Source: a virus. From it: a stretch of 64,000 bases of DNA. The notes beneath the pieces were generated by a model. The model did not search any database, was not told the DNA's origin, and saw only the letters and a program-made list of their open reading frames with translations. Location: the IMG/VR virus record IMGVR_UViG_3300008110_010000, positions 8,199 to 72,198 of that record. One strand, 5' to 3'. Made by a program: the position numbers and the translations under genes. This document shows positions 1-64,000 of this stretch, piece after piece; the stretch's first letter is position 1, and the number at the start of each line of letters is the position of its first letter.

Positions 1-181
1 TTTTCTTCTTCAAAATTTTTTATGAACCTGTCAAATATCAATTTATTAAATCCTAAATCGGAAATTCTTTTACAATCCCAAACCTCGGATGGATTATAAT
101 TAAATTTTTTACCCACCCTATCTGCATATTCAATAATTGAATTACATTCCTCACCTCCAAAGAAATTGTTTATCGAATAGT

Positions 182-817
182 TCATAATATTTTTTTATCC
201 TTTATATCCTCCACAAATTCTACAACGGGTTCTTCTATTTCTAATAATCCATGAATTATTTTATACATTTCGTAACATCCTTTAGGTCCTGGATGAAAAT
301 CTATTTTTTCTCCAACTCCTTCTTCCCAATTGGAAGTTACCTTAATAAGTGTTACAAAGTCAGAGGTAGGAATGGCGAATTGTTCACTCCATGTAATAAA
401 CACTGGATTATATATTTTTAACCATTTTTGGAGATTTTTTAAAAATTTAATGTCATTTTCCCTAACACCGTTTATCCAATTATTACCTTCAGTGAGTCTT
501 AAATCATCTAATTTTTCGGCAAATTTACTATCCTTATAATATTGTGGCGATCTGTACTGGTTATTTAAATATAGTTCTTTTTTATCCCCATAATACCTTC
601 CGGGTAACCTTCCAGGGTCAGTAAATACAATAACAATTCTATCTCCCTCCATATATTCATCTAAATTACCTAATTGAAAAATTATTGAGGAGTTATCAGC
701 CCCAAGTTTACCATGTTTATAAACTTCGTAGTGTTTTGATAAATAATATCTCCAATGGTATTTTGGTATGTGCCAATCAACAAAAGAATCCCCAAAGCAA
801 AATAATCTCGGTTTCAT
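182..817 (-). CDS. SGNH/GDSL-like hydrolase (paralog family member)
   Basis: N-terminal FCFGDSF block resembles the GDS(L) catalytic Ser motif of SGNH esterases. Family is recurrent in this island. Confidence 0.4.
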   Translation of the reverse strand: MKPRLFCFGDSFVDWHIPKYHWRYYLSKHYEVYKHGKLGADNSSIIFQLGNLDEYMEGDRIVIVFTDPGRLPGRYYGDKKELYLNNQYRSPQYYKDSKFAEKLDDLRLTEGNNWINGVRENDIKFLKNLQKWLKIYNPVFITWSEQFAIPTSDFVTLIKVTSNWEEGVGEKIDFHPGPKGCYEMYKIIHGLLEIEEPVVEFVEDIKDKKIL

Positions 818-1320
818 TAAATTAAAGACGTTCTTTTTTTATTAAACATTATAACTAAAACCCTCCTTTGTCCAGATTCTAACTGTGTAACTTGGTGAAC
901 CTGGTTGTTTCCCTCGAAATTAACATACTGTCCAATTTCTGTAAAATTTACATCCTCTCCATCAATTATTAATCTTCCTCCCACAAATTCATTCGATAAC
1001 AAAATTAACGTGGTCTGTAAAACAAAATACTTATCTCTGTGAGGTTTTGTTAAGTTTCCTTTATCATATATTAATTCATAGAAAAAATCTATTTCATATT
1101 CAGGTTTGCCAAATTTTTCAACAATAAATGAATTAAACTTGCTATCGTGCATCCCATAATATTTCATTGATGTCAGGATTAGTGCATCCTCGCCTTTGAT
1201 AACTATATAGGGATGCTTATATTTTAAATTTTCATATTCTAAAGGATTCATTCCCCCATTTTCCGAAAGTGCTTGATTGATGTAATCGATCTCTTCGCTA
1301 TTTAAACAACCAATATCCAT
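817..1320 (-). CDS. hypothetical protein
   Basis: 167-aa ORF tightly packed with neighbours (its start overlaps the upstream gene's stop). No recognisable motif. Confidence 0.3.
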   Translation of the reverse strand: MDIGCLNSEEIDYINQALSENGGMNPLEYENLKYKHPYIVIKGEDALILTSMKYYGMHDSKFNSFIVEKFGKPEYEIDFFYELIYDKGNLTKPHRDKYFVLQTTLILLSNEFVGGRLIIDGEDVNFTEIGQYVNFEGNNQVHQVTQLESGQRRVLVIMFNKKRTSLI

Positions 1321-1322
1321 AG

Positions 1323-2141
1323 TTATATCAAGATGTTAATTTTTCCTTTAGTCTTTTCCGATATGATTTTATTTTCTCCAATAAAACGGTATATTTCATC
1401 GGAAATTAGTTCATATCCAAGCTTATTTGGATGTACACCAACAAGGTTAATTGGGTTTTTAAAATTCTCCCAAATACTTTTTTTATCAAAACTGGTTAAA
1501 AAGTCCCTAAATGTTTCTTTGCGGAATCCCCAATAGTGCCTAGTGTCGATCAAATCGGTTTTATCAATTTCCCCTATAATATTTTTTGGCAACATCATAT
1601 CGAATCCATCGCAAAACAAATATCTAATACCCAAATTTTTAAACATATATTGCAAATACAATAAATAACCCTGGTTGACTATGTTATAATAATTTTCGTT
1701 GTATAAATTAACCGTGTACCATTCCTTATAGTCGATTTTTAATTTATTATAAATTTTATTTTCCCCATTTGAGCTCAGTATATGATCGTATATGTATTTT
1801 TTGTCTAGATGTCTTTTACTCCATGAATGCCATTCATTATCTGGCGGAAAAAATGGCAATTCTTCCCTTAAGGGGGAAGACCACATTATAATCACTAGAT
1901 CATTCTCTTTAATCCTACCAGTATCTATACATTTACAAACGCAATTAAATATGAATCGATTATCTGATCCACCTACTCCGTAATTTTGGAGGTCTATTTT
2001 TAATTTTTCTGCTAATTGTTTTGGCCAAGAATATTTGCTCCGAATTTTTGTTTTTTCCTCTAAACTACTTACCGCATTCTCTTCTGCTAAATCTCCACCA
2101 ACACCCTCCGTCCAGCTATCCCCGAATGTATATAATTTCAT
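1323..2141 (-). CDS. SGNH/GDSL-like hydrolase
   Basis: N-terminal MKLYTFGDSWTEGVGG (GDS-x-x-G) typical of SGNH esterase block I. Confidence 0.45.
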   Translation of the reverse strand: MKLYTFGDSWTEGVGGDLAEENAVSSLEEKTKIRSKYSWPKQLAEKLKIDLQNYGVGGSDNRFIFNCVCKCIDTGRIKENDLVIIMWSSPLREELPFFPPDNEWHSWSKRHLDKKYIYDHILSSNGENKIYNKLKIDYKEWYTVNLYNENYYNIVNQGYLLYLQYMFKNLGIRYLFCDGFDMMLPKNIIGEIDKTDLIDTRHYWGFRKETFRDFLTSFDKKSIWENFKNPINLVGVHPNKLGYELISDEIYRFIGENKIISEKTKGKINILI

Positions 2142-2803
2142 AACAGGTTTTTTTTAAACATCTTATTGATTTCTCTTTCTCTTACCCAAATAACTAAAAT
2201 ATATTTTACACCATCCACAATTGGTAAACCAGCATGTAATGATTTTTTATTTAGTGTTCTATCCGGGTTTAAATTATTCCACACCAGCAAATCCCCCTGA
2301 TTTCCTTTTATTTTAATTTTTTTCAAAGGAAATTCAGTTTCTCCCCCGATATAATCATCATTTAAATAAAATATTCCGGTTATTAATCGATCACCGCTTT
2401 CCCCATTAGGTATATTCTTTGGGTCTCCGTAGCAGTCATAATGTGGCTTGTATTCTCCCCCAATTCCATATCTTATAAAGGATACCGGGGTTTCTTGCTG
2501 ATTAATGGTTGTTTTTGTTTTTTCTGAGAATATTTTACGAACTTTTTTTAGTAATTCGGATTCATTTCCATATACAGCAATTTCAGCTTTTCTATATTTT
2601 ATATCTGATTCCACATCCCCATTAATTGTTCTCGCAGTTTTAAATTCGTTAAATTCTTTTATTAATTTTTCACAATCCATTTTATCTAATACTTCTGCAT
2701 GTAATTGATATAAAAGGTTATTATTTTCAAAGTATCTCATATAATAGTTTTTAATTTTCCCCAGTTCTTTATGTCCCCGTATCTTATATAAAATAACGCA
2801 CAA
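2138..2803 (-). CDS. 2OG-Fe(II) oxygenase, prolyl-4-hydroxylase-like
   Basis: HYDCYGDP (H-x-D) ... GGETEFP ... LHAGLPIVDGVKYILVIW (distal His plus basic 2OG-binding residue) matches the P4H-type 2OG oxygenase motif order. Confidence 0.55.
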   Translation of the reverse strand: MCVILYKIRGHKELGKIKNYYMRYFENNNLLYQLHAEVLDKMDCEKLIKEFNEFKTARTINGDVESDIKYRKAEIAVYGNESELLKKVRKIFSEKTKTTINQQETPVSFIRYGIGGEYKPHYDCYGDPKNIPNGESGDRLITGIFYLNDDYIGGETEFPLKKIKIKGNQGDLLVWNNLNPDRTLNKKSLHAGLPIVDGVKYILVIWVREREINKMFKKNLL

Positions 2804-3228
2804 TATCTAACCCCTCTTTTTACTTTTTTCACTTCGTGATATTCGCTTGATTTATAATGATATATTTCACCCATCGGTTTCAAGTATGGTTTATCGTTTA
2901 AATAAAACTCCCCACCTTCATAATCATCATTTAATAATATATTAATATTATAAATAAAATCTCTACTGAGTGAATTAGTGGCGGACCCCGAATCTATATG
3001 TTTTTGAATTAGGTCACCCTCAATGTATTTTAATATACCTACATTAATTGTACTAATGTCCAAATTTAAATACTCACTACAATATTGAATAATTAAATTT
3101 TTAATTTCACCGTCTTCGACTTCAAATAAAGTGGAATAGTATGAACCACCAGTCTTCACCCTTTTCCATAAATTTTTTGATTCTGATAACTCAATCAAAT
3201 ACCTACAATGACTATTTGAGATTTTCAT
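2737..3228 (-). CDS. 2OG-Fe(II) oxygenase-like protein
   Basis: HIDSG (H-x-D), GGEFY and a distal HEVKKVKRGVRY segment in P4H-like order. Weaker match than the neighbouring gene. Confidence 0.4.
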   Translation of the reverse strand: MKISNSHCRYLIELSESKNLWKRVKTGGSYYSTLFEVEDGEIKNLIIQYCSEYLNLDISTINVGILKYIEGDLIQKHIDSGSATNSLSRDFIYNINILLNDDYEGGEFYLNDKPYLKPMGEIYHYKSSEYHEVKKVKRGVRYCALFYIRYGDIKNWGKLKTII

Positions 3229-3231
3229 TAT

Positions 3232-3741
3232 TTAAATTAAATTTTTATAGATTTTAATCTGATCTATTTCATTTGTCAATGATCCATAAATTCCAATTCT
3301 TTCTGGGGTTGAAAATTCGTCACATAAAAAATCCTCTGTTTTAAAAATTAATAGATCTCCGTCTTCCAATACTATTTCTTTTATTTCATTTTTTAATCTT
3401 AATGATATCTTACTTTTAAAGGATTTTATAAAAAGAATGAATGAATATTTTGATTTTGGATTTATCCCTCTTTTTAACTGCTTATCGAATTTTATTTCTT
3501 GGTCCAATTCCTGTTCCTGTATATAAGCGAAGGTGTTTTTGACATATACTTGAAAATCCTCTAGAGTTTCTTTTTCTAGGTTTTGTAATATGATTTCAAT
3601 TATTTTTAAAGTTGTGTCCGATTCTAACCACAGGATTCTCTTATTAAATTCGGATTTTACGTGATGTGAATTCAGTATAATATCATATTTTAATAGTTCC
3701 AAATTAATTTTTGGCTTAACGATTTTATAAAACATGATCAA
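3232..3741 (-). CDS. hypothetical protein
   Basis: 169-aa ORF in an operon-like array. No motif recognised. Confidence 0.3.
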   Translation of the reverse strand: MIMFYKIVKPKINLELLKYDIILNSHHVKSEFNKRILWLESDTTLKIIEIILQNLEKETLEDFQVYVKNTFAYIQEQELDQEIKFDKQLKRGINPKSKYSFILFIKSFKSKISLRLKNEIKEIVLEDGDLLIFKTEDFLCDEFSTPERIGIYGSLTNEIDQIKIYKNLI

Positions 3742-4451
3742 GAATTTATATGATTTTTGAAGACGATCCTTCTATTTGTTTCCCTAATAGAATTAAAATC
3801 ATAATTAATATTCGTTGTGTATACTATTCTATCAGATTCTGAACCTAATGTAAGGGTTGGCATATGTTGTAAATCACCAGGAAAAAATAGAATATCGCTT
3901 TCTTTTGGAGTGAATGAATGTAATTTTTCGTCTTCTGTTTTAAAAATAAGATCCCCTTCTCCATCTTTAAGATCCGAAGGAATTTGTATATAAAAAACAT
4001 AGGTCCATTGCGTTTTCAAATTTGTTCTATTCGATGATTCTATCCAGTCATGGGTGTGCATCCATTCCATTTTAAAACCCGGAACTTGTATGTATATCCA
4101 ACTGGATTTTATAAATCTGTCTATTTTGCAAGACAATTTTTTCCTTAAAAAATCCAATGCCTGATTATCTACAGATCTAAATTCATCGCATCCAATATGG
4201 ACGTCCAATGAATTTTGTACCCTGTATGTCTCGTTTTGGTATAAGGATTCGTTTTGATATATTCTAGTTAAAAATTCTTTTTTCGAAAACTGATTATCGT
4301 ACCTTGTCTTGTAGATTGTGTATTTTTCTGACAGCTTATATTGTTCTGAAAAGTTTATTTTTTTCATATTTCCCATATTTAGTAAACAGTTCATTTCCAC
4401 GATATATTTTTTTCGTGGCAATCGATAAATTTCTATCAATATTCGGTTCAC
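3738..4451 (-). CDS. hypothetical protein, possible cupin/2OG-oxygenase fold
   Basis: HTHDW ... GDLIF ... HMPT pattern is suggestive only. The 5' end overlaps the next ORF, so the true start is probably internal. Confidence 0.3.
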   Translation of the reverse strand: MNRILIEIYRLPRKKYIVEMNCLLNMGNMKKINFSEQYKLSEKYTIYKTRYDNQFSKKEFLTRIYQNESLYQNETYRVQNSLDVHIGCDEFRSVDNQALDFLRKKLSCKIDRFIKSSWIYIQVPGFKMEWMHTHDWIESSNRTNLKTQWTYVFYIQIPSDLKDGEGDLIFKTEDEKLHSFTPKESDILFFPGDLQHMPTLTLGSESDRIVYTTNINYDFNSIRETNRRIVFKNHINS

Positions 4452-4770
4452 TATCCCAAGAACAGCTGTTTACCCAGTGCATGGGTGTTTTAAATATCCA
4501 ATGACAATTTTTTTCTAGATTGACATTAAACGTCCATTCGTCACCAATCTTAGAAAATTCGTACATATCATAAACATGGATCTTAACGTTATAATCAAGG
4601 GAATTTAATTCTGATTCAGTTAATTGGTAAATCCCTGAATCCCCCTTCCAGTTAACGAATATTTCTTCCCCCTCATCGATATCTCTAAGAGCAAAAATAC
4701 CTACTCCGTGTATATTGCTCGGCGACATTTTAACGTTCACATGATTTTTGATGTATTCATATGCAGTCAT
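4336..4770 (-). CDS. SET-domain protein (putative protein lysine methyltransferase), paralog A
   Basis: GVGIFALRDIDEGEEIF plus a C-terminal GNELFTKYG block resemble the SET N- and C-motifs of minimal viral SET proteins. Clear paralog of the adjacent gene. Confidence 0.5.
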   Translation of the reverse strand: MTAYEYIKNHVNVKMSPSNIHGVGIFALRDIDEGEEIFVNWKGDSGIYQLTESELNSLDYNVKIHVYDMYEFSKIGDEWTFNVNLEKNCHWIFKTPMHWVNSCSWDSEPNIDRNLSIATKKIYRGNELFTKYGKYEKNKLFRTI

Positions 4771-5243
4771 TATATGAAATTTTTTGGTGTGGTTCTGAAT
4801 TGAGATCCATAGTTTCCTAATATCTCTTCACCTTCTTTTATCTTTCTAATTGCAACAGGTGCCACATTATTATTGCTATCCACGTTACAGTTTTTCAATC
4901 CACTGTTCATAAACATTTTTGGCCAAATGTATATCCAGTGATAACCTCGCTCTAAGGGGAAAAATATTTTTCCATATTCCTTAGGTATGATTTGTTCGAC
5001 CCCATTTTTATCAACAAACCACATTTTATTGTCAAAGGTTTCGTATAAATTTTTTTGGAGCTTATCAGGGAGTGTGAATAATTCTTCCTGTGTAATTGAA
5101 TATATCCCACTCTCCCCATGCCAAAGATCAAAAACAGATTCACCTGCTTCAATATCTCTAATGGCAAAAAATCCAACGCCCTCTACAGAACTCGGCTTAA
5201 GTATTGCTGTGACCTTTTGCTGAAGATATTCTAAAGGAGTCAT
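4770..5243 (-). CDS. SET-domain protein, paralog B
   Basis: GVGFFAIRDIEAGESVF ... GEEILGNYG. Tandem duplicate of 4336..4770 with a conserved HGESGIY block. Confidence 0.5.
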   Translation of the reverse strand: MTPLEYLQQKVTAILKPSSVEGVGFFAIRDIEAGESVFDLWHGESGIYSITQEELFTLPDKLQKNLYETFDNKMWFVDKNGVEQIIPKEYGKIFFPLERGYHWIYIWPKMFMNSGLKNCNVDSNNNVAPVAIRKIKEGEEILGNYGSQFRTTPKNFI

Positions 5244-5407
5244 AAATATCCACAGAATTTAAGAATGTTTTAACTTAATCAGTTCTACAAGTTTTGACAA
5301 TATAGTGAAGGTTTTCTGTTTTTTATCCTCGCTGATCGATGAAGCTTGTCTTAATTTAAGATCAACAGTATTAATTGACTTATATTTTGTTGGTTTTATC
5401 ATGATCT

Positions 5408-7282
5408 TTATATTTTTGGTATTCCTCTGTTATGTGCTAAAATTCCATTAGCAAAAAAGTTATGATTATTTTTAATATCCTGTAAATTATAAACTAGAGT
5501 GGTTTCTTCTATCATGTTTATGTTCACAATTTTTGAGCTCCCCTTTAATAACTTTAAACAGTCTCCAATCTCTATCTTACCGATTTTAGATTCTATAGTA
5601 TACAGTTTATTAGATAGATTATTATCGAATGAAGACCATCCTTTATCTTCAACATATACTGGGTGATCTATGGTACATTTTAAAAATTCACCATTCTCTA
5701 ATTCATACTCAACAATTCGGTCCACTTTTTTACTATAAACAGCATTTACTGTATTGGCCTCAATATTATTTGATAGCATGTTAAGTGTCAGTACAGAATC
5801 ACCAGCAATAATATCCTCTATATTTTTTGTAACACCTTCCGAGATGGTTATTTTCGTGCCTGCAACGAAACATGGTGCATTGTGTGTTACGAATGAATTG
5901 ACAGGAGTTGATCCTGCTATTATGTAGGTGTCAGTATCCTCAACATCAATTTCAACTAAGCTGAAATTGTTTTCATTAATTATTAATATTTCAGAATTTG
6001 TGACCTGCGCTAATGATCCATCATAATCTACTAAGTAATCTGTCGTTGTTTTTATGTTTACAGATTGTTTCCATACGATCGAGTCCATTCCCTCGTCATA
6101 AACTAAGAAAGATTTATGAACCGACGTATAAATTGAATCCTCGTTATTATTTACTGTTATATTAGATAATGTTTTATTCAACAATTCTTTACTATTTTTA
6201 TATATAACAGTAGATGTCGTTAGATTAGATTCCGGTGGTAAGGTGTTTCCTGATATTTGCCAAGTTGGATATGTGAAGTCGTCTTCCGTTAAATCTGTTC
6301 CCCCTATATAATAAGATTTTATTTCTTCCCCGACAGAAATGTTCCCTATTTCTACCTCAGTATCATCAGATTTAATTATTAAATGCGTGTTTAAAATGCC
6401 ATCAATTATACCATCATATTTAATAAAATTTGTTGCAAACTCGTAATAATGTTTATTGTCTATCTTATTAATGTATTGGGCTTCATTATAAATTGATTCG
6501 ACAGGTAATTCAAATGCCGCACTTTCCTGAAATTGTCCTACGTGAATTAGGGACAGATCACCTCCGTAAATAATCGAGAAAGTTCTCACTGTGGAAACTT
6601 TATTATCTGAAACGGTTTGTGAACTTATGTGATATTTTTGTATTACGTTATTTTCTGTTGCCTTTTCGCTGATGAATACTCCCCATCGGCTTTGGTCTGT
6701 ATCTTCAGTGGATTCGCTGCCTATTTTATAAAAATCTATAAGGGAATGTTCCGCATCGCTTATGTTTTTTATTAAGCAATCTGGCAAATTTCCCGAATTA
6801 AAATCCCTAGAAATCGTATCGTATTGTCCGAGTGAGGATGAATGATAAAACTCCGCAACGCTATCCTGCTCATTATAATCACAGAATAGCCTAAGTGTGT
6901 TTAATGTTCCCTTAGCATACTCGCTATCAAAAATGGCTGATTCGTCATACGCCATTCTCAGAACGAATAAGTCTGAAGCATCCTCAACAGGAGTCGGGTA
7001 TATTCTGTTTGATTGCTCTTTTATCTCCTTAAATTCTGTGATAAATGGAGCGTTCGATGTCAATGATTCGGAAAGTTTATCGACTATATACTGATGTATG
7101 TTCGGCTTATGTACTACCGTTACTCTTGTGATGTTATTGCTCTCTAAAACCGAGATAAGGTCGTTAAAATCCAGATAGACTAAATTATTAGTCGAAATAG
7201 TTGTGTCTGTATTTACTTCCAATAGTCTTAAATTGCCAACGCTATCCTCAATAAAATCCGCGGAAAAAAAGGTTCCTTTCAT
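5408..7282 (-). CDS. large protein with C-terminal Hint (intein/BIL-like) autoprocessing domain
   Basis: C-terminal ~150 aa carry Hint blocks: APCFVAGTKI (block A Cys), TIDHPVYV (T-x-x-H), VYNLQDIKNNHNFFANGILAHN (blocks F/G ending HN). Only six residues (RGIPKI) follow HN and there is no +1 Cys/Ser/Thr, so it looks BIL/Hog-like rather than a canonical intein. Confidence 0.6.
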   Translation of the reverse strand: MKGTFFSADFIEDSVGNLRLLEVNTDTTISTNNLVYLDFNDLISVLESNNITRVTVVHKPNIHQYIVDKLSESLTSNAPFITEFKEIKEQSNRIYPTPVEDASDLFVLRMAYDESAIFDSEYAKGTLNTLRLFCDYNEQDSVAEFYHSSSLGQYDTISRDFNSGNLPDCLIKNISDAEHSLIDFYKIGSESTEDTDQSRWGVFISEKATENNVIQKYHISSQTVSDNKVSTVRTFSIIYGGDLSLIHVGQFQESAAFELPVESIYNEAQYINKIDNKHYYEFATNFIKYDGIIDGILNTHLIIKSDDTEVEIGNISVGEEIKSYYIGGTDLTEDDFTYPTWQISGNTLPPESNLTTSTVIYKNSKELLNKTLSNITVNNNEDSIYTSVHKSFLVYDEGMDSIVWKQSVNIKTTTDYLVDYDGSLAQVTNSEILIINENNFSLVEIDVEDTDTYIIAGSTPVNSFVTHNAPCFVAGTKITISEGVTKNIEDIIAGDSVLTLNMLSNNIEANTVNAVYSKKVDRIVEYELENGEFLKCTIDHPVYVEDKGWSSFDNNLSNKLYTIESKIGKIEIGDCLKLLKGSSKIVNINMIEETTLVYNLQDIKNNHNFFANGILAHNRGIPKI

Positions 7283-7500
7283 ACTTAATATTTTCTTTTA
7301 TATCCCAATATAACAAAATGCATCACTTTTTTAGACCATATTTTATATATCTATACCATACCCTCTCGTGTAAAAAATATAAGGCCATCTTGGTTATCAC
7401 CTCAAAGCCGCCAATGGCGATTCCTATTTTTATATTACCTGTTATGGCCCAGCTTAAAATAATCGTATCTAATGTTCCGACTATTCTCCATGTTATAGTT

Positions 7501-7872
7501 TTAGCTATGTGTCTCTTTACCTGAGGCATCAATTGTTCCCTCCCTTATTTTGGTACCGCTTATTAGCGCAATATTTTCTGGGGGCTCGTGGTAAATAACC
7601 TCATAACCTACCCCTCTCCCATAATTGATTGATTCAATGTCGGGAATTATCGAAAGAAGTATTCTGTCAGAATTTTTAACAAAAAACGATTCTTTGGAAA
7701 GATCTTCCAAAATTTGTTGTGCTTTTTTTGGATTATTGGCATCTTGATCTACGTCCCTGATAGCGACCCAAATGTTTTTTCCCTTCTCTAACTGTTGATT
7801 AATAAGCCATTCGTGTCCTTTGTGCCAGTTCTGCCATCTACCTATATAGAGAGCATATTTTTTACCTTCCAT
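7501..7872 (-). CDS. small nucleotidyltransferase (cytidylyltransferase-like, HxGH family)
   Basis: YIGRWQNWHKGHEWL fits the G-x-(F/W)-x-x-x-H-x-G-H signature of cytidylyl/adenylyltransferases. Confidence 0.5.
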   Translation of the reverse strand: MEGKKYALYIGRWQNWHKGHEWLINQQLEKGKNIWVAIRDVDQDANNPKKAQQILEDLSKESFFVKNSDRILLSIIPDIESINYGRGVGYEVIYHEPPENIALISGTKIREGTIDASGKETHS

Positions 7873-7878
7873 TAATAT

Positions 7879-8307
7879 TTATACGCGCAGAAGGAGACAA
7901 AGTTCCACGAAAGATCTTTCTATGCTGGATCCGTTTCGAAAAATTAAAAAGTTTTCCTCAGGACCTTCAAAATTTTTAACGTGTAACTTTTCCTTCCCTC
8001 CGTAATCGTTCCTGGAAAATAAAACCTCTACAACATCGTTATTTTGCTTTAGATCTTCCCTTATAGCACGATAAGGACAAACCATACTTATCACCACGTT
8101 ATGTCCTTTAACCGACATAAAACGAGCTATAGTGAAGGACCTTTCTATGTTCTTGATCCTGCCAGAATAAGAATAGTCAGTATTGGGGAATATTTCCCTC
8201 AGATCATCGCCATCTATCCATACAGTTCCCATTCCTAATCTTCTAACTAAGAGCTCTGCCATTGTAGTTTTACCCGATCCTGGCTGTCCTATTAATAGGT
8301 ATATCAT
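7879..8307 (-). CDS. P-loop kinase, adenylylsulfate (APS) kinase-like
   Basis: Walker A in IGQPGSGKTT plus VISMVCPYRAIRED, which resembles the APS-kinase ISPYR-x-x-R motif. Confidence 0.5.
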   Translation of the reverse strand: MIYLLIGQPGSGKTTMAELLVRRLGMGTVWIDGDDLREIFPNTDYSYSGRIKNIERSFTIARFMSVKGHNVVISMVCPYRAIREDLKQNNDVVEVLFSRNDYGGKEKLHVKNFEGPEENFLIFRNGSSIERSFVELCLLLRV

Positions 8308-8469
8308 AGTAAAGTAATATCTAGTGGTTATAAATAAATGGGTCTCTTTTTCTTAGTTCCTCCAGTTTTTTCTTAAATCTTTTTTTCCTTTTATAGTTGT
8401 CTATACTTTTCTTTATCCAACTGAAAAGAATCAATCCCCTTAAGAACACAAAGAATTTTCTAAAGTGCT

Positions 8470-8817
8470 TCATTTATAATTATTTTTAAATTCCTCTAAT
8501 CCCATGGCTTTATCGTCGATTAGGTAGTCATAATGCAATTTTCCCATTATCAGTCCATGGTGATTTATTCCCCATTCTTTTAAACTATCCAGGGTAAGAA
8601 CATAAAGACTGTTATAAACCTTAACCAGATCTCCATTGAACTGTCCCATTCCCCTAGCAGTGTAAATGTAAATGGTGTGACCCTCATCATAAAGTTTATT
8701 CGATTTATCAATCATGTGCTTTATGGGTACACAATGTTTATATTTATCTGGGCCAAGGTGTTCCAGATTTTTATCCCGGGTACATAATGTATCGTCTAAA
8801 TCAAATGCGTAAATCAT
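8470..8817 (-). CDS. HAD-superfamily hydrolase-like protein
   Basis: N-terminal MIYAFDLDDTLC carries the D-x-D-x-T HAD motif I. Confidence 0.5.
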   Translation of the reverse strand: MIYAFDLDDTLCTRDKNLEHLGPDKYKHCVPIKHMIDKSNKLYDEGHTIYIYTARGMGQFNGDLVKVYNSLYVLTLDSLKEWGINHHGLIMGKLHYDYLIDDKAMGLEEFKNNYK

Positions 8818-8918
8818 AGCGTTAGTTCTTTTAATATGTATTCTGATAATATAATATGGAATATCTCACCATAATGAAGATCTTCAACTTTTCCTTGGTG
8901 TCTCCAAAGACCCAAAGA

Positions 8919-9878
8919 TTATTGGACATAACTGAGCAGTCTTATTAATCTTTGCTTTATGTTATTTTTAATCGTTTCATCCATAGAATAATCCATTTTA
9001 ATAATATTATTTAATTTTTGATAGTTATAGTGACCGCAAACCATTATTAATTTTCTTTTATTCGAAAAATCAAAATTCAGATCTACCCACTTTTCCCATT
9101 TTTTAGAATCGTAGCATACCTCGTAAAACATGTCTATCTGATCCTTTTCCATAAAATCTATTATCGTTTCCGTTTCAATTTGTGCTATTTCTGGCCCAAT
9201 ATTCAAACTATTCAATCCTCTTTTAAATCTTACAACAATATCCGGCCAATCAAGATAATCGCCATTATGTTCCTTTGATTTCTTTCCATATGATTTGCAT
9301 ATTCCGATCATAGATTCTAAATCTTCTATATTGAATTTTCCTATATTTTTTTTATTAGCTATATCTAAACCCACCCCCGATTGAATACACACATATTCTA
9401 TTTTTTCAAATTCATCCCCGGTTAGACCAATTTGTAATTCTCTCAAAAAAAAATCCAGATCTTCAGTGGTAATTTTTTTGATTGCCTCTTCTGTCCCAAC
9501 TTCAAATAAGATGTTTGAATTTAATTTGTGAATGAATTTAATGTTTTCGATTGTTTCTTTTGTCCCAGATTCGATATCTTGGTATTTTTTCCATGGATCT
9601 ATGTGTACGATATCAAGATACTTGGAGTCATTAAAATAAGATTCATATTCGTCAGTGTCTCCTTGCCCTATTCCCCCATGATCCCTTTCTATTATTATTT
9701 CGGATCTTTCTTTGACATAATTCTTGAATGCTTCGGTTGTCCAATTATTAACATATCCTCCATTAAATTCTATCTGTCTTCTGCTTGGCAATAATCCTAT
9801 CTTTTTAGAGCCCAATTCTATGACTGCATCCACTATGTTTTTAGACATTGGACATATGAAATAATTTATTTCAGACAT
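8919..9878 (-). CDS. hypothetical protein
   Basis: 319-aa ORF with no motif recognised. Confidence 0.35.
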   Translation of the reverse strand: MSEINYFICPMSKNIVDAVIELGSKKIGLLPSRRQIEFNGGYVNNWTTEAFKNYVKERSEIIIERDHGGIGQGDTDEYESYFNDSKYLDIVHIDPWKKYQDIESGTKETIENIKFIHKLNSNILFEVGTEEAIKKITTEDLDFFLRELQIGLTGDEFEKIEYVCIQSGVGLDIANKKNIGKFNIEDLESMIGICKSYGKKSKEHNGDYLDWPDIVVRFKRGLNSLNIGPEIAQIETETIIDFMEKDQIDMFYEVCYDSKKWEKWVDLNFDFSNKRKLIMVCGHYNYQKLNNIIKMDYSMDETIKNNIKQRLIRLLSYVQ

Positions 9879-10527
9879 ATTCTATTCCCGTGTATATTTT
9901 AAACTGTTCGATAGCTTGATATCTTGACATTAATTTTCCGCTTTCGAATTCTGTTCTTGCTTCGATAATCCGACCGTTTGTGCAAACGTCCACTGGAGTT
10001 GCATTAAAAATCCACCCATCCAAACTTTCAATTTTGCTCCAGTTTTTCCTTTCTATTATTTCATACTCTATTCCCCGAATTCTACACACATATTGGACTG
10101 CTAGACTAAAACCTCCATTTCCCAGTATGGCTATTTTTTTAACTTCCCTTGGTAAATATTTATCTATGCCAATCCAGTCTGTGTTGTAACCGAGTAATTT
10201 GTTATCAACTATTTTAACAGTATTACACGAACCAATATCTGCGACGGAAGAATCACACCAATCTAAATAATCTAATATTTGCACTTTATACGGCATGCTA
10301 ATTGCAAATCCACCAAATTTTAAGTTCTTAGCGGATTCTACCGATAATTCTATATCGTCGCTATAAAATGATTTATAAATTGCATCAACTGAATACTTCT
10401 GAAAAGCACTATTGAAAAAATGACATCCATTATTTCCTGGGTTCTTTGAAAAAGATCCGAATATCTTAGTATCCTTGTTTATCAACACCTGCGACATTTT
10501 ATAGTGATAATAATATATTTTCAGCAA
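9871..10527 (-). CDS. shikimate/quinate dehydrogenase-like protein
   Basis: ISMPYK (substrate-binding x-x-PxK), LLGYNTDWIG (G-x-NTD-x-x-G) and glycine-rich AILGNGG in AroE order. Confidence 0.45.
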   Translation of the reverse strand: MLKIYYYHYKMSQVLINKDTKIFGSFSKNPGNNGCHFFNSAFQKYSVDAIYKSFYSDDIELSVESAKNLKFGGFAISMPYKVQILDYLDWCDSSVADIGSCNTVKIVDNKLLGYNTDWIGIDKYLPREVKKIAILGNGGFSLAVQYVCRIRGIEYEIIERKNWSKIESLDGWIFNATPVDVCTNGRIIEARTEFESGKLMSRYQAIEQFKIYTGIEYV

Positions 10528-11284
10528 TTATATACTGTCCAGTTTCGTTTGGGTGATGATCGTTAACTAATTCTTCCCAAAATTTTGTATCATAATTTTT
10601 ATATCTGTCAGAATATCTTAAGCATTCATTTGATGTAAACCTCTGAGCGTCGATATTAAATTCATCATCATCTAGCGGAAAGTAAATAATTCTGCTTGGA
10701 TGAGTAATTGTTTTAATGACATTTTCTTTCCTTTTTTGCGTGGAATTTACATCTTTAGGATGTATAGGGTTTAAAAACCAATATTTAACTGTCGCACCTA
10801 TTTTATTTTCCAAATAATCAAAAACAGGAAGTACGTTTTTAAATCCAAGAATTAATAATTCAATTCTAAAATCTAAAACGAAATCTACGTATTTTTTCAT
10901 TTTTTCTTCATCATAAAATTTTTCACTCCTGAAATAATCAATCTGATGCCAATCAAAATCTATCAATACGTCATTTATTTCAAATATGTCTTTACTAGAC
11001 CACGATTCTCTTACGTGGTTTTCGTTAACAAAAGGTACAGGGAACCTATCTGGGTATGTAAACTCGAAAACCACTAAATCCCCCTTCTTTATTTTTTCCA
11101 TCTGCCTGAACAGCTTTACCGTAGATTCAAAATTGGATTGACCACTAAACCCGTTATTTACAAAATTGAATCCAATTTTTTCGGCTAATATTTCTGGCCA
11201 AAATTTCAAGCCGTATTCTTTTTCGTGATGTGGAGAATGAGTCCAACTACATCCGTAAGCCCATAGTGTGTTTTTTGTAATCAT
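10499..11284 (-). CDS. hypothetical protein (possible distant SGNH-like)
   Basis: N-terminal LWAYGCSWTHS is reminiscent of the GDS(W) motif, but weak. Confidence 0.3.
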   Translation of the reverse strand: MITKNTLWAYGCSWTHSPHHEKEYGLKFWPEILAEKIGFNFVNNGFSGQSNFESTVKLFRQMEKIKKGDLVVFEFTYPDRFPVPFVNENHVRESWSSKDIFEINDVLIDFDWHQIDYFRSEKFYDEEKMKKYVDFVLDFRIELLILGFKNVLPVFDYLENKIGATVKYWFLNPIHPKDVNSTQKRKENVIKTITHPSRIIYFPLDDDEFNIDAQRFTSNECLRYSDRYKNYDTKFWEELVNDHHPNETGQYIIAENILLSL

Positions 11285-13178
11285 CTAGAATTTCTATAGA
11301 TTTGAACCATAACATTTTACCAAATTTTCCATCGTGTAATGGAGACATATTTAGAAATATCAGGCCTGTTATAAATTTAATCTTATCGAGATCGAATCCG
11401 TTTTTCCTGATCCATCCCTCATATTCAGATCTAAACTTAATTAGATTCTTTGAGATATGATATTCATATTTAATAGAATAAGATCCTTCAAAGTATGTGA
11501 TATTACTGTCATCTTTCATTAAATTGTATGGGATTATTAATCCGCCATAAAACTTAGAAAGATCGTAATAAATGTCTCCAGATTCTACATTTTCTCCAAA
11601 GCAGTCTCTCCAGTCTATGTAATAGTATTCGCCATCTTCCGATAATATCATATTATCAAAGTGGAGATCACCATGAAAATTAGAATAGAAAGGATTCTCG
11701 TAAAGACAGTCAAATATTTTTTCATCAGATAATATAAGATCCAAAGATGGTCTTTTAATTTCGTTTATTTCATGATCAGAAACAAAATAACTTTCTCCAT
11801 ATTTAGCAAGAAATGATTCTAGTCTTTTATGGGTTTTGTCGACATAAAACTTTTTAAGATCTTCTATGTTTGCAGGGATTGTCTCCTTGGTGAGGAATTC
11901 CAGCTTTGTCAAAAACCTACTAAAATCCCCCAGTTCCCCGCGATCGTATAAAGTTTTACCTTCTATCCAATCGTAATAAAGAAAATTCCCAGCAACATTG
12001 AAATTTGGGGGAACCAAGCCTCTTAAAATTTCTCCTCTAATTTTCCTTCTTTCTAGCAGATCTCTATCTTGTGTAAACTTTAAAAATTTACCCCCGTCCT
12101 TATAGGTTATTTCTCCTATGTCTTTTTTCAAAGATAGCGGTTTATCATTAAAGTACTGTCTAGCTTTATCTAGATCGTCTAGATTTCCGGTATCTAGCCA
12201 TTTTAACTTTTTTGCCTTTAGACTTGTATAGACTTGAGGTGATTCAAATGCAGAAACTAATTCACCGCTTTTAATATTTTCTTTAAGCTCTTTCCAGAAA
12301 GTGGAGTAATCTGATATTCCTCCGAAACCAACAAATGCTAGATCGTATCCGTCAGTACTTTTGTTAACGAAAGATGTTATATTTTCTTTATCGTCCATCT
12401 TCACCGTGGAGTATTTTTCTGGATATGATGTTGAATGAACCCCTAACCAGTTACCGTTTATTCCAGGGATCGGAGAATCTATGATACAATCTCCCATTAT
12501 AAAATAAAAAGGTCTTTGAAGATGCTCGGAGCACAACAGAGCGCTTGTACCTGGCCCAGTTTGCGAAGGATCATAATTCTCGACATTTACGAATGTAAAT
12601 TTGTGATCTGGATAAACTAGATTACAATACTCTTTGACGGAATCTCCCTTGTATCCAATAGCTATGATAAAGTCATATTCCTTAGGGAATTTTTCTATTA
12701 TGTAGGATATGATAGCCCGATTGTTTACCGGCAATAAAGTTTTATTTATGTTGTCTGTTAATTTTTTTAGACGGCTACCTAAGCCTGCACATAATATTAA
12801 AACCGCGGGAGTTTTATGCTCGCTTTCGATCTTTCCATCAGGTCTATTTGTATCATCCTCCACTCGTATTACATCGTCGACCTCCGGGGTAGAAACTTCT
12901 TGCATTATCAGGTCGGTCAAAGCAATTACCCTGTGTTTTTTAGGAGGAATTACGTTATAGTATTGACCTGGGCCGTACACCTCCTTAACAATTTCACCTT
13001 GATCATTCTCCAGCCAAATTTCTGCTTGTCCCGATATGATATAGTTAGTTTCTTTTTTAAAGTTGTGATACTGTAAAGATGTTTTATATCCCTCGTTTAT
13101 ATAGATTCTTTTATAACAATAAGAATCATTAAGTTCTATCCATTCTTCTTTACCCCACGGTTTATAAATTGTTTTCAT
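11247..13178 (-). CDS. trifunctional fusion: cupin (PMI-type) domain + sugar-phosphate nucleotidyltransferase + APH/choline-kinase-like kinase
   Basis: N-terminal KPWGKEEWI ... QYHNFKKETNYIISGQAEIW (cupin_2). Middle LILCAGLGSRLKKLT ... LLPV (G-x-G-x-R NTP-transferase motif). C-terminal HGDLHFDNMIL ... IDWRDC (Brenner H-G-D-x-x-x-x-N and D-x-x kinase motifs of APH/ChoK family). Confidence 0.6.
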   Translation of the reverse strand: MKTIYKPWGKEEWIELNDSYCYKRIYINEGYKTSLQYHNFKKETNYIISGQAEIWLENDQGEIVKEVYGPGQYYNVIPPKKHRVIALTDLIMQEVSTPEVDDVIRVEDDTNRPDGKIESEHKTPAVLILCAGLGSRLKKLTDNINKTLLPVNNRAIISYIIEKFPKEYDFIIAIGYKGDSVKEYCNLVYPDHKFTFVNVENYDPSQTGPGTSALLCSEHLQRPFYFIMGDCIIDSPIPGINGNWLGVHSTSYPEKYSTVKMDDKENITSFVNKSTDGYDLAFVGFGGISDYSTFWKELKENIKSGELVSAFESPQVYTSLKAKKLKWLDTGNLDDLDKARQYFNDKPLSLKKDIGEITYKDGGKFLKFTQDRDLLERRKIRGEILRGLVPPNFNVAGNFLYYDWIEGKTLYDRGELGDFSRFLTKLEFLTKETIPANIEDLKKFYVDKTHKRLESFLAKYGESYFVSDHEINEIKRPSLDLILSDEKIFDCLYENPFYSNFHGDLHFDNMILSEDGEYYYIDWRDCFGENVESGDIYYDLSKFYGGLIIPYNLMKDDSNITYFEGSYSIKYEYHISKNLIKFRSEYEGWIRKNGFDLDKIKFITGLIFLNMSPLHDGKFGKMLWFKSIEILDDYKKHTMGLRM

Positions 13179-13893
13179 GATATTGATCTTGATTATTTCC
13201 CCAATCCATCGTTTTTTGGAATATCGTATTTATAGATATCTCTTCTTTATTTAACTGTCTAGAGTTAGCCCTTACAGTAACGACAGATGTTCTTGGAATT
13301 TTTTTAATTTTTATTTCACTTAGTAAAATGTGTTTGGCTAAGTGATGATGCATGGAGCCGTTACATTCGTTTCCGTCTAATCTTTCCGGTATATTATCAA
13401 TTAATTTTTCGATTAGATCATATTTACCAAAGAAAAAAATATCCTGTATGAATAATTCTTCCCCGTTATTTCTAATCTCTTCTAACCCGTATACAGATCC
13501 CTCTCTTAAATCCTCATCCGAATTTATATTCTCAAAATCGAAATTAAAATCAAAATAATTATCAGGTCTTGTTAGCATGATATAATCATATTTTATACCG
13601 CTTTTTTTGATCATTTTAAGCCCGGATTTCCAGTGGAATATCATCTTTTCTGGATTGGTTAATTCAGAAAACACATCATCTAATATTAAAACATTTGCGT
13701 CTTTAATATGATCTAATATTCTTTTTTCTGTGACTTCCTCGTCGATTATGATGTCTAGTTTTTTATTTTTTTGCTTGGATCTAGACCATGTTGAAAAATA
13801 AACCTCGCAATCAAACTTGCTTAAAAAATTCCAAGAAGTAACAGCAATATCAAATTCCCTATACATCCCATAAACCAAAATTGCAATTTTCAT
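13162..13893 (-). CDS. hypothetical protein, paralogous to the repeated module of 14546..16327
   Basis: Starts MKIAILVYGMYREF, like the two MKIAIC-SGQ-R modules in the next-but-one gene. Confidence 0.35.
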   Translation of the reverse strand: MKIAILVYGMYREFDIAVTSWNFLSKFDCEVYFSTWSRSKQKNKKLDIIIDEEVTEKRILDHIKDANVLILDDVFSELTNPEKMIFHWKSGLKMIKKSGIKYDYIMLTRPDNYFDFNFDFENINSDEDLREGSVYGLEEIRNNGEELFIQDIFFFGKYDLIEKLIDNIPERLDGNECNGSMHHHLAKHILLSEIKIKKIPRTSVVTVRANSRQLNKEEISINTIFQKTMDWGNNQDQYHENNL

Positions 13894-14549
13894 ATGATTT
13901 TTACCTTTGATTTTATTTCATTTTCTATGTATTGGCAAAAATCCCTATGACCCTTGAATGACCAGTGATGGTTTACTATTTCTCCCTTTGTTGCATTGAC
14001 TATTAATTCAAATTTTTCCCAGAGACTTTCTACATCCCAGATATAGCAGAGATTTACTCCTCTATCTTTTAGTAGTCTTTCTCTCAAAAAATTCAGTCTA
14101 AAATCGTGTCTGATAGAATAAGCTTTCTGTGTTGCAAATTCTATTGAAAACATTTTTATGGTCTCTATCTGCTCGTTGGTAAATAATCCAACGGTTGCAT
14201 CTTCAAACCATTTTTGTACGTCTTTTTCCCCTCCCCTATAAACTATAGATTTGACTTCCGGTGAATCATTTTCTTTCGGAAAGTCAAATCTGTGTGACCA
14301 GGTTTTACCTATTATTACTATATCGTCCTTAGAAATATCCTCCCAGTTTTTTATTATAGTATCAATAATAGTATCGTTAGACACCCCAGGTAAACCTTTA
14401 TTTTGTAGAGCATAGTTTATTTTTCTGGATAATAATTTATTCCAAGAAAGGTCATCATCTTTTAACCTATATCTTTGATAATATAGATCATGATCTAATG
14501 TGCCGTCTCCGTATGTAAAAGAACATCCAAATGTCCAGATTTTATTCAT
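13890..14549 (-). CDS. SGNH/GDSL-like hydrolase
   Basis: MNKIWTFGCSFTYGDG block I motif. Confidence 0.4.
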   Translation of the reverse strand: MNKIWTFGCSFTYGDGTLDHDLYYQRYRLKDDDLSWNKLLSRKINYALQNKGLPGVSNDTIIDTIIKNWEDISKDDIVIIGKTWSHRFDFPKENDSPEVKSIVYRGGEKDVQKWFEDATVGLFTNEQIETIKMFSIEFATQKAYSIRHDFRLNFLRERLLKDRGVNLCYIWDVESLWEKFELIVNATKGEIVNHHWSFKGHRDFCQYIENEIKSKVKII

Positions 14550-16327
14550 ATTAATATTTTATCTATGACCTCTGTTTCACCTCCGGGGAACACCGCTATA
14601 TCTTCGAACAGAACCTCATTGTCCCCAAGTCCCCCTAATTTTAATTGTTTTTTGAGAGTTATAAAATTCCTAAATTTGCATATCTGAAAATTAAGAGGGG
14701 TAGTTTGATTCTTTACTCCAATCTCTTTTAAATAGTGATAAAAAACTAACTCAGGTATCAGGTGGTTTCTGCTTTCTTCAAACGTTCTAATGTCTATACT
14801 TGGTAGGTGCCTATAAAAATCGCAAATTTTATCGAACGTTAAAGAATCTGAAAACCAAAACACATCACCAATTGCAAAATGAGGGTAAACATCAATTTTT
14901 CTATTATGTATAGAAAATATAGTATTTGGTTTAACAGTTGATAAAATTTCGATTAAATCAAAAACCTGTCCCCATGGAACATATTGATCGTACCGTAATC
15001 TGATACAAACATCATATTCGAAATTATTTTCTATCTCGTATTGTCTTTTCAATTCGCACGATCTCATCACTGCATAAAACTGGTTTGCACACCAAGTAAT
15101 GGGCGGACCTTCATTTTCTGGATATCTCTCCTCTGCAATGTCAATAACATCCTGGTTTACTCTTTGATTTTTTTCAAAATCCTCAATTAGATATTTTTTC
15201 GGTTTGTATATTTTAATTATTTCATTTAATTTATCATCGTCGTACGGAGTTACTCTATTATTGGCGGTTACATCCAATATTGGTCTGGATTCGCTTTCAA
15301 AATTCCAAGCATGGCAGAAAAAGTCGACAGTGCTATTAGGATCACTTTCAACTTTATTTTTTAGCTTTATTATGTTGTGGTAGCATTTTTCATAAGTTCT
15401 GAATTGACCACTTAAGCAGATAGCAATTTTCATAGTTCTTAATTTTTTTAACACATTGGGTGAAAACCCGGTCTTTTCAAAAATTTCTTTTTTGAATTTC
15501 AAAAGTAGATTGTATCCGATGTGTTTGACGTTTGATAATTTTTGAAACTCGTGATTATATAATATTCTATTGATTTCAACACACTCCCTAAAATTATCCA
15601 CTGGATGATAACCCAGGGAGAATTCTCTAAAGATTGTCCACTTATACTCCATTTCATTTAGAAACTCTATAGATTCTATATTATTTTCCTTGAGATAATC
15701 ATCAAAAAACACGTGATAAAGATCTTTGCTTTTATCTGTTGTGATAATATAGTTATGAAACAATGAAGCCTTATCCATAACTGAGGAATTTGACATAAAT
15801 ACCACATCATGCAGCATTCTGCTTGAAGGATTCTCAAATTCTGTTATTGTGTCGACTAAAAAAATACCATTTTTGATAAAAGAAATGTTGTCGTGAATTA
15901 TATTTTTTAATTTAATCGACGGATCATATATGCAATCCATTCTCATTTTTATTACAACGTCGTATTGAAAATTGTTTTCCTCTTCGTATTTCTTTTTTAA
16001 ATTAACACTTTCATACCAGCTGTACCACATCGGGGAATTTGATGTCCCCTTTTTTAGAGACAAATCGTAATAGTCCTCGTAAATATCAACCTTAGTTTTT
16101 TTTGGTTTGTATATGTTATTAATTTTTATGTAATCATTTAGTTCTACCTTCTTGATATGGGTATATTCATGTTCGGGTCTTTCGTCCCCAAAAAATCTTT
16201 TACCGTCATTAATATCCCACGTGTGTATAAAATAGTCGGCCTCACATCCCTCAATAAAATTGAGTATGTTGATGGAAGAATCAACTGCCCTTCTTATTTG
16301 ACCACTAAAGCAAATCGCAATTTTCAT
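14546..16327 (-). CDS. protein with internally duplicated ~300-aa module of unknown function (possible sugar-modifying enzyme)
   Basis: Two tandem modules begin MKIAICFSGQIRR and MKIAICLSGQFRT. The conserved ...WDINDGKR.../...AWNFESESR... pattern indicates an intragenic duplication. Confidence 0.4.
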   Translation of the reverse strand: MKIAICFSGQIRRAVDSSINILNFIEGCEADYFIHTWDINDGKRFFGDERPEHEYTHIKKVELNDYIKINNIYKPKKTKVDIYEDYYDLSLKKGTSNSPMWYSWYESVNLKKKYEEENNFQYDVVIKMRMDCIYDPSIKLKNIIHDNISFIKNGIFLVDTITEFENPSSRMLHDVVFMSNSSVMDKASLFHNYIITTDKSKDLYHVFFDDYLKENNIESIEFLNEMEYKWTIFREFSLGYHPVDNFRECVEINRILYNHEFQKLSNVKHIGYNLLLKFKKEIFEKTGFSPNVLKKLRTMKIAICLSGQFRTYEKCYHNIIKLKNKVESDPNSTVDFFCHAWNFESESRPILDVTANNRVTPYDDDKLNEIIKIYKPKKYLIEDFEKNQRVNQDVIDIAEERYPENEGPPITWCANQFYAVMRSCELKRQYEIENNFEYDVCIRLRYDQYVPWGQVFDLIEILSTVKPNTIFSIHNRKIDVYPHFAIGDVFWFSDSLTFDKICDFYRHLPSIDIRTFEESRNHLIPELVFYHYLKEIGVKNQTTPLNFQICKFRNFITLKKQLKLGGLGDNEVLFEDIAVFPGGETEVIDKILI

Positions 16328-17474
16328 ACTCTAATAAATAATCTCCAATGTCTAGATTTCTTATAGAATCCATCATTTTTAAAAAATTGGAAGATTTTTT
16401 TTCTAAATTCCCATCTTTTTTATTTTCTATCTCGTACATAAATCTATTTCTGTCGCCATCTCCCAATTTGTAGATTTGCTCCATTGCAAGATCCTTCAGC
16501 TTTGGGTGTAAACAAGATATGTGTAAGTAATTGGGGCTATAGACAAAATTATATTCAATTTGTTCACCGGAAAAAAACTCTCTAAAATTCCACACATTAC
16601 AAACATTCAAAACACTTATTGTCTGGGTTATAGTAATTTGTAATTTTTCTTTTTTCAGTTTTAAAAAATTATCATACACAACTTCCCATTTTGAAGGATA
16701 TCTTATATAATCATTCCTATTTCCAACGTCGTCTATAGAAAGCTGTAGTTTTACCTCCCGAAATTCTCTTAACAGCTCTAAAAACCTGTCTGGTAAATTT
16801 GTACAGTTTATGTTATATACCAGCTTTATATTTTTTGATTTGTCTAGAGAAATCAACTTCTCCAAAAAGTAAAAATGCTCCTTTATCAACGTTGGTTCTC
16901 CCCCGTTGATGTAAATTTCCTCCAATTCGCTAGAATGCTTTAATAATTCATCATACCATTCTTTGTTTTTAAACCAATCGCTTTTATAATCTTCATAGTT
17001 GTAATGATCGTCTCCGAACGTGGACGGAAATCTTTTAACATCTTCTATCCACTTGCTACTTGACATCGGGTTGCATGTTAAACACTTTATGTTACAAACA
17101 TTACCGAGTCTTAATTCGATAAACTTAAGATGTATATTTGGGAGTTTTTCGCTTATACTTATTTTATTGAGATATTTAGCATTTTCTTCATCTCTTTTAC
17201 TCTTGAATCCGTTTTCTTCTATCCTGTAACAACCTATACATTCGATAGGTTTCTCATTATTCATCATCTTTCTTCTAATTTCTGTGAAAGAATCAGAATT
17301 CATAATGTCTTCTATGCTATCCTTACCTAGGGTTAATACTCTATTTTTAGTTTTGGAGAAACAAACCCCATTTTCAAAATTAGCAATACAACAAGGTGAC
17401 ACCAGCCCGTTAGGATGAGTTGCTAAATGCGTAAACGGTAACGAACATATAGTTTTTAAATTTGTGTCCACCAT
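16305..17474 (-). CDS. radical SAM enzyme (paralog 1)
   Basis: CNIKCLTC (C-x3-C-x2-C) radical SAM cluster motif. N-terminal Cys-rich CSLPFTHLATHP ... PCC region is shared with paralogs. Confidence 0.6.
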   Translation of the reverse strand: MVDTNLKTICSLPFTHLATHPNGLVSPCCIANFENGVCFSKTKNRVLTLGKDSIEDIMNSDSFTEIRRKMMNNEKPIECIGCYRIEENGFKSKRDEENAKYLNKISISEKLPNIHLKFIELRLGNVCNIKCLTCNPMSSSKWIEDVKRFPSTFGDDHYNYEDYKSDWFKNKEWYDELLKHSSELEEIYINGGEPTLIKEHFYFLEKLISLDKSKNIKLVYNINCTNLPDRFLELLREFREVKLQLSIDDVGNRNDYIRYPSKWEVVYDNFLKLKKEKLQITITQTISVLNVCNVWNFREFFSGEQIEYNFVYSPNYLHISCLHPKLKDLAMEQIYKLGDGDRNRFMYEIENKKDGNLEKKSSNFLKMMDSIRNLDIGDYLLEYENCDLL

Positions 17475-18793
17475 TCTAATAATTTTTTGTTTTGTCCTAG
17501 AATATTCTCAAATGTTAATGATCCATTTAAACCGTCCTTTCTGAACTCTGCTATTCTTATCATGTTTTCTTTCCCTCTCTTTCTGCCCTCTTTATAATCT
17601 GGATACGATTCTTCGAAAGTTTTTTTGGTTTTTAAATCTTCTAAAGCCTCCACATAAATTTGGGTTTTCGATGTAACCCTTGGCTTAATGTAATCTAGGG
17701 TATCGTCTATAATTTCTTCGAGGATGGACCTAGGTATTGACAATGGAGACATAAGAACAGAGGAATCGAAAGAAAAAGTTGTTTTTATATAGGTTACTAC
17801 ATTTAATTCCACTGCACGATCGAATAATTCTTTTATAGACAGTAGGCCTGGAAGAGTTATTGTAAGATCAAAAACCATTCCATGATCGCCGTATAAATCG
17901 TTTAGAAAAAGACCTCCCTTAAAATTATCTAGCCACTTTTCCCACACTATTCCAGTTCTGATAAATTCAACAATTTTTCCAGTTCCATCTATACTTGCAC
18001 ACAGATTTACCCTTTTAAAATGAGGCAGAAAATCATATAGATTCATTCCTTTATATGATACCCTGCTTAAATTTGTGTTGTATCTTATTATAACATTCTT
18101 GGATTGATTATTATCAACCAAATACTTCATGATATCCCAATGAATGTCCCACATCAATGGTTCACCACCTACCCAATATATTTCTTCTATTCTATTCTCT
18201 TTCACTGCTTCCCAAAGTTCGTTTTCAGTAACTTCTTTCTGGAATTTTTTAAATTTTTCTTGATTTTCTTTTTTATAAAATGGCTCGGTTTCTAAATTAA
18301 TGTTGCCCATTATTTTTCTTTCCGCCTCCCACTGTGAACTTAACAAGTCGCCACACATTCTACATTTAAAATTACACAGATTACTTATCCGATAGTCATA
18401 TGATATTGGTTTCATGTGAGTGTAACCATCATCTTCCGTTTTTTCGAATATCTCGTCTATTTTGTGGGGAAAAAGTGTATTGGTGAAATAACCTTTGTAT
18501 GTGTAAAGATTTAGAATTTGATCGTTACAAACCTGACATTGTGGAATTGACTCTCCGGACATTATTCTTTTTCTAATGTTTTTCATATAATCACTATTCC
18601 AATGATCCTCCAGCGAAACTGGTTTAAAATGTGAGTTATCGTCAGGATTTTCAGAATCTATGTACTGTTTAATATAGTTTGCCTTTTCCCTACTTGCACA
18701 ACATAATCTTCTTTCCCCCTGTGGGGAAAGATATGTGTGTGTCCACGGTGCTGTACAAAAAAATTCATTTCCATCCGAAGGTTTTATTCTCAT
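17456..18793 (-). CDS. radical SAM enzyme (paralog 2)
   Basis: CNFKCRMC motif. N-terminal FCTAPWTHTYLSPQGERRLCC is similar to paralog 1. Confidence 0.6.
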   Translation of the reverse strand: MRIKPSDGNEFFCTAPWTHTYLSPQGERRLCCASREKANYIKQYIDSENPDDNSHFKPVSLEDHWNSDYMKNIRKRIMSGESIPQCQVCNDQILNLYTYKGYFTNTLFPHKIDEIFEKTEDDGYTHMKPISYDYRISNLCNFKCRMCGDLLSSQWEAERKIMGNINLETEPFYKKENQEKFKKFQKEVTENELWEAVKENRIEEIYWVGGEPLMWDIHWDIMKYLVDNNQSKNVIIRYNTNLSRVSYKGMNLYDFLPHFKRVNLCASIDGTGKIVEFIRTGIVWEKWLDNFKGGLFLNDLYGDHGMVFDLTITLPGLLSIKELFDRAVELNVVTYIKTTFSFDSSVLMSPLSIPRSILEEIIDDTLDYIKPRVTSKTQIYVEALEDLKTKKTFEESYPDYKEGRKRGKENMIRIAEFRKDGLNGSLTFENILGQNKKLLEWWTQI

Positions 18794-19710
18794 ATTAATC
18801 TGCTAGATTTTATTATATTCTGCGTATAGAGATCACCCCTTCCGTTTGAAATCCATTCATACAACAATTCTGCCCATAATTTGTGCGATTTGGGTGTTGG
18901 ATGTACACCATATAATCTTTCCTCCAACGGTATCTGTTTTATATAATTTAAAAATGAATTTGATGGCTTGTCTTTCATCAGAAAATTGGATTCTGGTACA
19001 TGGTCCCATTTTAATTTACTCATACGGTATAGATCCTCCCCCCAAATACCTTCAACATATTTGAAAGAATCTATCCATTTCATAATATTTAAGTCTATAA
19101 ATTTTCTTTCCATTTTATAGATATGATGTTCCTCAGGTAAAGCATTGAACAAATAACATGGAATTCCGTACTTATCGCAAAACGTACGTATTTCAAAATT
19201 GTAGTTTATGAAATCGTACGCTCCTTCATAGTCATTTTGAACAACCGATAAATACCACTTAAAGAATTCCCTCATTCCATATTCCTCTTTATTGAAATCT
19301 CCGTTACTGTTTAGAGTTTTTCGGTATATTTTATTATGAGTATTGAAAAAAAATTCCTTTCTAACTATAGAGGTCCATCCAATGACTACAATGATGTCAT
19401 CTGGAGTTTTATTAGGGACAATGTAGTTTTCAAGTAGCCAGTTTAAAAGTGTTTCAAAAATCCATTTGTTACCTACTGCAGGCTTGGCTAAATTTATAAC
19501 CTCTTTTGCCCCTATTAATTCTTTTAAATATGTTGGCCAAATTCTTTCAATCCTATATTGATCGTTTTTTGCGTCAGTATCTTCTTCTATTATCCCGTTA
19601 AATTTATTTATTTGGTGAGGCTTTGATGGAGCTTCCAAAAACTGTGGGTCCACAATTTCACTACCATATGTAAAGCTATCTCCGCACACAACTAATTTCA
19701 TTTCACTCAT
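18790..19710 (-). CDS. SGNH/GDSL-like hydrolase
   Basis: LVVCGDSFTYGSE block I motif. Confidence 0.45.
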   Translation of the reverse strand: MSEMKLVVCGDSFTYGSEIVDPQFLEAPSKPHQINKFNGIIEEDTDAKNDQYRIERIWPTYLKELIGAKEVINLAKPAVGNKWIFETLLNWLLENYIVPNKTPDDIIVVIGWTSIVRKEFFFNTHNKIYRKTLNSNGDFNKEEYGMREFFKWYLSVVQNDYEGAYDFINYNFEIRTFCDKYGIPCYLFNALPEEHHIYKMERKFIDLNIMKWIDSFKYVEGIWGEDLYRMSKLKWDHVPESNFLMKDKPSNSFLNYIKQIPLEERLYGVHPTPKSHKLWAELLYEWISNGRGDLYTQNIIKSSRLI

Positions 19711-21262
19711 CTTTAATATATTTTAGCATTTCATCCTGGATATCGGGTTCGATGTAATCCTGAGATCCTGGATTGCTATTTTGAGGATCTAATACCCATC
19801 CCTCTTTTTTTGCGGTTTCTATCACATCGTCGACATATTTATTAGATTTAGCATCGTCACCATCAACCATTCCTATTTCAAGGGGCTCTATTTTTGTTTC
19901 AGGTATCGAATCGAACCATTCTGATAACATCGGGAATGATTCTTTAAAATTCCTATTTCTTCTTATGTCATATTGAATATAAAAAGATTTAAAATCTCTT
20001 TCTCTAGATTCAATAGATGATGTAAATCTATGCCCAGTTTCAACTTCTCTTATGTAAGCAATCATTCTGATTATTCCATCTCTCTCAATATCTAGTAAAT
20101 CAGAAATATTCTTACTTAGCCATCCCTCTATATGATTTGCTCGTTCAATTCTTATGTCTTGCGGTAGTGTAACTATAGACTGAAAGCTTGGAAACCTTAA
20201 TATATTAAAAGAACAAATCGGGAAATGCTTGCCAAATTTTTTCTTCATTTTAATTACCTCATCCATAAATTCAGTAAGACTAAACAGACACAAAGAATTT
20301 ATAGTCATCATTACGTTTAGGGATGCCAATTTACCTTCTTCACAAACCCTGTACATATTTTTAAGCCATTTTTCCCAGATTAATCCATATCTGATATACT
20401 CAGCTTGCTTCCCTGTTGCTTCGCATGATGTGTAGAGATGAAACGTTTTAAAGCTGTGTGTCGACTTAATAAGTTCTTCCAAGAGTTCGTCTTTCTGTCC
20501 TAGATTGGAGTTAACTGCAAATTCCACACTACAATCCTTATTGGTTTCCCACCATTTCATCAGTTTCCAGAAATCTTGAGACATTGTTGGTTCACCTCCT
20601 GTTACTCTCAATTCTCTTAAAGAATATTGAAGCTCTCCCTCCCACCATTTCCAAAATGCTTCGATGTATGGATTTCCGATATTTTTTTTACCGTATGGGA
20701 GAGAGTGCGAACCATCATGCTGGAAAGCAGCTGCACCATCACTTACTAAATTCTGATATGGGCCGAACTTTTTTATATCATTTTGCCAGGTTGTAGAAAA
20801 TGAAGAATTGCAGTAAGAGCATGCAAAGTTACAATTGGGATCGAATGCAATTTCTAATGTTTTTAGATCCACGTCTTGCTGCCATCCGAGTTTGTTCTTG
20901 GCATCTTTTAGTTCTTCATCGGTGTAAATAACAGATTTATAAACCCGATCAGAAACTTTGTCGCTTCCCATGTCCTCTATTTTCCAGCAATACTCGCATT
21001 CTTTAGGTCTTTCTCCCTCCAGCATTTGTTTTCTGACCAATTTTTTATAGCTAGTGTTGTGTATTGCTTTATAACTTTGCGCAACTTCTGCGAGGGGTAT
21101 TTTATGAGCTGGGGGGTGATGGCAACTAGCTGTAGTTCCGTTTCCTAACCAGATTGTTGCGTTATACCATTTAGCACCACAGAAGGAAGGGGAAACAGAG
21201 TTTATCGCTCTGTCCCTATATTCTTGGTAGCTCTCCTCTCCTTTTTTTGCAAATATTCCCAT
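19703..21262 (-). CDS. radical SAM enzyme (paralog 3)
   Basis: CNFACSYC motif. N-terminal FCGAKW ... SCHHPPAHKIPL is shared with paralog 4. Confidence 0.6.
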   Translation of the reverse strand: MGIFAKKGEESYQEYRDRAINSVSPSFCGAKWYNATIWLGNGTTASCHHPPAHKIPLAEVAQSYKAIHNTSYKKLVRKQMLEGERPKECEYCWKIEDMGSDKVSDRVYKSVIYTDEELKDAKNKLGWQQDVDLKTLEIAFDPNCNFACSYCNSSFSTTWQNDIKKFGPYQNLVSDGAAAFQHDGSHSLPYGKKNIGNPYIEAFWKWWEGELQYSLRELRVTGGEPTMSQDFWKLMKWWETNKDCSVEFAVNSNLGQKDELLEELIKSTHSFKTFHLYTSCEATGKQAEYIRYGLIWEKWLKNMYRVCEEGKLASLNVMMTINSLCLFSLTEFMDEVIKMKKKFGKHFPICSFNILRFPSFQSIVTLPQDIRIERANHIEGWLSKNISDLLDIERDGIIRMIAYIREVETGHRFTSSIESRERDFKSFYIQYDIRRNRNFKESFPMLSEWFDSIPETKIEPLEIGMVDGDDAKSNKYVDDVIETAKKEGWVLDPQNSNPGSQDYIEPDIQDEMLKYIKDE

Positions 21263-21263
21263 G

Positions 21264-21917
21264 TTAAATTATTTTGGCGCTAGGCGCTATTTTATTGAAT
21301 TCGTTGATCGAATGGCTAGAGTATTCTGGATCTTCAAATATAATTCCATGATTTCCGTTCCCACTTTTATCGAATGTTTTAAATTTTGAATTTCTTTCAA
21401 AATCAAAAAACGAGTACAGCTTTTTTGATTTCTCGTCAAAGGAATCGACGATTTCATCGAAAACTGCAATTTTATAAATATCCCCTTTGAACCAGCATTC
21501 ATAAGATCCACTGTATGGATTTATAGATCCTATAAAAATATTCTTGTCTGAATAAGATTCAATTGGACCGGTTTCTTTTTCACCTTTTAAAATTCCATCG
21601 ATGTATATTTTAACAGAATCTGAAACTGTCACCATGACTTCCATTCTTTTATGTATATCATCAACAGGTATCCAGATATCGTTATATTGATAGGGTTTAG
21701 TGTACCAAGAGAATTTAACACCATTTGGTTTCTGTAAAAATATTCCCATATGGTATCCTATCCTTCCTACAATCAACGACTCATCCTCTGCAAACTCAGA
21801 GAGTTGAAAATCCCCATAAAGAGAAAAATTCCCCTCCAGATTTTCAAAATTCTTTGTGTTCGTATTATTTTTAGAATTGTTTGGGATGTAATATGCTTTC
21901 TTTTCGAATCTCATCAA
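21264..21917 (-). CDS. hypothetical protein
   Basis: 217-aa ORF with no motif recognised. Confidence 0.3.
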   Translation of the reverse strand: MMRFEKKAYYIPNNSKNNTNTKNFENLEGNFSLYGDFQLSEFAEDESLIVGRIGYHMGIFLQKPNGVKFSWYTKPYQYNDIWIPVDDIHKRMEVMVTVSDSVKIYIDGILKGEKETGPIESYSDKNIFIGSINPYSGSYECWFKGDIYKIAVFDEIVDSFDEKSKKLYSFFDFERNSKFKTFDKSGNGNHGIIFEDPEYSSHSINEFNKIAPSAKII

Positions 21918-23296
21918 ATTATTTTTTTATAAAATTCCTCAAATTCTGGAAAAACCTTCAAAAAATTGGTGCCTCTTCTTTTATCGTGATTGTCTACAAA
22001 AATTCGGAAATCCCTCCTGTTCTGTAATAAGGTCTCTTCAGGTTCTTCCGTTACCATCCAATCATGAATTCTATTTAACTTATTGATTTCGATGTCGGTA
22101 TATCCAAATCCATCAAGACCAACTCTTATTTGTTCGTAGAAGTCCATTAGCTGAGCTTGCTCTTTTACTACTGCAGACCATTCCTTATCTAATATTTTCA
22201 CTGTCTGGTGTGGAGGCCACCTTAAATAGGACGAGTCTAACATAATAGAGGAGCCATAGTATCTGTGAGGGTTGTGATATTCTTCCTTAAGCTTTACCAC
22301 ATTTTCTATTAACTTTTCATAATTAGGAACGGAAAGTGCGTTATATGTGGACATTATTATTACGGTCAGAGGCTCAATTTCTTTCAATAGAAAATTAACT
22401 CTATCCCACCATTGGTTGAAGACCAAACCATGTCTAATGTATTCAGCTTGTTCTCCCCAGGTATCTGCACTGGTAAATAGTATCACCTCGTTTACCCTGT
22501 TCTCGTCTATCATTCTTTTTAATTTTTCTACCATTAGATTAAAAAGCTTATCTGGTGCTCCTAAATTCGTATTGAGAGAAAAATTTAAATTTCTGTTTGG
22601 GTTTTTTTCATCCAAGATATAATCAAAAACCTTAAAAGTGTCTTTAGACAGAAGAGGTTCCCCTCCCGTTATTCTAAAAGTATGAAGATCTCTGTATAAA
22701 TCAGGCCACCATTTCCAGAAAGCCTCAACGTATGGGTTCTCCTGATTATGCGGTCTTGGGATCATGTTCAGATCCTTCAAATATTCTAAATTGTTAAATC
22801 TAAAGCTGGTAGGATATGGTCCATGCTGCTCTATTTCTTGAACCCATTGGGAAGAGAACGACGGTCCACAATACGAGCATTTAAAATTACAGTGATTACT
22901 AAAAGCTACCTCAACATACTTAGGATTGTAATTTTCTTTCCACCCTAAATCTTTTATTTCATTAAAATATGGGGCAGACCAGGGTTCAGAAGATTTATAA
23001 ATTCTATCGGAAAATGCATTTGATGTATCTTCTATATTCCAGCAATAATCGCATTCATCTGGTCTTTTACCATGAAGCATTTTTCTTCTCTGCTGCTTTT
23101 TATAAACTGTATTATGTAGAGCAGATGGGTTTTTTTCTAACTCTGATAGTGGGATATGATGCGTGCCTGGATGGTGACACGAATGTGTTTGTCCCATTTG
23201 TAAATGAAGTGTTACTTGAGTCCATTTTGCTAAACAAAAGCCACATCCAACATCGTTTAATTTATTTCTAGTTTTGTCGAAAAATTCGTTTAGCAT
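21914..23296 (-). CDS. radical SAM enzyme (paralog 4)
   Basis: CNFKCSYC motif. N-terminal FCLAKW ... SCHHPGTHHIPL is clearly paralogous to 19703..21262. Confidence 0.6.
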   Translation of the reverse strand: MLNEFFDKTRNKLNDVGCGFCLAKWTQVTLHLQMGQTHSCHHPGTHHIPLSELEKNPSALHNTVYKKQQRRKMLHGKRPDECDYCWNIEDTSNAFSDRIYKSSEPWSAPYFNEIKDLGWKENYNPKYVEVAFSNHCNFKCSYCGPSFSSQWVQEIEQHGPYPTSFRFNNLEYLKDLNMIPRPHNQENPYVEAFWKWWPDLYRDLHTFRITGGEPLLSKDTFKVFDYILDEKNPNRNLNFSLNTNLGAPDKLFNLMVEKLKRMIDENRVNEVILFTSADTWGEQAEYIRHGLVFNQWWDRVNFLLKEIEPLTVIIMSTYNALSVPNYEKLIENVVKLKEEYHNPHRYYGSSIMLDSSYLRWPPHQTVKILDKEWSAVVKEQAQLMDFYEQIRVGLDGFGYTDIEINKLNRIHDWMVTEEPEETLLQNRRDFRIFVDNHDKRRGTNFLKVFPEFEEFYKKII

Positions 23297-24603
23297 TATA
23301 GTAATCTTTTTTTAATTATCGGATTGAGACTCTCCAAACAAATTAGATCGTTTGGTAAATTTCTGTGTTTTGAATTATTTGCAATCATTAAATCGTGTCT
23401 TTCTTTATGATTTACCCATGGATTATCTCCAAATAATCTTATATGTTCATTTATACTCGATATAAATATCTTCGATTCAAAGTCGTCGTTATCTAAAATA
23501 AACTCTGGAAGATGATACGAATTAACAAACGGAACAATGTAATCATAATTTCTCCTGAGAATTGATTCAAAGCTATTTTTTATATTCGCTCCGTCAAGTA
23601 ATATACATCCATTCTTGACGTAGAATATTATATTCTTTTTACTATCCTTTAAAATATTTAAAATTATTTGGGATTCTAAATCTTCCGATGATGTGTCCAA
23701 GAAAACATATTCATATTCAAAATGATCAGTAATCATGCTTCTGAGCGTCTCCTTGCTGTTTTTTTCGATCACAAAATATCTAAGATTTTTAAATTTATTT
23801 TTATAAAAGTTTAGGGTAGTTTCCAAAACCCCTCCATAATTTTCTTCAGTTCCATCTACCGAAACAAAAGCACAGACCTCAGTAGAGATGCACGGTATGT
23901 CTTCATATGGTGGATAATGATTGTCTCTAAAATTTACTAGCTGTTTATAAAGAGAATTTGATATGGTTGAAGGAAATTCGCAGTTTGATAACGCAAGGCC
24001 AAAAACAGCTCCCTCTCCTCTTAAATCATCATCAGCCTCCTTCGCTACCTTTTTTCTAAGCATCGAATAAAATTCATAGGTTTCAAACAATTTGTCTATC
24101 TTTTCTTCGTCAATACCCTCGAAATTAAAATACATTAAATCTTCCCATGGAGTAACTGTATTTCTAAATTCAACATTATTTTTTATCAGCTCATCTTTAA
24201 ATTTTCCAAGTTTTGGATTCGTTTCTAATAAGGCTTTGAAATGTATGCTTGTAAATCTGTTGTATGAAAATCCTGGATTAAAATTCTTAGAAATAATATC
24301 ATTTATGAATTCTTCAGAATTTATCAATATCAGATCAGAATCCATATAAAGTATTTTATTATACCCCCTTTTTCTTACCTGGTTAATGAATATAAATTTG
24401 CTATGAAAATCAAAGGTTGTGGAAAAATCGTGCTTTATTATTTCAACCCCTTCCATGTCTTTGAATTCTGACACATTATCGGTGTAAACAAATATTTTAA
24501 AAGATCCACTATCAGTGAAATTCTTTATTAAAAATTTGCAGCAGGTATAATAATACTCAGTATTAGAAGCAATTGTCGCTATTGCTATTTTATTTTCCAT
24601 CAT
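23296..24603 (-). CDS. hypothetical protein
   Basis: 435-aa ORF in the glycosylation array. No motif recognised. Confidence 0.35.
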   Translation of the reverse strand: MMENKIAIATIASNTEYYYTCCKFLIKNFTDSGSFKIFVYTDNVSEFKDMEGVEIIKHDFSTTFDFHSKFIFINQVRKRGYNKILYMDSDLILINSEEFINDIISKNFNPGFSYNRFTSIHFKALLETNPKLGKFKDELIKNNVEFRNTVTPWEDLMYFNFEGIDEEKIDKLFETYEFYSMLRKKVAKEADDDLRGEGAVFGLALSNCEFPSTISNSLYKQLVNFRDNHYPPYEDIPCISTEVCAFVSVDGTEENYGGVLETTLNFYKNKFKNLRYFVIEKNSKETLRSMITDHFEYEYVFLDTSSEDLESQIILNILKDSKKNIIFYVKNGCILLDGANIKNSFESILRRNYDYIVPFVNSYHLPEFILDNDDFESKIFISSINEHIRLFGDNPWVNHKERHDLMIANNSKHRNLPNDLICLESLNPIIKKRLL

Positions 24604-26046
24604 TTATGCTTTGCAATTAATCAGAAGGGTATTGTTGAATACCTCTTTAGTAGAGACTAACTCGTACTTCATACTGTTGAATCCCTCACTTTTATAGTTT
24701 ATACATTTCCTTTGCATTTCAGTTACGAACCTTTTTTCATTTCTTGCTGTTGTTTCCCCCTTTGCCCACTTATTATTTACTAGCCCTTCGTCAATGTGTG
24801 GTAAACACTCGAAAGATCCTTCTCTCCTATAAGGAATTGGCATGTCGCTAACCTCGATGGAATCTTCAACGATTTCTAAATTATAAGCCTTAGCTTTAAT
24901 TCCACTCATTACGTCTTCGATTTCTCCATTTTCTATCAAATCAAATTTAAAATGCAGAACTGGCTTATGTTTTAAATCGTGAAATTTAGTAACATCTCCT
25001 GGAATTTTTACTGCCTTATCAAAAATCATTAATTCTGCAATTTCACCTCTAAAAAATAATGGATTTTCCTCGTCGCCGTTATATCCCACGATAGATTTTT
25101 CTTTATCCCTATACTGAAATAAATCATTATTTATTATTGTAGATTTATTTTCTTTGATTCCTTTTTCGTTAGATCTTGCTAGTTCGTCATTTAGAAAAAA
25201 ATTAAAGTGACCACTTGAAGAATCATAAGATGTTGTTACCCAGGACCAAACACCATCATCCCTCTTGATCCAATTATAGATCTGGGATGATGAAAAATCT
25301 GAAATCATGCTAGTAACAGCTCTGGAGTTGTTAAAAGATATGCAGTACGGACTATATGATTGCTTTCGGAAAACCGGAAATTCTATGAATTTTTTGTCAT
25401 CCGTTCCTATTAGCCAATCTTTATATTTTTCAGGTTGTTGTTCTGCTTTAAATAAAGCACATACCGTATGATCTGATCCCAGTATTTTGTTTATGGATTT
25501 TATCCATGGGATTTCAACATATGAGTTGTCTCCATTAAATCTTGAAAATTTTCTTTTTTTATATTTTTTATAAATCCTTTTTTCAACATATCCTTCGAAA
25601 TAACATCGATAAAAAAGGTCGTCATCTTCCATACCCCAATCCCAATAATCATTAGAATATCCGTTAGTTTTTATAACTTGATCCTTAGTAAATAGAATTA
25701 CCCCACCGAAGTATTGTTCATAATTTAGTTTGAAATCGTACTTCGAAAGTTTTGTTGCTATATGAATTGGATATTTTTCCGGATATGAATAGTCACAATC
25801 ATCGGAGAATGGCACCATATCAACGTCATGCCATGCAATATAATCACATCCATCATCGAAGGCAAACTTGGCTGCTATGTTTTTCATTAGTCCCCTATTA
25901 AACAGCTTATTATCCACCTGATGGGCCACATAAAATTTATGATCTATTCCACGATTTTTTAGATACTCCCCCAGGTCTTCAGTTAGCTTCTGTAAGTGAT
26001 CGAATCTATTTCTGTAAGGTATGCAAATTCCCAGTTTATGACTCAT
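24604..26046 (-). CDS. GT7-family beta-1,4-galactosyltransferase-like glycosyltransferase with C-terminal extension
   Basis: LGICIPYRNRFDHL, FNRGLMKNIA, WHDVDMVPF, YFGGVILFTKDQVIKTNGYSNDYWDWGMEDDDLF: the full set of B4GALT/GT7 signature blocks. Confidence 0.65.
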   Translation of the reverse strand: MSHKLGICIPYRNRFDHLQKLTEDLGEYLKNRGIDHKFYVAHQVDNKLFNRGLMKNIAAKFAFDDGCDYIAWHDVDMVPFSDDCDYSYPEKYPIHIATKLSKYDFKLNYEQYFGGVILFTKDQVIKTNGYSNDYWDWGMEDDDLFYRCYFEGYVEKRIYKKYKKRKFSRFNGDNSYVEIPWIKSINKILGSDHTVCALFKAEQQPEKYKDWLIGTDDKKFIEFPVFRKQSYSPYCISFNNSRAVTSMISDFSSSQIYNWIKRDDGVWSWVTTSYDSSSGHFNFFLNDELARSNEKGIKENKSTIINNDLFQYRDKEKSIVGYNGDEENPLFFRGEIAELMIFDKAVKIPGDVTKFHDLKHKPVLHFKFDLIENGEIEDVMSGIKAKAYNLEIVEDSIEVSDMPIPYRREGSFECLPHIDEGLVNNKWAKGETTARNEKRFVTEMQRKCINYKSEGFNSMKYELVSTKEVFNNTLLINCKA

Positions 26047-27449
26047 ATTCCTACGTTAATTTCTGTTATATTTCCCTCTCTTTTTCTTCCGTGATCTGTG
26101 TACTTTAGATCCGATAATCCGTCTCCAAATAAAAGATTGCTGTTATTTCTTACCTCGTTATAGAATCTTAATTGATTCCATCTAGTTGCTTTATCCTTCC
26201 ATCTATTTTCGAAGAAACCATTTTGCTCATGTTTCATGGATTTAAAGATAGAATCCCTTCTGATCGGAAGGTCTATTTTTTTAAACCAAGGACCTTCCAT
26301 ATCAACAATTTCACATTTGAAAATACTAGCATCGTTTCCGTTTCCTGAAAGATCTACTAACTTATAATTTTCTATGTGCTCTGCATCATAGTGACAAAGA
26401 ATGGATCCGGATTTTTTATATTCCGAAAAGTCGTTTGTTGCTGAAACAGATTTAACTTCATTTTCACTTAAAATTCCTTCTAAGACTACCAAAGAATCTA
26501 TGTACCCCTTGAAAAAATTAGGATCTCCATTTCTTTTAGGATTTCCTGCACCGATAAAGAAATACTTTTCGTCTGAATAATCCTTTAATTCTCCCTCCCA
26601 ATTTGTTTTTCCTATATGTTCTCCGTCTTGATAGAAATTTATTTCTCTCAACGATTGATTTAATGTGATACAAATATTTGTTTGATAATTAGTAGTTATT
26701 TCTGTGTTTATGTATGATGCTTTTTCTTCGGAGTTGAATGTAACAAAATTGTATCTCTTGAATGAATTATAGGAAATTGCAGTGTCATACCCCGGAATGC
26801 TAAAAACCGTATAAACATCAAGATCCTTCGTTGAATCATAAACCAATTCATCGGGGAAAAAAGATGCAAATAATGTTAGATCCTTGTCTATGCAAAAATT
26901 ATTTTTTGCTCTCACAAAAGAATCCTGTCCGTTAAATTTTAGTGATTTATGGAAATTTCTTGTTTTTTTGATGTAATAAGGCTCTGTGCCTATGCTCTTG
27001 TTTTTGCATCTTAGGAAAAGGTCATCATCTTCAAATCCCCATCCCCAATACTTATTTGAATATCCGTTTATCTTTTTGAAATCTTTAATCGGAAACATAG
27101 TGACCCCGCCGAAGTATTCGTCGAATGGCTTTGATCTTTCCCCCGAGTCCTCGTCCTCTATTAGAGTTGCAAGATGAACTGGATGATCACAGTAAGAATA
27201 ATCAACATCCAATGGCAGCAAATCAACATCATGAAAAACCACATAATCACATCTTAAGTTTCTGGCACACTTAAATCCTATATTTAATAGCATCCCTCGA
27301 TTAAATTGCTTACCGTCGTCTTGATTTACGATGATAATTTCATGTGGTATTTTTTCCTCGTTTAGATATTTTACTATCTCCTTGAGAAAAAAATAAAGAT
27401 GTTCCCCTCTGTGGCGGAAAGGAACTATGACTCCTAGTTTTTTATCCAT
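26043..27449 (-). CDS. GT7-family beta-1,4-galactosyltransferase-like glycosyltransferase (paralog)
   Basis: LGVIVPFRHRGEHL, FNRGMLLNIG, FHDVDLLPL, YFGGVTMF ... INGYSNKYWGWGFEDDDLF. Confidence 0.65.
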   Translation of the reverse strand: MDKKLGVIVPFRHRGEHLYFFLKEIVKYLNEEKIPHEIIIVNQDDGKQFNRGMLLNIGFKCARNLRCDYVVFHDVDLLPLDVDYSYCDHPVHLATLIEDEDSGERSKPFDEYFGGVTMFPIKDFKKINGYSNKYWGWGFEDDDLFLRCKNKSIGTEPYYIKKTRNFHKSLKFNGQDSFVRAKNNFCIDKDLTLFASFFPDELVYDSTKDLDVYTVFSIPGYDTAISYNSFKRYNFVTFNSEEKASYINTEITTNYQTNICITLNQSLREINFYQDGEHIGKTNWEGELKDYSDEKYFFIGAGNPKRNGDPNFFKGYIDSLVVLEGILSENEVKSVSATNDFSEYKKSGSILCHYDAEHIENYKLVDLSGNGNDASIFKCEIVDMEGPWFKKIDLPIRRDSIFKSMKHEQNGFFENRWKDKATRWNQLRFYNEVRNNSNLLFGDGLSDLKYTDHGRKREGNITEINVGI

Positions 27450-27651
27450 CTATTGTAGGGTCCTTTGGTTTTATCGATTTATGAAATTCCGTCAGATAGT
27501 ACTGAATCCTGTTGCTCCAATCATCCTTATCAATATCTTCTATCCAAGCTGAAATGTCATCGAGGGAATCTGAGATTCTTTCGAGTGCTTTTACTTTTCT
27601 AAGTTCCAATTCTAAAAATTGATCCTCGTTTGATTTTTTAGCTGTTGCCAT
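27442..27651 (-). CDS. small hypothetical protein
   Basis: 69-aa acidic ORF. Coding status uncertain. Confidence 0.2.
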   Translation of the reverse strand: MATAKKSNEDQFLELELRKVKALERISDSLDDISAWIEDIDKDDWSNRIQYYLTEFHKSIKPKDPTIDG

Positions 27652-27652
27652 A

Positions 27653-28501
27653 TTAGATTGATATTATTTTTTTAATTAAAGAGCTCCATTCTTTATAATC
27701 TTCAAAATAGACGCATCCATATTCAAACATAAAATCAGAATTACTGAGGTCTATCCTAGATTTATTTCTCTTTATAGCATCATACATCACTTTATATTCG
27801 TCAGAATATGAATAATCCTGATTAATATCTGCGACATTTTTGATCCTTTCTAAGCATGTTGAATCCCATTTAAAATGGTGGACCTGGACGGAATATTTTT
27901 CTACTGGTGCAATTAGTGGATGGCTCCATCCTTGCCACCTCCAGGTAGTCTGCCCATTTATTTTTGCATAATGCTGCCCAGAAGTTATTTCAATTCCTCC
28001 TTTAACCAAGCAGATTTTGTTAGGGCATGCGTTACTCATGGGGTATCTGAAAAATCCGGCTATGGGAAACTGGTCAAAGATTGGTACATCTTCAAGTATC
28101 TTACAGAACTCCCCGTTGTTTCCTATCCTGTCTAGAAATCCTCCCCTAATTAATTCCCACCCCTGACTTTCACAATCACTAACCATATAATTAGGTGACT
28201 CAGGATAAACGTGAAATTCGTCTATATCAGCAATCATGTACCAGTTGCTTCTTGATTTTTTTATTTGTTCATTATATAGATCAGTAACCCTGTTCCAATC
28301 AAAGATCCTATCATAAACAGTTTTAACTATTTTTACTTTTTCCTTACCTCTGATGGAACTTCTTACCTCTCTCTTTAAATCTGGATGCAGATCAGATTCA
28401 TAGACCACAAAATTTATTTCATCTACCATGTTATAATAATGATTGATGAAGTGTGGTATTAGAGGAACCCCATGACCTATTATAGATATTAATTTTATCA
28501 A
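27653..28501 (-). CDS. hypothetical protein
   Basis: 282-aa ORF with no motif recognised. Confidence 0.35.
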   Translation of the reverse strand: MIKLISIIGHGVPLIPHFINHYYNMVDEINFVVYESDLHPDLKREVRSSIRGKEKVKIVKTVYDRIFDWNRVTDLYNEQIKKSRSNWYMIADIDEFHVYPESPNYMVSDCESQGWELIRGGFLDRIGNNGEFCKILEDVPIFDQFPIAGFFRYPMSNACPNKICLVKGGIEITSGQHYAKINGQTTWRWQGWSHPLIAPVEKYSVQVHHFKWDSTCLERIKNVADINQDYSYSDEYKVMYDAIKRNKSRIDLSNSDFMFEYGCVYFEDYKEWSSLIKKIISI

Positions 28502-29226
28502 ATCTCTTTTCTTTTAAATAGGGTTATTCCTGATGACGAAGGTTTATCTTTTAATGATCCGTAATTAAATAGACTGAATTTTTCCCATTCAGAGTCGTCA
28601 AAATCTTTTACAAATTGGGATGGACCAGAGAAATCGTGGAAATCTTTTTTCTGATCTTCAGATACTATGAAGCTGGAAGAAAATTTAGGATCTGTGTCAT
28701 GTATTGCTATGATGCCCTGATCGTTCAAAATGTTTTTGTATAACTTAAAATCCTTGTCTACTCCTTCATATGAATGATCTCCATCTATAAAAAGAAAGTC
28801 TATTTTAATATCTTGTAAAACGAAAAAATCATAATATGCTCTTTCTGAAGTTTCTTTAACAAATCTTGGATGGAATGTTTTTCTGTAAAAACTTTCTTCA
28901 TCACACATATTAGATTGTCCCCCTACACCATTACACGGATCTACCACATAAGTTGCTCCGATATTCCCCCAATTATAATCGGGATTTCCCGAGAAAGTTC
29001 CTATTGAATGCAGATCTATTCGGGCTTGTGTTAGAATTCGCGGAATATATCCGCCTCCACTTCCTATGCAAACACAATTTTTAAATCTGAAAAATTGCAC
29101 TAGAGAATAGATCAGAAGTCCATCCCCCATATCCAGATCAGTCGCTCCGTGGGAGTATCTGAACGGGACAGGATTGTCCAAATCGTTGGTTATTCTTTGT
29201 TTTATGTAATCAGTATTCAGAATCAT
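28498..29226 (-). CDS. class I SAM-dependent methyltransferase (TylF/Methyltransf_24-like)
   Basis: CIGSGGGYIPR glycine-rich SAM loop and FIDGDHSYEGV (D-x-D-H-x-Y-E) typical of TylF/MycF-type O-methyltransferases. Confidence 0.45.
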   Translation of the reverse strand: MILNTDYIKQRITNDLDNPVPFRYSHGATDLDMGDGLLIYSLVQFFRFKNCVCIGSGGGYIPRILTQARIDLHSIGTFSGNPDYNWGNIGATYVVDPCNGVGGQSNMCDEESFYRKTFHPRFVKETSERAYYDFFVLQDIKIDFLFIDGDHSYEGVDKDFKLYKNILNDQGIIAIHDTDPKFSSSFIVSEDQKKDFHDFSGPSQFVKDFDDSEWEKFSLFNYGSLKDKPSSSGITLFKRKEI

Positions 29227-29249
29227 CCTTACATTTTACCCTATTTTCT

Positions 29250-29287
29250 ATGAAAATTTCATGCAAAGATTGTCTATGAAATAGACA
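29250..29287. promoter_or_regulatory. two palindromes in divergent intergenic region (candidate operator/promoter elements)
   Basis: ATGAAAATTTCAT (29250-29262) and TGTCTATgaaATAGACA (29271-29287) lie between a minus-strand operon end and the first plus-strand gene. Confidence 0.3.
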
Positions 29288-29334
29288 AGGTTGCATTTTA
29301 TTTAACCGGGGATTATTTTTACATTTACGACATC

Positions 29335-30123
29335 ATGGAAAAGAAGCAAAAAATATTGACTATAGGGGACATTCACGGGAGGGATTACTGGAAATTCATT
29401 ACCCATGGTAGTAGTTACGAATTTGAGCAGTGGGTAACCATGGTGAATGCTGGGGCTAATCCCATGGACGATTTGTTTAAAGAGGATTATCCTTATTTTT
29501 CCGCAGACAAGATAGTTTTTGTTGGTGATTACGTTGACAGTTTCACAATTAGTAATGTTGAGATCAAGAAAAATCTTGAGGATATCATTTTCTTTAAAAA
29601 GACACTACCAAATAAGGTAGTGCTTCTCTGGGGAAATCACGATGTTCAGTATTTTATTCCCAATCAAATCTGTAGCGGATATCGTCCAGAGGCAAGATGG
29701 GATCTACAGATTCTTTTTGAGAGCAATAAAGATCTTTTCCAGATGGCATATCACGAGGGTGATTATCTTTGGACTCATGCTGGTTTATTAAAGCCAGTAT
29801 TAAGTGATCTTTTAAAACATCATCCGGATCTAAAGGAACTTGGTAATGAGGCAGCTATTTTAAACGAGGCATTTAAAATGGAACTCCCCCAAATTTTTCA
29901 GGTGGACGGTGCCAGTGGGGGATGGAGCATGTACGGGGGACCGCTCTGGGTTAGGCCAAATCAGCTTCAAGAATATGGAGTAGACCTGCATCAGATAGTA
30001 GGACACACCCCGGTTTCAGAATTGAAGAATTTAAAAAATAAAAGAGACTATAACATCTGGCTCACAGATTATTTAGAATATAGCTTGGGCGAAGGACTTG
30101 ATCCCTTAACTTTAGAAATATGA
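29335..30123 (+). CDS. calcineurin-like metallophosphatase (Ser/Thr-phosphatase / ApaH-like)
   Basis: LTIGDIHGR, VFVGDYVDS and LWGNHD match metallophosphoesterase motifs I-III. Confidence 0.65.
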   Translation: MEKKQKILTIGDIHGRDYWKFITHGSSYEFEQWVTMVNAGANPMDDLFKEDYPYFSADKIVFVGDYVDSFTISNVEIKKNLEDIIFFKKTLPNKVVLLWGNHDVQYFIPNQICSGYRPEARWDLQILFESNKDLFQMAYHEGDYLWTHAGLLKPVLSDLLKHHPDLKELGNEAAILNEAFKMELPQIFQVDGASGGWSMYGGPLWVRPNQLQEYGVDLHQIVGHTPVSELKNLKNKRDYNIWLTDYLEYSLGEGLDPLTLEI

Positions 30124-30404
30124 TATCGAAAAAAACGAAAGAAAGGGCAAAACAAATTATGAATGGAACATATGTACCTCCAGAGCCAGAAAAGATAGCG
30201 GTTACTTTTGAGGTCACTGAAAAACAATATAAAAAATACAAAAGGTGGAGAAATGCTAAGAAGAAAAAAGAAGGGGAGCTTTACGTCGGAGCAATCGGAG
30301 GAGCATACACTTTTTGTTTTACTGCAACAGGAATAGGTGAAATAGTAACTGTGAAAGCAGCAGACGGAGATGAGTTAGATTTAACAGATTATAATACTTG
30401 GTAA
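30120..30404 (+). CDS. hypothetical protein
   Basis: 94-aa basic ORF whose start (ATGA) overlaps the upstream gene's stop. Confidence 0.3.
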   Translation: MISKKTKERAKQIMNGTYVPPEPEKIAVTFEVTEKQYKKYKRWRNAKKKKEGELYVGAIGGAYTFCFTATGIGEIVTVKAADGDELDLTDYNTW

Positions 30405-30405
30405 T

Positions 30406-31011
30406 ATGAAAGTGATATTTTTAGACAATGACGGAGTAATTTGCCTTTCCAATAATTGGGGATCACGACACAAGAAGCAAAAAAAATGGGGTGGTAGGAA
30501 ACTATCTATGACTACTCGTGAAATGCCCCTTGAATATAGATTTGATAATTTTGATAAAAAAGCAATTAAAATCTTAAATGAAATTCTAGAACAAACTGGA
30601 GCTGAAATTGTAGTGAGCTCCGATTGGAGATTGTATGCGGATTTAGAGGAGTTGGGGAAATACTACACATCCCAGGGTATTATCAAAAATCCTATAGGAG
30701 TAACTGAAATATTTCACCATAAAAATTGGGTAGAAGAAGGTAGAATACCCCCAGATTTTGATTGGTACAGAATCGAAGATAGGGAGCAAGAAAGGCACTT
30801 CGAAATTCTGGAATGGCTAAAGAAGAATCCGGAGGTTACTCAATGGGTAGCTGTGGATGATTTACACATGGGGATTCACGTCGAAGCAAGTTCTTATGGA
30901 GCATTCGATAGAGATTGGGGATTGAAAAATTTTGTATGGACTCCCAGAGCCTGGGAAGGAATTAAACAGTCAGGAATCAAAAAAAAGATTTTAAAATTTT
31001 TAAACAACTAA
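30406..31011 (+). CDS. HAD-like phosphatase
   Basis: MKVIFLDNDGVI carries the D-x-D-G-(T/V) HAD motif I. Confidence 0.4.
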   Translation: MKVIFLDNDGVICLSNNWGSRHKKQKKWGGRKLSMTTREMPLEYRFDNFDKKAIKILNEILEQTGAEIVVSSDWRLYADLEELGKYYTSQGIIKNPIGVTEIFHHKNWVEEGRIPPDFDWYRIEDREQERHFEILEWLKKNPEVTQWVAVDDLHMGIHVEASSYGAFDRDWGLKNFVWTPRAWEGIKQSGIKKKILKFLNN

Positions 31012-31014
31012 AAA

Positions 31015-31224
31015 ATGGAATACGTAATCGCAATTGGAATAAGCTTCGGACTTGCTGCTATCATAGCATTTTTCTGGGTAAGAGGAATTGATAATATGCA
31101 GAAGAATTATCCAGACTATAAAGGGGAAGACTTCCTAAATTGGAACGAGAAGGAAATAGACGATGAATTTAGCAGACAATCCAAACAAAATAACAAAAAA
31201 CAAAATCATGAAGGAGATCTTTAG
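31015..31224 (+). CDS. small membrane protein
   Basis: One hydrophobic helix (IAIGISFGLAAIIAFFWV). Confidence 0.25.
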   Translation: MEYVIAIGISFGLAAIIAFFWVRGIDNMQKNYPDYKGEDFLNWNEKEIDDEFSRQSKQNNKKQNHEGDL

Positions 31225-31555
31225 AAAAGCATTTAGTGTTAAATCATTAGAACCTTTTGTTGTGGGTATTAGTGTAATTCTATTATTAGAATTTGCAATT
31301 TTTCCCGCTCTTACAATTGCCAACACTTTTTTGAATCTATTAGGAGGAGGATTAGGTGTGGGACTTGTGATATTTCTTTACGAATATGTAAAGAAAAAAA
31401 TTCATAATGTTATACCTGATGAACTGCCAGAAGGGGAAACTGAATTGGATTATGTCAACCCAGAGGAACTAAAGCCTAAGAGAAAAAGAAATCCTAAGCA
31501 GTTTCCCGAGGTAAAAAGCGAAGGACCTTTTATAAAAACTAGAAAAAATAAATAA
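31163..31555 (+). CDS. small membrane protein
   Basis: Two hydrophobic segments. The 5' end overlaps the previous ORF, so the true start may be internal. Confidence 0.3.
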   Translation: MNLADNPNKITKNKIMKEIFRKAFSVKSLEPFVVGISVILLLEFAIFPALTIANTFLNLLGGGLGVGLVIFLYEYVKKKIHNVIPDELPEGETELDYVNPEELKPKRKRNPKQFPEVKSEGPFIKTRKNK

Positions 31556-31556
31556 T

Positions 31557-32468
31557 ATGGGACTTTATGATAACGATTATCAGGCTCTAAGACAAAAAGA
31601 GCGTGAAGAAGAAAAATTAAAACAACAATTAAAAATTAAAAAAATGATTAAAACAATCGGAGTTGCAGTTGCAGGATTTTTTCTGCTAGTATTTTTATTC
31701 ATGTCTTGCGAAAGAATTGATGCTGGACATGTTGGGGTGAAAGTTAATCTTTACGGAGACAATAAAGGGGTAGATGATGTTGTGGAAGTTACTGGGATGG
31801 TTTTTTATAATCCATTAACCCACAACATTTACGAATTTCCTACATACGTCCAGCACAAAGAATACGTTGGGGATAATTCATTTATAGTTAACTCTAAAGA
31901 TGGTTCAGAATTTCACGTGAGCCCGATTATTAACTATTCAGTTAAAAGAGAGATGGTACCAAAGATTTTTTCTAAGTATAGAAGAAATCTAGAAAGTATC
32001 GAAGAAGGATTTTTGAAGACCGCAGTATTTGATGCCTTTAGATTAGCAACAAACGTATACACTGCAGATGAGTTAATAGGCAACAGACAGAAATTTGAAG
32101 TAGAGGTCAGAAGAATTCTCGAAGATCAACTAAATAAAGAGGGATTCTACATTCAGCAATTTACGTCAAACCTAGTTTATCCTGAAACATTCAAGAAAGC
32201 TATCGAGGCAAAGAACAATGCTGTTCAATCAGCTTTAATGGCAGAAAATAAAGTTAAACAAGCTGAAGCAGAGGCTAAAATCAAAGTAGCTACTGCGGAC
32301 GGTAACGCTCAAGCGATGTTAACATCAGCTAAAGCTGAAGCTGAAGCCAATAGACTGAAGCAGCAAACAATCACCCCGATGTTATTACAATTGGAATGGA
32401 TTAATAAGTGGGACGGAAAGCTACCAGTATATGGACAAGCACCTATGCTTTATAAACCAGTACAATAA
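31557..32468 (+). CDS. SPFH/band-7 (prohibitin/stomatin-like) membrane protein
   Basis: N-terminal TM helix, then an SPFH-like core and an Ala/Glu-rich coiled coil (QAEAEAKIKVATADGNAQA) typical of band-7 proteins. Confidence 0.5.
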   Translation: MGLYDNDYQALRQKEREEEKLKQQLKIKKMIKTIGVAVAGFFLLVFLFMSCERIDAGHVGVKVNLYGDNKGVDDVVEVTGMVFYNPLTHNIYEFPTYVQHKEYVGDNSFIVNSKDGSEFHVSPIINYSVKREMVPKIFSKYRRNLESIEEGFLKTAVFDAFRLATNVYTADELIGNRQKFEVEVRRILEDQLNKEGFYIQQFTSNLVYPETFKKAIEAKNNAVQSALMAENKVKQAEAEAKIKVATADGNAQAMLTSAKAEAEANRLKQQTITPMLLQLEWINKWDGKLPVYGQAPMLYKPVQ

Positions 32469-32482
32469 ACTAAAATAAAAAA

Positions 32483-33553
32483 ATGAGTATCGCCTTAACT
32501 TATGATGACATCCAATTAGTTCCTGCTTACTCTGAAGTTGTTTCCAGGAGTACAATCAATCTTAACACTTTGGTGACACGAAGATACGGATTAATTAGAC
32601 CCCTGGTGGCTTCCCCGATGGATACGGTGTGTGAACTTGACATGGCCTATAGAATTTTTCTATTCGGAGGAGTTGGATGTATCCATCGTTTCATGCCTAT
32701 TGAAAATCAATCCCGGATGATTGAGATGCTAAGATATAAAATATATGGAGACGGATTTGGTGGTCCTTTCGAGGATTGGGGAATCATGTATGACGATTGG
32801 CATTCTGAGATCAAGCAGATACCTATTATGGCAGCTGTTGGAGCTAATGGCGATTATTTGGATAGAGCAAAAAGTCTAATAAAGAATGGAGCAAATATCA
32901 TCCTCATAGACGTAGCTCATGGACATCATAAAAATGTCAAAGATGCAATCGAATCTATAAAATCTATTAGTCCCGAAATTGATGTGATAGCAGGAAATAT
33001 TGCAACACCAGAAGCTGCTCAAGATTTAGAATCGTGGGGAGCGGACGGATTAAGAGTTGGTATTGGAGGTGGATCCCTTTGTACAACTAGAGTTAAAACT
33101 GGATTTGGTATTCCTAACGTAACTTGTATAGAAGAGATATCAAAAATTGCCACAGTTCCTGTTATGGCAGATGGAGGTATTCGAACTAGTGGAGATATTG
33201 CTAAGGCTTTAGCACTTGGGGCAAGCAGTGTGATGCTAGGATCATTGCTTGCAGGGACAGAAGAATCCCCTGGACAGATAGTTGAAAAATCAACGGGTCT
33301 ATATAAAAGATACAGGGGTGCAGCATCATTAGAAACCAAAACGGTTCACGGACAAGCACAGAGAAATGTAGAGGGGGAATCTACAATTATTCCATATAAA
33401 GGAGGAGCTAAATTTGTTTTAGAGGGATTACTTGACGGGGTTAAATCTGCTCTTTCATATGCAGGTGCGGTTTGTTTGAAAACATATCACCCAAAATATG
33501 TTCAAATTACCAACGCTGGTATGAACGAAGCAAAGCCGCATCTGATAAATTAA
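32483..33553 (+). CDS. IMP dehydrogenase/GMP reductase family enzyme (no CBS insert; GMP-reductase-like)
   Basis: GADGLRVGIGGGSLCTTR (catalytic Cys loop) and ADGGIRTSGDIAKALALGASSVMLGSLLAGTEESPG are hallmark IMPDH/GuaC motifs. The 356-aa length, without a CBS pair, favours GuaC-type. Confidence 0.75.
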   Translation: MSIALTYDDIQLVPAYSEVVSRSTINLNTLVTRRYGLIRPLVASPMDTVCELDMAYRIFLFGGVGCIHRFMPIENQSRMIEMLRYKIYGDGFGGPFEDWGIMYDDWHSEIKQIPIMAAVGANGDYLDRAKSLIKNGANIILIDVAHGHHKNVKDAIESIKSISPEIDVIAGNIATPEAAQDLESWGADGLRVGIGGGSLCTTRVKTGFGIPNVTCIEEISKIATVPVMADGGIRTSGDIAKALALGASSVMLGSLLAGTEESPGQIVEKSTGLYKRYRGAASLETKTVHGQAQRNVEGESTIIPYKGGAKFVLEGLLDGVKSALSYAGAVCLKTYHPKYVQITNAGMNEAKPHLIN

Positions 33554-33603
33554 TTCGGTTCGCACGAAACAAACTTCTTAAAAGATATATAAATTTCATC
33601 ATT

Positions 33604-33985
33604 GGGGGTGTATTTGGCACTTGACAGACATTGGTAGTTCTTTGAGATGATGCAGGCCGAGTTAGTATTGGAAACTCGTTAATCACCTATGCAAACAATA
33701 AACGACGTAGAATTATCTACAATGACCTTCGAAGACGCTATGTCTTTCGTTGGTGCTGATTACGCAATAGCTGCCTAATCCCTCCCGCACACATCGTGGG
33801 GCTTAAAATAGAATGTGAACCCAGGTGGAATATGACTGAACCCGAAATCGAGTCATCTGAATTTGGTAGTTTAATCAGCCAACTATAAACTACATATTTT
33901 GTTTGTAAAGAAAAACAAGCTAAGCCTGTGAATGAGTTTCTTTTAACAGATGGACTGGACACCGGTTCGATTCCGGTCACCTCCA
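33604..33985 (+). ncRNA. ssrA: tmRNA (SsrA-like)
   Basis: 5' GGGGGTG pairs with 3' CACCTCC through a G3:U70 wobble, followed by discriminator A. The tRNA-like T-arm is GGTTCGATTCCGG. An internal tag frame ends ...GADYAIAA-TAA (33764-33778), like bacterial ...YALAA tags. The 3' CCA is not encoded. Confidence 0.7.
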
Positions 33986-34001
33986 CAAAAATTAATTTAA
34001 T

Positions 34002-34634
34002 ATGCAAGACAGAAAAGAATTCCCGTCGTTATTGAAATCGATGGGATTGACCAACAAGGGAGTTGAGGTTGGATCTTTTAAGGGTGACTTTGCTAAAGAA
34101 ATTCTTGAGCAGTGGCCAGGAATATTATATTTAGTGGATCCTTGGCGAGAAATGAAGGAAGAGGAGTATGACGATATTTCAAACATGAAACACCAGGGAA
34201 AAGTTTATGAAAAAACTTTTGAAAACCTAACAGGATTTGAAGAGCGAGCATTAATGATGAGAATGACATCAGATCAGGCTGCTGAATTATTTCCCGACAG
34301 GTCTTTGGATTTTGTTTATATTGACGCAAACCACACTTATGAGCATGTGAAAAATGATATCATGCTTTGGTATCCCAAAGTTAAAATAGGAGGAATTCTT
34401 GCAGGACATGATTTTTTAAAACTAGAATGCTTCAACAAAGAATCTTACGCTAATGGACAAAAGAACCACCCGATTTGGATGTGGTTAGATGGGGATTACA
34501 ATAATAGATTCTATGCTGGAATGTTTGGAGTGAATCCAGCAGTGGAAGAATTTTTGGAATATAATGGTTACGATCTTCATGTCACTAATGAGTTCACAGG
34601 AACTTGGTGGATAGTCAAAAAAAGCAATCTATGA
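34002..34634 (+). CDS. class I SAM-dependent methyltransferase (TylF/Methyltransf_24-like)
   Basis: YIDANHTYEHV and GGILAGHDF motifs. Paralogous in type to 28498..29226. Confidence 0.5.
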   Translation: MQDRKEFPSLLKSMGLTNKGVEVGSFKGDFAKEILEQWPGILYLVDPWREMKEEEYDDISNMKHQGKVYEKTFENLTGFEERALMMRMTSDQAAELFPDRSLDFVYIDANHTYEHVKNDIMLWYPKVKIGGILAGHDFLKLECFNKESYANGQKNHPIWMWLDGDYNNRFYAGMFGVNPAVEEFLEYNGYDLHVTNEFTGTWWIVKKSNL

Positions 34635-35572
34635 AAACCGCCTTTCTAAATCTCAGAAATCACAGGAAGGCTTATCTTATTTGTTCAGTTGGTCAAAGGT
34701 ATATTGATATGGTTGAAGAACTGGTCCGCCAGTTAGACAAATATTCATCATTTCCTGTTTTTTTATACTATTCGGATGGCCAGGTTAATTTTGATTTTCC
34801 CAATCTAATAAAACAGAAGTTTGAAATTGATTCCTCGATAAAGTATGAAATCGAAGGAATAAATCCAGAGAGTGTTAAAACACTAATGCTTACCACAGTT
34901 AAACCCAGGGCTTGCAAGCTTTTATTGGAAAACTATGAGGTAGATGAATTTGTCTTTCTTGATTCCGATGTTTTGGTTACACCTGCTATAGATTCTGTTT
35001 TTCTAAACTATGGCGATTCTATTTCTAACTTTCCTATTTTTCTAAGATATTCATGGGACTGGGTAACCACCAACGGAAAGCAGCATGTTGCAGATATTAT
35101 CTTAGAGAGAATTGGAATTTCTAGGGCTCCAACAGTAACCTCACTTTGTACCTGTCTTTTTATTGCAAACAGAAATTGTAAATCTTTCTTATCTGATTGG
35201 GAAAAATATTGTTCAGATCCTGAAATAATTAAGTTTGCTTTAAGTCCGGAGGGATACGGAGGATTTACCGATGAATCTGTTGCTAACGCAGTCGCTTGGC
35301 TTTATAGATGTAATATTTCCATTCCAACTAATCTTTGTTGGGCTTGGAAATATGAACCAGTGAAATATGTCTTTGATTTTTATGACGGGATAATTTCAGA
35401 TCTAGAAAGACACACTTCACAGCCGACCCATTATAAATTGAGTGGAGAAAATGAAGTACCTTTTGGTCTTTCTGTTATTCCCGAAAGAAAAAATAATTTT
35501 TTAGGATTTCATTTCATCAAAGATCTAGAGACAATTAAAAAAGTTGCAGAAGAAATAGAAAAAAGGTTCTAA
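34604..35572 (+). CDS. putative nucleotide-sugar glycosyltransferase (DxD)
   Basis: FVFLDSDVLV resembles the DxD motif of GT-A fold transferases. The assignment is weak. Confidence 0.35.
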   Translation: MVDSQKKQSMKTAFLNLRNHRKAYLICSVGQRYIDMVEELVRQLDKYSSFPVFLYYSDGQVNFDFPNLIKQKFEIDSSIKYEIEGINPESVKTLMLTTVKPRACKLLLENYEVDEFVFLDSDVLVTPAIDSVFLNYGDSISNFPIFLRYSWDWVTTNGKQHVADIILERIGISRAPTVTSLCTCLFIANRNCKSFLSDWEKYCSDPEIIKFALSPEGYGGFTDESVANAVAWLYRCNISIPTNLCWAWKYEPVKYVFDFYDGIISDLERHTSQPTHYKLSGENEVPFGLSVIPERKNNFLGFHFIKDLETIKKVAEEIEKRF

Positions 35573-35649
35573 TTTCTGAAAATTTTTCTTTTTATCTTCT
35601 ATAATCTAAAACAAAAGGAATATATAAAAATTCCTAGATCTTTAAACAT

Positions 35650-35724
35650 TGCGGGGTAGAGCAGTGGTAGCTCGCTGGGCTCATAACCCAGAAGTCGTGG
35701 GTTCGAATCCCACCCCCGCTACCA
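35650..35724 (+). tRNA. tRNA-Met(CAT), initiator-like, CCA encoded
   Basis: Cloverleaf with anticodon CAT in loop CTCATAA. The anticodon stem has three consecutive G:C pairs (CTGGG/CCCAG) and an unpaired 1:72 (T:T), both initiator features. The 3' ACCA is encoded. Confidence 0.8.
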
Positions 35725-35726
35725 AA

Positions 35727-35850
35727 AAGAAGTTGGTAGCAAACTTGTGTATGATACGTTCCGGCTTCGATTGATAATCGAAGGTATCAAAAAGGAAGAC
35801 GTCTCCGAGGTCTAATTCCCGCAAGTCCCTGCTACCTTTTTTATTGTAAC
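35727..35850 (+). terminator. long structured RNA / compound terminator downstream of tRNA-fMet
   Basis: GGTAGCA ... TGCTACC clamp around an internal perfect hairpin CTTCGATT-gat-AATCGAAG, ending in TTTTTTATT. Confidence 0.3.
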
Positions 35851-35878
35851 CATTTCGTTATTCAATCGTATAATATGC

Positions 35879-36652
35879 ATGAGCAAAAATTTGGTAATTT
35901 ATTTAAATGTCTTTGATGACATATCAAAGACAGCACAAAGTGTAGAATCGATTAGAAGAGCATGTCATCGATGGGGTGCTAATTTTTACGAGGTGACAAA
36001 CGTTCAGTATCCAAATGCACCTTATCCCTTTCTCTGGGAAACCCTTGCAGCTTTTGAAGAGTTCAATCACTATGATAAAATTTTAAATTTGGATCATGAT
36101 ATCATCATAAATTCTAATGCTCCAAACATATTTGAGGAATTAACAGATGAATATGATTTTTGTGCTGTTAGAGACGGGAATCCGGGAGGAAGATTTCCTC
36201 ATAATGATGGATTTCTAAGAGATTCTATTATAAAAACAATTAGTCACGATCAAAATTGCTTTGATCTTTTTCATAGTGTTTTAAAGAATTTTAATTATGA
36301 AAAATACTGGCAAAATTATTTTAATTTAGGTGTCTATCTATTTAACCCCAAAAAATACAATCGATTGATTAAAGAAATCAAGCAATTGGCTTTTGATGAC
36401 AAAAGAGTTTATCAAATGCTTATGGGACAGGGATTTCCTTGGCACGCATTACAGAATTTTTTTAATGCTTACATATCTTCCTCCGATCTTAAAATTAAAT
36501 TAATTGACAATACTTGGAATTGGATTATGCCAGATATATCCGAGGAATATCACGATGATTTTTATCTGGGAAAAATGAAACCAAACATCTATCATTTCTG
36601 TGGAACCCCAACATCAAAGGAGGACCTTCCTTTTTATGACAGATGGAAATAA
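35879..36652 (+). CDS. putative glycosyltransferase (DxD-type)
   Basis: ILNLDHDIIINSN contains a DxD-like motif. The assignment is weak. Confidence 0.3.
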   Translation: MSKNLVIYLNVFDDISKTAQSVESIRRACHRWGANFYEVTNVQYPNAPYPFLWETLAAFEEFNHYDKILNLDHDIIINSNAPNIFEELTDEYDFCAVRDGNPGGRFPHNDGFLRDSIIKTISHDQNCFDLFHSVLKNFNYEKYWQNYFNLGVYLFNPKKYNRLIKEIKQLAFDDKRVYQMLMGQGFPWHALQNFFNAYISSSDLKIKLIDNTWNWIMPDISEEYHDDFYLGKMKPNIYHFCGTPTSKEDLPFYDRWK

Positions 36653-36667
36653 TTAAAATGAATCGAT

Positions 36668-37315
36668 ATGGCAAATGGAGTATACAAAATTACAGAAGAA
36701 TTTGAAAAATCACTCGAAAGCTATACAGGAGCTCCACATGTTGTAACTTTAGACAATCAGAGTAACGGACTTTTTCTTTCCCTATATTATGAAAATTACG
36801 TTAAAAAGAGCATAGAAAAAGGAAGTATAAAAATTCCAAGTCGAACTTATCCTTCAGTTCCTTGCGAGATTATTCATGCTGGCCTTAAAGTAGAGTTTGA
36901 GCATGTGAAAGGTAAGACGATTAAAGGTGCATACCAACTAAAAGGGAGCAAGGTTTGGGATTCTGCATTGTGTTTTACCTATAATATGTATAAGAAAAAT
37001 ACCCATATGTGCGTTTCTTTTACTGGACCATTTAAGCATTTTAAGTTGTCTAAAGGTGGAGCAATATTAACAGATGATCATGAAGCATATCTTTGGTTTA
37101 AAAGAGCTAGATATAGTGGCAGAAGAGAATGTTCTTATCATGACGATCACTTTGATATGCTGGGATGGAATTTTTATATGATGCCAGAATTAGCAGCAAG
37201 GGGTTTACTCATGATGGGACAATTTTATGATCCTACAACGGGAAAACCTAAAAACAATCCAGATCTGGAACTACCATATCCAGATTTATCAAAATTTGAT
37301 ATTTATAAAAAATGA
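36668..37315 (+). CDS. hypothetical protein
   Basis: 215-aa ORF with no motif recognised. Confidence 0.3.
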   Translation: MANGVYKITEEFEKSLESYTGAPHVVTLDNQSNGLFLSLYYENYVKKSIEKGSIKIPSRTYPSVPCEIIHAGLKVEFEHVKGKTIKGAYQLKGSKVWDSALCFTYNMYKKNTHMCVSFTGPFKHFKLSKGGAILTDDHEAYLWFKRARYSGRRECSYHDDHFDMLGWNFYMMPELAARGLLMMGQFYDPTTGKPKNNPDLELPYPDLSKFDIYKK

Positions 37316-39495
37316 GTAAAAAATTATCTATAATAATTCCCTCACTAAACAGGGAAAAATTACTTATAAGTTCTATCAATAGCATAGTAGAAATTTTTAA
37401 TTCATTCAACTTTCAAGATTATGATGTACATGCTATAGTAAATGGGTCAAACAAAAATACAACAGAAAAAATTAGAGAGAATATTTTTTTACATCATCAT
37501 GAAAAAAAATTGAATCCTGGAATAGCGAGAAATATAGGAATTGAAAAAAGCGACTCTGAGTGGATTTGGTTTATTGACGACGACGATGAAATAGTAGGTG
37601 AAAACATATCAAAAGTAATAGATTTTTTATACGACAAAAATGGTAATCATGGATTCGATTTAATAGCTCATTCTTTAAAAAATAAATACATTCCGGAAGA
37701 TAATAAGAGATCTCTATTGGAAAATGTTTGTTTTTTTAAAGAAAAACAGGAGGCATTCAATTACATTTTCAAAAGAGATTTAATAAAAAAGCATAATATA
37801 TTATTTTCCGACGGATTACACGAGGATATCAGATACGTAACAGAACTGATAATAAATTCCTCCATCATTAAAATATTTGATTTTTTCCTGTATAAAAAAA
37901 TTAACCGGGATGATTCGATAACTAAAAATCTCAATCCATCTAGAATAGATGGATATTTACTAGCAATCAGCGAGATTCAATCACTAGATAGCGATGAAAT
38001 TTCTTCGATGTCTAATGGAATAGTGACACAGTGTCTAGGAACTATCCTATATCTAATAAACAAATCCCAAAATAAGTTGGAGCTACTAGAATATCTGGAC
38101 AGCAAATTCACATTTTATCTAAGATCAAAAATAACCGAAACGTATAGTGAAAAAGATACTAATTTCAAATACGCTGTTTCTCTTTACATTAATAAGAAAG
38201 ACAATCTAGTATTTCTTGAAAGATTAAACGAATGCTTTTCTAGCTATCTCTCTTGTAGAGATCTAAAAAACTCAATATTTCTTGGTCCGAAAGAAATAAT
38301 AGGATGCTGTAAAAGATTCTTTTATAATGGTAAGATGAAGGGTGACATCGTTTTAATGTCGGAATCAATAGATGTTAATTTAGATTCTATACTTAAAAGA
38401 AAGGCTGAGGTTGAAGATGGGATAAATTCACAGACATATGAACCTTGTGAGGGGTGCCCTTATATAGAAAGATATAGTAGATTAGAAAATAAAAAAATAA
38501 ACTACATAAGCTTAGAAAATTTCACTTATTGCAACATGCGTTGTACTTATTGTTCTCCTAAATATTATGGGGGTAAAGAAGCAGTATACAACACTCATGA
38601 TATAATTAGTCAATTAATAGATGGTGAATATCTTGACGATAAAGTACACGTTGTTTGGGGAGGGGGAGAGCCAACATTACAAAGGGAATTTGGGGAAATA
38701 ACAGAGAAACTAATAAACATAGAAAATGTCTATAAGATAAGAGTTCTTACAAACAGTCTAAGATTTTCAAACGATCTTTATAACCTAGCATCGAATGATA
38801 AAATAAGGATAGTTACTAGTATAGATGCAGGAACTCAAGATGTATTTAAAAATATCAGGGGAAAAGGAGAAATTTTAACAGTTTTAGAGAACCTAAAAAA
38901 ATATACAGAGCAAACCAAGGATCCAGAGAATCTAACTTTAAAATACATTCTAACTGAACAAAACTATCATTCCAATCAGTTAGAACAATTTGTAAAAACT
39001 ATAAAAGAATTTGGATTTGAAAACAATTTTGTCCAAATAAGTTGTAATTTTTTATATGATCATCTGGGTGATGAGATAATATTTTCAATATACGAATTAG
39101 CAGCTAGACTATTAAATAATGGATTTAAGTTTGTTTATTTTGATGATTTAATCCGTGACAGATTAGCTATAAGTGAGGATATTGCGGATAAAGTAATCAA
39201 TTATTTGTCGGAAAAATACCTCTATCACGATGATATAATTTCTTATAAGAGTAATAAACGGGTAGTTCTTTGGGGAGATGGATACCAATCTAGATGGATA
39301 AAAAACAGCACAACCTTTGGAAAATCTAATAAAATAAGGGGAATCGTTTCCGATATAAATGGATTTAACAATTTGAATTTAAATGTGGGTTTTACAGTAT
39401 CCCCTGCCGCAATCCAACAATTACCAGACATATTTAAGGAAATTAAGAAGGAAAAAGATGTCTATAATAAATTGAAATTCCACATATTTCTATAA
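37312..39495 (+). CDS. fusion protein: N-terminal GT2-family glycosyltransferase + C-terminal radical SAM domain
   Basis: LSIIIPSLNREKLL and FIDDDDE (GT2 DxD) in the first ~250 aa. C-terminal half has FTYCNMRCTYC (C-x3-C-x2-C) and a VVWGGGEPTL glycine-rich SAM motif. Confidence 0.6.
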   Translation: MSKKLSIIIPSLNREKLLISSINSIVEIFNSFNFQDYDVHAIVNGSNKNTTEKIRENIFLHHHEKKLNPGIARNIGIEKSDSEWIWFIDDDDEIVGENISKVIDFLYDKNGNHGFDLIAHSLKNKYIPEDNKRSLLENVCFFKEKQEAFNYIFKRDLIKKHNILFSDGLHEDIRYVTELIINSSIIKIFDFFLYKKINRDDSITKNLNPSRIDGYLLAISEIQSLDSDEISSMSNGIVTQCLGTILYLINKSQNKLELLEYLDSKFTFYLRSKITETYSEKDTNFKYAVSLYINKKDNLVFLERLNECFSSYLSCRDLKNSIFLGPKEIIGCCKRFFYNGKMKGDIVLMSESIDVNLDSILKRKAEVEDGINSQTYEPCEGCPYIERYSRLENKKINYISLENFTYCNMRCTYCSPKYYGGKEAVYNTHDIISQLIDGEYLDDKVHVVWGGGEPTLQREFGEITEKLINIENVYKIRVLTNSLRFSNDLYNLASNDKIRIVTSIDAGTQDVFKNIRGKGEILTVLENLKKYTEQTKDPENLTLKYILTEQNYHSNQLEQFVKTIKEFGFENNFVQISCNFLYDHLGDEIIFSIYELAARLLNNGFKFVYFDDLIRDRLAISEDIADKVINYLSEKYLYHDDIISYKSNKRVVLWGDGYQSRWIKNSTTFGKSNKIRGIVSDINGFNNLNLNVGFTVSPAAIQQLPDIFKEIKKEKDVYNKLKFHIFL

Positions 39496-39521
39496 TAGAA
39501 TATTTTTAAAGAGAATTATAA

Positions 39522-40622
39522 ATGAAAAATAAAAAATTAAAAGTTTCTGTCATAGGAGGGGGTATAAATTCTGCAGTGGGATACGCACACTATTCTGCTA
39601 TTAAGCTTTCAAACAAGTTCGAGATAACCTGCGGAAATTTTAGCAGAAATTCAAAGACTAATAGGGAAAGCGCTGAAATATATGGAGTGAATAAAGTTTA
39701 TAGCGACTATAGGACTATGCTGTTGGAAGAAAAAAATAATATAGATGCAGTTGTAATATTAACCCCTACGGATCAGCATTATGATCAGTTAGACCTTGCA
39801 ATAAGCTTAGGAATCCCTATTGTTTGTGAGAAATGCTTGATCGCTAATAATTTGGAATTAGAAAAACTGAAGGAGAAACAATCTAATAATTTCATAGCAG
39901 TTGTTTTCAATTATCTCTGTTATCCTATGTTGAAGGAATTAAAAAGCATAATTGATTCGGGTGGAATTGGAAAAATTTTACAGATTCAAATCGAGATGCC
40001 GCAAGAAGGATTTCTTAGGCACATGAACGGATTACCACTTAAACCACAAAAATGGAGATTAGTGGATGGAAGAGTTCCCACCCTTTCTCTTGATCTAGCA
40101 ACGCACACATATTCTATAGTAAGATTTTTAACATCACAAAATCCTTTAGAGGTTATTGCAGTCGAAAGTAGTTTTGGAAATTTTCCTGGAATAGTTGATG
40201 ATATAAATTGCATAATTAAATACACGAATGATATAATTTGTAATATGTGGTATAGTAAAACCGCATTAGGGAATAGAAATGGATTAAGGGTTAGAATATT
40301 TGGGTCTGATGGAAGTGCAGAATGGTACCAATTAGAACCAGAAGTAATTCACATGTCAGATAAAAGTGGAAAGATATCTTTGCTAGATAGGGGATCTGAA
40401 GGATTATTAACAGCTAATGAATTCAAATATAATAGATTCAAAGTTGGGCATCCTGTAGGATTTATTGAATCCCTCGCTAATTTTTATGAGGACGTCTATG
40501 ATGATTTTAAAAAAAGTCATGATGATCGCGTTACATATGGTCTAGAGCAATCAGAGGAGTGTATTAAACTGCTAGAGGCAATATCTAAGTCATCCGAAGA
40601 AAAATCTTGGCAATCCTTATGA
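39522..40622 (+). CDS. Gfo/Idh/MocA-family NAD(P)-dependent oxidoreductase
   Basis: N-terminal Rossmann KVSVIGGGINSAVGYAH with Gfo/Idh/MocA-like architecture. Confidence 0.5.
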   Translation: MKNKKLKVSVIGGGINSAVGYAHYSAIKLSNKFEITCGNFSRNSKTNRESAEIYGVNKVYSDYRTMLLEEKNNIDAVVILTPTDQHYDQLDLAISLGIPIVCEKCLIANNLELEKLKEKQSNNFIAVVFNYLCYPMLKELKSIIDSGGIGKILQIQIEMPQEGFLRHMNGLPLKPQKWRLVDGRVPTLSLDLATHTYSIVRFLTSQNPLEVIAVESSFGNFPGIVDDINCIIKYTNDIICNMWYSKTALGNRNGLRVRIFGSDGSAEWYQLEPEVIHMSDKSGKISLLDRGSEGLLTANEFKYNRFKVGHPVGFIESLANFYEDVYDDFKKSHDDRVTYGLEQSEECIKLLEAISKSSEEKSWQSL

Positions 40623-41782
40623 AAAAAATTTTACTGCTCGATACTAACGTTTCATCGTTTCCTATTTATAATTTTTTGGTTAACGAGGGATATGAAGTTT
40701 ATGTTGCTGGATCAAAAGAAAATGATTGTCTGGCAAAATGCTCTACTAATTATATTTTTTTAGACTATTCCAGAATAGAAGAATTAAACAAAATAATTGA
40801 AGATTATAAATTTGATTATATTGTTCCAGGGTGTAACGACATGTCTTATGCTTGTGTTACTAAAATAAATAAATCTAGAAAATTTCCTGGATTAGATCCG
40901 ACTGAAATTTGCGAAACTATTAATAATAAATCGATGTTTAGAGATTTTGCAATTTCGAATGGATTAAATGTTCCCAAGGTTTATTCTTTAAAAGATGCTT
41001 ATTGTGTTAATGTTCCACTAATAATAAAACCAGTTGATGCTTATAGCGGGAGAGGGATTTCTATAGTAAACGAACCAAACAAGATGTTACTAGATTTGGC
41101 TGTTGAAAATGCTATAAAATTTTCAAAAGACAAAAAATATGTAATAGAAGAATACAAAACAGGTCAGCTATACAGTCATTCTGCATTTATAGAAAACAAA
41201 AAGATAGTAAAAGATTTTATAGTTGTAGAAAATTGTACTGCCAATCCTTTTACTGTGGATTCTAGTTATGTTGTACATGATGACTTTCCTGTTAATTTGC
41301 TAGAATCAATAAGGAAAGATATAGAGATAATAGCAAAAATTTTAAAATTAGAGGATGGTCTTATTCATACGCAATTTATAAGGTCTGGAGATTCTTTTTA
41401 TATAATAGAGGTTACCAGAAGATGTCCGGGGGATTTGTATAGCTTGCTGATTGAAAAATCTACAAATTTTAAATATTCACAAAATTATGTTAGACCTTTT
41501 ATTGGGAAAAAAATAATACAATCCACATCAGAAGAAATTAAAAAATACATTTTTAGACACACTATATCTAGCGATGCAGACCTTTTTTCGATTGGAATTG
41601 AATTTAAAAACGAATTGGATATAGATTTATACATTTCTCTTTCTGTTACTGGGGATGAAATGAAAAAATCACCATTCAGTAGATTTGGTCTGGTCTTCAT
41701 TAAATGTAACGATCAGAAGGATCTTGAGAATAAATACGGCCTAGCTTTGAGGAGAGAACTATATTATTATAAGAGTATATAG
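40607..41782 (+). CDS. ATP-grasp family ligase
   Basis: PLIIKPVDAYSGRGISIV is an ATP-grasp phosphate-binding loop. N-terminal pre-ATP-grasp domain. Confidence 0.5.
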   Translation: MAILMKKILLLDTNVSSFPIYNFLVNEGYEVYVAGSKENDCLAKCSTNYIFLDYSRIEELNKIIEDYKFDYIVPGCNDMSYACVTKINKSRKFPGLDPTEICETINNKSMFRDFAISNGLNVPKVYSLKDAYCVNVPLIIKPVDAYSGRGISIVNEPNKMLLDLAVENAIKFSKDKKYVIEEYKTGQLYSHSAFIENKKIVKDFIVVENCTANPFTVDSSYVVHDDFPVNLLESIRKDIEIIAKILKLEDGLIHTQFIRSGDSFYIIEVTRRCPGDLYSLLIEKSTNFKYSQNYVRPFIGKKIIQSTSEEIKKYIFRHTISSDADLFSIGIEFKNELDIDLYISLSVTGDEMKKSPFSRFGLVFIKCNDQKDLENKYGLALRRELYYYKSI

Positions 41783-41798
41783 AGATATTTTTATAGAA

Positions 41799-42122
41799 AT
41801 GATTACAGTAACTGAAAAAGCAGCACAAAGAATTAAATACCTAATAGAAGAAGCAGAAGATTCTAAGTTTTATCTAAGAGTATCTGTTAAAGGGGGAGGA
41901 TGTAGCGGACTTTCATATGATTTATCATTTGATGACGAGATGAACGAAAAAGACACTCTTTATGAAGATAAAGCAGTTAAAATATTAGTGGATAATAAAT
42001 CCATTCTTTATCTGTTTGGAACTGAACTAGACTTCTCTGACGGACTTAACGGTAAGGGATTTCAGTTCGTAAATCCTAATGCCTCCCGCACATGTGGATG
42101 TGGAGAAAGCTTTGCTGTGTAG
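41799..42122 (+). CDS. A-type iron-sulfur cluster carrier (IscA/HesB/ErpA family)
   Basis: 107 aa with a GGGCSG block and C-terminal RTCGCGESF: the three conserved Cys of HesB/IscA. Confidence 0.75.
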   Translation: MITVTEKAAQRIKYLIEEAEDSKFYLRVSVKGGGCSGLSYDLSFDDEMNEKDTLYEDKAVKILVDNKSILYLFGTELDFSDGLNGKGFQFVNPNASRTCGCGESFAV

Positions 42123-42138
42123 CTTGATATATAGCTAC

Positions 42139-42831
42139 ATGATAAAGGGGTTTTCTGAATACATTAACGAAGCTTATAGCAATCCTAAAAATTATACGGA
42201 TTTAAAATACGGAAATCCACAAAAGTGGCAAAAAGAAGCCATGGACAGAGGATCTAACCTTTTAAAATCTGTCAAAGAATCAAATCTTTGGGAAAAATGG
42301 ACTTCTAGTTTACCTCCCAATCAAGATTCAGAGGAGGTAAAATCCGATTTACAAAATTTAATTCTCATGGGAAATTCTTTAACCGAGGAGGAAAAAGAGT
42401 TTGTAAAGGATTCAGAAAATGATATGCTAGGAATCTTTGAGAAATTTTTAAAGTTAAATGGGGTTGATTCTATTAAGAAAGAAGATTTGGAATCGGTAAC
42501 AGATGAATTGGATCCGATCACTTTTATTTTAAAATATCAGTTTAACTATCCTAGACCACTTCAACTGGCTCTTGTCCACGACATACCCCTTTATCCAGAG
42601 CAGCCAACTAACGCTTGCAGTCCCGCTTATCCTTCCGGACACTCAATAGATGCTTTTGTGATTGCTGGATTGATTGCTAAAAAATACCCTCAACTTGCCG
42701 ATGATGTTTCTAAGCTTTCTGAAAGAGTTTCTATGACTAGAAACCTGGGAGGAATACATTTCACGTTTGATTCATCCTTTGGTAAAGAAATAGCAGAAGA
42801 TATACTTTCTTTGGATCTTTTATCCCTTTAG
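42139..42831 (+). CDS. PAP2-superfamily phosphatase (acid phosphatase/haloperoxidase-like)
   Basis: NYPRP, YPSGHS and SRVSMTRNLGGIHFTFD match the K-x6-RP / PSGH / SR-x5-H-x3-D PAP2 motifs. Start moved to the internal ATG at 42139 to avoid overlap with the IscA-like gene. Confidence 0.55.
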   Translation: MIKGFSEYINEAYSNPKNYTDLKYGNPQKWQKEAMDRGSNLLKSVKESNLWEKWTSSLPPNQDSEEVKSDLQNLILMGNSLTEEEKEFVKDSENDMLGIFEKFLKLNGVDSIKKEDLESVTDELDPITFILKYQFNYPRPLQLALVHDIPLYPEQPTNACSPAYPSGHSIDAFVIAGLIAKKYPQLADDVSKLSERVSMTRNLGGIHFTFDSSFGKEIAEDILSLDLLSL

Positions 42832-42948
42832 AAAAATAGTTTAACCGATTAAACTTTCCCGTTTGTTTTATTGAATATATAAATTGGGCTTGATAAAAGG
42901 ATATCTCATTGATACACTAATCATGCTGGAGAAATTGTATGAATTATT

Positions 42949-45900
42949 ATGGCAAATTATAGAATTTTAGGACAAGAAACTGTTAACAATTCGGTAAGTC
43001 CGGGACCTACCCTTGTAACACTTTATACGGTTCCTCAAAATGCTTCCATTCTAATCAATGCAATAACCGGATATAATGAGGGATTTAATAGTGGATATCT
43101 TACCGTTGCAGTAAAAAGGAACGGGGACGAGGACTATTCTCCAGATCAAATTGTTATAAATACTCCCTTAGCACCCGGTGCTTCAATACAAATTTCTCCT
43201 CAATTTTCTCCTGTTGGTTTAACTGCCGGCGACGTAATACTTTTAGTTGGTAATTATTCTCCTGCCCCTACAACAGTAGCGGTAACCTTATTCGGTGAAG
43301 ACGGGGCTTCTAGCGGTGGATCCGGCAATGCAGGAACATCCGGAACTTCAGGAAACAGTGGGGGCTCAAGTACTTCAGGAAGTAATGGTACTAGCGGGAC
43401 TTCGGGAACTAATGGATCTACAGGAACTGGTGGTACTAGTGGTACCTCTGGAATGAACGGATCTATCGGAACTAATGGTACGAGTGGAACCTCAGGTGAA
43501 ACCTTCGGAACTAGTGGAACGTCAGGGGCAGCTGGTGCTCCTGGAGCAGCGGGATCTTCTGGAACATCTGGGGTTTCCGGAGCATCTGGTTCTTCTGGAA
43601 CCTCTGGGGTTTCCGGAGCATCCGGTTCTTCCGGAACATCGGGAAATTCAGGTTCTTCTGGAACATCTGGGATTTCCGGGGCATCTGGTTCTTCCGGAAC
43701 ATCAGGAAATTCGGGATCCTCTGGTACATCAGGAAATTCGGGAACCTCTGGTACTTCGGGAGAATCTGGTTCTGCTGGTACATCCGGATCATCTGGAACA
43801 TCAGGAAACTCCGGGTCATCCGGTACATCAGGAAACTCCGGGTCCTCCGGTACATCAGGAAATTCGGGAACCTCTGGTACTTCTGGGGAATCTGGCTCTT
43901 CTGGAACATCAGGATTCTCTGGGTCCTCCGGAACATCAGGAAACTCCGGGTCATCCGGTACATCAGGATCCTCTGGAGAACCCGGTTCTGCCGGAACATC
44001 GGGATCCTCAGGTACATCTGGTACATCAGGAAACTCCGGGTCATCCGGTACATCAGGGTCATCCGGTACATCAGGGTCCTCTGGTACATCTGGTGCTGAT
44101 GGTACATCCGGTTCTTCCGGAACCTCGGGAAACCCTGGATCATCAGGGACCTCTGGAACATCAGGAAACTCTGGATCATCGGGGACCTCCGGATCCGCTG
44201 GAACTTCTGGTTTAAGCGGAATATCTGCAGGACAGATTTATTATTTTAACCAATCTCAGTCTTCTGACATTTCTCCATATAAAGTCCTTAGTGTTTACCC
44301 ATCAGGAGCTGCTGAACAAACAGTTCCTATGGTATTAACGGGCGGGCAATTGAATGTTCTGGTAAGTCAATTCCTGACCCCCGAATTGGGATTTGCTGTA
44401 ATTCCACCAGGCACTCAGAGATTTCATCTGCATTTTTTAAAACAACAGTTTAATGATGACATAGATGGCTATGTTACCATAGAACTTGCAAATTCGTCAG
44501 GTGTAGGATATGGCACTATTATTCAATCAAACAAAGCTTTAATTGGATGGGTGAGTGTTTCTCAATCTTATGAGCTGTTGGTTGATATTGTTTTACCTTC
44601 AGTATACATAAACACCACAGACAGAATGATTGTCAAGGTTTACGTTGACAATAATGAAGCAACCGTCAGAAATTTAACTTGGTACACAGAGGGGGCTCAA
44701 AACTATTCATATGTAATCACATCGGTTGGAGCAATTGTAGCAAGCTCTGGAACGTCAGGGAGTTCTGGAACTAGTGGATCAAGCGGAACTTCGGGATCCG
44801 GGGGTTCATCAGGAACTAGCGGATCTAGTGGATCGGAGGGAACTTCAGGTAGCTCTGGTACTTCCGGCAGTTCTGGAACCTCTGGAGAAGATGGAACTTC
44901 AGGTAGCTCTGGTACTTCCGGCAGTTCTGGAACCTCTGGAGAAGATGGAACTTCGGGATCTGGGGGTTCATCAGGAACTAGCGGATCTAGTGGATCGGAG
45001 GGAACTTCAGGTAGCTCTGGTACTTCGGGAACCTCTGGAGAAGATGGAACTTCAGGTAGCTCTGGTACTTCGGGAACCTCTGGAGAAGATGGAACTAGTG
45101 GATCTTCAGGTACATCAGGAACCTCGGGGGTGTGCGAGTGTCCACACAGCTACACTATCACGGCTCCAACGGATATCACGTGTTACTCTTTAACAAATGA
45201 CGGAGATCCCGACAACGTAAATAGTACAAACTATCTCGATTGTAACGGGAATCCTGCGGTCATTTACAATAAAATTTTTCTCACACCAGCTACTTATTTC
45301 TGTGCTCAGACCGGATCTGTTACAACTGATTCGGGGCTCACTGTAATATCAGTACCTGATGATCCTGGATCTTGCGACGGATGTTGCGATGGATATGCTT
45401 ATTCTTATACCGACGAAACAGATACTATCATAAGTGGAATCATATATGACGGAGAATCTCTAACTTTCTGTGCGATCCCAGGATCTGTAGTTTGGTCCCA
45501 TACAATAGTAGACAATGGGCATTGTGTAGGAAGTTCAGGTACTTCCGGCAGTTCTGGTTCGAATGGTACGTCAGGTAGCTCTGGTACTTCCGGCAGTTCT
45601 GGATCTTCTGGGACATCAGGAACTGATGGTTCCTCCGGTAGTACAGGTACTTCTGGTTCTTCCGGCAGTTCTGGATCTTCTGGGACATCAGGAACTGATG
45701 GTTCCTCCGGTAGTACAGGTACTTCTGGATCCTCAGGGTCATCTGGAACTTCCGGAACTGATGGATCTTCAGGTACATCAGGTAACTCTGGTTCTTCTGG
45801 AACCTCAGGATCAGCAGGTACATCAGGAAATGAGGGTCCCCCTGGATCTTCGGGAACGTCAGGAATTGATGGAACCAACGGATCGACAGGTTCTTCTGGA

Positions 45901-47580
45901 ACCTCAGGAAACTCTGGTTCTTCAGGTACTTCAGGTACTTCAGGTAGTTCTGGTTCAACTGGTACTTCAGGTAGTTCTGGTTCTTCTGGAACCTCTGGTT
46001 CTTCTGGTTCAACTGGTACTTCAGGTACTTCAGGTACTTCCGGTAGTTCTGGTTCAACTGGTACTTCAGGTAGTTCTGGTTCTTCTGGAACCTCAGGAAA
46101 CTCTGGATCTTCTGGAACCTCTGGAGCATCAGGATCTTCTGGAACCTCAGGAAACTCTGGTTCTTCTGGAACCTCTGGAGCATCAGGTAGTTCTGGTTCT
46201 TCTGGAACCTCTGGAGCATCAGGATCTTCTGGAACCTCAGGAAACTCTGGATCTTCTGGAACCTCAGGAAACTCTGGATCTTCTGGAACCTCTGGAGCAT
46301 CAGGATCTTCTGGAACCTCAGGAAACTCTGGATCTTCTGGAACCTCTGGAGCATCAGGATCTTCTGGAACCTCTGGAGCATCGGGAGCTAATGGATCTTC
46401 TGGAACCTCTGGAGCATCAGGATCTTCTGGAACCTCTGGAGCATCAGGAGCTAATGGATCTTCTGGAACCTCTGGAGCATCAGGAGCTAATGGATCTTCT
46501 GGAACCTCAGGAAACTCTGGTTCTTCTGGAACCTCTGGAGCATCAGGAGCTAATGGATCTTCTGGAACCTCAGGATCTTCTGGAACCCGAGGTTCCTCAG
46601 GAACTTCAGGAGCTTCCGGTGGAAACGGAACATCCGGAACTTCAGGAGCTTCCGGGGGAAGCGGAACATCCGGAACTTCGGGAGCTTCTAGTTCAGCAAT
46701 ATCTAGTAATAACATCGACAACTATGTTGTTACCATGACTGGAAACAATTCCACGCCTTTCCAAGGGGAGCCTAACTTAACATTCGATAATACGAGACTT
46801 TTTGTAACTGGGAAAGTAAGGGTTTATCAAAATCCATTAAGCATAAGTTCAGGAAGTCTTTCTTGGCCTTTAAGATCTGGAGCAAATGCAACAGTTACTT
46901 TAAATCAAAATGTAACTACGTTTACACTTAGCGAATTTGAAGCTGGAGATACTGGGGTATTAATAGTAAAACAAGATGCTACTGGAGGTAGAACAATGGT
47001 ACTTCCCTCTAGTTCACAAGTAGTTGGAGGAGGATCTTATACCCCAACATCCGCTGCAAACTCACAAGACGTTCTTGGAGTTTACTACGACGGAACAACA
47101 TATTTCTGGACCATTGGGCTCGCTAGTGTTACAGGTAACTTACTTACAATAAACAATAATGCAGATCACAGAATATTGACTGCAACTGGTAGTGCTACTT
47201 CGATAGACGGAGAAACAGGATTGACTTATAACAGCAGTACATTAGCAGTAACTGGAGCAATCACAGCAACAGGAGATATCACTGCTTATTCATCTTCGGA
47301 TGAAAGATTAAAGGATAATATTTCGGTTATTCAGGATGCTTTGGAAAAGGTCTCTAGCATAAGAGGAGTGGAATTTGATTGGAACGACAAGGCTCATGAA
47401 GTTAATAGAGGTCACGATCTTGGAGTAATTGCTCAAGAGCTGATTAAAGTTCTTCCTGATGCAGTTAAAGAAAGAGAAGATGGATATTATGGGGTAAGAT
47501 ATGACAGAATTATACCTCTTCTCATAGAGGCTATAAAAGACTTAAGAAAAGAAATAGAAGAACTTAAAAGAGAAAAATAA
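42949..47580 (+). CDS. collagen-like (G-S/T-S/T repeat) fibre protein with Cys-rich insert and C-terminal intramolecular-chaperone (peptidase S74) domain; putative tail fibre
   Basis: Three long Gly-X-Y blocks (GTSGSSGTSGNSG...) where X and Y are almost only Ser/Thr/Asn/Ala. A Cys-rich non-repeat segment (CECPHSYTITAP...CDGCCDGYAY...) interrupts them. The C-terminal SSSDERLKDNISVIQDALEKV...GVEFDW matches the S-D-x-R-L-K-x-N-I autoproteolytic chaperone motif of phage tail fibres/endosialidases. Confidence 0.7.
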   Translation: MANYRILGQETVNNSVSPGPTLVTLYTVPQNASILINAITGYNEGFNSGYLTVAVKRNGDEDYSPDQIVINTPLAPGASIQISPQFSPVGLTAGDVILLVGNYSPAPTTVAVTLFGEDGASSGGSGNAGTSGTSGNSGGSSTSGSNGTSGTSGTNGSTGTGGTSGTSGMNGSIGTNGTSGTSGETFGTSGTSGAAGAPGAAGSSGTSGVSGASGSSGTSGVSGASGSSGTSGNSGSSGTSGISGASGSSGTSGNSGSSGTSGNSGTSGTSGESGSAGTSGSSGTSGNSGSSGTSGNSGSSGTSGNSGTSGTSGESGSSGTSGFSGSSGTSGNSGSSGTSGSSGEPGSAGTSGSSGTSGTSGNSGSSGTSGSSGTSGSSGTSGADGTSGSSGTSGNPGSSGTSGTSGNSGSSGTSGSAGTSGLSGISAGQIYYFNQSQSSDISPYKVLSVYPSGAAEQTVPMVLTGGQLNVLVSQFLTPELGFAVIPPGTQRFHLHFLKQQFNDDIDGYVTIELANSSGVGYGTIIQSNKALIGWVSVSQSYELLVDIVLPSVYINTTDRMIVKVYVDNNEATVRNLTWYTEGAQNYSYVITSVGAIVASSGTSGSSGTSGSSGTSGSGGSSGTSGSSGSEGTSGSSGTSGSSGTSGEDGTSGSSGTSGSSGTSGEDGTSGSGGSSGTSGSSGSEGTSGSSGTSGTSGEDGTSGSSGTSGTSGEDGTSGSSGTSGTSGVCECPHSYTITAPTDITCYSLTNDGDPDNVNSTNYLDCNGNPAVIYNKIFLTPATYFCAQTGSVTTDSGLTVISVPDDPGSCDGCCDGYAYSYTDETDTIISGIIYDGESLTFCAIPGSVVWSHTIVDNGHCVGSSGTSGSSGSNGTSGSSGTSGSSGSSGTSGTDGSSGSTGTSGSSGSSGSSGTSGTDGSSGSTGTSGSSGSSGTSGTDGSSGTSGNSGSSGTSGSAGTSGNEGPPGSSGTSGIDGTNGSTGSSGTSGNSGSSGTSGTSGSSGSTGTSGSSGSSGTSGSSGSTGTSGTSGTSGSSGSTGTSGSSGSSGTSGNSGSSGTSGASGSSGTSGNSGSSGTSGASGSSGSSGTSGASGSSGTSGNSGSSGTSGNSGSSGTSGASGSSGTSGNSGSSGTSGASGSSGTSGASGANGSSGTSGASGSSGTSGASGANGSSGTSGASGANGSSGTSGNSGSSGTSGASGANGSSGTSGSSGTRGSSGTSGASGGNGTSGTSGASGGSGTSGTSGASSSAISSNNIDNYVVTMTGNNSTPFQGEPNLTFDNTRLFVTGKVRVYQNPLSISSGSLSWPLRSGANATVTLNQNVTTFTLSEFEAGDTGVLIVKQDATGGRTMVLPSSSQVVGGGSYTPTSAANSQDVLGVYYDGTTYFWTIGLASVTGNLLTINNNADHRILTATGSATSIDGETGLTYNSSTLAVTGAITATGDITAYSSSDERLKDNISVIQDALEKVSSIRGVEFDWNDKAHEVNRGHDLGVIAQELIKVLPDAVKEREDGYYGVRYDRIIPLLIEAIKDLRKEIEELKREK
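43309..46690 (+). repeat. coding tandem repeats (9-nt GGN-based collagen-like units with higher-order ~54-66 nt repeats)
   Basis: Blocks at ~43309-44210, 44764-45124 and 45541-46690. They create many spurious overlapping ORFs on both strands. Confidence 0.8.
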
Positions 47581-47933
47581 TGACACATTTAGAGCCAGTA
47601 ATAGTTCAAAATGAAATACCTCCATACTTTGATATTTACTTTGAAAACACCCTTCCAGAAGGTGAGGATGAATTTTCTTTTTCTTTTGGACCCCAACCGG
47701 GATACGATACTTGGGAGATAGAATTCGCTGAAGGATCAACTGATTGGGAGGTTAAACCTGATGGCTGGGTACAGATTGAAATAGGATGGGGTCAAGAAAC
47801 ATATTTAACCCCTTTCCATCATTTGAACCAAATAATACATTTAGAATTTAATAGAATCCATGTGATGAAACCCGGAACTCTAAAAACATTAAAATTAAGA
47901 GGTAGAAGAATAGCATTGAAAGATAAATCATGA
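47580..47933 (+). CDS. hypothetical protein
   Basis: 117-aa ORF whose start overlaps the fibre gene stop (TAATG). Confidence 0.3.
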   Translation: MTHLEPVIVQNEIPPYFDIYFENTLPEGEDEFSFSFGPQPGYDTWEIEFAEGSTDWEVKPDGWVQIEIGWGQETYLTPFHHLNQIIHLEFNRIHVMKPGTLKTLKLRGRRIALKDKS

Positions 47934-48634
47934 GCCAGAGATATTACATGACCAGCTTAGGAAGAAGGCCTACTGGACCATCTACTGCTATCATCGGTAG
48001 TGATGCCGATGTTCTGATGTTCAGATATGTTTGGCCAGGAACTTTGAATGGAGGTGATGCTGATACATTCACTGGCATTGAACCAGGAACTGGTACATCC
48101 TATGATGGTATAAAAAATGCTAGCGGGGCACCAACCCGTTATGTTGGATATGCTCCAGGGGGAGGAATGACATCTACTGTGGGCTCGACGACAGGCATAA
48201 ATACCTCAACAACACTCATTTATTGGGCTGGTGATAATACCTCAACTGCTGGACAGGAAGTTGTTTTAGTTAGACCCAAATCAATAGCTGCATTAGACAC
48301 CTCTATAACAAGATGGAAAATCGGAATATATCTCAATTGGTATGATACAGTAGGGGTTGGGTGTATGGACTTTATAATCAGGTGCTACAGTGGTTCAACT
48401 TTCTCGGATACCGGTACAGACATCAGTGCATCAGGGGGAACGCTTTTAAGAACTTACCTGTTTAATGCTAATACAAACAACCAAAATAATCCCTCTGGGA
48501 CTGGATACCCATCGAATGGTATCAATGGATATGCTCAAATCGGTATTTTTGAATTTTTTTCCAGTGGAGATGGGTTTTTTAGATATAATCTAACCTCTAT
48601 CGGGAGCTGCAGTACTGAGAATGATATGGCTTAA
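47930..48634 (+). CDS. hypothetical Gly/Thr/Ser-rich protein (possible fibre-associated)
   Basis: 234 aa, G/T/S-rich, co-oriented with the fibre gene and overlapping its neighbour's stop (ATGA). Confidence 0.3.
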   Translation: MSQRYYMTSLGRRPTGPSTAIIGSDADVLMFRYVWPGTLNGGDADTFTGIEPGTGTSYDGIKNASGAPTRYVGYAPGGGMTSTVGSTTGINTSTTLIYWAGDNTSTAGQEVVLVRPKSIAALDTSITRWKIGIYLNWYDTVGVGCMDFIIRCYSGSTFSDTGTDISASGGTLLRTYLFNANTNNQNNPSGTGYPSNGINGYAQIGIFEFFSSGDGFFRYNLTSIGSCSTENDMA

Positions 48635-48817
48635 TTTTTTTGTAACTTTTTTGTATATTTGTATAAAATAGATATTCAAACGATATATAGATCAATTAAC
48701 ATGAAAAAAGGTTTCAACATATTGCCCCTTCATAGTTCGTTATCATCTTCAACAAGAAGACCGATAACCCCTGTGGAGAATCTGGGCAATTAAGAAACTT
48801 AAATTCATTTTAGTTCT

Positions 48818-48860
48818 AAAAAACCCAGATCTCCTTCAAAAGAGGTCTGGGTTTTTATTT
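48818..48860. terminator. rho-independent-type terminator (bidirectional)
   Basis: AAAAACCCAGATCTC-cttcaaaa-GAGGTCTGGGTTTTTATTT forms an 11-bp stem flanked by an A-run and a T-run. Confidence 0.6.
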
Positions 48861-48890
48861 AGGGTTCTTTGACATTGTGGAAAATAACGG

Positions 48891-48975
48891 AGGCTTGGCA
48901 GAGCGGTCGAATGCGGCAGTCTTGAAAACTGCTTTACGGGTAACTGTAACCGGGGTTCGAATCCCTGAGCCTCCG
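48891..48975 (+). tRNA. tRNA-Ser(TGA)
   Basis: Acceptor GGAGGCT/AGCCTCC, anticodon stem GCAGT/ACTGC with loop CTTGAAA, long variable arm, T-loop TTCGAAT. Confidence 0.75.
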
Positions 48976-48980
48976 CAATT

Positions 48981-49053
48981 GCCTCCTTAGCTCAGCTGGT
49001 AGAGCGACGCACTTGTAATGCGTAGGTCATTGGTTCGATCCCGATAGGAGGCT
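48981..49053 (+). tRNA. tRNA-Thr(TGT)
   Basis: Acceptor GCCTCCT/AGGAGGC, D-arm GCTCAGCTGGTAGAGC, anticodon loop CTTGTAA, T-loop TTCGATC. Confidence 0.8.
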
Positions 49054-49124
49054 CGATACTAACGTAAAACTTGTACACTAACATAATCCTTGTTAGCGTA
49101 CAAAAAGTTCGTTAGCAGTCAAAT

Positions 49125-49211
49125 AGAGAGGTGTCCGAGAGGCTGATGGAGCACGCTTGGAAAGCGTGTTTACGAGCGATCGTAACAAGGGTTCGAATCC
49201 CTTTCTCTCTG
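49125..49211 (+). tRNA. tRNA-Ser(GGA)
   Basis: Acceptor AGAGAGG/TCTCTCT, anticodon stem CACGC/GCGTG with loop TTGGAAA, long variable arm, T-loop TTCGAAT. Confidence 0.7.
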
Positions 49212-49212
49212 C

Positions 49213-49324
49213 ACATGCCGGTGTGGCGGAATGATGACTTGGCCAGTCATAGACGTCCCTGATCTAGAGTGGGGGTGTAACCGAAAAGGACACCGTGAAG
49301 GTAAACAACCCTTCCACCGGCACC
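49213..49324 (+). ncRNA. non-canonical tRNA-like element (~112 nt)
   Basis: A perfect 7-bp terminal helix GCCGGTG...CACCGGC is followed by A-CC. It contains a perfect 5-bp hairpin ATGAC-TTGGCCA-GTCAT with anticodon-like loop (GGC). The D- and T-regions do not fit a standard cloverleaf and the T-loop-like loop has 8 nt. Confidence 0.3.
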
Positions 49325-49328
49325 TTTT

Positions 49329-49414
49329 GCCTGGGTGTTGGAATAGGTAGACAAGACAGACTTAAAATCTGTTGGACTGCAAAGTCCGTGCGGGTTCGAT
49401 TCCCGCCCCAGGTA
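49329..49414 (+). tRNA. tRNA-Leu(TAA)
   Basis: Acceptor GCCTGGG/CCCAGGT (G1:U72), anticodon stem ACAGA/TCTGT with loop CTTAAAA, long variable arm with GGACT/AGTCC hairpin, T-loop TTCGATT. Confidence 0.75.
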
Positions 49415-49511
49415 CAAACCAAAAACAGCGTCGAGCCACATTTTGCGTCGTTCTTGGTCTAGATCTTCTCAACGGGAGAGGTGGCCGCGACCCCGAGGAG
49501 ATCACCAAATT

Positions 49512-49585
<74 letters not shown>

Positions 49586-49594
49586 CATTAAAAT

Positions 49595-49668
49595 GTTGGA
49601 TGTAGCTCAGTTGGCAGAGCACTAGCTTGTGGCGCTAGATGTCGCCGGTTCGATCCCGGTCGTTCAAC
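49595..49668 (+). tRNA. tRNA-His(GTG) with encoded G-1
   Basis: An extra 5' G pairs with discriminator C. Anticodon stem CTAGC/GCTAG with loop TTGTGGC, T-loop TTCGATC. Confidence 0.75.
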
Positions 49669-49674
49669 CATTAT

Positions 49675-49751
49675 CGAGTAGTTCGGGAGTCAGGTTACCC
49701 GGCTTGGTTTGGGACCAAGACAACTCGCAAGTTCGAATCTTGCCTACTCGA
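49675..49751 (+). tRNA. tRNA-Pro(TGG)
   Basis: Acceptor CGAGTAG/CTACTCG (perfect), anticodon stem CTTGG/CCAAG with loop TTTGGGA, T-arm GCAAG-TTCGAAT-CTTGC. Confidence 0.8.
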
Positions 49752-49757
49752 CAAAAA

Positions 49758-49848
49758 GGAGAGGTGCCTGAGTGGCCGAAAGGGCCGGTTTGCTAAACCG
49801 TTGTACGGACTTAAATCTGTACCGAGGGTTCGAATCCCTCCCTCTCCG
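49758..49848 (+). tRNA. tRNA-Ser(GCT)
   Basis: Acceptor GGAGAGG/CCTCTCC, anticodon loop TTGCTAA, long variable hairpin GTACGG...CTGTAC, T-arm GAGGG-TTCGAAT-CCCTC. Confidence 0.7.
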
Positions 49849-49908
49849 CGTAGATTCTAAGCTAATTTTCTTTCCAGTAGGATATATAAATGGACATAAA
49901 AATAGGAA

Positions 49909-50604
49909 ATGGAAATTATCACTAGATTTTTAGACTTCGTTAACGAGTCCATGATTTTAGAGTATCGCCCCAAGTCAGAACAAACCGGGGCTTACTCTAT
50001 TTTTAAAATCACATTCTCCAATGGAGAAACACATTATGGACAACTAAGGGGTATTATCGACCCCGATGTTTATCTTAATACACTAAGATCCGGAGCTAAA
50101 AACGCAGCATCAAAAACGAGGTTGCAAGAAAGAATTCTTTTCGAAGAGCCAAATCCAGACACAGAACTAGTCTTTTTTTCAAAAGACGAGGGTGAGGTTG
50201 TTGAAAAAATGAAAGATCTAGTTAAGAATGATCCTGACAGCATAAATACCCTGAATATGATAGGGTTAAAAAGAAGACTCGGTGTCAAGAATAAAACCAT
50301 TTCAGTTCCGATTGATAAAACATATCTTTCTTCCGATGATCAAATTTTCATAGAAATGGATTATGCTATGAACGATCCGGAATTAAAATTAAGAGTTGAT
50401 CTAGGAAAGACAGCATATAATCCAATAAACAGGAAAAAGTATGTTAAATCGAAAAACAAGAATTATATTAAACTAATTTCATTGGAAAAACCCACAGAAT
50501 TTTCTGGCGAAACTGACTATCCCTATAAAGAATTAATACCCACAGAGGAAATGACAGCGGATTATATCAAGCAGTACTTTGGATTGGGTAAATACTCGAG
50601 ATAA
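49909..50604 (+). CDS. hypothetical protein
   Basis: 231-aa ORF between tRNA clusters. Confidence 0.35.
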   Translation: MEIITRFLDFVNESMILEYRPKSEQTGAYSIFKITFSNGETHYGQLRGIIDPDVYLNTLRSGAKNAASKTRLQERILFEEPNPDTELVFFSKDEGEVVEKMKDLVKNDPDSINTLNMIGLKRRLGVKNKTISVPIDKTYLSSDDQIFIEMDYAMNDPELKLRVDLGKTAYNPINRKKYVKSKNKNYIKLISLEKPTEFSGETDYPYKELIPTEEMTADYIKQYFGLGKYSR

Positions 50605-50644
50605 GTCCCTTAAATCACGCAACTTCTTAAAATTTAATAATATT

Positions 50645-50718
50645 GGACCTGTAGCTCAGTTGGTTAGAGCACCTGACTCATAATCAGTAGGTCCCTGGTT
50701 CGAGCCCAGGCTGGTCCA
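50645..50718 (+). tRNA. tRNA-Met(CAT) elongator-type (or Ile-lysidine)
   Basis: GGACCTG-TA-GCTCAGTTGGTTAGAGC, anticodon loop CTCATAA, T-arm CCTGG-TTCGAGC-CCAGG, acceptor 3' CTGGTCC. Lacks initiator features. Confidence 0.75.
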
Positions 50719-50726
50719 CGATATTT

Positions 50727-51665
50727 TTGTTATGTATGAAAACTATTTGGGTTTTAGAGGACATAAAAAAAGATGGAGAATTTTTCCTTCATGAGGTTGA
50801 GCTCGTTTGTCTGATTGCATCAGTTTCGAATTGGAAGGTGTTATATCCGGAATGTGAAACTGTAATTTATGTGTGTCCCTCAGTTTACAATTATCTAGAA
50901 AAAATTGGAATTTTAAATTTATGGGACAGTGTAGAAACTAATCCTTTATCAAAAAGTGATAATATTAATAGAAGAGCTTTCTGGACTGCTTCCAAGCTGA
51001 AGTGTATGAAAAACATAGAAGCTCCTTTCATAATGATGGATTGTGATTTATATTTCAAAAGAAAAACATTTGAAATCAAGGACTTATCCAAATACGATAT
51101 AATAGTTAATCAGATCGAAGAAGGAGTAAAGGTTTATCCCAGCATCAAAGACAAAATACTAAATCAGATAGTAAATGAATATCCGATTAAATTCGGATGG
51201 AAAAACACACATTCAACCAACGTTTCATTCCTTTATATAAATAATGAAGATTTTAGAATGGAATATGCTAACATCTCATTGGAATGGATGGAAATCCTTT
51301 CGCAAAGATTTTGGGACGATCCTGATTTGAACGGAAAATATATGGTTTTTTGTGAACAGAAGATTTTAAAAGAGCTTGGGGATTTAAGAGTTCAAAAGAT
51401 AGCAGCTCTTTCTCCACAATTCTTTTTCGGAGAAGAAAATACAATTCTGAATATCCCTGATGAATATGGAACTTTTTCAATGAATGACAGTCTAGATTAT
51501 TCTCATCTCCATGCGAATAAAAGATTTGTTCTCAAGGACAGGAGTCTTTTTTTAGATATAAGAAGCGATATTATAGAATCCATGGTAAATCTAAATAGTT
51601 TTACTATGAAACTTTTGCATCAGATATTACTTAAAAATAAAGAAATAATTGGCCCAGTGGCGTAA
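50727..51665 (+). CDS. hypothetical protein
   Basis: 312-aa ORF that ends 17 nt into the downstream tRNA-Leu (starts 51649). Confidence 0.35.
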   Translation: MLCMKTIWVLEDIKKDGEFFLHEVELVCLIASVSNWKVLYPECETVIYVCPSVYNYLEKIGILNLWDSVETNPLSKSDNINRRAFWTASKLKCMKNIEAPFIMMDCDLYFKRKTFEIKDLSKYDIIVNQIEEGVKVYPSIKDKILNQIVNEYPIKFGWKNTHSTNVSFLYINNEDFRMEYANISLEWMEILSQRFWDDPDLNGKYMVFCEQKILKELGDLRVQKIAALSPQFFFGEENTILNIPDEYGTFSMNDSLDYSHLHANKRFVLKDRSLFLDIRSDIIESMVNLNSFTMKLLHQILLKNKEIIGPVA

Positions 51666-51732
51666 TTGGTAGCCGCACTAGACTTAGGATCTAGTGTCGA
51701 AAGACGTGGGGGTTCGAGTCCCTCCTGGGTCA
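51649..51732 (+). tRNA. tRNA-Leu(TAG)
   Basis: Acceptor GGCCCAG/CTGGGTC, anticodon stem CTAGA/TCTAG with loop CTTAGGA, long variable arm, T-loop TTCGAGT. Confidence 0.75.
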
Positions 51733-51740
51733 CACAGAAA

Positions 51741-52358
51741 ATGATAGTTCACTTTATTTGGGTTGGGGATCGAAAAATTCCTCAGCATTTTTTGTCTAAT
51801 CTGGAAAAGTTTAAATCCTTAAATCCCTCTGAAGAAATTCTGGAGTGGGACGATGAGCATTTAATCCCATTAATTAAATCTTACGGCAGGGAAGAACTTT
51901 ATTTTTCTTCTGGTATTTTCCACAAGTTACAAATTGCTAGATACACTGTTTTAGATTACTATGGAGGAATTTACATAGACTATGATCTGAATTGGAAAGT
52001 CTCAGTCAAAGAAGGACTAGGATTAAGAACAGAAAGGGATCTGTGTTTAATTAAAAGAAGATCCCTATATTTCTACAAGAAAGAAGAATCAATCTTAAAG
52101 ATTGATCTATTAGACGATTATGTAATTTTTGCTAAGCCTGGAATTACAAACGGGTTTATAGATTATAGCCTGAACAGGTTCCTAGATAAATCTAGAATCA
52201 AAGAATGCCAAACTGAACCTTTCAGCGTGTATTCTTTGACTGAATGGGTTCACGATTCACAATTCGATTTTGATTGTTTCGATCATACTGAGATATATGA
52301 CAGCGGGGAATGTAAGCTAGCATATCATGATAACAAAAAAACCTGGGAGGGAAAATAA
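51741..52358 (+). CDS. glycosyltransferase with sugar-binding DXD region (Gly_transf_sug-like)
   Basis: MIVHFIWVGDRKIP and GGIYIDYDL match the HFIW(I/V)G ... GGIY-x-D-x-D signature. Start trimmed from 51666 to the ATG at 51741 because the upstream 25 codons are the tRNA-Leu. Confidence 0.5.
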   Translation: MIVHFIWVGDRKIPQHFLSNLEKFKSLNPSEEILEWDDEHLIPLIKSYGREELYFSSGIFHKLQIARYTVLDYYGGIYIDYDLNWKVSVKEGLGLRTERDLCLIKRRSLYFYKKEESILKIDLLDDYVIFAKPGITNGFIDYSLNRFLDKSRIKECQTEPFSVYSLTEWVHDSQFDFDCFDHTEIYDSGECKLAYHDNKKTWEGK

Positions 52359-52360
52359 GA

Positions 52361-52672
52361 ATGCCGACTAAAAAAATAAAAGAGATAGTTAAAGAGTATA
52401 AGGATGCAACCGCCTTTGAGATTTTTGAGGGAGTTAGAGATAATTTTCTCTTTGGATTTATTGGAGCAACTTTGGTAGTTTTCATTTCGACCCGGTTAGA
52501 TATAGGAGTTTTATTGGGTTATATTACATATTACTATTTTATGGGAAGAATTGTAAATCGTCCTAAATACGTGACCTCCTTAGGAAAATTAATAGTTTTC
52601 CCCATTCCCTCTGCACTTGGGGCTTTTGCAGGATACAAGTTAGCTTATTATCTACATCTGATAATTCAATAA
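52361..52672 (+). CDS. small membrane protein
   Basis: 103 aa with two hydrophobic helices. Confidence 0.3.
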   Translation: MPTKKIKEIVKEYKDATAFEIFEGVRDNFLFGFIGATLVVFISTRLDIGVLLGYITYYYFMGRIVNRPKYVTSLGKLIVFPIPSALGAFAGYKLAYYLHLIIQ

Positions 52673-52674
52673 CT

Positions 52675-52746
52675 ACACCCGTAGTTCAATGGATTAGAAC
52701 ACTTGACTACGGATCAAGAAATGTGGGTTCGACCCCTACCGGGTGT
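52675..52746 (+). tRNA. tRNA-Arg(ACG)
   Basis: Acceptor ACACCCG/CGGGTGT (perfect), anticodon stem CTTGA/TCAAG with loop CTACGGA, T-loop TTCGACC. Confidence 0.8.
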
Positions 52747-52799
52747 ACATTTTTTATTTTTAAAAAATCCTCGTAAATTTGATCCTAAATTAAAAAGCA

Positions 52800-53060
52800 A
52801 TGAAAAAGATTCTTCTATTCTTATTAGTTCTAGGATTTAGCTATTCCGTATTTGCTCAGGAACCTAAAACTGTTGAAGTTACAATTCAAAAATTTAGGGA
52901 AATTAAAAAAGATTTGGAAAAGAGGAAAATTGCCTACTATATAGATGCTGGCATTATCCACACAGAAAACTTCGGTAAAGAACCTAAAGAGATCTTGATT
53001 TATGTTTCCAAGGATGAAAACGGACTGAAACAGGTTTTAACTACTGGAAGTAGACCTTAA
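52800..53060 (+). CDS. small secreted protein
   Basis: Signal peptide MKKILLFLLVLGFSYSVFAQ with an A-Q cleavage context. Confidence 0.3.
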   Translation: MKKILLFLLVLGFSYSVFAQEPKTVEVTIQKFREIKKDLEKRKIAYYIDAGIIHTENFGKEPKEILIYVSKDENGLKQVLTTGSRP

Positions 53061-54262
53061 TTATCAACCTTACCAGATCCATGGGTGATTCCCCCCGTTC
53101 CTATTCCTCCTGTGGACTGTACAGCGGAACCTACCTCAACATTTGCAATCGCACTATTGTATGTTTTTGGCATTTCTCTTAAGATTCTATTTACTATTGC
53201 GTTAGAAAGCACGTTCCAGTATTTGGGTAAAAATTCATCAAATTCTGGGTAGTCCTTAAGTGTTTTTGGCTGGTAGATCTTTAGCATCTCCATGATTTGG
53301 GTTTTTATAGAGGTGGGATCGAAACTTTTGATGTCATTTGGCTGTGCACTTACAATTTTTTCAGCATATGGTTGGAGATCCACCTTATAAATTTTACTTA
53401 AATCCATCGGATAAAAATCCGATAAACCAGCAAGACAATATTGAAAAACAACAGCTAAATAGTACGCCGGCGGTTCTTTTGCGAAAACCTTCTTCATCTC
53501 GCTAAATCCGAAAAACGAGCTAAATTTAGAATTCCATTTAGCATTATTTCTTAAGAAATGAGCTGCTTTAATTCCATCAGCGATACTATCTCCTGAAACT
53601 ACTATTTGATCATTAGAGCTAGTTTGAATTTCGTCTGGTTTTTGATCTTGTGATAAAGCTTCTTTGAGTTGATTCTCGAATCTTTTCACAAGATCGGCAT
53701 ATCCAGTTGAGATCCTAACTCCATTTGCTTGATCATATTTTCCATTAACACTTAGACCCATTCCTTTTCTAGTGACCTCTCCAATTTTGATCATCATGAT
53801 TCCCTCAAATGGAAACTTATAATCAAACGAATTTTTAGTAACTGCAACATTCAAATAATGCAAAGCTCTTAATAAAGCTAATAATCCATTTCCCGAACCC
53901 TCGACTTCCAAAACTGTGGAATTATTGAACGGAATCTTGACGGAACCGGTTTCTGTCATTGTGTATTTTTTGCCATCAGCAGTTATTGTTAAATAATCCA
54001 TTCCTGCTTTGACTTTTTTCCCGCTCGTTACACTCTCGAATTTTTTTGCAGCCCCTATCTTTATCATCTCTTCTACTCCGCTTATTTTAAGCGAGGTTGT
54101 GGTATCCTGTTGAATACCTATAGGATTTGCAGCTCCCGCAAAAAGATTGTCAGTGTCTGTGGATCCTATAACGGCTATAAAACCTTTATCTGTTCCTTCC
54201 TGCTCTAAGATTGCATAGCTGTTTCTTTTTAAGAATTGATCGAACGTTTCTAGTATTTTCAT
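53057..54262 (-). CDS. hypothetical protein
   Basis: 401-aa ORF with no motif recognised. Confidence 0.35.
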   Translation of the reverse strand: MKILETFDQFLKRNSYAILEQEGTDKGFIAVIGSTDTDNLFAGAANPIGIQQDTTTSLKISGVEEMIKIGAAKKFESVTSGKKVKAGMDYLTITADGKKYTMTETGSVKIPFNNSTVLEVEGSGNGLLALLRALHYLNVAVTKNSFDYKFPFEGIMMIKIGEVTRKGMGLSVNGKYDQANGVRISTGYADLVKRFENQLKEALSQDQKPDEIQTSSNDQIVVSGDSIADGIKAAHFLRNNAKWNSKFSSFFGFSEMKKVFAKEPPAYYLAVVFQYCLAGLSDFYPMDLSKIYKVDLQPYAEKIVSAQPNDIKSFDPTSIKTQIMEMLKIYQPKTLKDYPEFDEFLPKYWNVLSNAIVNRILREMPKTYNSAIANVEVGSAVQSTGGIGTGGITHGSGKVDN

Positions 54263-54293
54263 AAAGATATATATCTTGTAAATATTCGTTTAT

Positions 54294-55088
54294 ATGAGAA
54301 AAATACAGTCATTTTCACAATTTGTCAGCGAAGCTCAATTTGCTATAAGTGATCCCTCAACAGCAGGAGAGAAATTAGCAGGTGTCCTAGTAGCTAATAA
54401 AGACGCAAAAGAAGAACCAAAGGGAAGTAATAAAGGACCGGAAGTAGACAAATATCTACAATCAGTAGGATTAGGCCCAGGTTTACCCTGGTGTGCAGCC
54501 TTTGTTTATTATATTTTTGACCAGCTTTCCAAGCAACTTGGAACTTCAAACCCACTTCCTAAGACTGGAGGGGTAATGAATCACTGGAATAAATCAGACC
54601 AGGATGCAAAGATTACCATAGATCAAGCTAGGATCAATCCAAATTTAGTTAGGCCAGGACAAGTATTTATAATGACCAGACCAGGTAAAGGATTGGGACA
54701 TACTGGTATAATAGTATCAGTAGATCCACAAAAGAAAACCATGACAACTATGGAGGGTAACACCAACGATCAGCTTTCTGGTGAAGGTAACAGAGTCGGA
54801 ACTAATGTGAGAAAATTGGATCAAGGAACCCTAGTAGGATTCTTGGATTATTTTAAAACAAGTAGAACACCAGAATTTGAAGCAGATCTTTCTAAAGCAA
54901 TAACAGGTCAAGCCACAGCATTACCTCCTCTTTCAGCTGACGATGTTCCAGGAGACGATGTAGTAGGTCCGGTTAAAACCGATGCTGGAGGACAATTAAT
55001 GGCTCAAGCTCTTGGTAATGTTGCAGCGGCAACTGCAAATATGGAAGCTCCTAGAACACCAGAAGAAGTTCCGGTGGAACTTAGATAA
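54294..55088 (+). CDS. CHAP-domain peptidase/amidase (peptidoglycan hydrolase-like)
   Basis: LPWCAAFVYY (catalytic Cys) ... GLGHTGIIVSV (His) ... MEGNTND has the order and spacing of CHAP domains. Confidence 0.6.
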   Translation: MRKIQSFSQFVSEAQFAISDPSTAGEKLAGVLVANKDAKEEPKGSNKGPEVDKYLQSVGLGPGLPWCAAFVYYIFDQLSKQLGTSNPLPKTGGVMNHWNKSDQDAKITIDQARINPNLVRPGQVFIMTRPGKGLGHTGIIVSVDPQKKTMTTMEGNTNDQLSGEGNRVGTNVRKLDQGTLVGFLDYFKTSRTPEFEADLSKAITGQATALPPLSADDVPGDDVVGPVKTDAGGQLMAQALGNVAAATANMEAPRTPEEVPVELR

Positions 55089-55123
55089 ATAGATTATTAA
55101 ATACAAAAATATAATAAGTAGAT

Positions 55124-55420
55124 ATGAAACATCTTAAAGGATATAACGAAATAAGCGAAAGTTTTTTCGATTTTAATTTTGGAAGGCCTACCGCTACAAA
55201 GGCAGCTAAAGACAGTCTAAGAGGAACTGGGGTTTCTGGATATTCAAGGGGAGATCAAAATTACGGAGAAGCTCCAGATCCTAAGAAAGAGGTAGTAATT
55301 TTTCAAGGAAGGGAATTCACGCAGGATCAAATAGAATATGCTGGTTATAACGATCTTGGAGAAATTCCAAGAATTGAAGGAGATAAATTAATTATTGCAA
55401 ATCCTGTTTGGGAAATGTAA
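55124..55420 (+). CDS. hypothetical protein
   Basis: 98-aa ORF. Confidence 0.3.
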   Translation: MKHLKGYNEISESFFDFNFGRPTATKAAKDSLRGTGVSGYSRGDQNYGEAPDPKKEVVIFQGREFTQDQIEYAGYNDLGEIPRIEGDKLIIANPVWEM

Positions 55421-55581
55421 TTTTTTTCTTAAATTTACACGAAACAAAAAATAACGTTTGATATATAACAAACATCTCATGAAGACTCAGTTCACATATA
55501 ATTGCAACCAAATGCCTGAACAAGGTAATAAGGGGGATTATATGGATACGGATCTGGGTTAACATGTCTAAAATATAAATT

Positions 55582-55615
55582 GAAAAACCCAGATCCAAAA
55601 GGTCTGGGTTTTTCT
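55582..55615. terminator. rho-independent-type terminator, same family as 48818..48860
   Basis: AACCCAGATC-caaaa-GGTCTGGGTT followed by TTTTCTTTT. Shares the ACCCAGA...TCTGGGT core. Confidence 0.55.
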
Positions 55616-55621
55616 TTTGAT

Positions 55622-55693
55622 GGCGATTTGGCCGAGTGGTTCAGGCAGGGGTCTGCAAAACCTCTTACTCCAGTTCGACTCTGGAAATCGCCT
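55622..55693 (+). tRNA. tRNA-Cys(GCA)
   Basis: Acceptor GGCGATT/AATCGCC (perfect), anticodon stem GGGGT/ACCTC with loop CTGCAAA, T-arm TCCAG-TTCGACT-CTGGA. Confidence 0.8.
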
Positions 55694-55701
55694 CAGAAAT
55701 T

Positions 55702-55773
55702 GGGGATATAGCTCAGCGGTAGAGCAAGCGACTGTTAATCGCTAGGTCATAGGTTCGAATCCTTTTATCCCCG
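55702..55773 (+). tRNA. tRNA-Asn(GTT)
   Basis: Acceptor GGGGATA/TATCCCC, D-arm GCTCAGCGGTAGAGC, anticodon stem AGCGA/TCGCT with loop CTGTTAA, T-loop TTCGAAT. Confidence 0.75.
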
Positions 55774-55803
55774 CAGATGGTTCTTTGACATATTGGAAAA
55801 CTT

Positions 55804-55875
55804 GGCCCCGTCGTCTAATGGTTAGGACGCCTCCCTTTCACGGAGGAAATTTCGGTTCGACTCCGTGCGGGGCTA
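55804..55875 (+). tRNA. tRNA-Glu(TTC)
   Basis: GGCCCCG-TC-GTCTAATGGTTAGGAC, anticodon stem CCTCC/GGAGG with loop CTTTCAC (same loop as E. coli tRNA-Glu). T-stem somewhat irregular. Confidence 0.65.
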
Positions 55876-55883
55876 CATTCGAG

Positions 55884-55956
55884 GATCTCTTAGCTCAATC
55901 GGTAGAGCACTACACTTTTAATGTAGGGGTTTTGGGTTCGAGTCCCAAAGGGATCA
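55884..55956 (+). tRNA. tRNA-Lys(TTT)
   Basis: Acceptor GATCTCT/AGGGATC, D-arm GCTCAATCGGTAGAGC, anticodon stem CTACA/TGTAG with loop CTTTTAA, T-arm TTGGG-TTCGAGT-CCCAA. Confidence 0.75.
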
Positions 55957-56045
55957 CATAATACCTTATTATAAGCTCATAGCTGAACTCTAATTTTTAA
56001 TCAGATTTAGATACTATAAGCTAAAATAATCTCTTTAAACAAAGC

Positions 56046-56127
56046 GGGAGCATCGCATAGCGGCAATTGCAAGGGACTGTAAATCCCTCCTCTTACGAGT
56101 TCGGTGGTTCGAGTCCACCTGCTCCCA
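56046..56127 (+). tRNA. tRNA-Tyr(GTA)
   Basis: Acceptor GGGAGCA/TGCTCCC (perfect), anticodon stem AGGGA/TCCCT with loop CTGTAAA, long variable arm (bacterial type), T-arm GGTGG-TTCGAGT-CCACC. Confidence 0.8.
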
Positions 56128-56212
56128 CAAATCAGAAGCGGTAAGAAGCGTTACTTCATCAAAATTGGATTTGACAACAACACACGCTGATTAAATATTC
56201 TCTGATTTTATT

Positions 56213-56282
56213 GCCCGATGGTGTAATGGCAGCACAAGTGGTTTTGGTCCACTTAGTCTAGGTTCGAATCCTAGTCGGGCAT
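56213..56282 (+). tRNA. tRNA-Gln(TTG)
   Basis: Acceptor TGCCCGA/TCGGGCA (perfect), anticodon stem AGTGG/CCACT with loop TTTTGGT, T-arm CTAGG-TTCGAAT-CCTAG. Confidence 0.75.
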
Positions 56283-56287
56283 CATTA

Positions 56288-56944
56288 TTACCAATAATAG
56301 GATTCCCATTTAAATTTTTCAATCGGAGTAAATACTGGTTCTTTTGTTCCGTATGATGCACGCTTCTCCACATCATCTTTAGGATTTTGAAGAATTTGGA
56401 GTGCATAATCTACAATTCTGGGTCCATGAGGTAAAACGTGAGTAACTTTATATCGGGATGCAAATTCTTTCACCCTGTTTATTATTTCAGGTAATATCTC
56501 ATAGTATTTTTCACTGTATCTTGATCCCCATGTTCTTTCAATTTTAAGATAATTTTCTGAATCCCATGATGCTCCGGGGGCGTAAACCTTTATAGGGGAG
56601 AATTGATAAACAGTATCTATATACATAGGATGATAATAGGAGATAAGACACTCAAGTTCTTCCAGCTTATTTCCTATGAACCCCTTTATATTTTTTTCCG
56701 CATGTTCTGCTCTTTTGATCTCGTCATTATTTAAGGTGAATCCCCCCCTCCACCCAAGATAACATGCATCAATTAATTTGGACTGATTTCTCTCGCTGAA
56801 AAGTTCCTCTATCTTTTCCTCGTTATAAATTGGCCCAGTTATTACTGTTCTATTATGGAGGATTTTTTTAAATTCCATCCCGAATAGATCTCTTCCTTTC
56901 TGAGAGATACCATAAAAACTCTCGTAAATTGTTAGATGTCTCAC
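56288..56944 (-). CDS. hypothetical protein
   Basis: 218-aa ORF with no motif recognised. Confidence 0.35.
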   Translation of the reverse strand: MRHLTIYESFYGISQKGRDLFGMEFKKILHNRTVITGPIYNEEKIEELFSERNQSKLIDACYLGWRGGFTLNNDEIKRAEHAEKNIKGFIGNKLEELECLISYYHPMYIDTVYQFSPIKVYAPGASWDSENYLKIERTWGSRYSEKYYEILPEIINRVKEFASRYKVTHVLPHGPRIVDYALQILQNPKDDVEKRASYGTKEPVFTPIEKFKWESYYW

Positions 56945-57017
56945 AAATCTATATATTCCGCATTTTTTATTAATAATCCTCTTTATTAAATTTGGGATAG
57001 ATAGGAAACACTTTTAT

Positions 57018-57512
57018 ATGAAAACGAAAAAAATATTAGTGCTAATTTTTCTTTTTTTAATTCCAGCTTGGGAATTTCAAAAAGAACCAGATTTTAAATT
57101 CTTCAAAATAATTCCGGAGGAGGTAGAAAAAATTTCTCATCAAAATCTTTATAATGAAATTATTGAAAGCGGAATAAAATTCCCCGAAATAGCTTTCGTA
57201 CAGGCAATTATAGAATCCGGGAATTTTACATCCGGGCTTTTTAAAAAGCATAACAATCTTTTTGGAATGAGATTTCCAGGAAGGAGAGAAACAACTTCTA
57301 TAGGTAGAAACAAAAGGGGATATGCAAGATACGAAGATTGGGACGATAGCGTAAAGGATTATTTTCATTGGCAATCCTTTTTTATGAGAAGGAGAGACAT
57401 CAACACCAAAGAAGAGTATCTAGATCTTTTAGATGATGTGTATGCTGAAGATAAATCTTATGTTACTGTTATTAGAAAGAATATAAAGCAATACAAACAC
57501 ATTTTTGATTAA
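57018..57512 (+). CDS. secreted glucosaminidase-domain protein (FlgJ/muramidase-like peptidoglycan hydrolase)
   Basis: N-terminal signal/TM segment, then AFVQAIIESGNFTSGLFKKHNNLFGMRF ... YARYEDWDDSVKDY, which resembles the glucosaminidase (AQAALESGWG ... NNLFGIK) domain. Confidence 0.55.
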   Translation: MKTKKILVLIFLFLIPAWEFQKEPDFKFFKIIPEEVEKISHQNLYNEIIESGIKFPEIAFVQAIIESGNFTSGLFKKHNNLFGMRFPGRRETTSIGRNKRGYARYEDWDDSVKDYFHWQSFFMRRRDINTKEEYLDLLDDVYAEDKSYVTVIRKNIKQYKHIFD

Positions 57513-57513
57513 T

Positions 57514-57587
57514 GGACCGGTAGTTCAGCTGGTTAGAATGCCGCCCTGTCACGGCGGAGGTCGCGGGTTCGAGTCCCGTCCGGTCCG
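57514..57587 (+). tRNA. tRNA-Asp(GTC)
   Basis: Acceptor GGACCGG/CCGGTCC (perfect), anticodon stem CCGCC/GGCGG with loop CTGTCAC, T-loop TTCGAGT. Confidence 0.8.
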
Positions 57588-57592
57588 CAAAT

Positions 57593-57632
57593 GGTCAAAA
57601 TTTGAGTAGTAAAACGGTCAAAATTTGAGTAG
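57593..57632. repeat. 17-bp direct repeat x2 (GGTCAAAATTTGAGTAG) between tRNA genes
   Basis: Copies at 57593-57609 and 57616-57632, separated by TAAAAC. Confidence 0.7.
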
Positions 57633-57685
57633 CAAATAATTACTAGGAACTTTTAAAATTTTTTAGCATATAATTTCGGATACTA

Positions 57686-57758
57686 GCAGCGGTGGTGTTC
57701 AATGGTAGCACGCCAGCCTTCCAAGCTGGACGAGAGGGTTCGAATCCCTTTCGCTGCT
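57686..57758 (+). tRNA. tRNA-Gly(TCC)
   Basis: Acceptor GCAGCGG/TCGCTGC, anticodon stem CCAGC/GCTGG with loop CTTCCAA, T-arm GAGGG-TTCGAAT-CCCTT. Confidence 0.75.
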
Positions 57759-57766
57759 CAATATAA

Positions 57767-57805
57767 TAAACCAGATTCTGTCTAATAATCACATCTGGTT
57801 TATTT
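57767..57805. terminator. hairpin terminator-like element between the two tRNA-Gly genes
   Basis: AAACCAGAT-(16 nt loop)-ATCTGGTTT followed by ATTT. Related to the ACCCAGAT terminator family. Confidence 0.35.
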
Positions 57806-57825
57806 AGTAAAAACAGGTTTAGTAA

Positions 57826-57898
<73 letters not shown>

Positions 57899-57933
57899 CA
57901 AAATATAAAAACAAGTATTTTTATAAATAGAAC

Positions 57934-59022
57934 ATGACTGATTATCTAATAGTTGGAGCTGGACTTTACGGATCTATTGTTGCAAACGAATTAAAAAAAT
58001 CAGGTAAGTCAGTTATTGTAATAGATCAGAGAGATCATATTGGAGGAAACTGTTTCACACAAAGCATAGATGGTATTAATGTTCATAAATATGGGCCCCA
58101 TATATTTCACACAGATAATCTAAGTGTTTGGAATTACATTCAAAAATTCTGCGATTTTAATCATTTTAGCTACAGACCAAGGGTTAACTATAAAGGAAAA
58201 ATATATTCCTTTCCGATCAACTTACTAACTTTTCAACAAGTATATGGTATCAGTTCTCCTGCTGAAGTCCAGAAATTACTGGAAGAGATAAGGATTTTTC
58301 ACGAGGATCCAAAAAACATGGAAGAATGGATGCTAGATCAAATTGGACCAGATCTTTATAAAATTTTTATAGAAGGGTATACTACAAAACAGTGGGGAAG
58401 ATCTCCGAAGGAACTTCCTGCTTCCATAGTAAAAAGAATTCCAATACGTCTAACTTTTGATGATAATTACTATAATCATCCATACCAAGGAATCCCAGTT
58501 GGCGGGTACACACAGATTTTTGAAAAACTTCTTAATGGTATAGACGTCAGATTAAATCACAATTATTTTGATAATAAAGAATTTTTTGACTCTCTAGCAA
58601 AGAATGTAATTTACACCGGTCCGATAGACAGATTCTATAATTATGAATTTGGAAAATTAGAATATAGATCCTTAGATTTTAAAACAGAACTTTTAGATAT
58701 TCCGGATTTTCAGGGGGTAGCTGGGGTTAATTATACAGATTTAGATGTACCATATACAAGAATAGTAGAACACAAACATTTTGAATTTGGAAAACAAAAC
58801 CACACGATCATCACAAAAGAATATTCAAAATCGTTAGGTGATCCCTACTATCCAATAAATGACGGAAGAAATCAAAAGATTTATGAAGTGTATAGATCCA
58901 AGTCCGTGGAAAATCCGAAGTTTAATTTTGGCGGAAGATTAGCAGAGTATAAGTATTATGACATGCATCAAATAATCTCGCAAGCCCTTGATTTCTCTTC
59001 GAAAATTAGAATCAAAAATTAA
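57934..59022 (+). CDS. glf: UDP-galactopyranose mutase
   Basis: DYLIVGAGLYGSIVANEL (FAD Rossmann), VIVIDQRDHIGGNCFT and GPHIFHT are the characteristic UGM N-terminal motifs. Length 362 aa is consistent with Glf. Confidence 0.75.
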   Translation: MTDYLIVGAGLYGSIVANELKKSGKSVIVIDQRDHIGGNCFTQSIDGINVHKYGPHIFHTDNLSVWNYIQKFCDFNHFSYRPRVNYKGKIYSFPINLLTFQQVYGISSPAEVQKLLEEIRIFHEDPKNMEEWMLDQIGPDLYKIFIEGYTTKQWGRSPKELPASIVKRIPIRLTFDDNYYNHPYQGIPVGGYTQIFEKLLNGIDVRLNHNYFDNKEFFDSLAKNVIYTGPIDRFYNYEFGKLEYRSLDFKTELLDIPDFQGVAGVNYTDLDVPYTRIVEHKHFEFGKQNHTIITKEYSKSLGDPYYPINDGRNQKIYEVYRSKSVENPKFNFGGRLAEYKYYDMHQIISQALDFSSKIRIKN

Positions 59023-59624
59023 TTTTTGTGATCCTTGTCTTCGCAAAGCATTTCTAATTGTTCCCAGCTAAATTTTGGCTTTTCATTTAAAAAAACAAAG
59101 CATCTCCACTTTTTTTGAGACTCAAAGTAGATATGCTTTTGTAGGTGGGAGGGAATGGCAGCATTTGTCTCAACTCTTTTAACGGGATTGTCAAAAAATA
59201 TTTTAATTAATACAGTGATATTTTCTTTATCGTCCCATTTTCTGATCTGCTCCTCCAATAATCTCCATTCACCCCTATTCAGATACTGATTTTGCATAAT
59301 GCAATTAAGGTAAGAAAATGTTTGCTTTAGGTTTTCCATGTTGTCAGAAAATGTAGCAGCAGGTGCTCCATGTCCTTTATCATACACATTTTTTACATAA
59401 TCATCAGCATCCGAAGTTTTGACTGATTTTTCTGTGTAAAAATCCATTGATCCCCTATTAACATTAGTAGGTCTGTTGGTTGATCTATATTTGATCCATA
59501 AAGGCTGCTCTAATTTCTGCGAATATAAAACTTCAAACACTTGATTTTTAATTCTTACTGTGTCTTGGGCTTTTAATACTACTGATAGTGATAAAAATAG
59601 AAGTACTGATAAAATTCTTTTCAT
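59019..59624 (-). CDS. secreted DNA/RNA non-specific endonuclease (Serratia-nuclease family-like)
   Basis: Signal peptide MKRILSVLLFLSLSVVLKAQD. DKGHGAPAA resembles the D-R-G-H active-site motif, followed by N ... NQ ... GEW ... LEEQ segments in Endonuclease_NS order. Confidence 0.5.
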   Translation of the reverse strand: MKRILSVLLFLSLSVVLKAQDTVRIKNQVFEVLYSQKLEQPLWIKYRSTNRPTNVNRGSMDFYTEKSVKTSDADDYVKNVYDKGHGAPAATFSDNMENLKQTFSYLNCIMQNQYLNRGEWRLLEEQIRKWDDKENITVLIKIFFDNPVKRVETNAAIPSHLQKHIYFESQKKWRCFVFLNEKPKFSWEQLEMLCEDKDHKN

Positions 59625-59626
59625 GT

Positions 59627-60445
59627 TTATTTTTTTCTTTTTAACTCTTTCATCGGAACATTTACATGTTTACCGAACGGCATTTGTTTACTGCTTATCA
59701 TTGCCCAAATAATTTTTTTGTGCCATTTTGGTTTTTCAGGGTCGTGAGCACCACCGTCAGTAAAGTATATGAGGCAGGCAAGATCTTTTCCTTTTTTTAG
59801 AATGTTATCTTCTGCCCATTTTATAGGCGGGTCAAATCCAAGTTCGTTACCACCCGTAGATCCCTGTTTAGAAGGATCTAATTTTTGAGTTGGGTATTTT
59901 AAATAATCTATACCATCTATGTCATCACTGCAATAGATTATCCAAATTTCTTCAGGAGAAAAAGCTTTAAGTATACTTCTAGCTTCTGTCAAGAAAGTAT
60001 TATATTCTTCGGATCCTATACTTCCGGAGGTATCAACTGCAATTACAACTGATCCAAATCCCTCTTCCTTTCCTCTTAGACCAGGAAGGTAAATGCCTTG
60101 ACTAGCATATCTTCTGTTTGGTATTTTATACATTGTAGGTTCCTCGTTGGCAGTCGAAACGTATCTTTGTAATATTTTTCTCCAATTAATCTGTGGATTA
60201 GCTAATCTTTCAACGAATTTTCTAAGAGCCCCTGATCCTCCTCCACTGCCCATTCCTCTGTTTGCAGCATTGTTTACTATTTCTTTTACCTTGTCTTTTA
60301 CAGATTTTCTTTCCTTCTGTATTGGTTTTTCTTTCTGTGGATTCCAATCCCCCTTCTCTTGATCTGGCTTATCTGGATCCCCATCTTTCCATTCGCTTTC
60401 TTTTTCGTCAGAAATGATTTTGTATTTTCCTTTTTGTACGTACAT
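59627..60445 (-). CDS. VWA-like domain protein (DUF2201-type)
   Basis: VVIAVDTSGSIGSEEY resembles a MIDAS-like D-x-S-x-S start of a VWA fold. Lies in an operon with the AAA+ ATPase. Confidence 0.45.
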   Translation of the reverse strand: MYVQKGKYKIISDEKESEWKDGDPDKPDQEKGDWNPQKEKPIQKERKSVKDKVKEIVNNAANRGMGSGGGSGALRKFVERLANPQINWRKILQRYVSTANEEPTMYKIPNRRYASQGIYLPGLRGKEEGFGSVVIAVDTSGSIGSEEYNTFLTEARSILKAFSPEEIWIIYCSDDIDGIDYLKYPTQKLDPSKQGSTGGNELGFDPPIKWAEDNILKKGKDLACLIYFTDGGAHDPEKPKWHKKIIWAMISSKQMPFGKHVNVPMKELKRKK

Positions 60446-60446
60446 A

Positions 60447-61418
60447 TTAAACTTCTATATCTCCGTTTTTATAAACCTTCTTTATAGTTTTAATAGCTCC
60501 GCTATCTAATCTTACTTTTTGTCCGGTTTTAGGTAACTCCAATTCTCCGGATCCTCCCTCGGCATTTCCTGATCCTCCTTCACCTTCACCTTCTCCTTCA
60601 CCTTCACCTTCTCCCTCGCCTTCTCCTTCACCTTCTCCCTCGCCTTCTCCCTCGCCTTCTCCCTCGCCTTCTCCTTCGCCTTCTCCTTCGCCTTCTCCCT
60701 CGCCTTCTCCTTCGCCTTCTCCCTCGCCTTCTCCCTCGCCTTCTCCCTCGCCTTCTCCCTCTCCTTCACCTTCTCCCGGTTGGTTATCATCAATTTCGGG
60801 GGTTTCCTCTTGGGGTTCTTCCGCATCCTTAGTGATTGAATCTTTCTCCCCAAGAACAGTTTCAGTAACTTGATCATGATCTATAGCTCCCGGCTCAAAA
60901 ACGTCACAATATGATTTAAAGAAAGGGTCTATTTTTAATCTACCAGATTTTATCTGGTCATAGATTTCTTCAGCAGAGAGATCCTGGAATTTTGAAGATT
61001 GCATGGTAGTAGGAAGCTTTGATTTTCCAATACCATCTAAAAAAGCTTCAGCTGCCATGTCACATGCTGCGTTCCAGATATTAGTATCTTTACTTCCGAT
61101 CCTATCATAGTGATCTAAAGCAAGATGAGAAATTCCTTGGCTAATAGCCCAGATTATTTCGTCTTCAGAAAGATCTATAACATTTTTAGGATTAAATATG
61201 AATATGGTGCCATCAGTTGAAAAATATTCGCATTCATCAGAAACTCCTACTGGGATTTCAGCAAGAACCCTCCCGAATAATCCCTCTTTCATTAAGATTT
61301 TTGAAACCGATCTTCTAACTCGCATGACTGCTCTTTCATAGTCCTGCTCACTAATTCCGTAACTTGATGAATTTTCTAACAGAATACCATATTCTGCAAA
61401 GTTTCTAATTTTTCTCAT
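60447..61418 (-). CDS. putative metallopeptidase-like (DUF2201_N-type) protein with long poly(Gly-Glu) tract
   Basis: N-terminal half has a His/Asp-rich segment (ISQGISHLALDHYDRIG). C-terminal tract of about 45 uninterrupted GE dipeptides, then a short tail. Confidence 0.4.
   Translation of the reverse strand: MRKIRNFAEYGILLENSSSYGISEQDYERAVMRVRRSVSKILMKEGLFGRVLAEIPVGVSDECEYFSTDGTIFIFNPKNVIDLSEDEIIWAISQGISHLALDHYDRIGSKDTNIWNAACDMAAEAFLDGIGKSKLPTTMQSSKFQDLSAEEIYDQIKSGRLKIDPFFKSYCDVFEPGAIDHDQVTETVLGEKDSITKDAEEPQEETPEIDDNQPGEGEGEGEGEGEGEGEGEGEGEGEGEGEGEGEGEGEGEGEGEGEGEGEGEGEGEGEGEGEGEGEGEGGSGNAEGGSGELELPKTGQKVRLDSGAIKTIKKVYKNGDIEV
60570..60780. repeat. coding hexanucleotide/12-mer tandem repeat (GE)n
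   Basis: ccttctccctcg / ccttcaccttct units repeated about 18 times. Generates a spurious opposite-strand KAREKA ORF. Confidence 0.8.
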
Positions 61419-61419
61419 T

Positions 61420-62988
61420 CTAGATTTCTTTCATTAAAGATCTATATCTGTTCACAAATGGTGTTACATATTGTTCTAGAGAGGTATCACCCAAATAGTT
61501 TTTGATTTCCGGATGAGTTCTTTTTGCCATGTTTAATGCACTCATAGCTAATTCTCCTGTGTTTAAATCTGTTAGATATGTTATAAAATTAGTGAATTCA
61601 TCTTTTGTTAACTGTTGTCCGTTTTTGTATTTGGATGCTAAGTACATGATGCTATAGCCTTTTCTCAGATCAACTCTTCCAGTATTAGAACTCATTGGAA
61701 GTTTTACTGTTTCATCGCTAGGATCCGTAAATATCTTTTCTATTCTATTAACTGGCCAAACCTTCATCGTTTCAAGGAAATCTGTAATAATTGATGATAC
61801 TTTTTTACCAATGTGTTTATCGAAGATAAGTCTGGTAGTTTCTGCTGAGATATCCCCTCCTTTTTCTTTTTGTGCGTCTCTCCTTTCTTTATATTCTCTA
61901 GCAGCATATTCCCATGCTCTTGGTGTAACACCCATTGTAGTTTCAATATCTCCTCCAACTAATCCGCTAGGTAAAACATAGAAATAATCCTGCATAAGTT
62001 CTACAAATGCTATAACCTCGTCGCTTAGATCTGCTTCTTTTCTTCCCCTTGCCCATTTTGTCCAAGATACAGGATCGGAAATAAAATTGACTTGAGCAAA
62101 TCTATTGGCTAGTGCGAAGCTCATTGGTTTAATCATAGATCCTGGTTCATCCTCCGGTCTATTTGCTGCAGCTAGAATTAGCCATTTGCTAGGAATTTTA
62201 TAATTAGCACTTGTGATTTCTCTGTCCAAAACAACTTTGAGCATTGCCGCTTGAACCGATGGGTGTGCTCTGTTAATCTCGTCTAAGAATATAATTCCAC
62301 CCTTCCCCTCGATTTTTTCTATAGTGCCATCTTCCCTCTTGATTTCTCGGTCTCCGTTATCTAAAGGCCAAATCATTGGTAAATAATTTACTGATCTTTT
62401 TACGTCGTAATCTACATCCTTTTCAGCACCAGGTAATCCGGCAACATCCGTCGGTTCCATTAAACTTAGAATTACCTCGATAACAGGAACACCCATTCCC
62501 TTAGTCCCAAAAGATTTTACCACGGAGGTTTTACCAATTCCTGGTGCTCCCCAAATTAATAATGGTCTACCAGTTTCTGGTTTCTGGAAGTGATATGATA
62601 GTTCCCCCGTTAACTGATCAGCATCAACGTCAGTTATTTGAGAGTCTTGGGTCTTTTGAGCAGTTTTCCAAGATGGATCATCAGATTCTTTAATTGAAGA
62701 AATCGATCCGGATCTAAAGTTATACGAACTGCCAGCATCACCCTCTGGAAGGTAAACCTTTACAACACTCCGTGCTTTTGCTATATTACCATTTGCGTCT
62801 TTGAATTGTTCGAACCTTCCAGTCTCCGGATTGTATTTTTTGTCTCTAACTGGAATTTCCCCTTCCTTTTCTGCACGGATTAAATTCATTAGCCAGTTTC
62901 CTGCTTTTTTTAGTAATTCTGCTCCCCTGGAAAATATCCCAGCTTCATTAAGTCTATTAAACTCTTGAAATCCTTTGATTCTTTTCAT
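61420..62988 (-). CDS. MoxR-like AAA+ ATPase
   Basis: LLIWGAPGIGKTSVV Walker A, GIIFLDEINRA Walker B and ILAAANRPE sensor region in MoxR/RavA order. C-terminal extension. Confidence 0.6.
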   Translation of the reverse strand: MKRIKGFQEFNRLNEAGIFSRGAELLKKAGNWLMNLIRAEKEGEIPVRDKKYNPETGRFEQFKDANGNIAKARSVVKVYLPEGDAGSSYNFRSGSISSIKESDDPSWKTAQKTQDSQITDVDADQLTGELSYHFQKPETGRPLLIWGAPGIGKTSVVKSFGTKGMGVPVIEVILSLMEPTDVAGLPGAEKDVDYDVKRSVNYLPMIWPLDNGDREIKREDGTIEKIEGKGGIIFLDEINRAHPSVQAAMLKVVLDREITSANYKIPSKWLILAAANRPEDEPGSMIKPMSFALANRFAQVNFISDPVSWTKWARGRKEADLSDEVIAFVELMQDYFYVLPSGLVGGDIETTMGVTPRAWEYAAREYKERRDAQKEKGGDISAETTRLIFDKHIGKKVSSIITDFLETMKVWPVNRIEKIFTDPSDETVKLPMSSNTGRVDLRKGYSIMYLASKYKNGQQLTKDEFTNFITYLTDLNTGELAMSALNMAKRTHPEIKNYLGDTSLEQYVTPFVNRYRSLMKEI

Positions 62989-63002
62989 TTTTTTATTTTT
63001 TT

Positions 63003-63854
63003 TTAATCCTCGAAAAATCCTGCTGATTTGAGATCGCCAAGATTGTCTATAGTTTGTGCTACGTTTTCTGTTCCTTTTTCTTTTGCAAGATTTGAAATCA
63101 TATCAAAAACACCTTCTGAGAAATTTAATGCAACAAAGTCTCCGGGCTTTTGATTAAAGAGATCTAATAATTCCTGAGTTACATCAAATTCCGGTTCCTG
63201 CATCTCTTTGGGATTTGCAAATTTTAAACCGATGTCCTCGGAAGATGCCGCAAAAAGTTTTTTAATTGTTTCTATCTGGAAATCCATTCCTCCATAAAAT
63301 GAGAATTGTAAAGCCTTGTTAGTTTCGAATCCGTTTGCAATTTTTTTTCTGATGTTCTTTACTACTTCTTCGTCCCATCCTTGTTTTTTCATTAGAATTT
63401 CAAGTATCAATGCGTTACCAGATTTAAAATAAAAAGCAACATTTTGACCAAATCCAGGGATCTCAGAAAAAATTGAAGCCTTTCCTGTTAGTGATCCCGA
63501 CACCATATCAGCTGGAGAATTCATTACCGTATATCCATCCTGATTTGCGCTTCTACTATATGAAATACCTCCCTTAACTTCTGGAGTTTCTGATTTAAAA
63601 TGCGGGCTATTAATAAATTGGGAGGTTTCCACAGTACATGGAACCAATACATATCCAGCTACCCCGCCAGTTCCTAAAAGTTCCGAAGGAAATTTGGTAT
63701 CGGAGGTTGATAGATTTTTATCCACTGATTTGAAGTTTTTATCAACAGGAACAAATATAAAAGCGGAATGCGTTCCTATAAATCCTTCGTTGATAAACCC
63801 AGTAAAGTCTAAGATTCTTTTCATTTTTTTATATATCAAAAAAATAAAGCCCAC
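63003..63854 (-). CDS. hypothetical protein
   Basis: 283-aa ORF upstream of the ATPase operon. Confidence 0.3.
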   Translation of the reverse strand: MGFIFLIYKKMKRILDFTGFINEGFIGTHSAFIFVPVDKNFKSVDKNLSTSDTKFPSELLGTGGVAGYVLVPCTVETSQFINSPHFKSETPEVKGGISYSRSANQDGYTVMNSPADMVSGSLTGKASIFSEIPGFGQNVAFYFKSGNALILEILMKKQGWDEEVVKNIRKKIANGFETNKALQFSFYGGMDFQIETIKKLFAASSEDIGLKFANPKEMQEPEFDVTQELLDLFNQKPGDFVALNFSEGVFDMISNLAKEKGTENVAQTIDNLGDLKSAGFFED

Positions 63855-64000
63855 ATCTGAAATATTTTTGGAAATTTCTCATAAAATGATCATATAAACA
63901 CGATAATGAAGACTTTCGGGAAATTTAGCGCTGCAATTGATTGGACAAAATCTAAAATGTCTGATTATTGCTATGAGGTTCACACAGAAAAGTGGCAAGG

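Follow-up and report, generated by a model that had tools for sequence, protein, structure and literature searches.

The closest described system is a phage pathway to UDP-arabinose, in which AfhE and AfhF take Ara5P through Ara-1,5-P2 and Ara-1-P to UDP-Ara (PMC13326640). AfhE is a bifunctional arabinose-5-phosphate 1-kinase/UDP-arabinose pyrophosphorylase in which the nucleotidyltransferase (NTase) domain precedes the kinase (PMC13326640). Carriers of the AfhE/AfhF pathway are E. coli phage HY126, RB69 (gp53:52, gp51 and gp55) and DLP3 (gp81-83). NTase followed by kinase is also the domain order of Fkp and of fused LicCA.

The window analyzed here is a 64,000-nucleotide stretch of a viral record from IMG/VR and belongs to a large marine phage. 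The original prediction had placed a cupin, a GxGxR NTase and an HGDLHFDN kinase in one polypeptide of this window, and this was borne out, with the motifs present. The features of the gene are as follows.

11247-13178, minus strand: cupin, NTase and kinase open reading frame of 643 aa (ORF list; Pfam, NCBIfam and PHROG scans; conserved full-length homologues)
12864-13178, minus strand: N-terminal cupin of the PMI type (type II phosphomannose-isomerase C-terminal), aa 1-105 (PF01050, TIGR01479, phrog_7851)
12813-12863, minus strand: flexible linker, aa 106-122, VEDDTNRPDGKIESEHK, with pLDDT about 50
12144-12812, minus strand: NTase domain, aa 123-345, with G132xGxR136 and K146 (PF00483, Foldseek, comparison with RB69 gp53)
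11250-12143, minus strand: APH/ChoK-fold kinase, aa 346-643 (Pfam APH, AF2 and Foldseek, hhalign, tblastn, BFVD, phrog_4098)

The reading frame opens with ATG and has no internal stops. Over 120 homologues, full-length at about 635 aa and 57-88% identical, have the same architecture, and the fusion is a single intact open reading frame at 70 of 76 viral-contig loci; it is therefore real and not the product of a frameshift, which the original prediction had named as a possible refutation, or of assembly. Alignment of the homologues revealed invariant residues in each of the three domains. The full-length model had a pLDDT of 89.3 and a pTM of 0.77, with low confidence in the linker (aa 106-120). 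When it was searched against the PDB with Foldseek, the matches were mostly generic NTases, from which neither the sugar nor the nucleotide could be told. Megablast found no match to the fusion region among GenBank phages. The domain order had been thought to depart from that of Fkp and LicCA; in fact the NTase precedes the kinase there and in AfhE (PMC13326640), and only the N-terminal cupin is extra.

The cupin matched Pfam MannoseP_isomer (PF01050) over aa 2-107 and model positions 10-115 of 116, with a score of 34.1 bits that lies above the gathering cut-off of 23.6, and it retains the conserved PMI motifs, of which KPWG, SLQxH38, E43 and H82-R83 are invariant. It also matched phrog_7851 (E 1.3e-18) and aligned to positions 357-466 of TIGR01479 (GMP_PMI); the score for this full equivalog was 33.4 bits where 373 are required, with only the cupin aligning and the domain order reversed. 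The second histidine of the HxH motif has been replaced by F40, and isomerase activity of the cupin is therefore not assured. Alternatively, the cupin may serve in binding or regulation. The linker is the counterpart of a C-terminal tail on the stand-alone cupins of three related loci (L009, L011 and L012), where the cupin orthologue lies directly upstream of an NTase-kinase gene and, in L009 and L012, overlaps it by 4 bp. In other lineages the cupin is its own upstream gene, and the fusion partner is a GatZ-like domain or a GT2.

The NTase domain matched Pfam NTP_transferase (PF00483) from aa 127 with 29.4 bits (cut-off 21.2), its motif reading G132-L-G-S-R136. Among the NCBIfam models, Arch_glmU and HddC were matched partially, the latter with an E-value of 1.4e-11; the HddC equivalog NF049965 gave a partial match of 44.4 bits where at least 300 are required. 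Foldseek recovered LicC (TM 0.78) and HddC (TM 0.72), as well as RmlA and GalU. The best PDB match by sequence was LicC, a phosphocholine enzyme (E 3.3e-6), with the similarity confined to the generic N-terminus of NTases. Comparison with RB69 gp53 gave an hhalign probability of 81 (E 1.2e-5) and a BFVD TM of 0.72.

The key residues of the kinase are K367, H502-G-D-L-H-F-D-N509 and, following these, I521-D-W-R-D; the Brenner motif HxDxxxxN (H502-G-D504...N509) and the metal-binding D522 are invariant. Pfam APH (PF01636) was matched over aa 399-543 with 19.9 bits (E 6.6e-4), a single-sequence score below the 23.2-bit cut-off, which was reached by 9 of 20 scanned relatives of the fusion. The AF2 model of the kinase (pLDDT 92.5) retrieved from the PDB only APH, ChoK, EtnK, FN3K and MTRK structures (probability 1.0, TM about 0.5), with ethanolamine and choline kinases among the top matches. 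A profile of the kinase domain found nothing significant among PDB sequences, and only the comparison of folds was informative. In BFVD, the kinase matched RB69ORF052c with a TM of 0.62, compared with 0.55 or less for the best PDB kinase. The kinase is not of the Fkp type (GHMP): its fold is APH/ChoK, and neither the Pfam scan nor the fold search gave any GHMP match. Among curated families, no NahK, AmgK or LicA model was matched at its threshold in the NCBIfam scan, Arch_glmU was matched only in part, Pfam Choline_kinase was not matched, no LicC model reached its threshold, and the neighbors are GT2 and GT7 rather than LicD-type transferases. The kinase family comprises about 1,100 clusters at 50% identity and is widespread in marine phages, occurring also in bacterial polysaccharide loci.

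A specific relationship to the arabinose pathway was found. The fusion matched phrog_4098 over aa 126-543 (E 5.7e-17), a family defined by RB69 gp53 (E 1e-118) and gp52 (E 1e-169). The kinase family aligned with gp52 in hhalign (probability 92, E 5.8e-7) and shares with it the motif HGD..F.N..GE..ID.R..FGE....G..YD..K; furthermore, a tblastn search of the window with gp52 gave a match at 11553-11975 (E 2.5e-6). Judged by these alignments, the NTase-kinase part is distantly homologous to AfhE and RB69 gp53:52. The kinase is only remotely similar to AfhE, with about 28% identity across 148 aa, and because the identity is low the sugar of the fusion is almost certainly not arabinose. A cyanophage cluster was classed as an analogue and not as an orthologue; gp204 of S-SM2 belongs to phrog_3980 and has only the NTase N-terminus in common with the fusion.

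The fusion gene does not stand alone. The one-protein route that had been envisaged is at odds with its linkage to genes for SdhL-like, GatZ-type and small HAD proteins, which occur in the window with one further reading frame.

10499-11284, minus strand: weakly SGNH/GDSL-like ORF of 261 aa between the fusion and the SDH-like gene (weak Lipase_GDSL_3 match)
9871-10527, minus strand: SdhL-like protein of the shikimate-dehydrogenase family, 218 aa (PF08501, 45 bits; PDB profile 1npy)
8919-9878, minus strand: GatZ/KbaZ-type protein of the class II aldolase superfamily, 319 aa, putative ketose-6-phosphate C4 epimerase (PDB profile, hhalign)
8470-8817, minus strand: small HAD phosphatase of the AfhF/RB69 gp51 type, 115 aa, with a DLDDT motif (TIGR01689, phrog_1238, tblastn)

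Across the 70 loci, the SDH-like gene is adjacent in all 70, and the GatZ-like and small HAD genes are each linked in 66; the gene order is shuffled in several lineages. At the two most divergent loci (L075 and L088), no GatZ-like or HAD gene was detectable within 8 kb. In almost all 70 loci, the fusion gene and the SDH-like gene share an overlap at the end of the former. The SGNH/GDSL-like frame is lineage-specific, missing at that position in L002-L008, and most related loci are without it.

The best PDB profile match of the SdhL-like protein was 1npy (HI0607, SdhL; E 5.6e-43). Its Rossmann domain is shortened, the protein having 218 residues compared with 271 in the reference, and the catalytic Lys and Asp, SxS, the GxGG loop and NATP are retained. 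GatZ and KbaZ are C4 epimerases of F6P/Tag6P (PMC11907403). PDB profiles of the GatZ-like protein matched KbaY 8q57 (E 3e-5) and the GatZ-like 3txv, and hhalign aligned it with E. coli GatZ over 264 columns (E 2.3e-5). It is shorter than the reference (319 vs. 420 aa) and keeps the zinc and catalytic positions: D66, H67, E130 and H204 align with D87, H88, E171 and H257 of GatZ, and this signature is conserved. The possibility that it is an aldolase was considered and rejected in favor of the GatZ-type reading; hhalign gave no significant alignment with GatY, a true aldolase. The literature retrieved contained no link of the GatZ/KbaZ or SdhL families to nucleotide-sugar synthesis, and a literature search for the combination of cupin, NTase, SDH and phage found nothing.

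The small HAD protein matched the capsule biosynthesis phosphatase model TIGR01689 (E 4.5e-7), phrog_1238 (E 1e-26), which is the PHROG of RB69 gp51 itself, and gp51 in tblastn (34.5% identity, E 1.2e-15). On these matches, it is a homologue of AfhF, a Mg-dependent phosphatase, and of RB69 gp51. Proteins of phrog_1238 carry the name 'phosphoheptose isomerase' in RB69 and cyanophages, a propagated misannotation of what are in fact small HAD phosphatases. The HAD slot is filled by either of two unrelated types; the second (L002-like) gave no significant hhalign alignment with gp51, and the two types were therefore treated as non-orthologous.

Relatives also include Rosetta-stone fusions of NTase and APH with a GatZ-like domain (P0189), of NTase and APH with a GT2 (P0251) and of cupin with kinase (P0141). 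The GT2 fusions and neighbors back the original view of a sugar-activating kinase and pyrophosphorylase that feed glycosyltransferases. The module lies in a 29-kb island of GT7-lectin fusions, GT2, radical-SAM/SPASM enzymes, 2OG-Fe(II) oxygenases and SET domains, which adjoins a collagen-like tail fibre. A glycan pathway is indicated by the position of the bacterial relative L009 beside a Wzx flippase.

We estimate a probability of about 60% that the fusion acts as a trifunctional enzyme in de novo nucleotide-sugar synthesis encoded by the phage, with an AfhE-like core and an added N-terminal PMI-type cupin. The part of the original prediction that saw a kinase and a pyrophosphorylase stands, but the module does not suggest that a free sugar or aminoalcohol is salvaged: an obligatory phosphatase, a cupin of a sugar-phosphate isomerase type and a partner resembling a ketose-6-phosphate epimerase point instead to de novo synthesis via a 1,omega-bisphosphate. 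If each domain is catalytically competent, the pathway would start from a ketose phosphate of host central metabolism, probably fructose-6-P, which the GatZ-type C4 epimerase would convert to tagatose-6-P; sedoheptulose-7-P or a pentulose-P are conceivable but less probable starting points. The cupin would do the work that an SIS isomerase does in the Afh and heptose pathways and convert the ketose phosphate to an aldose omega-phosphate, the APH-fold kinase would phosphorylate the anomeric C1 to give the 1,omega-bisphosphate, the small HAD phosphatase would remove the distal phosphate, and the NTase would join the sugar-1-P with an NTP to form the NDP-sugar, which would then be available to the glycosyltransferases of the island. 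The SdhL-like dehydrogenase may contribute a redox step; its role is not explained by the proposed model. A further, tentative suggestion, which we consider possible but doubtful, is that the module makes an NDP-sugar new to viruses, for example a talo- or galacto-hexose or a reduced or oxidized derivative from fructose-6-P via tagatose-6-P without a phosphomutase, which would serve to glycosylate the host surface or proteins of the virion, the collagen-like tail fibre among them.

The possibility was considered that the module salvages a sugar, the kinase phosphorylating C1 of the free sugar as in NahK, GalK or Fkp, the NTase forming the NDP-sugar, the cupin binding or isomerizing the free sugar, and the HAD, GatZ-like and SDH-like neighbors serving other steps. 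The combination of kinase and NTase is typical of salvage enzymes, such as Fkp and AmgK/MurU, and some cupins isomerize free sugars, as D-lyxose isomerase does. In a possible variant, the phosphatase would first free the sugar from a sugar phosphate; an alternative order has been tabulated for RB69 in which the phosphatase yields free arabinose and the kinase converts it to Ara-1-P (PMC13326640). However, the cupin is specifically of the PF01050/PMI type, a family of sugar-phosphate isomerases, the substrates of the GatZ-type partner are ketose 6-phosphates, AfhE is reported to turn Ara5P into the 1,5-bisphosphate, and the HAD gene kept at 66 of 70 loci would be superfluous for pure salvage. 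Salvage is therefore considered unlikely.

With the same enzymology, the product could instead be a donor for glycosylation of a modified base, as in phages with arabinosyl-5-hydroxycytosine, rather than of protein or polysaccharide. The only characterized homologues, AfhE/AfhF and RB69 gp51-53, do serve DNA arabinosylation, and the phage is large, with 64 kb visible. However, tblastn of the window with RB69 gp55, gp48 and the dNMP kinase found no homologue of the 5hodCMP synthase, the dNMP kinase or the SIS arabinose-5-P isomerase, and the content of the island beside the tail fibre and the flippase next to the bacterial relative also argue against this function, which is quite improbable.

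A pathway resembling LicCA, in which a phospho-alcohol (choline, ethanolamine, glycerol or another polyol) would be converted to a CDP-alcohol for phosphodiester-linked decoration of glycans, with the SDH-like reductase making the polyol, is very unlikely. The LicC match of the NTase by sequence and structure and the ethanolamine and choline kinase folds are consistent with it, as are the match of a relative (P0263) to Pfam Choline_kinase (27 bits), the name 'choline kinase' among the JGI automated names of homologues and the invariable presence of a reductase in the module. The CDP-2-glycerol logic of pneumococcal Gtp1/2/3, like that of CDP-ribitol, offers an analogy of low weight for a polyol made by a reductase. 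However, no choline-kinase, ethanolamine-kinase, LicA or LicC model was matched at cut-off, the homology points specifically to AfhE, which is a sugar-phosphate kinase, and the relatives are fused or adjacent to GT2, users of NDP-sugars, and not to LicD- or TagF-type transferases. Moreover, the PMI-type cupin and the GatZ-type partner are sugar-phosphate enzymes, and LicA/LicC logic leaves the phosphatase without a role. Finally, that the fusion arose artificially by a frameshift, misassembly or read-through, or that the gene is decaying and without function, is practically excluded by the intact viral copies, the protein clusters of identical architecture and the invariant residues of all three domains. 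The one relative that seemed to be broken, L078 with 12 stop codons, has only TGA stops, 7 of the 12 opposite Trp, and was rejected as a pseudogene in favor of TGA=Trp recoding (code 4).

If the model of de novo synthesis is correct, the kinase-phosphatase-pyrophosphorylase strategy for UDP-arabinose would represent a single instance within a far larger family, whose members are paired modularly with varying isomerases (SIS or cupin) and varying tailoring enzymes. It would offer a mutase-independent route to rare NDP-sugars, usable for glycoengineering, a testable context for orphan SdhL enzymes and GatZ-type epimerases, and a handle on the glycosylation targets of large marine phages. Should the more tentative reading of a new NDP-sugar also hold, it would give the orphan SdhL class its first physiological role and GatZ-type epimerases a biosynthetic one.

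The proposed pathway can be compared with several known systems. With the GDP/ADP-heptose pathway (GmhA, HddA or HldE, GmhB, HddC) it shares a logic of four steps, in which a ketose phosphate becomes an NDP-sugar by way of a 1,7-bisphosphate and the action of a HAD phosphatase, and HldE is a precedent for fusing kinase and NTase. However, the kinase fold is APH/ChoK here and GHMP or ribokinase there, the isomerase would be a cupin rather than an SIS protein, and the HAD is minimal, about 115 aa; no curated heptose model was matched by the fusion at cut-off. Like the type II PMI-GMP enzymes (AlgA, ManC/CpsB, XanB), the fusion has an NTase and a PF01050 cupin within one polypeptide, and its cupin can be aligned with theirs from end to end of the PMI domain, through KPWG, SLQxH, the conserved E, H-R and the DD(V/I)xRxxD tail. 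In contrast to these enzymes, its cupin is N-terminal, a kinase is added, the second HxH histidine is lost, and a kinase-phosphatase pair would stand in for phosphomannomutase. Fkp, LicC-LicA, AmgK/MurU and NahK likewise activate a small molecule with a kinase and an NTase, and the kinases AmgK, NahK and LicA have the APH fold, whereas that of Fkp is GHMP; unlike the fusion module, these salvage routes have no cupin and need no phosphatase.

The comparison with AfhE/AfhF is the closest. In both, a single protein begins its enzymatic core with an NTase and ends with an APH-like kinase, a small HAD phosphatase is the partner, and the logic of isomerase, 1-kinase, distal phosphatase and pyrophosphorylase would be common to the two. 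However, the genes for DNA modification that provide the context of 5-hydroxycytosine arabinosylation are absent nearby, the role of the separate SIS arabinose-5-P isomerase would fall to the fused PMI-type cupin, and the module has two additional obligatory partners, the GatZ-type epimerase-like protein and the SdhL-like dehydrogenase.

The original prediction placed a cupin, a sugar nucleotidyltransferase (NTase) and an aminoglycoside/choline-kinase-like (APH/ChoK) kinase in a single polypeptide, and this was confirmed. The intact 643-residue ORF lies at 11247-13178 on the minus strand of the window, with two domains above the Pfam cut-offs and the third just short of its own.

Pfam matches of the fusion protein
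aa 2-107, type II phosphomannose-isomerase (PMI)-type cupin (PF01050), 34.1 bits against a cut-off of 23.6
from aa 127, NTP_transferase, 29.4 bits against a cut-off of 21.2
aa 399-543, APH phosphotransferase, 19.9 bits, E 6.6e-4, slightly under the cut-off of 23.2

The two predicted motifs are present in the ORF, GxGxR as G132LGSR136 in the NTase domain and HGDLHFDN as H502GDLHFDN509 in the kinase domain, where I521DWRD follows. The residues invariant across the family are K6PWG9, H38, E43 and H82 in the cupin, G132, G134, R136 and K146 in the NTase, and H502, G503, D504, N509, D522, W523 and R524 in the kinase. In the cupin of the fusion, F40 stands where the HxH motif would have its second His. 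The NTase domain is about equally similar to LicC, RmlA, GalU and HddC, which leaves the sugar and the nucleotide unconstrained. NCBIfam returned only partial, sub-threshold matches, to Arch_glmU and HddC (NTase parts) and to GMP_PMI (cupin end).

The kinase region does not fail the APH/ChoK HMMs in a meaningful way: the query itself is below the Pfam APH cut-off, which 9 of 20 scanned relatives reach. The full-length AlphaFold2 model was confident (pLDDT 89.3, pTM 0.77), the linker at aa 106-120 being its sole disordered stretch. When the kinase was modeled alone (pLDDT 92.5), the PDB matches were exclusively APH/ChoK-fold kinases (probability 1.0, TM about 0.45-0.55), namely ethanolamine and choline kinases, APH(3')-Ia, FN3K and MTR kinase. 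A search of the PDB with the sequence profile of the kinase domain gave no match. Together, these results indicate that the fold is right and that the domain is distant from every solved subfamily.

The fusion is not artefactual. The whole architecture recurs in over 120 clusters of proteins about 635 aa long with 57-88% identity, and a single intact ORF was found in 70 of the 76 IMG/VR loci retrieved using the family alignment. A seeming exception is the orthologous three-domain gene of IMGVR_UViG_3300035698_024406 (locus L078, 5278-7167), which has 12 stops in frame. Every one is TGA, and seven coincide with Trp positions of the window protein, invariant ones among them, indicating that this genome reads TGA as Trp.

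Synteny analysis of 70 loci showed that the fusion gene is never alone, and the four-gene module to which it belongs is widespread.

Partners of the fusion gene, with their positions in the window and their size, type and occurrence across the 70 loci
9871-10527, minus strand, shikimate-dehydrogenase (SDH)-family protein, 207-228 aa, adjoining the fusion in 70/70
8919-9878, minus strand, GatZ-type protein, about 320 aa, no Pfam match, 66/70
8470-8817, minus strand, small HAD phosphatase, about 115-130 aa, either like AfhF (an enzyme of phage HY126) or of a second, unrelated type, 66/70

The usual order is fusion, SDH, GatZ, HAD, with rearrangements in several lineages; in the window, an additional weakly SGNH-like ORF (10499-11284) is placed after the fusion. 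Four loci are without the GatZ-like and HAD genes, two of them cut by contig ends and two carrying the most divergent members (38-39% identity). The closest solved structure to the SDH-like partner is the orphan SdhL, HI0607 (E 5.6e-43), and it keeps the S-x-S and NATP motifs, the GxGG loop and the two catalytic residues, Lys and Asp. The 320-aa partner falls into the class II aldolase superfamily, with KbaY (E 3e-5) and the GatZ-like 3txv as matches. Profile comparison with E. coli GatZ aligned 264 columns (E 2.3e-5), and the GatZ catalytic Asp87-His88 and zinc ligands Glu171 and His257 correspond to the invariant D66, H67, E130 and H204 of the partner. GatZ and KbaZ are fructose-6-P/tagatose-6-P C4 epimerases with precisely such a two-His-one-Glu site (PMC11907403). 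A true-aldolase identity for the partner was rejected, the GatY alignment not being significant. Two HAD types that are unrelated to each other alternate in the phosphatase slot, and this non-orthologous displacement argues that a phosphatase step is required.

The domains are joined differently elsewhere in the family. In more distant relatives (29-39% identity), the cupin has its own gene, directly upstream of one that encodes a two-domain NTase-kinase, and in two loci (L009 and L012) these genes overlap by 4 bp. The stand-alone cupins terminate in a DDxNRxxGxIxxEH tail that corresponds to the linker of the fusion. On a 250-kb contig (L011), a GIY-YIG/NUMOD3 homing endonuclease gene (6510-7028) separates the stand-alone cupin gene from the NTase-kinase gene. 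Other family proteins join the NTase-kinase to a GatZ-like domain (the 897-aa P0189, matching the 319-aa protein of the window at E 9e-35) or to a GT2 glycosyltransferase (P0251), or combine cupin and kinase without the NTase (P0141). The neighbours in L009 are a Wzx flippase, a full-length SDH homologue, a KdsC-like HAD, an inositol-monophosphatase-family protein and a second NTase. When the kinase domain was used for an exhaustive search, 1138 clusters at 50% identity were recovered, most of them NTase-kinase proteins of about 520 aa, with the cupin-fused form a minority. Matches in BFVD included A0A5S9BZ34 of the cultured jumbo phage Tenacibaculum phage PTm1, a two-domain NTase-kinase of 521 aa annotated as a guanylyltransferase, and a 635-aa relative, A0A1V0SE67, from Indivirus ILV1, a giant virus of eukaryotes; the enzyme type thus crosses virus realms.

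The element is a large uncultured tailed phage, probably of marine origin. The window has a G+C content of about 33% and further phage genes, and no close relative was found among GenBank phages. Relatives occur on viral contigs, the longest 299 kb, and on one contig labelled Flavobacteriaceae MAG.

Phage features of the window
33604-33988, tmRNA gene, tag peptide DVELSTMTFEDAMSFVGADYAIAA
35650-57899, 21 tRNA genes, all within about 24 kb together with the tmRNA
42949-47580, tail fibre with collagen-like repeats, 1543 aa, local G+C 0.42-0.47 against about 0.33 elsewhere

The tmRNA and the 21 tRNAs mark a large phage that brings its own tRNAs and means of translation rescue. The fusion gene is inside a 29-kb minus-strand island of tightly packed, frequently overlapping genes, which encodes four to five radical-SAM/SPASM enzymes, two GT7-lectin fusions, a GT2-like protein, a methyltransferase, SGNH-like proteins, 2OG-Fe(II) oxygenases and SET-domain proteins. 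The radical-SAM cluster spans 16305-23296. In at least two members (16305-17474 and 17456-18793), the SPASM iron-sulfur domain is N-terminal to the radical-SAM core (aa 10-82 vs 123-288), the opposite of the usual order. Two paralogues at 24604-27449 combine an N-terminal GT7 (beta-1,4-galactosyltransferase-like) domain, of a family typical of eukaryotes, with a Laminin_G_3/concanavalin-like lectin domain. Two prolyl-hydroxylase-type 2OG-Fe(II) oxygenases (PF13640), two SET-domain proteins and a 624-aa protein with a Hint/intein-like domain at its end lie at 2138-5243 and 5408-7282 and suggest protein post-translational modification. Directly downstream of the module, 7501-8307 holds two ORFs. 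One encodes a 142-aa P-loop protein that resembles a truncated adenylyl-sulfate kinase, and the other, of 123 aa, has the HIGH-type nucleotidyltransferase motif GRWQNWHKGH; the pair may provide an additional step of activation, for example sulfation or another nucleotidyl transfer. The fusion gene is flanked by two paralogous sets, both of which may be sugar-tailoring enzymes. The 'MKIAI..SG' family (13162-13893 and 14546-16327) comprises a single-copy protein and a 593-aa tandem duplication that matches DUF7796 weakly, and occurs in multiple copies in another locus (L003). The other set (13890-14549 and 10499-11284) consists of two weakly SGNH-like proteins starting with W/FxxGCSxT.

The domain identities, homologies, catalytic signatures and gene linkage are direct observations. 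For the steps from C4 epimerisation to glycosyltransferase use, we infer the following route. The GatZ-type partner would provide a C4-epimerised ketose phosphate, in the simplest case by converting F6P to tagatose-6-P, and the cupin would convert it to the aldose phosphate in place of the SIS isomerases of the Afh and heptose pathways. The kinase domain would then phosphorylate the sugar at C1, the HAD would remove the distal phosphate and the NTase domain would make the NDP-sugar, to be consumed by the island glycosyltransferases. The kinase-phosphatase pair would thus stand in for a phosphomutase. The SdhL-like enzyme would contribute a redox step at a position not placed in the pathway.

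No homologue of the DNA-modification genes that accompany AfhE/AfhF in phage RB69 was found in the 64-kb window, and the island looks geared to modifying proteins and glycans, with the collagen-like fibre gene nearby. Glycosylation of a virion protein or of the cell surface is therefore favoured. DNA as the acceptor instead is improbable, but keeps a small probability because the window is 64 kb of a larger genome. The collagen-like fibre, with 2OG-Fe(II) oxygenases and glycosyltransferases nearby, is a candidate target of glycosylation or hydroxylation.

The original prediction likened the fusion to Fkp and LicA/LicC with a different domain order. The likeness holds as functional analogy and no further, and the order of the NTase-kinase pair does not differ. 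The observation stood, and its interpretation was supported in part. The cupin is homologous over its full length to the PMI domain of ManC/AlgA-type enzymes. Type II PMI-GMP enzymes also combine cupin and NTase, but they have the reverse order and no kinase. In cultured cyanomyoviruses such as S-SM2, separate genes encode a set that is analogous rather than orthologous: a PMI-type cupin of phrog_7851 with 37% identity to the cupin domain of the fusion, two phrog_1238 HADs, a phrog_3980 NTase protein and an AraD-like epimerase/aldolase. Cyanophage S-CAM1 likewise carries an analogous cluster. The logic of the heptose pathway (GmhA, HddA/HldE, GmhB, HddC) matches that of AfhE/AfhF (see also PMC8204981). 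The literature search found no description of the cupin-fused form or of a four-gene module with GatZ-type and SdhL-like partners, two enzyme functions that the module brings within experimental reach.

The NTase-kinase part matched phrog_4098 (E 5.7e-17, aa 126-543), which is defined by RB69 gp53 (E 1e-118) and gp52 (E 1e-169). RB69 gp52 matched the kinase family with 92% probability (E 5.8e-7) and an extended motif in common, and tblastn with gp52 hit the window at 11553-11975 (E 2.5e-6). In the viral structure library, no single-domain kinase matched better than RB69ORF052c (TM 0.62, rmsd 3.9 A). The window HAD, which shows the DxDxT motif, is 34.5% identical to RB69 gp51 (E 1.2e-15), and both are in phrog_1238. 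'Phosphoheptose isomerase' entries of this family in RefSeq and PHROGs are AfhF-type small HAD phosphatases, and the name is a propagated misannotation.

Misnamed phrog_1238 members
RB69p051, RB69 locus, 7709-8095
SSM2_207, S-SM2 locus, 4035-4346
SSM2_210, S-SM2 locus, 5676-6005

According to PMC13326640, RB69 gp52:53 and gp51 are the equivalents of AfhE and AfhF of phage HY126. The same paper, citing He et al., describes AfhE as a dual-function D-arabinose-5-phosphate kinase/UDP-arabinose pyrophosphorylase and AfhF as an HAD phosphatase that depends on Mg and forms arabinose-1-P from the 1,5-bisphosphate; the AfhE substrate is supplied by an SIS-type arabinose-5-P isomerase (PMC13326640). Unlike this arabinose/DNA system, the window has neither an SIS isomerase nor a DNA-modification context, which places its protein outside the arabinose/DNA group. 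AfhE/AfhF is the closest known system; the window protein is a distant homologue and probably works in a similar way. The fusion protein is a modular extension of this recently characterised enzyme type.

Follow-up and report, generated by a model that had tools for sequence, protein, structure and literature searches.

The window, the whole 64-kb stretch of viral DNA analysed here, carries on its minus strand four ORFs of 389, 445, 519 and 460 aa, called rS1 to rS4, which are genuine radical SAM paralogs (Table 1). An original prediction, made from the sequence, had placed all four exactly. It had also described three of them as immediately adjacent and the fourth as following a 217-aa ORF, which is not the arrangement found: only rS1 and rS2 abut, overlapping by 19 nt, while a 306-aa DUF6071/SGNH-like gene separates rS2 from rS3 and the 217-aa LamG-like gene lies between rS3 and rS4.

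Table 1. Coordinates of the radical SAM array, its neighbours and other genes of the window
Feature	Position	Strand	Evidence
Cupin/NTP-transferase/APH-kinase fusion	11247-13178	-	Pfam
Accessory gene, 243 aa	13162-13893	-	
SGNH-like accessory gene	13890-14549	-	Pfam
DUF7796 double-domain protein, accessory, downstream	14546-16327	-	Pfam
rS1, N-terminal-twitch radical SAM, 389 aa	16305-17474	-	NF033640 315 bits; SPASM 10-82; Radical_SAM 40.5 bits
rS2, N-terminal-twitch radical SAM, 445 aa	17456-18793	-	NF033640 307 bits; Pfam SPASM 13-90
DUF6071/SGNH(GDSL)-like, 306 aa	18790-19710	-	Pfam DUF6071 E 1.7e-12; N-terminal GDSF block
rS3, N-terminal-twitch radical SAM, 519 aa	19703-21262	-	NF033640 313 bits
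LamG/ConA-like small protein, 217 aa	21264-21917	-	Pfam Laminin_G_3 E 1e-4, below gathering score
rS4, N-terminal-twitch radical SAM, 460 aa	21914-23296	-	NF033640 331 bits; CX3CX2C at residue 136
435-aa gene between GT7a and rS4	23296-24603	-	No Pfam match
GT7a, beta-1,4-galactosyltransferase-like, C-terminal LamG region	24604-26046	-	Pfam Glyco_transf_7N/7C
GT7b, second GT7-LamG glycosyltransferase	26043-27449	-	Pfam Glyco_transf_7N/7C; Laminin_G_3 33 bits
Conserved small protein, 69 aa, between GT2x and GT7b	27442-27651	-	Homologous ORFs in loci L087, L088
GT2x, GT-A-like core protein, 282 aa	27653-28501	-	Pfam Glyco_tranf_2_4 E 1e-4, below threshold
MT24, Methyltransf_24 SAM-dependent methyltransferase, first core gene	28498-29226	-	PF13578 E 2e-11
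GT2-radical SAM fusion, 727 aa	37312-39495	+	Pfam Glycos_transf_2 and Radical_SAM
IscA/HesB-type Fe-S assembly protein	41799-42122	+	Pfam Fe-S_biosyn E 1e-19
Ser/Thr-rich G-X-Y collagen-like tail fibre, C-terminal S74 chaperone	42949-47580	+	Pfam Collagen, Peptidase_S74; PHROG tail fibre families

All four proteins belong to NF033640 (N_Twi_rSAM, "twitch domain-containing radical SAM protein", NCBIfam), scoring 314.9 (rS1), 306.6 (rS2), 313.2 (rS3) and 331.1 bits (rS4) over model positions ~1-398, where the curated cutoff for the whole-protein HMM score is 170 bits. Like other members they combine an N-terminal four-Cys domain, a CX3CX2C cluster motif and GGEP, the last containing the SAM-binding GGE and invariant in all four, with a nearly full-model match. 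The predicted CX3CX2C motif occurs once per protein, at residues 127, 140, 144 and 136 of rS1 to rS4, and the N-terminal motifs quoted with it were found as CSLPFTH...CC (rS1), CTAPWTH...CC (rS2) and, in rS3 and rS4, FCGAKW...SCHHP..HKIPL and FCLAKW...SCHHP..HHIPL. Three of the proteins exceed the gathering score of Pfam PF04055 (Radical_SAM; 29.5 bits), namely rS1 (40.5), rS2 (30.9) and rS4 (31.9), with rS3 slightly below it at 28.2 bits. Four N-terminal cysteines are invariant across the paralogs (C10, C29, C79 and C82 in rS1) and over 81 homologues (C21, C40, C82 and C85 in rS4). Since all invariant auxiliary cysteines lie upstream of CX3CX2C, they define a Cys-rich twitch (half-SPASM) domain N-terminal to the core, and the Pfam SPASM matches fall in the same region (10-82 in rS1, 13-90 in rS2). 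Beyond residue 143 rS4 has no cysteine, and rS2 has C265 alone. An AF2 model of rS4 (pLDDT 92.6), in which residues 23-120 form a beta-hairpin and helices, confirmed at the level of prediction the radical SAM fold of the rS3/rS4 subfamily. Judging from its motifs, each paralog should bind two [4Fe-4S] clusters, one on CX3CX2C that cleaves SAM and an auxiliary one on the four cysteines of the N-terminal domain. All copies are full length and keep every catalytic and cluster-binding residue, at 24-33% identity to one another.

The original prediction had named a housekeeping origin as the case against it. Equivalog scores are far under their cutoffs, the best being 29.3 against 284 for MoaA, 21.2 against 260 for QueE, 23.2 against 131 for NrdG (NrdG2 model) and 23.1 against 180 for viperin; all four identities were rejected. 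Structure comparison by two methods puts BlsE, a sugar-nucleoside decarboxylase, closest to the rS4 model; viperin and MoaA, both acting on nucleotides, come next. In BlsE, BtrN, AprD4 and MoaA the auxiliary domain is C-terminal, whereas it is N-terminal here; only ~211-219 of the 460 residues superpose, at 12-18% identity, and a C-terminal helical domain of ~140 residues has no match. A sequence profile search of the PDB gave at best MoaA (E 0.003). The C-terminal twitch and close structural similarity of the BlsE/BtrN/AprD4 class are both missing, and on this structural ground membership of that class was rejected.

Searches yielded neither a paper on the NF033640 family nor a reaction or structure for it. 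The pathway had been called undescribed; because the family is already catalogued, this holds for its function and its arrays and not for the family itself, which is large and widespread in phages and predatory bacteria. Neither the phage glycan-operon context nor tandem arrays were found in the NF033640 description.

Upstream of the array lies a co-directional core with overlapping stop and start codons, which runs from a methyltransferase (MT24) through a GT-A-like protein (GT2x), a small protein and two GT7-LamG glycosyltransferases (GT7b, GT7a) to rS4. Of 80 related IMG/VR loci, at least 66 carry MT24, GT2x, GT7b, GT7a and rS4 together, at amino-acid identities of 40-60%, so the carbohydrate context is kept in related viruses, where conserved synteny had been proposed as a check. 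Homologues of GT7a, which matches beta4GalT7 and beta4GalT1 in the PDB at E 7e-33, are present in 80 of 84 loci, those of GT7b in 78, of GT2x in 70 (its position never varying) and of MT24 in 66. A tblastn search of 50,697 phage records with GT7b gave no match. Homologues of the 69-aa protein, 68-77 aa long, are positioned identically in L087 and in L088, which has two of them, while those of the 435-aa gene were found only in L081, L082 and L084, all copies of the window's own genome.

The downstream accessory genes (11247-16327) recur in 4-24 related loci, with their order kept in L001, L058 and L075; among them, the cupin/NTP-transferase/APH-kinase fusion is predicted to be a sugar-activating enzyme. 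This fusion, the two GT7-LamG genes, the Methyltransf_24 gene and two 2OG-Fe(II) oxygenases are all real neighbours, as had been claimed, and the SGNH-like genes are present too, most of them under Pfam thresholds. Besides this sugar kinase/nucleotidyltransferase fusion the window holds Glf, GT8, GFO/IDH and ATP-grasp genes and a DegT fragment, and in L088 three NDP-sugar epimerase/dehydratase genes adjoin the cassette.

The four paralogs differ in their distribution. rS4 is the core type: almost every related phage locus has it immediately after the GT7 genes, and its ortholog group (T4, clustered at 45% identity) is found in 87 of 89 viral/phage loci. The 217-aa LamG-like protein has homologues in 29 of 84 viral loci, mostly directly after the rS4-type gene, as well as in L087 and L088. 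rS3 represents a sister subfamily of rS4 (33% identical, E 8e-82) with orthologs in viral (20) and bacterial (21) loci; RsoM2USA_202 of a cultured Ralstonia jumbo phage is an ortholog with 52% identity. This ortholog is again flanked by DUF6071/SGNH-like genes, so the pairing of rS3 with SGNH genes persists. The 306-aa DUF6071/SGNH-like protein, likely an esterase or acyltransferase, has homologues in 26 related loci. Orthologs of rS2 occur in 22 bacterial loci at the 45% clustering threshold (top match 59%), and adjacent rS2/rS1-like pairs in 15; the closest relative, L001, lacks rS2 and carries two copies fewer. rS2, rS3 and rS4 have bacterial orthologs of their own at 45% identity or more; rS1 clusters with bacterial sequences only at 35-40%.

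Related phages carry from 1 to ~8 family copies. The concentration of radical SAM genes remarked upon in the original prediction is real but peculiar neither to the window nor to viruses, as Bdellovibrionota chromosomes have arrays of up to 8 copies, some beside housekeeping genes. Distant genomes again contain both the rS2/rS1-like pair and T4-T3-T2 sets, and family fusions with two and three modules exist. One member (P0148) is joined to Glycos_transf_2 in a Rosetta-stone fusion, and further fusions involve TPR repeats and a subtilase fragment. GT2 genes also lie near bacterial arrays, and an O-carbamoyltransferase (NovN/GdmN/TobZ family, E 4e-88) near arrays in 10 of 75 loci; in a low-sensitivity search ~70% of the bacterial arrays had neither a glycosyltransferase nor a carbamoyltransferase gene within 8 kb.

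That the region is viral, as had been presumed, is clear from its genes (a tail fibre with an S74 chaperone, CHAP, glucosaminidase, a tmRNA and ~20 tRNAs) and from 529 IMG/VR relatives; every BFVD structural match bearing a virus name is to a tailed phage. No capsid, terminase or portal gene was found within the 64-kb window. The longest contig with an identical rS4 is 75.5 kb, and contigs as long as 293-321 kb carry homologues of rS4 at 66-76% identity. The source appears to be an uncultured huge, probably tailed (Caudoviricetes) bacteriophage whose genome, to judge from its relatives' contigs, would exceed 200 kb. The GT2-radical SAM fusion and the IscA-like gene reported earlier were both located. 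The fusion was rejected as a fifth paralog, since its NF033640 score is 40.6 bits against the cutoff of 170, and belongs to a different lineage. The IscA-type protein could possibly supply clusters to the window's five radical SAM enzymes. The collagen-like fibre contains 25% Ser, 12% Thr and 22% Gly; its role as a glycan acceptor is speculative, and no other locus has a collagen-like ORF within 10 kb of the cassette.

Virus-encoded glycosylation has precedents, such as the machineries for mycobacteriophage capsid and tail, Mimivirus and chlorovirus glycans that figure in PMC12619734. As in these systems, glycosyltransferase, methyltransferase and sugar-nucleotide enzyme genes cluster near structural genes, in the window near the Ser/Thr-rich fibre and P4H-like 2OG oxygenases. 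To our knowledge viral virion-glycosylation systems contain no radical SAM enzymes, whereas here 1 to ~8 such paralogs are an integral and conserved part of the putative glycan operon.

Family membership, motifs, fold, phage origin, synteny and copy-number variation are established by these data. From the context we infer the chemistry, the final acceptor and the class of substrate, for which glycan, fibre and nucleic acid had all been suggested. We lean towards the view that the N-terminal-twitch paralogs, probably non-redundant, are the variable tailoring end of a huge-phage glycan operon and act on sugars. In a nucleotide-sugar or nascent glycan, the 5'-deoxyadenosyl radical would strip a sugar carbon of a hydrogen, and the auxiliary cluster would then accept or give back an electron. 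The product would be an oxidised or deoxy sugar, or an epimerised or rearranged one, to be installed and decorated by the glycosyltransferases, the methyltransferase and the SGNH enzymes. The final acceptor might be the host envelope or a protein of the virion, for example the Ser/Thr-rich fibre. Two modules would be commoner, rS4 together with its LamG partner and rS3 together with its SGNH partner, and rS2 plus rS1 would be a two-gene unit, shared with Bdellovibrionota, gained or lost as a block. A sugar substrate is favoured by the conserved GT7/GT2x/MT24 synteny, the GT2 fusion and the nearby NDP-sugar enzymes. Further points for this reading are the other carbohydrate genes of the window, the O-carbamoyltransferase and GT2 genes near bacterial arrays, the rS3-SGNH pairing kept in RsoM2USA, and BlsE as the best structural neighbour. 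It is weakened by the lack of a known reaction in the family, by the ~70% of bacterial arrays for which the low-sensitivity search gave no glycosyltransferase or carbamoyltransferase nearby, by the arrays next to housekeeping genes and by a fibre that is unlinked elsewhere. The TPR and subtilase-fragment fusions, which suit protein substrates better than carbohydrate, also count against it.

The paralogs might instead modify proteins or peptides, as SPASM/twitch maturases do through thioether or C-C cross-links, epimerisation or formylglycine formation, acting on proteins of the virion, on the LamG partner or on some small precursor that went unrecognised. We regard this as unlikely, because Pfam and NCBIfam scans of rS1-rS4 reveal no RRE/PqqD domain and the proteins, unlike SuiB, SkfB, anSME and PqqE, have a single auxiliary cluster site and no C-terminal seven-Cys SPASM motif, the last cysteine of rS4 being at residue 143. 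There is no adjacent precursor peptide, and the window has neither a leader peptidase nor an exporter, nor any small Cys/Ser/Thr-rich ORF resembling a precursor; the one bacterial array gap inspected has no precursor-like ORF, and the 69-aa operon protein has no cysteine. Membership of the RiPP maturases was rejected on these grounds, and the strongest conserved neighbours are glycosyltransferases. Phages do encode radical SAM enzymes in DNA modification pathways, M6 gp53 and SP10 gp185, in clusters that contain aGPT-Pplase and 5-HMUDK genes, with dUMP hydroxymethylase and DNA polymerase close by (PMC5889632). It is nevertheless very improbable that rS1-rS4 act likewise on nucleotides or DNA, by base or sugar hypermodification or by a viperin/MoaA-like NTP conversion against the host. 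Searches of the 50,697 phage records with rS4 and rS2 (tblastn, E <= 1e-5) miss the M6/SP10 group, these partner genes did not appear among the Pfam matches of the 64-kb window or in the conserved core, and the viperin and MoaA equivalog models, with cutoffs of 180-284, give 13-29 bits. Membership of the thymidine-hypermodification pathway was rejected, and no evidence was found to support DNA modification by the cassette.

Variable copy number between related phages, a nearest relative that works with two fewer copies, and recent same-cluster tandem duplicates in bacteria (cluster c3, 4-5 copies in L108 and L110) would all suit largely redundant enzymes, spread by duplication and horizontal shuffling, which share one reaction and reflect dosage or decay rather than a multi-step logic. 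We give this explanation little credence. The window's copies are too divergent, full length and intact in every catalytic and cluster-binding residue, and the bacterial orthologs of rS2, rS3 and rS4 (rS1 less closely) and the recurrent pairs and sets in distant genomes argue for distinct roles, as do the multi-module fusions. As the paralogs are old subfamilies travelling together, and fusions exist, the multi-step pathway originally proposed is plausible.

A bolder extension of sugar tailoring, possible but doubtful, is that the N-terminal-twitch enzymes are interchangeable modules of combinatorial radical sugar editing, swapped between huge phages and Bdellovibrionota in arrays of 1 to ~8 paralogs and generating hypervariable glycans of unusual chemistry on virions or cell envelopes. 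If true, this would make the enzymes a new class in enzymology, set apart by their N-terminal auxiliary cluster and by new sugar reactions, and phage-host or predator-prey conflict would have gained a new source of surface diversity.

All four ORFs singled out in the original prediction were found exactly where it had placed them, on the minus strand, and are referred to here as rS1 to rS4 (see table). Each contains one CX3CX2C motif, as had been claimed, together with the Cys-rich N-terminal motifs quoted in the prediction and a GGEP motif which is invariant in the four proteins. They share motifs and fold and all belong to a single curated family with an N-terminal twitch domain, NCBIfam NF033640 ("twitch domain-containing radical SAM protein"); their scores against this model are 307–331 bits compared to a cutoff of 170. 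Assignment to the housekeeping enzymes MoaA, QueE and NrdG or to viperin was rejected, the corresponding scores (13–29 bits) being far below the cutoffs of 131–284. In one detail the arrangement differs from that described: rS1 and rS2, which overlap by 19 nt, are the only adjacent pair. A DUF6071/SGNH-like gene separates rS2 from rS3, and a LamG-like gene separates rS3 from rS4.

Principal features of the window
Feature	Coordinates	Strand	Remarks
P4H-type 2OG-Fe(II) oxygenases (PF13640), two	2138-2803 and 2737-3228	(-)	co-directional block shared with glycan genes
P-loop kinase, small	7879-8307	(-)	APS_kinase-like, E 4e-11
rS1, radical SAM paralog	16305-17474	(-)	389 aa
rS2, radical SAM paralog	17456-18793	(-)	445 aa
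DUF6071/SGNH-like gene	18790-19710		306 aa; separates rS2 and rS3
rS3, radical SAM paralog	19703-21262	(-)	519 aa
LamG-like gene	21264-21917		217 aa; separates rS3 and rS4
rS4, radical SAM paralog	21914-23296	(-)	460 aa
Small conserved protein	27442-27651	(-)	69 aa (68-77 aa among homologues)
tmRNA	33604-33988	(+)	Rfam RF00023, 79.5 bits (gathering score 47)
tRNA genes, 20-21, several clusters	35650-35724 and 48889-57899	(+)
DegT/DnrJ-type aminotransferase fragment	36668-37315	(+)	215 aa; profile positions 24-98 of 360 only
G-X-Y-repeat fibre	42949-47580	(+)	1543 aa; C-terminal Peptidase_S74 intramolecular chaperone; matches PHROG tail-fibre families
MoxR-type AAA ATPase, then two ORFs splitting a DUF2201 metallopeptidase/VWA-like protein	59627-62988	(-)

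Pairwise identity among rS1 to rS4 is only 24–33%, which indicates that they are old paralogs. Two subfamilies can be distinguished, one consisting of rS3 and rS4 (33% identity, E 8e-82) and the other of rS1 and rS2 (29%). Recent local amplification was rejected on the basis of this divergence and of the existence, for each of rS2, rS3 and rS4, of bacterial orthologs at 45% identity or more. The GT2-radical SAM fusion encoded further downstream (37312-39495) was considered as a fifth paralog and also rejected: it scores 40.6 bits on NF033640 and represents a different lineage.

Four N-terminal Cys are common to all four proteins (C10, C29, C79 and C82 in rS1) and the same positions are invariant in an alignment of 81 sequences (C21, C40, C82 and C85 in rS4). 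A C-H-H-P...H motif is near-invariant. As rS4 has no Cys after residue 143, this N-terminal site is its sole auxiliary site. BtrN and anSME provide the basis for reading four Cys ligands as full cluster ligation, and this comparison suggests that the predicted auxiliary cluster is fully ligated and of the electron-transfer rather than the substrate-binding type.

The neighbourhood proposed for the four genes was borne out. It includes two GT7 transferases (GT7a and GT7b), each fused to a LamG region, a Methyltransf_24 gene, a cupin/nucleotidyltransferase/APH-kinase fusion corresponding to the expected sugar nucleotidyltransferase/kinase, two P4H-type 2OG oxygenases and several SGNH-like genes, most of them under Pfam thresholds. 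The GT2-radical SAM fusion and the IscA-type gene are both present downstream; the fusion gene is abutted by the DegT/DnrJ fragment, possibly a truncated gene or what is left of a domain. Homologues of the small P-loop kinase lie directly 3′ of radical SAM arrays in other loci (L002-L004 and L126), and a role as a sugar or nucleotide kinase, or as a component of a sulfation step, is possible. A scan of positions 13000-30500 for sigma-70 promoters gave results no better than shuffled sequences, and no convincing internal terminator was detected in the same interval.

To place this region among related viruses, every protein of the window was matched against ORFs from 84 viral loci, of which 80 came from IMG/VR and four were copies of the window genome. 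A co-directional core in constant order emerged, comprising Methyltransf_24 (66/84), a 282-aa GT-A-like protein (70/84), GT7b (78/84), GT7a (80/84) and an rS4-type gene, the last being present in every locus by construction. Core proteins are 40–60% identical between loci and their genes overlap by a few bases. Also conserved is the small protein whose gene lies between those for the GT-A-like protein and GT7b. It is probably helical, has no Cys and is always located just 5′ of a GT7-LamG gene (for example at 3842-4048 in viral locus L087 and, as two copies, at 6667-6900 and 6915-7148 in L088). LamG-like proteins of about 215 aa are found 3′ of rS4-type genes, with homologues in 29 loci. In the related phages the radical SAM genes are an integral, conserved component of this glycan-synthesis operon rather than stray extras, and the operon itself is found on hundreds of contigs from uncultured phages, most of them aquatic.

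The downstream end is variable. A single family member is present in 55 of the 84 loci, two in 20, three in one, four in seven (including copies of the window's own genome) and six in one, while one 321-kb contig has about eight in tandem. In other loci, NDP-sugar epimerase/dehydratase genes or genes of the SGNH and DUF7796 types are added at this end. L001, the closest distinct relative, shares the gene order (rS4 and rS3 are 81% and 83% identical) without rS2 and rS1, its SGNH gene directly abutting DUF7796; the rS2-rS1 pair therefore appears as a 2.5-kb insertion or deletion. Such differences in paralog number between close relatives are the pattern expected under diversifying pressure.

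Several features of the window are those of a phage. The tmRNA, whose tag peptide as predicted by ARAGORN ends in ADYAIAA, has a GMP-reductase-like gene on one side and a second Methyltransf_24 gene on the other, and the tRNA clusters are interleaved with glycosyltransferase, CHAP and glucosaminidase genes. One tRNA-Leu call (51651-51733) runs across the boundary between ORFs 50727-51665 and 51666-52358, and the start or end of one of these genes may therefore be mis-set. The fibre includes four G-X-Y blocks (42, 240, 129 and 387 aa) and is collagen-like in register, not in composition (25% Ser, 12% Thr, 2.5% Pro); GC content at its gene is 42–47% compared to approximately 32% elsewhere. The MoxR-type ATPase has its best phage match in an uncultured 462-kb phage (LR756500.1). 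IMG/VR contains 529 relatives of the rS4 protein, independent samples in ENA, JGI and Logan yielded contigs with an identical rS4, and contigs with rS4 homologues 66–76% identical reach 293–321 kb. The window is most probably part of the genome of an uncultured tailed phage of the large or huge class; no capsid or terminase gene was found within its 64 kb.

A giant-virus (NCLDV) origin had to be considered since a phage GT7a-rS4 cassette, at 57–59% identity, occurs in a contig of a giant-virus bin (L045, IMGVR GVMAG-M-3300009001-5). It was judged unlikely in view of the peptidoglycan hydrolases, the S74 tail fibre, the tightly overlapping co-directional genes and the structural matches in BFVD, where every match that carries a virus name belongs to a tailed phage, in most cases an uncultured one, with further, distant matches in KVP40 and phi-pp2. 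The window also includes two adjacent SET-domain ORFs (4336-4770 and 4770-5243, minus strand), unusual for a phage, with the match of the first confined to the C-terminal portion of the SET profile, and a 624-aa protein (5408-7282, minus strand) with a C-terminal Hint/intein-like domain (AXH, Intein_splicing and PT-HINT matches) and no family match in its N-terminal 460 residues.

The family extends well beyond these phages. When 1.84 billion representative proteins were searched with a profile, 4,043 clusters (50% identity) were recovered at E ≤1e-30, many of them two- and three-module fusions, and metagenomes contain over 7,900 homologues of the rS4 type alone. Family members are also fused to Glycos_transf_2 (in protein P0148), to TPR repeats and to a subtilase fragment. 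In a survey of one genome per prokaryotic species, 75 bacterial loci were identified, mostly in Bdellovibrionota MAGs (Bdellovibrionales, Bacteriovoracaceae, Pseudobdellovibrio, Oligoflexia) and including closed chromosomes. This enrichment is only suggestive as a pointer to the host. Tandem arrays reach seven consecutive members in L108 and eight in L097, with NF033640 scores of 290–402 bits for the two members scored in each. The L097 array adjoins obg, rplU and rsfS and is therefore truly chromosomal. In L108, which belongs to OZ220490.1, the closed 1.9-Mb chromosome of a predatory member of the Bdellovibrionales, the run of seven (L108 1604-13196) precedes a radical SAM gene from another family (best match STM4011) and has a gap at 3118-3957 in which only short ORFs of ≤65 aa occur; this chromosome carries at least four separate family loci (L108, L110, L113 and L117).

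Paralogs also travel together: orthologs of rS4, rS3 and rS2 (clustered at 45% identity) form sets in seven bacterial and four viral loci, and in 15 bacterial loci the immediate neighbour of an rS2 ortholog is an rS1-like gene. In 10 of the 75 bacterial loci, family genes lie near an O-carbamoyltransferase of the NovN/GdmN/TobZ family (E 4e-88 to NovN), and GT2 enzymes are also recurrent neighbours, one or the other being detected, in a low-sensitivity search, in only 22. The "bacterial" distribution should be read with caution, since L045 and a "Candidatus Pelagibacter sp. TMED203" MAG contig (L164), which carries the GT7a and rS4 cassette at 57–59% identity, are probably mis-binned phage DNA, and the TMED bins are possibly so too.

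The interpretation best supported by these data is a glycan pathway encoded by the phage and including a radical tailoring stage, in which rS1 to rS4 would be modules with distinct functions. Construction and decoration of the glycan would fall to the neighbouring glycosyltransferases, methyltransferase, SGNH enzymes and sugar-activating enzyme, rS1 to rS4 would alter sugar carbons by hydrogen abstraction, and their auxiliary cluster could provide a route for electron transfer. The Ser/Thr-rich fibre is an attractive candidate acceptor; no collagen-like ORF was found within 10 kb of the cassette in the other genomes (164 loci). The presence of P4H-type oxygenases and a G-X-Y fibre in the same window is reminiscent of collagen hydroxylation and glycosylation.

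The four proteins could instead modify proteins or peptides, a reading supported by a structural similarity to SPASM maturases that is nearly as great and by the fusions of family members to TPR repeats and a peptidase. It is weakened by the lack of an RRE domain in Pfam and NCBIfam scans and of a C-terminal SPASM motif, and no convincing RiPP-like precursor was found in the operon or in one bacterial array gap. Action on nucleotides or DNA could also be envisaged given a phage precedent (PMC5889632), to which no homology was found by tblastn with rS4 and rS2 and none of whose partner genes was seen in the window or in the conserved core. That the copies are simply redundant is contradicted by their divergence and conserved orthology.

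Since the family is already catalogued as NF033640, these are not a new kind of protein. We found no paper naming or describing the family, its N-terminal auxiliary domain or its arrays, nor any on the conserved Methyltransf_24/GT-A-like/GT7/GT7/radical SAM phage operon and, despite the size of the family, no solved structure or known reaction. Among 50,697 deposited phage genomes, close homologues occur only in the Ralstonia jumbo phage RsoM2USA, which has two. The rS3 ortholog is again flanked by DUF6071/SGNH-like genes. Every neighbour of the two genes is annotated as hypothetical, and four neighbouring proteins gave no match in a PDB sequence search. As a cultured phage, RsoM2USA offers an immediate experimental handle on the family.

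The interest of the system lies in a very large enzyme family awaiting a function, with RsoM2USA as an entry point. Proteins or nucleotides as substrates would be equally new; if sugar editing is indeed its role, it would represent new radical carbohydrate chemistry and would help to explain the unusual surface glycans of large phages and predatory bacteria.

Follow-up and report, generated by a model that had tools for sequence, protein, structure and literature searches.

The element at positions 33604–33985 of the window (the whole 64-kb stretch of DNA analysed here) is a real tmRNA gene, maintained by selection in a huge freshwater phage that has not been cultured. Across a family of related phages, purifying selection acts on it both as a structured RNA and as a translated one, since its base pairing is kept through compensatory changes and variation in its tag falls mostly at third codon positions. 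It is likely that the gene specifies a functional tmRNA acting in ribosome rescue and tagging with the help of host machinery, in a huge phage that probably infects Bacteroidota.

The family of related RNAs was assembled from several sources. Among GenBank phages, neither near nor distant search modes return a nucleotide match to the tmRNA and its flanks. An exact-protein look-up finds the near-identical region in six independent metagenome assemblies (ENA, JGI and NCBI), each with the GMP-reductase gene and 10 kb on either side of it, and with a tmRNA identity of 99.7–100%. A degenerate pattern for the end of the tag recovers diverged tmRNAs in long viral contigs of IMG/VR (164, 229 and 237 kb) and in shorter contigs, and a metagenome scan contributes seven further tmRNA loci, giving a family of 12 distinct sequences that fall into about five clades. 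Outside the tag, the relatives are 62–79% identical to the window tmRNA. One other candidate, L021, a Cyclobacteriaceae MAG that came from the scan of genome contigs for the tag end and was considered as a binned phage contig, lacks a tmRNA and was discarded as a chance match.

The tmRNA gene and its tag

The preliminary description, made from the sequence letters, had placed a tmRNA at 33604–33985, and two independent programs call one there. ARAGORN reports a tmRNA at 33604–33986 on the plus strand, with the tag DVELSTMTFEDAMSFVGADYAIAA followed by a stop, and the Rfam tmRNA model RF00023 matches 33604–33988 with 79.5 bits (E = 3.3e-29; gathering score 47), spanning the full model (1–374). 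Given this E-value and the covariation across relatives described below, the call is far beyond chance. The score is roughly half that of a bacterial-type tmRNA (157 bits, at the locus L020), which marks the window tmRNA as atypical, and the middle of the Rfam alignment has low posterior probabilities. Taken together with direct reading, these calls define a one-piece tmRNA (ssrA) gene that runs from the 5’ G1 to the discriminator A. All of its features lie on the plus strand, and a position in the tmRNA is converted to a window coordinate by adding 33603.

The ends of the RNA form a tRNA-like domain composed of an acceptor stem and a T-arm, with no anticodon arm. The 5’ strand of the acceptor stem, GGGGGUG (33604–33610; tmRNA 1–7), pairs with the 3’ strand CACCUCC (33978–33984; tmRNA 375–381), an assignment made from the sequence and from covariation. 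All seven pairs are kept in all family members, with pair 5 switching from G-C to A-U, and the stem includes G3:U70, the alanine identity pair. The T-arm, ACCGG-UUCGAUU-CCGGU (33961–33977; tmRNA 358–374), has a loop of the GUUCGAnUC type and shows compensatory change in three of its five pairs; the discriminator A is read directly at 33985. The features listed in the preliminary description are thus all present where it had put them: the 7-bp acceptor with G3:U70, the discriminator A and the TTCGATT T-loop by direct reading, and an internal frame ending in ...GADYAIAA before TAA by both ARAGORN and direct reading. The G3:U70 pair, the T-loop and the frame-setting nucleotide A97 are invariant among the relatives.

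The tag reading frame identified by ARAGORN occupies 33704–33778 (tmRNA 101–175), beginning with the resume codon GAC and continuing through 24 codons (DVELSTMTFEDAMSFVGADYAIAA) to the stop UAA. The start and full length of the tag go beyond the preliminary description, as does the lack of an encoded CCA noted below. The dinucleotide U96-A97 (33699–33700) is equivalent to U85-A86 of E. coli. A97 sits 4 nt before the resume codon, and position 96 is either U or C within the family. In E. coli, A86 at the same spacing sets the tag frame, as shown by Miller et al. (PMC2481249).

No other segment of the RNA is as conserved as the tag frame, which shows 84–93% identity as against 62–79% for the remainder. 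The 72 nt of the frame contain 18 variable columns, 12 of which are at codon position 3, and half of the variable codons (6/12) carry synonymous changes only. The first tag codon is GAC, GAU, GGC or GCA among relatives, coding for Asp, Gly or Ala, and the family consensus reads [DGA]VELSTMT[FW][ED]D[AVL]M[SAE]FVGADYAIAA. Substitutions of this kind are characteristic of purifying selection on a translated peptide.

The resulting peptide is long, at 24 residues, with an acidic conserved middle and an -AIAA end. Among tmRNAs in the fetched genome loci, bacterial tags with the same ...DYAIAA ending are much shorter, at 8–14 residues. This end is found in tmRNAs of Xanthomonas, Pseudomonas, Opitutales, Bdellovibrio and spirochaetes, among others, and because it is scattered over several unrelated bacterial groups it has no value for identifying a host or a donor. 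None of the 30 bacterial tmRNAs detected in the fetched genome loci resembles the phage RNA, and a full-text search of the published literature for the tag motif returned nothing beyond noise.

RNA structure under selection

Alignment of the whole RNA by MAFFT misaligned the 5’ end, and the helices were therefore extracted by sequence anchors. Pairs were counted in seven distinct family members over six helices comprising 34 pairs. All 34 pairs are canonical in all seven sequences, a percentage inflated by the anchors, which were set by hand and partly chosen for complementarity. This bias leaves the comparison of compensatory changes with slid controls informative: compensatory (both-side) change occurs at 14 pairs in the family (one in the acceptor, two in helix 2, three in PK1 stem 1, one in helix 5, four of five in the PK2 loop stem and three in the T-stem), and when the partners are moved by 1 to 3 columns, 39–54% of positions are paired and 0–2 pairs are compensatory. 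In 500 shuffles, none reaches the observed values on four of five measures, and one does so on the fifth, the count of further pair types.

Helix 2 connects the tRNA-like domain with the ring of pseudoknots and tag. Its distal part, UGCAGGC/GCCUGUG (33651–33657 with 33924–33930; tmRNA 48–54/321–327), forms seven pairs that are 100% paired among relatives, two of them with compensatory change. The proximal part is irregular and was placed by the Rfam model alignment alone; RNAfold, run on the 5’ and 3’ parts joined together, gave no consistent helix for this portion.

The preliminary description had proposed mapping four pseudoknots, and two of these are recovered with compensatory changes. PK1 (33658–33692), supported by covariation and the Rfam alignment, lies upstream of the tag frame. 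Its stem 1, CGAG/CUCG (33658–61 with 33675–78; tmRNA 55–58/72–75), has compensatory change in three of four pairs, and its stem 2, GUAUUGG/CCUAUGC with one U-U mismatch (33665–71 with 33686–92; tmRNA 62–68/83–89), is present with differing sequences in each clade, as judged from the Rfam alignment and direct reading of the relatives. Helix 5 and PK2 (33783–33817) follow the tag, and both stems are supported by covariation. The helix 5 hairpin, UCCCGC-ACACAUC-GUGGGG (tmRNA 180–198), has six pairs and is 100% paired; within its loop, CACAU pairs with AUGUG (33813–17; tmRNA 210–214) to form the PK2 stem, in which four of five pairs show compensatory change.

The other two pseudoknots, PK3 and PK4, are seen only as covarying hairpins. 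Hairpin A, predicted by RNAfold at the place of PK3 (33832–33856; tmRNA 229–253), has the stem AUGACU/AGUCAU and a conserved loop, GAACCCGAAAUCG; the corresponding stems are GUGAUU/AAUCAC in the relative L015 and CCAAUU/AAUUGG in L019. Hairpin B, also predicted by RNAfold (33866–33893; tmRNA 263–290), has the stem GUAGUUUA/UAAACUAC, and relatives have a different hairpin at this place, such as CGGUUG/CAACCG in L015. Hairpin C, GUUUG/CAAGC with an A-rich loop (33901–33920; tmRNA 298–317), is at the place of PK4; the stems of relatives there read GUUAG/CUAAC (L015), GUCC/GGAC (L013) and AAGG/CCUU (L137). Every clade has one hairpin in each of the three places, with differing stem sequences. A U-run at 33894–33900 might pair with the loop of hairpin C. 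A search for second strands of PK3 and PK4 yielded no complementarity that holds across clades. Pseudoknots of the PK3/PK4 type can be replaced in E. coli tmRNA without loss of activity (PMC2481249).

The simplified 3’ region and the 3’ terminus bear on whether the gene is a decaying, non-functional relic of a captured host ssrA, in which loss of CCA and degenerate PK3 and PK4 would be marks of decay. The 3’ CCA is not encoded, as the gene reads ACAA after the acceptor, and this mutation of CCA to CAA is confined to the window clade, all other clades reading ACCA. The low central posterior probabilities in the Rfam alignment would also fit a relic, as would the result of a scan of the flanks, which found no sigma-70-like promoter or terminator on the tmRNA’s own strand. 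However, genes lacking CCA are the rule in this phage: 20 of the 21 tRNA genes in the window also have no encoded CCA, so post-transcriptional CCA addition appears to be the norm here and not a sign of decay. The only window tRNA gene that encodes CCA is tRNA-Met (CAU) at 35650–35724 on the plus strand, the tRNA gene nearest to the tmRNA. The relic reading is further opposed by the compensatory changes and complete pairing in six helices, the coding-type substitution pattern in the tag, the invariance of G3:U70, A97 and the T-loop, and the replaceability of the pseudoknots in E. coli, and it is accordingly considered very unlikely. As a separate observation, all 20 CCA-less tRNA genes have a C directly after the discriminator, mostly as CA.

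Phage genome, host and relatives

The preliminary description had noted a virus-like setting, and by its gene content and relatives the surrounding genome is that of a bacteriophage. The 21 tRNA genes in the window are interspersed with phage ORFs, at 48889–57899 and, for tRNA-Met, at 35650–35724. A collagen-like tail fibre of 1543 aa is encoded at 42949–47580 on the plus strand, and the window also encodes lysins (CHAP and glucosaminidase cell-wall hydrolases), an HNH endonuclease and many radical-SAM, glycosyltransferase and methyltransferase genes. A GMP-reductase/IMPDH gene ends 50 nt before the tmRNA. The window lacks genes for capsid, portal and terminase, and the roughly 55-kb contigs carrying the region contain no viral hallmark gene, which may account for the absence of the region from IMG/VR. 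Scanned window ORFs include no ribosomal, housekeeping or other core cellular genes, and a carrying contig of 0.2–1 Mb is listed in the sequence index. The carrier is a huge bacteriophage with a genome of more than 200 kb, as indicated by the 21 tRNA genes, the tail fibre, the lysins, the lack of housekeeping genes and the index contig above 200 kb. A giant eukaryotic virus was rejected as the carrier in view of the tmRNA, the peptidoglycan hydrolases, the tail fibre and an operon-like arrangement of genes with tight overlaps.

A bacterial chromosomal ssrA lying beside an inserted prophage or genomic island would provide another source for a tmRNA in such a contig. Islands and prophages commonly integrate at the tmRNA 3’ end (PMC12595487), and an arrangement of this type does occur in IMG/VR, where the bacterial-type tmRNA of L020, scoring 157 bits, sits on the border of a 41-kb provirus. 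The window differs from this arrangement in several respects. First, phage-type and auxiliary genes extend for more than 30 kb on both sides of the tmRNA, tRNA genes are interspersed with phage ORFs, and neither a housekeeping gene nor an integrase is found among the scanned ORFs. Second, a second copy of the tmRNA 3’ end, as would be expected of an att repeat, is absent from the window, and an integration-site reading was rejected on this ground. Third, relatives of the RNA lie inside viral contigs of 164–237 kb, the Rfam score is well below that of bacterial tmRNAs, and no similar RNA is present among the 30 bacterial tmRNAs detected. A chromosomal origin of the window copy is thus improbable in the extreme, and the gene is best regarded as part of the phage genome. 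The relatives in the 164–237 kb contigs adjoin tRNA arrays, and the order of tmRNA followed by tRNA-Met is kept in relatives.

The phage host is probably a member of the Bacteroidota, as suggested by weak evidence of three kinds. A Shine-Dalgarno signal is lacking (6/70 genes, compared with a background of 10.5%), and the leaders are A-rich. The best matches of an SPFH protein among GenBank phages are crAss-like Bacteroides phages, with 46% identity. The Bacteroidota promoter motif TTTG-N19-TATATTTG occurs in perfect form just upstream of the tmRNA in the relatives L013 and L137, and it is not enriched in the window. Two other proteins were set aside as uninformative taxonomic markers: UDP-galactopyranose mutase belongs to the auxiliary genes that are exchanged widely, and the matches of an AAA ATPase are distant and partial.

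Several other features of the region are recorded here in their own right. A very large block for glycan or small-molecule modification, an unusual cargo for a phage, occupies 14546–27449 on the minus strand and 35879–42831 on the plus strand. It includes at least five radical-SAM/SPASM proteins, glycosyltransferases of families GT2, GT7 and GT8, an aminotransferase, GFO/IDH/MocA, ATP-grasp and PAP2 proteins and a 727-aa GT2-radical-SAM fusion; the UDP-galactopyranose mutase is encoded at 57934–59022. A 624-aa protein encoded at 5408–7282 on the minus strand has Pfam matches to Hint/intein-splicing domains and may represent an intein-containing gene, and two adjacent small SET-domain-like proteins are found in the 5575–6482 region of the window (marks in L011). 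The region at 61420–59627 on the minus strand encodes a MoxR-type AAA_5 ATPase together with a DUF2201 (VWA-like) partner, and an Endonuclease_NS gene comes next. The collagen-like tail-fibre gene is the break point of most metagenome assemblies of the phage, and its product ranges from 1032 to 1552 aa among assemblies, which suggests repeat-number variation or assembly collapse. Genes of an RNA-repair or quality-control type, coding for a metallophosphoesterase and a HAD_SAK_2 protein, lie near the tmRNA at 29335–31011, and a TROVE/Ro60-like gene is present at L011 18195–19835, about 8 kb beyond the window start.

Two further RNAs were encountered in related contigs. A GOLLD RNA (RF02032, 261.7 bits) is found at L132 1546–1955 on the minus strand, 1.7 kb from a family tmRNA; L132 is the metagenome contig Ga0181358_1000176 from a related phage, in which GOLLD adjoins a 14-tRNA array. 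No match to GOLLD in the window itself reaches the threshold. A 139-nt ‘mini-tmRNA’ is present on the minus strand at L007 4715–4853 and L008 4091–4229, in IMG/VR contigs of 37 and 49 kb. The Rfam tmRNA model matches its tRNA-like domain alone with 59.3 bits, ARAGORN makes no call, and the RNA folds better than its shuffled versions (z = -3.0). The 32 nt that end at its discriminator, comprising the T-arm and the acceptor 3’ strand, are identical to those of the window tmRNA, and it has the same acceptor 5’ strand, GGGGGUG. The identity of the T-arms suggests that both RNAs go back to one template in a common host. The T-stem is shared by these two RNAs, whereas the closer relatives of the window tmRNA have a different one. 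Unlike the window tmRNA, in which a 314-nt ring of pseudoknots and tag separates the helix-2 strands, the mini-tmRNA has only 79 nt between them, encodes CCA and contains no recognisable tag frame or pseudoknots. A literature search found nothing specific on phage tmRNAs reduced to the tRNA-like domain.

Proposed role and relation to known tmRNAs

A role for the phage tmRNA in ribosome rescue and tagging during infection is what we infer from these features, with compatibility with the host SmpB, AlaRS and proteases being assumed. Genes for SmpB and a CCA-adding enzyme are not found among the ORFs of the 64-kb window; lacking an SmpB gene there, the phage presumably uses the SmpB, AlaRS and CCA-adding enzyme of its host. 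Host RNase P would trim the 5’ end of the transcript and the 3’ end would be trimmed after the discriminator. As the gene reads ACAA, the CCA would then be supplied by the host CCA-adding enzyme, and host AlaRS could charge the RNA with alanine through G3:U70. The charged tmRNA is expected to bind SmpB, presumably that of the host, and to enter ribosomes stalled on broken or stop-less mRNAs, where A97 would set the frame and translation would resume at GAC, appending (A)DVELSTMTFEDAMSFVGADYAIAA. Because its -AIAA terminus is similar to the -ALAA degron of bacteria, the tag would probably send truncated products to host proteases of the ClpXP type, leaving the ribosomes to be recycled. For the phage, the probable gain is a translation capacity sustained through infection, amid mRNA degradation and high demand, which fits with the phage’s own set of 21 tRNAs.

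The acidic tag, with its 24 residues, is longer than a plain degron requires, and phage-specific uses can be considered. The long acidic tag may lead tagged chains, which would be mostly those of the host, to a fate peculiar to the phage: another adaptor or protease might act on them, or they might be stabilised or relocalised. A second possibility is that the RNA serves as a defence-resistant substitute for the tmRNA of hosts that shut down or cleave their own translation RNAs; with HAD_SAK_2, the metallophosphoesterase, the TROVE/Ro60-like gene and the 21 tRNAs it would then form a single module for RNA repair and the upkeep of translation. A special fate would be consistent with conservation of the tag across scaffolds that are only 62–79% identical and with the 8–14 residues of bacterial tags having the same end, although that end, -AIAA, still has the Ala-rich, hydrophobic form of a canonical degron, no protease or adaptor of the phage’s own was identified, and bacterial tags of at least 20 residues exist, for example in mycoplasmas. 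For the substitute, HAD_SAK_2 is a ‘Swiss army knife’ RNA-repair HAD domain; its gene and that of the metallophosphoesterase lie 2.6–4.3 kb upstream of the tmRNA, with the TROVE/Ro60-like gene farther away, and phage tRNAs reportedly evade tRNA-targeting defences. However, gene proximity is no evidence of co-function. Such phage-specific uses are unlikely, and rescue and tagging through host machinery is the preferred reading of this RNA.

Comparison with the bacterial one-piece tmRNA (RF00023) reveals extensive likeness. In both, the tRNA-like domain carries G3:U70, the discriminator is A and the T-loop has the form GUUCGAnUC; helix 2 is long, PK1 precedes the tag and a frame-setting U-A stands 4 nt ahead of the resume codon; and the tag has an Ala-rich hydrophobic end (AIAA compared with ALAA), with the stop beside helix 5 and PK2 following. 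Unlike the bacterial RNA, the window tmRNA is encoded by a phage and scores 79.5 bits compared with 157 for one bacterial example. Its tag has 24 residues with an acidic conserved middle, as against 8–14 residues in the bacterial tags that end in ...DYAIAA; its resume codon specifies Asp (GAC), its PK3 and PK4 are seen as hairpins only, and its CCA is not encoded.

Phage-borne tmRNAs are already documented, and the idea of ribosome rescue by them is not new. Both tmRNA and SmpB have been reported from huge phages (Al-Shayeb et al. 2020, PMC7162821), and tmRNA is present in 402 of 18,146 phage genomes (2.3%), for which similar roles have been discussed (Buchholz et al. 2022, PMC9004378); neither study reports an experimental test of phage tmRNA function. 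As in these huge and cultured phages (PMC7162821, PMC9004378), the ssrA gene described here is found alongside many tRNA genes and other cargo related to translation, in a genome exceeding 200 kb, and the role proposed for it, that of keeping the hijacked translation machinery running, is common to known phage tmRNAs. Unlike them, it has no nucleotide match to GenBank phages and belongs to a separate freshwater family defined by its conserved tag. Some huge phages encode SmpB, and none is seen in the 64-kb window. The window tmRNA is also one-piece, whereas the ssrA of Melnitz-type marine phages is permuted, two-piece and linked to a riboswitch.

The distinguishing traits of the gene described here are a family-specific, conserved long tag and simplified 3’ pseudoknots. 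This gene and its relatives define a small family of freshwater huge-phage tmRNAs with a distinctive conserved tag, and add a well-supported, evolutionarily maintained case to the known phage-borne tmRNAs while leaving current understanding of them unchanged. Since purifying selection clearly acts on the tag peptide as well as on RNA structure, this family is a good candidate for a functional test of a phage tmRNA.
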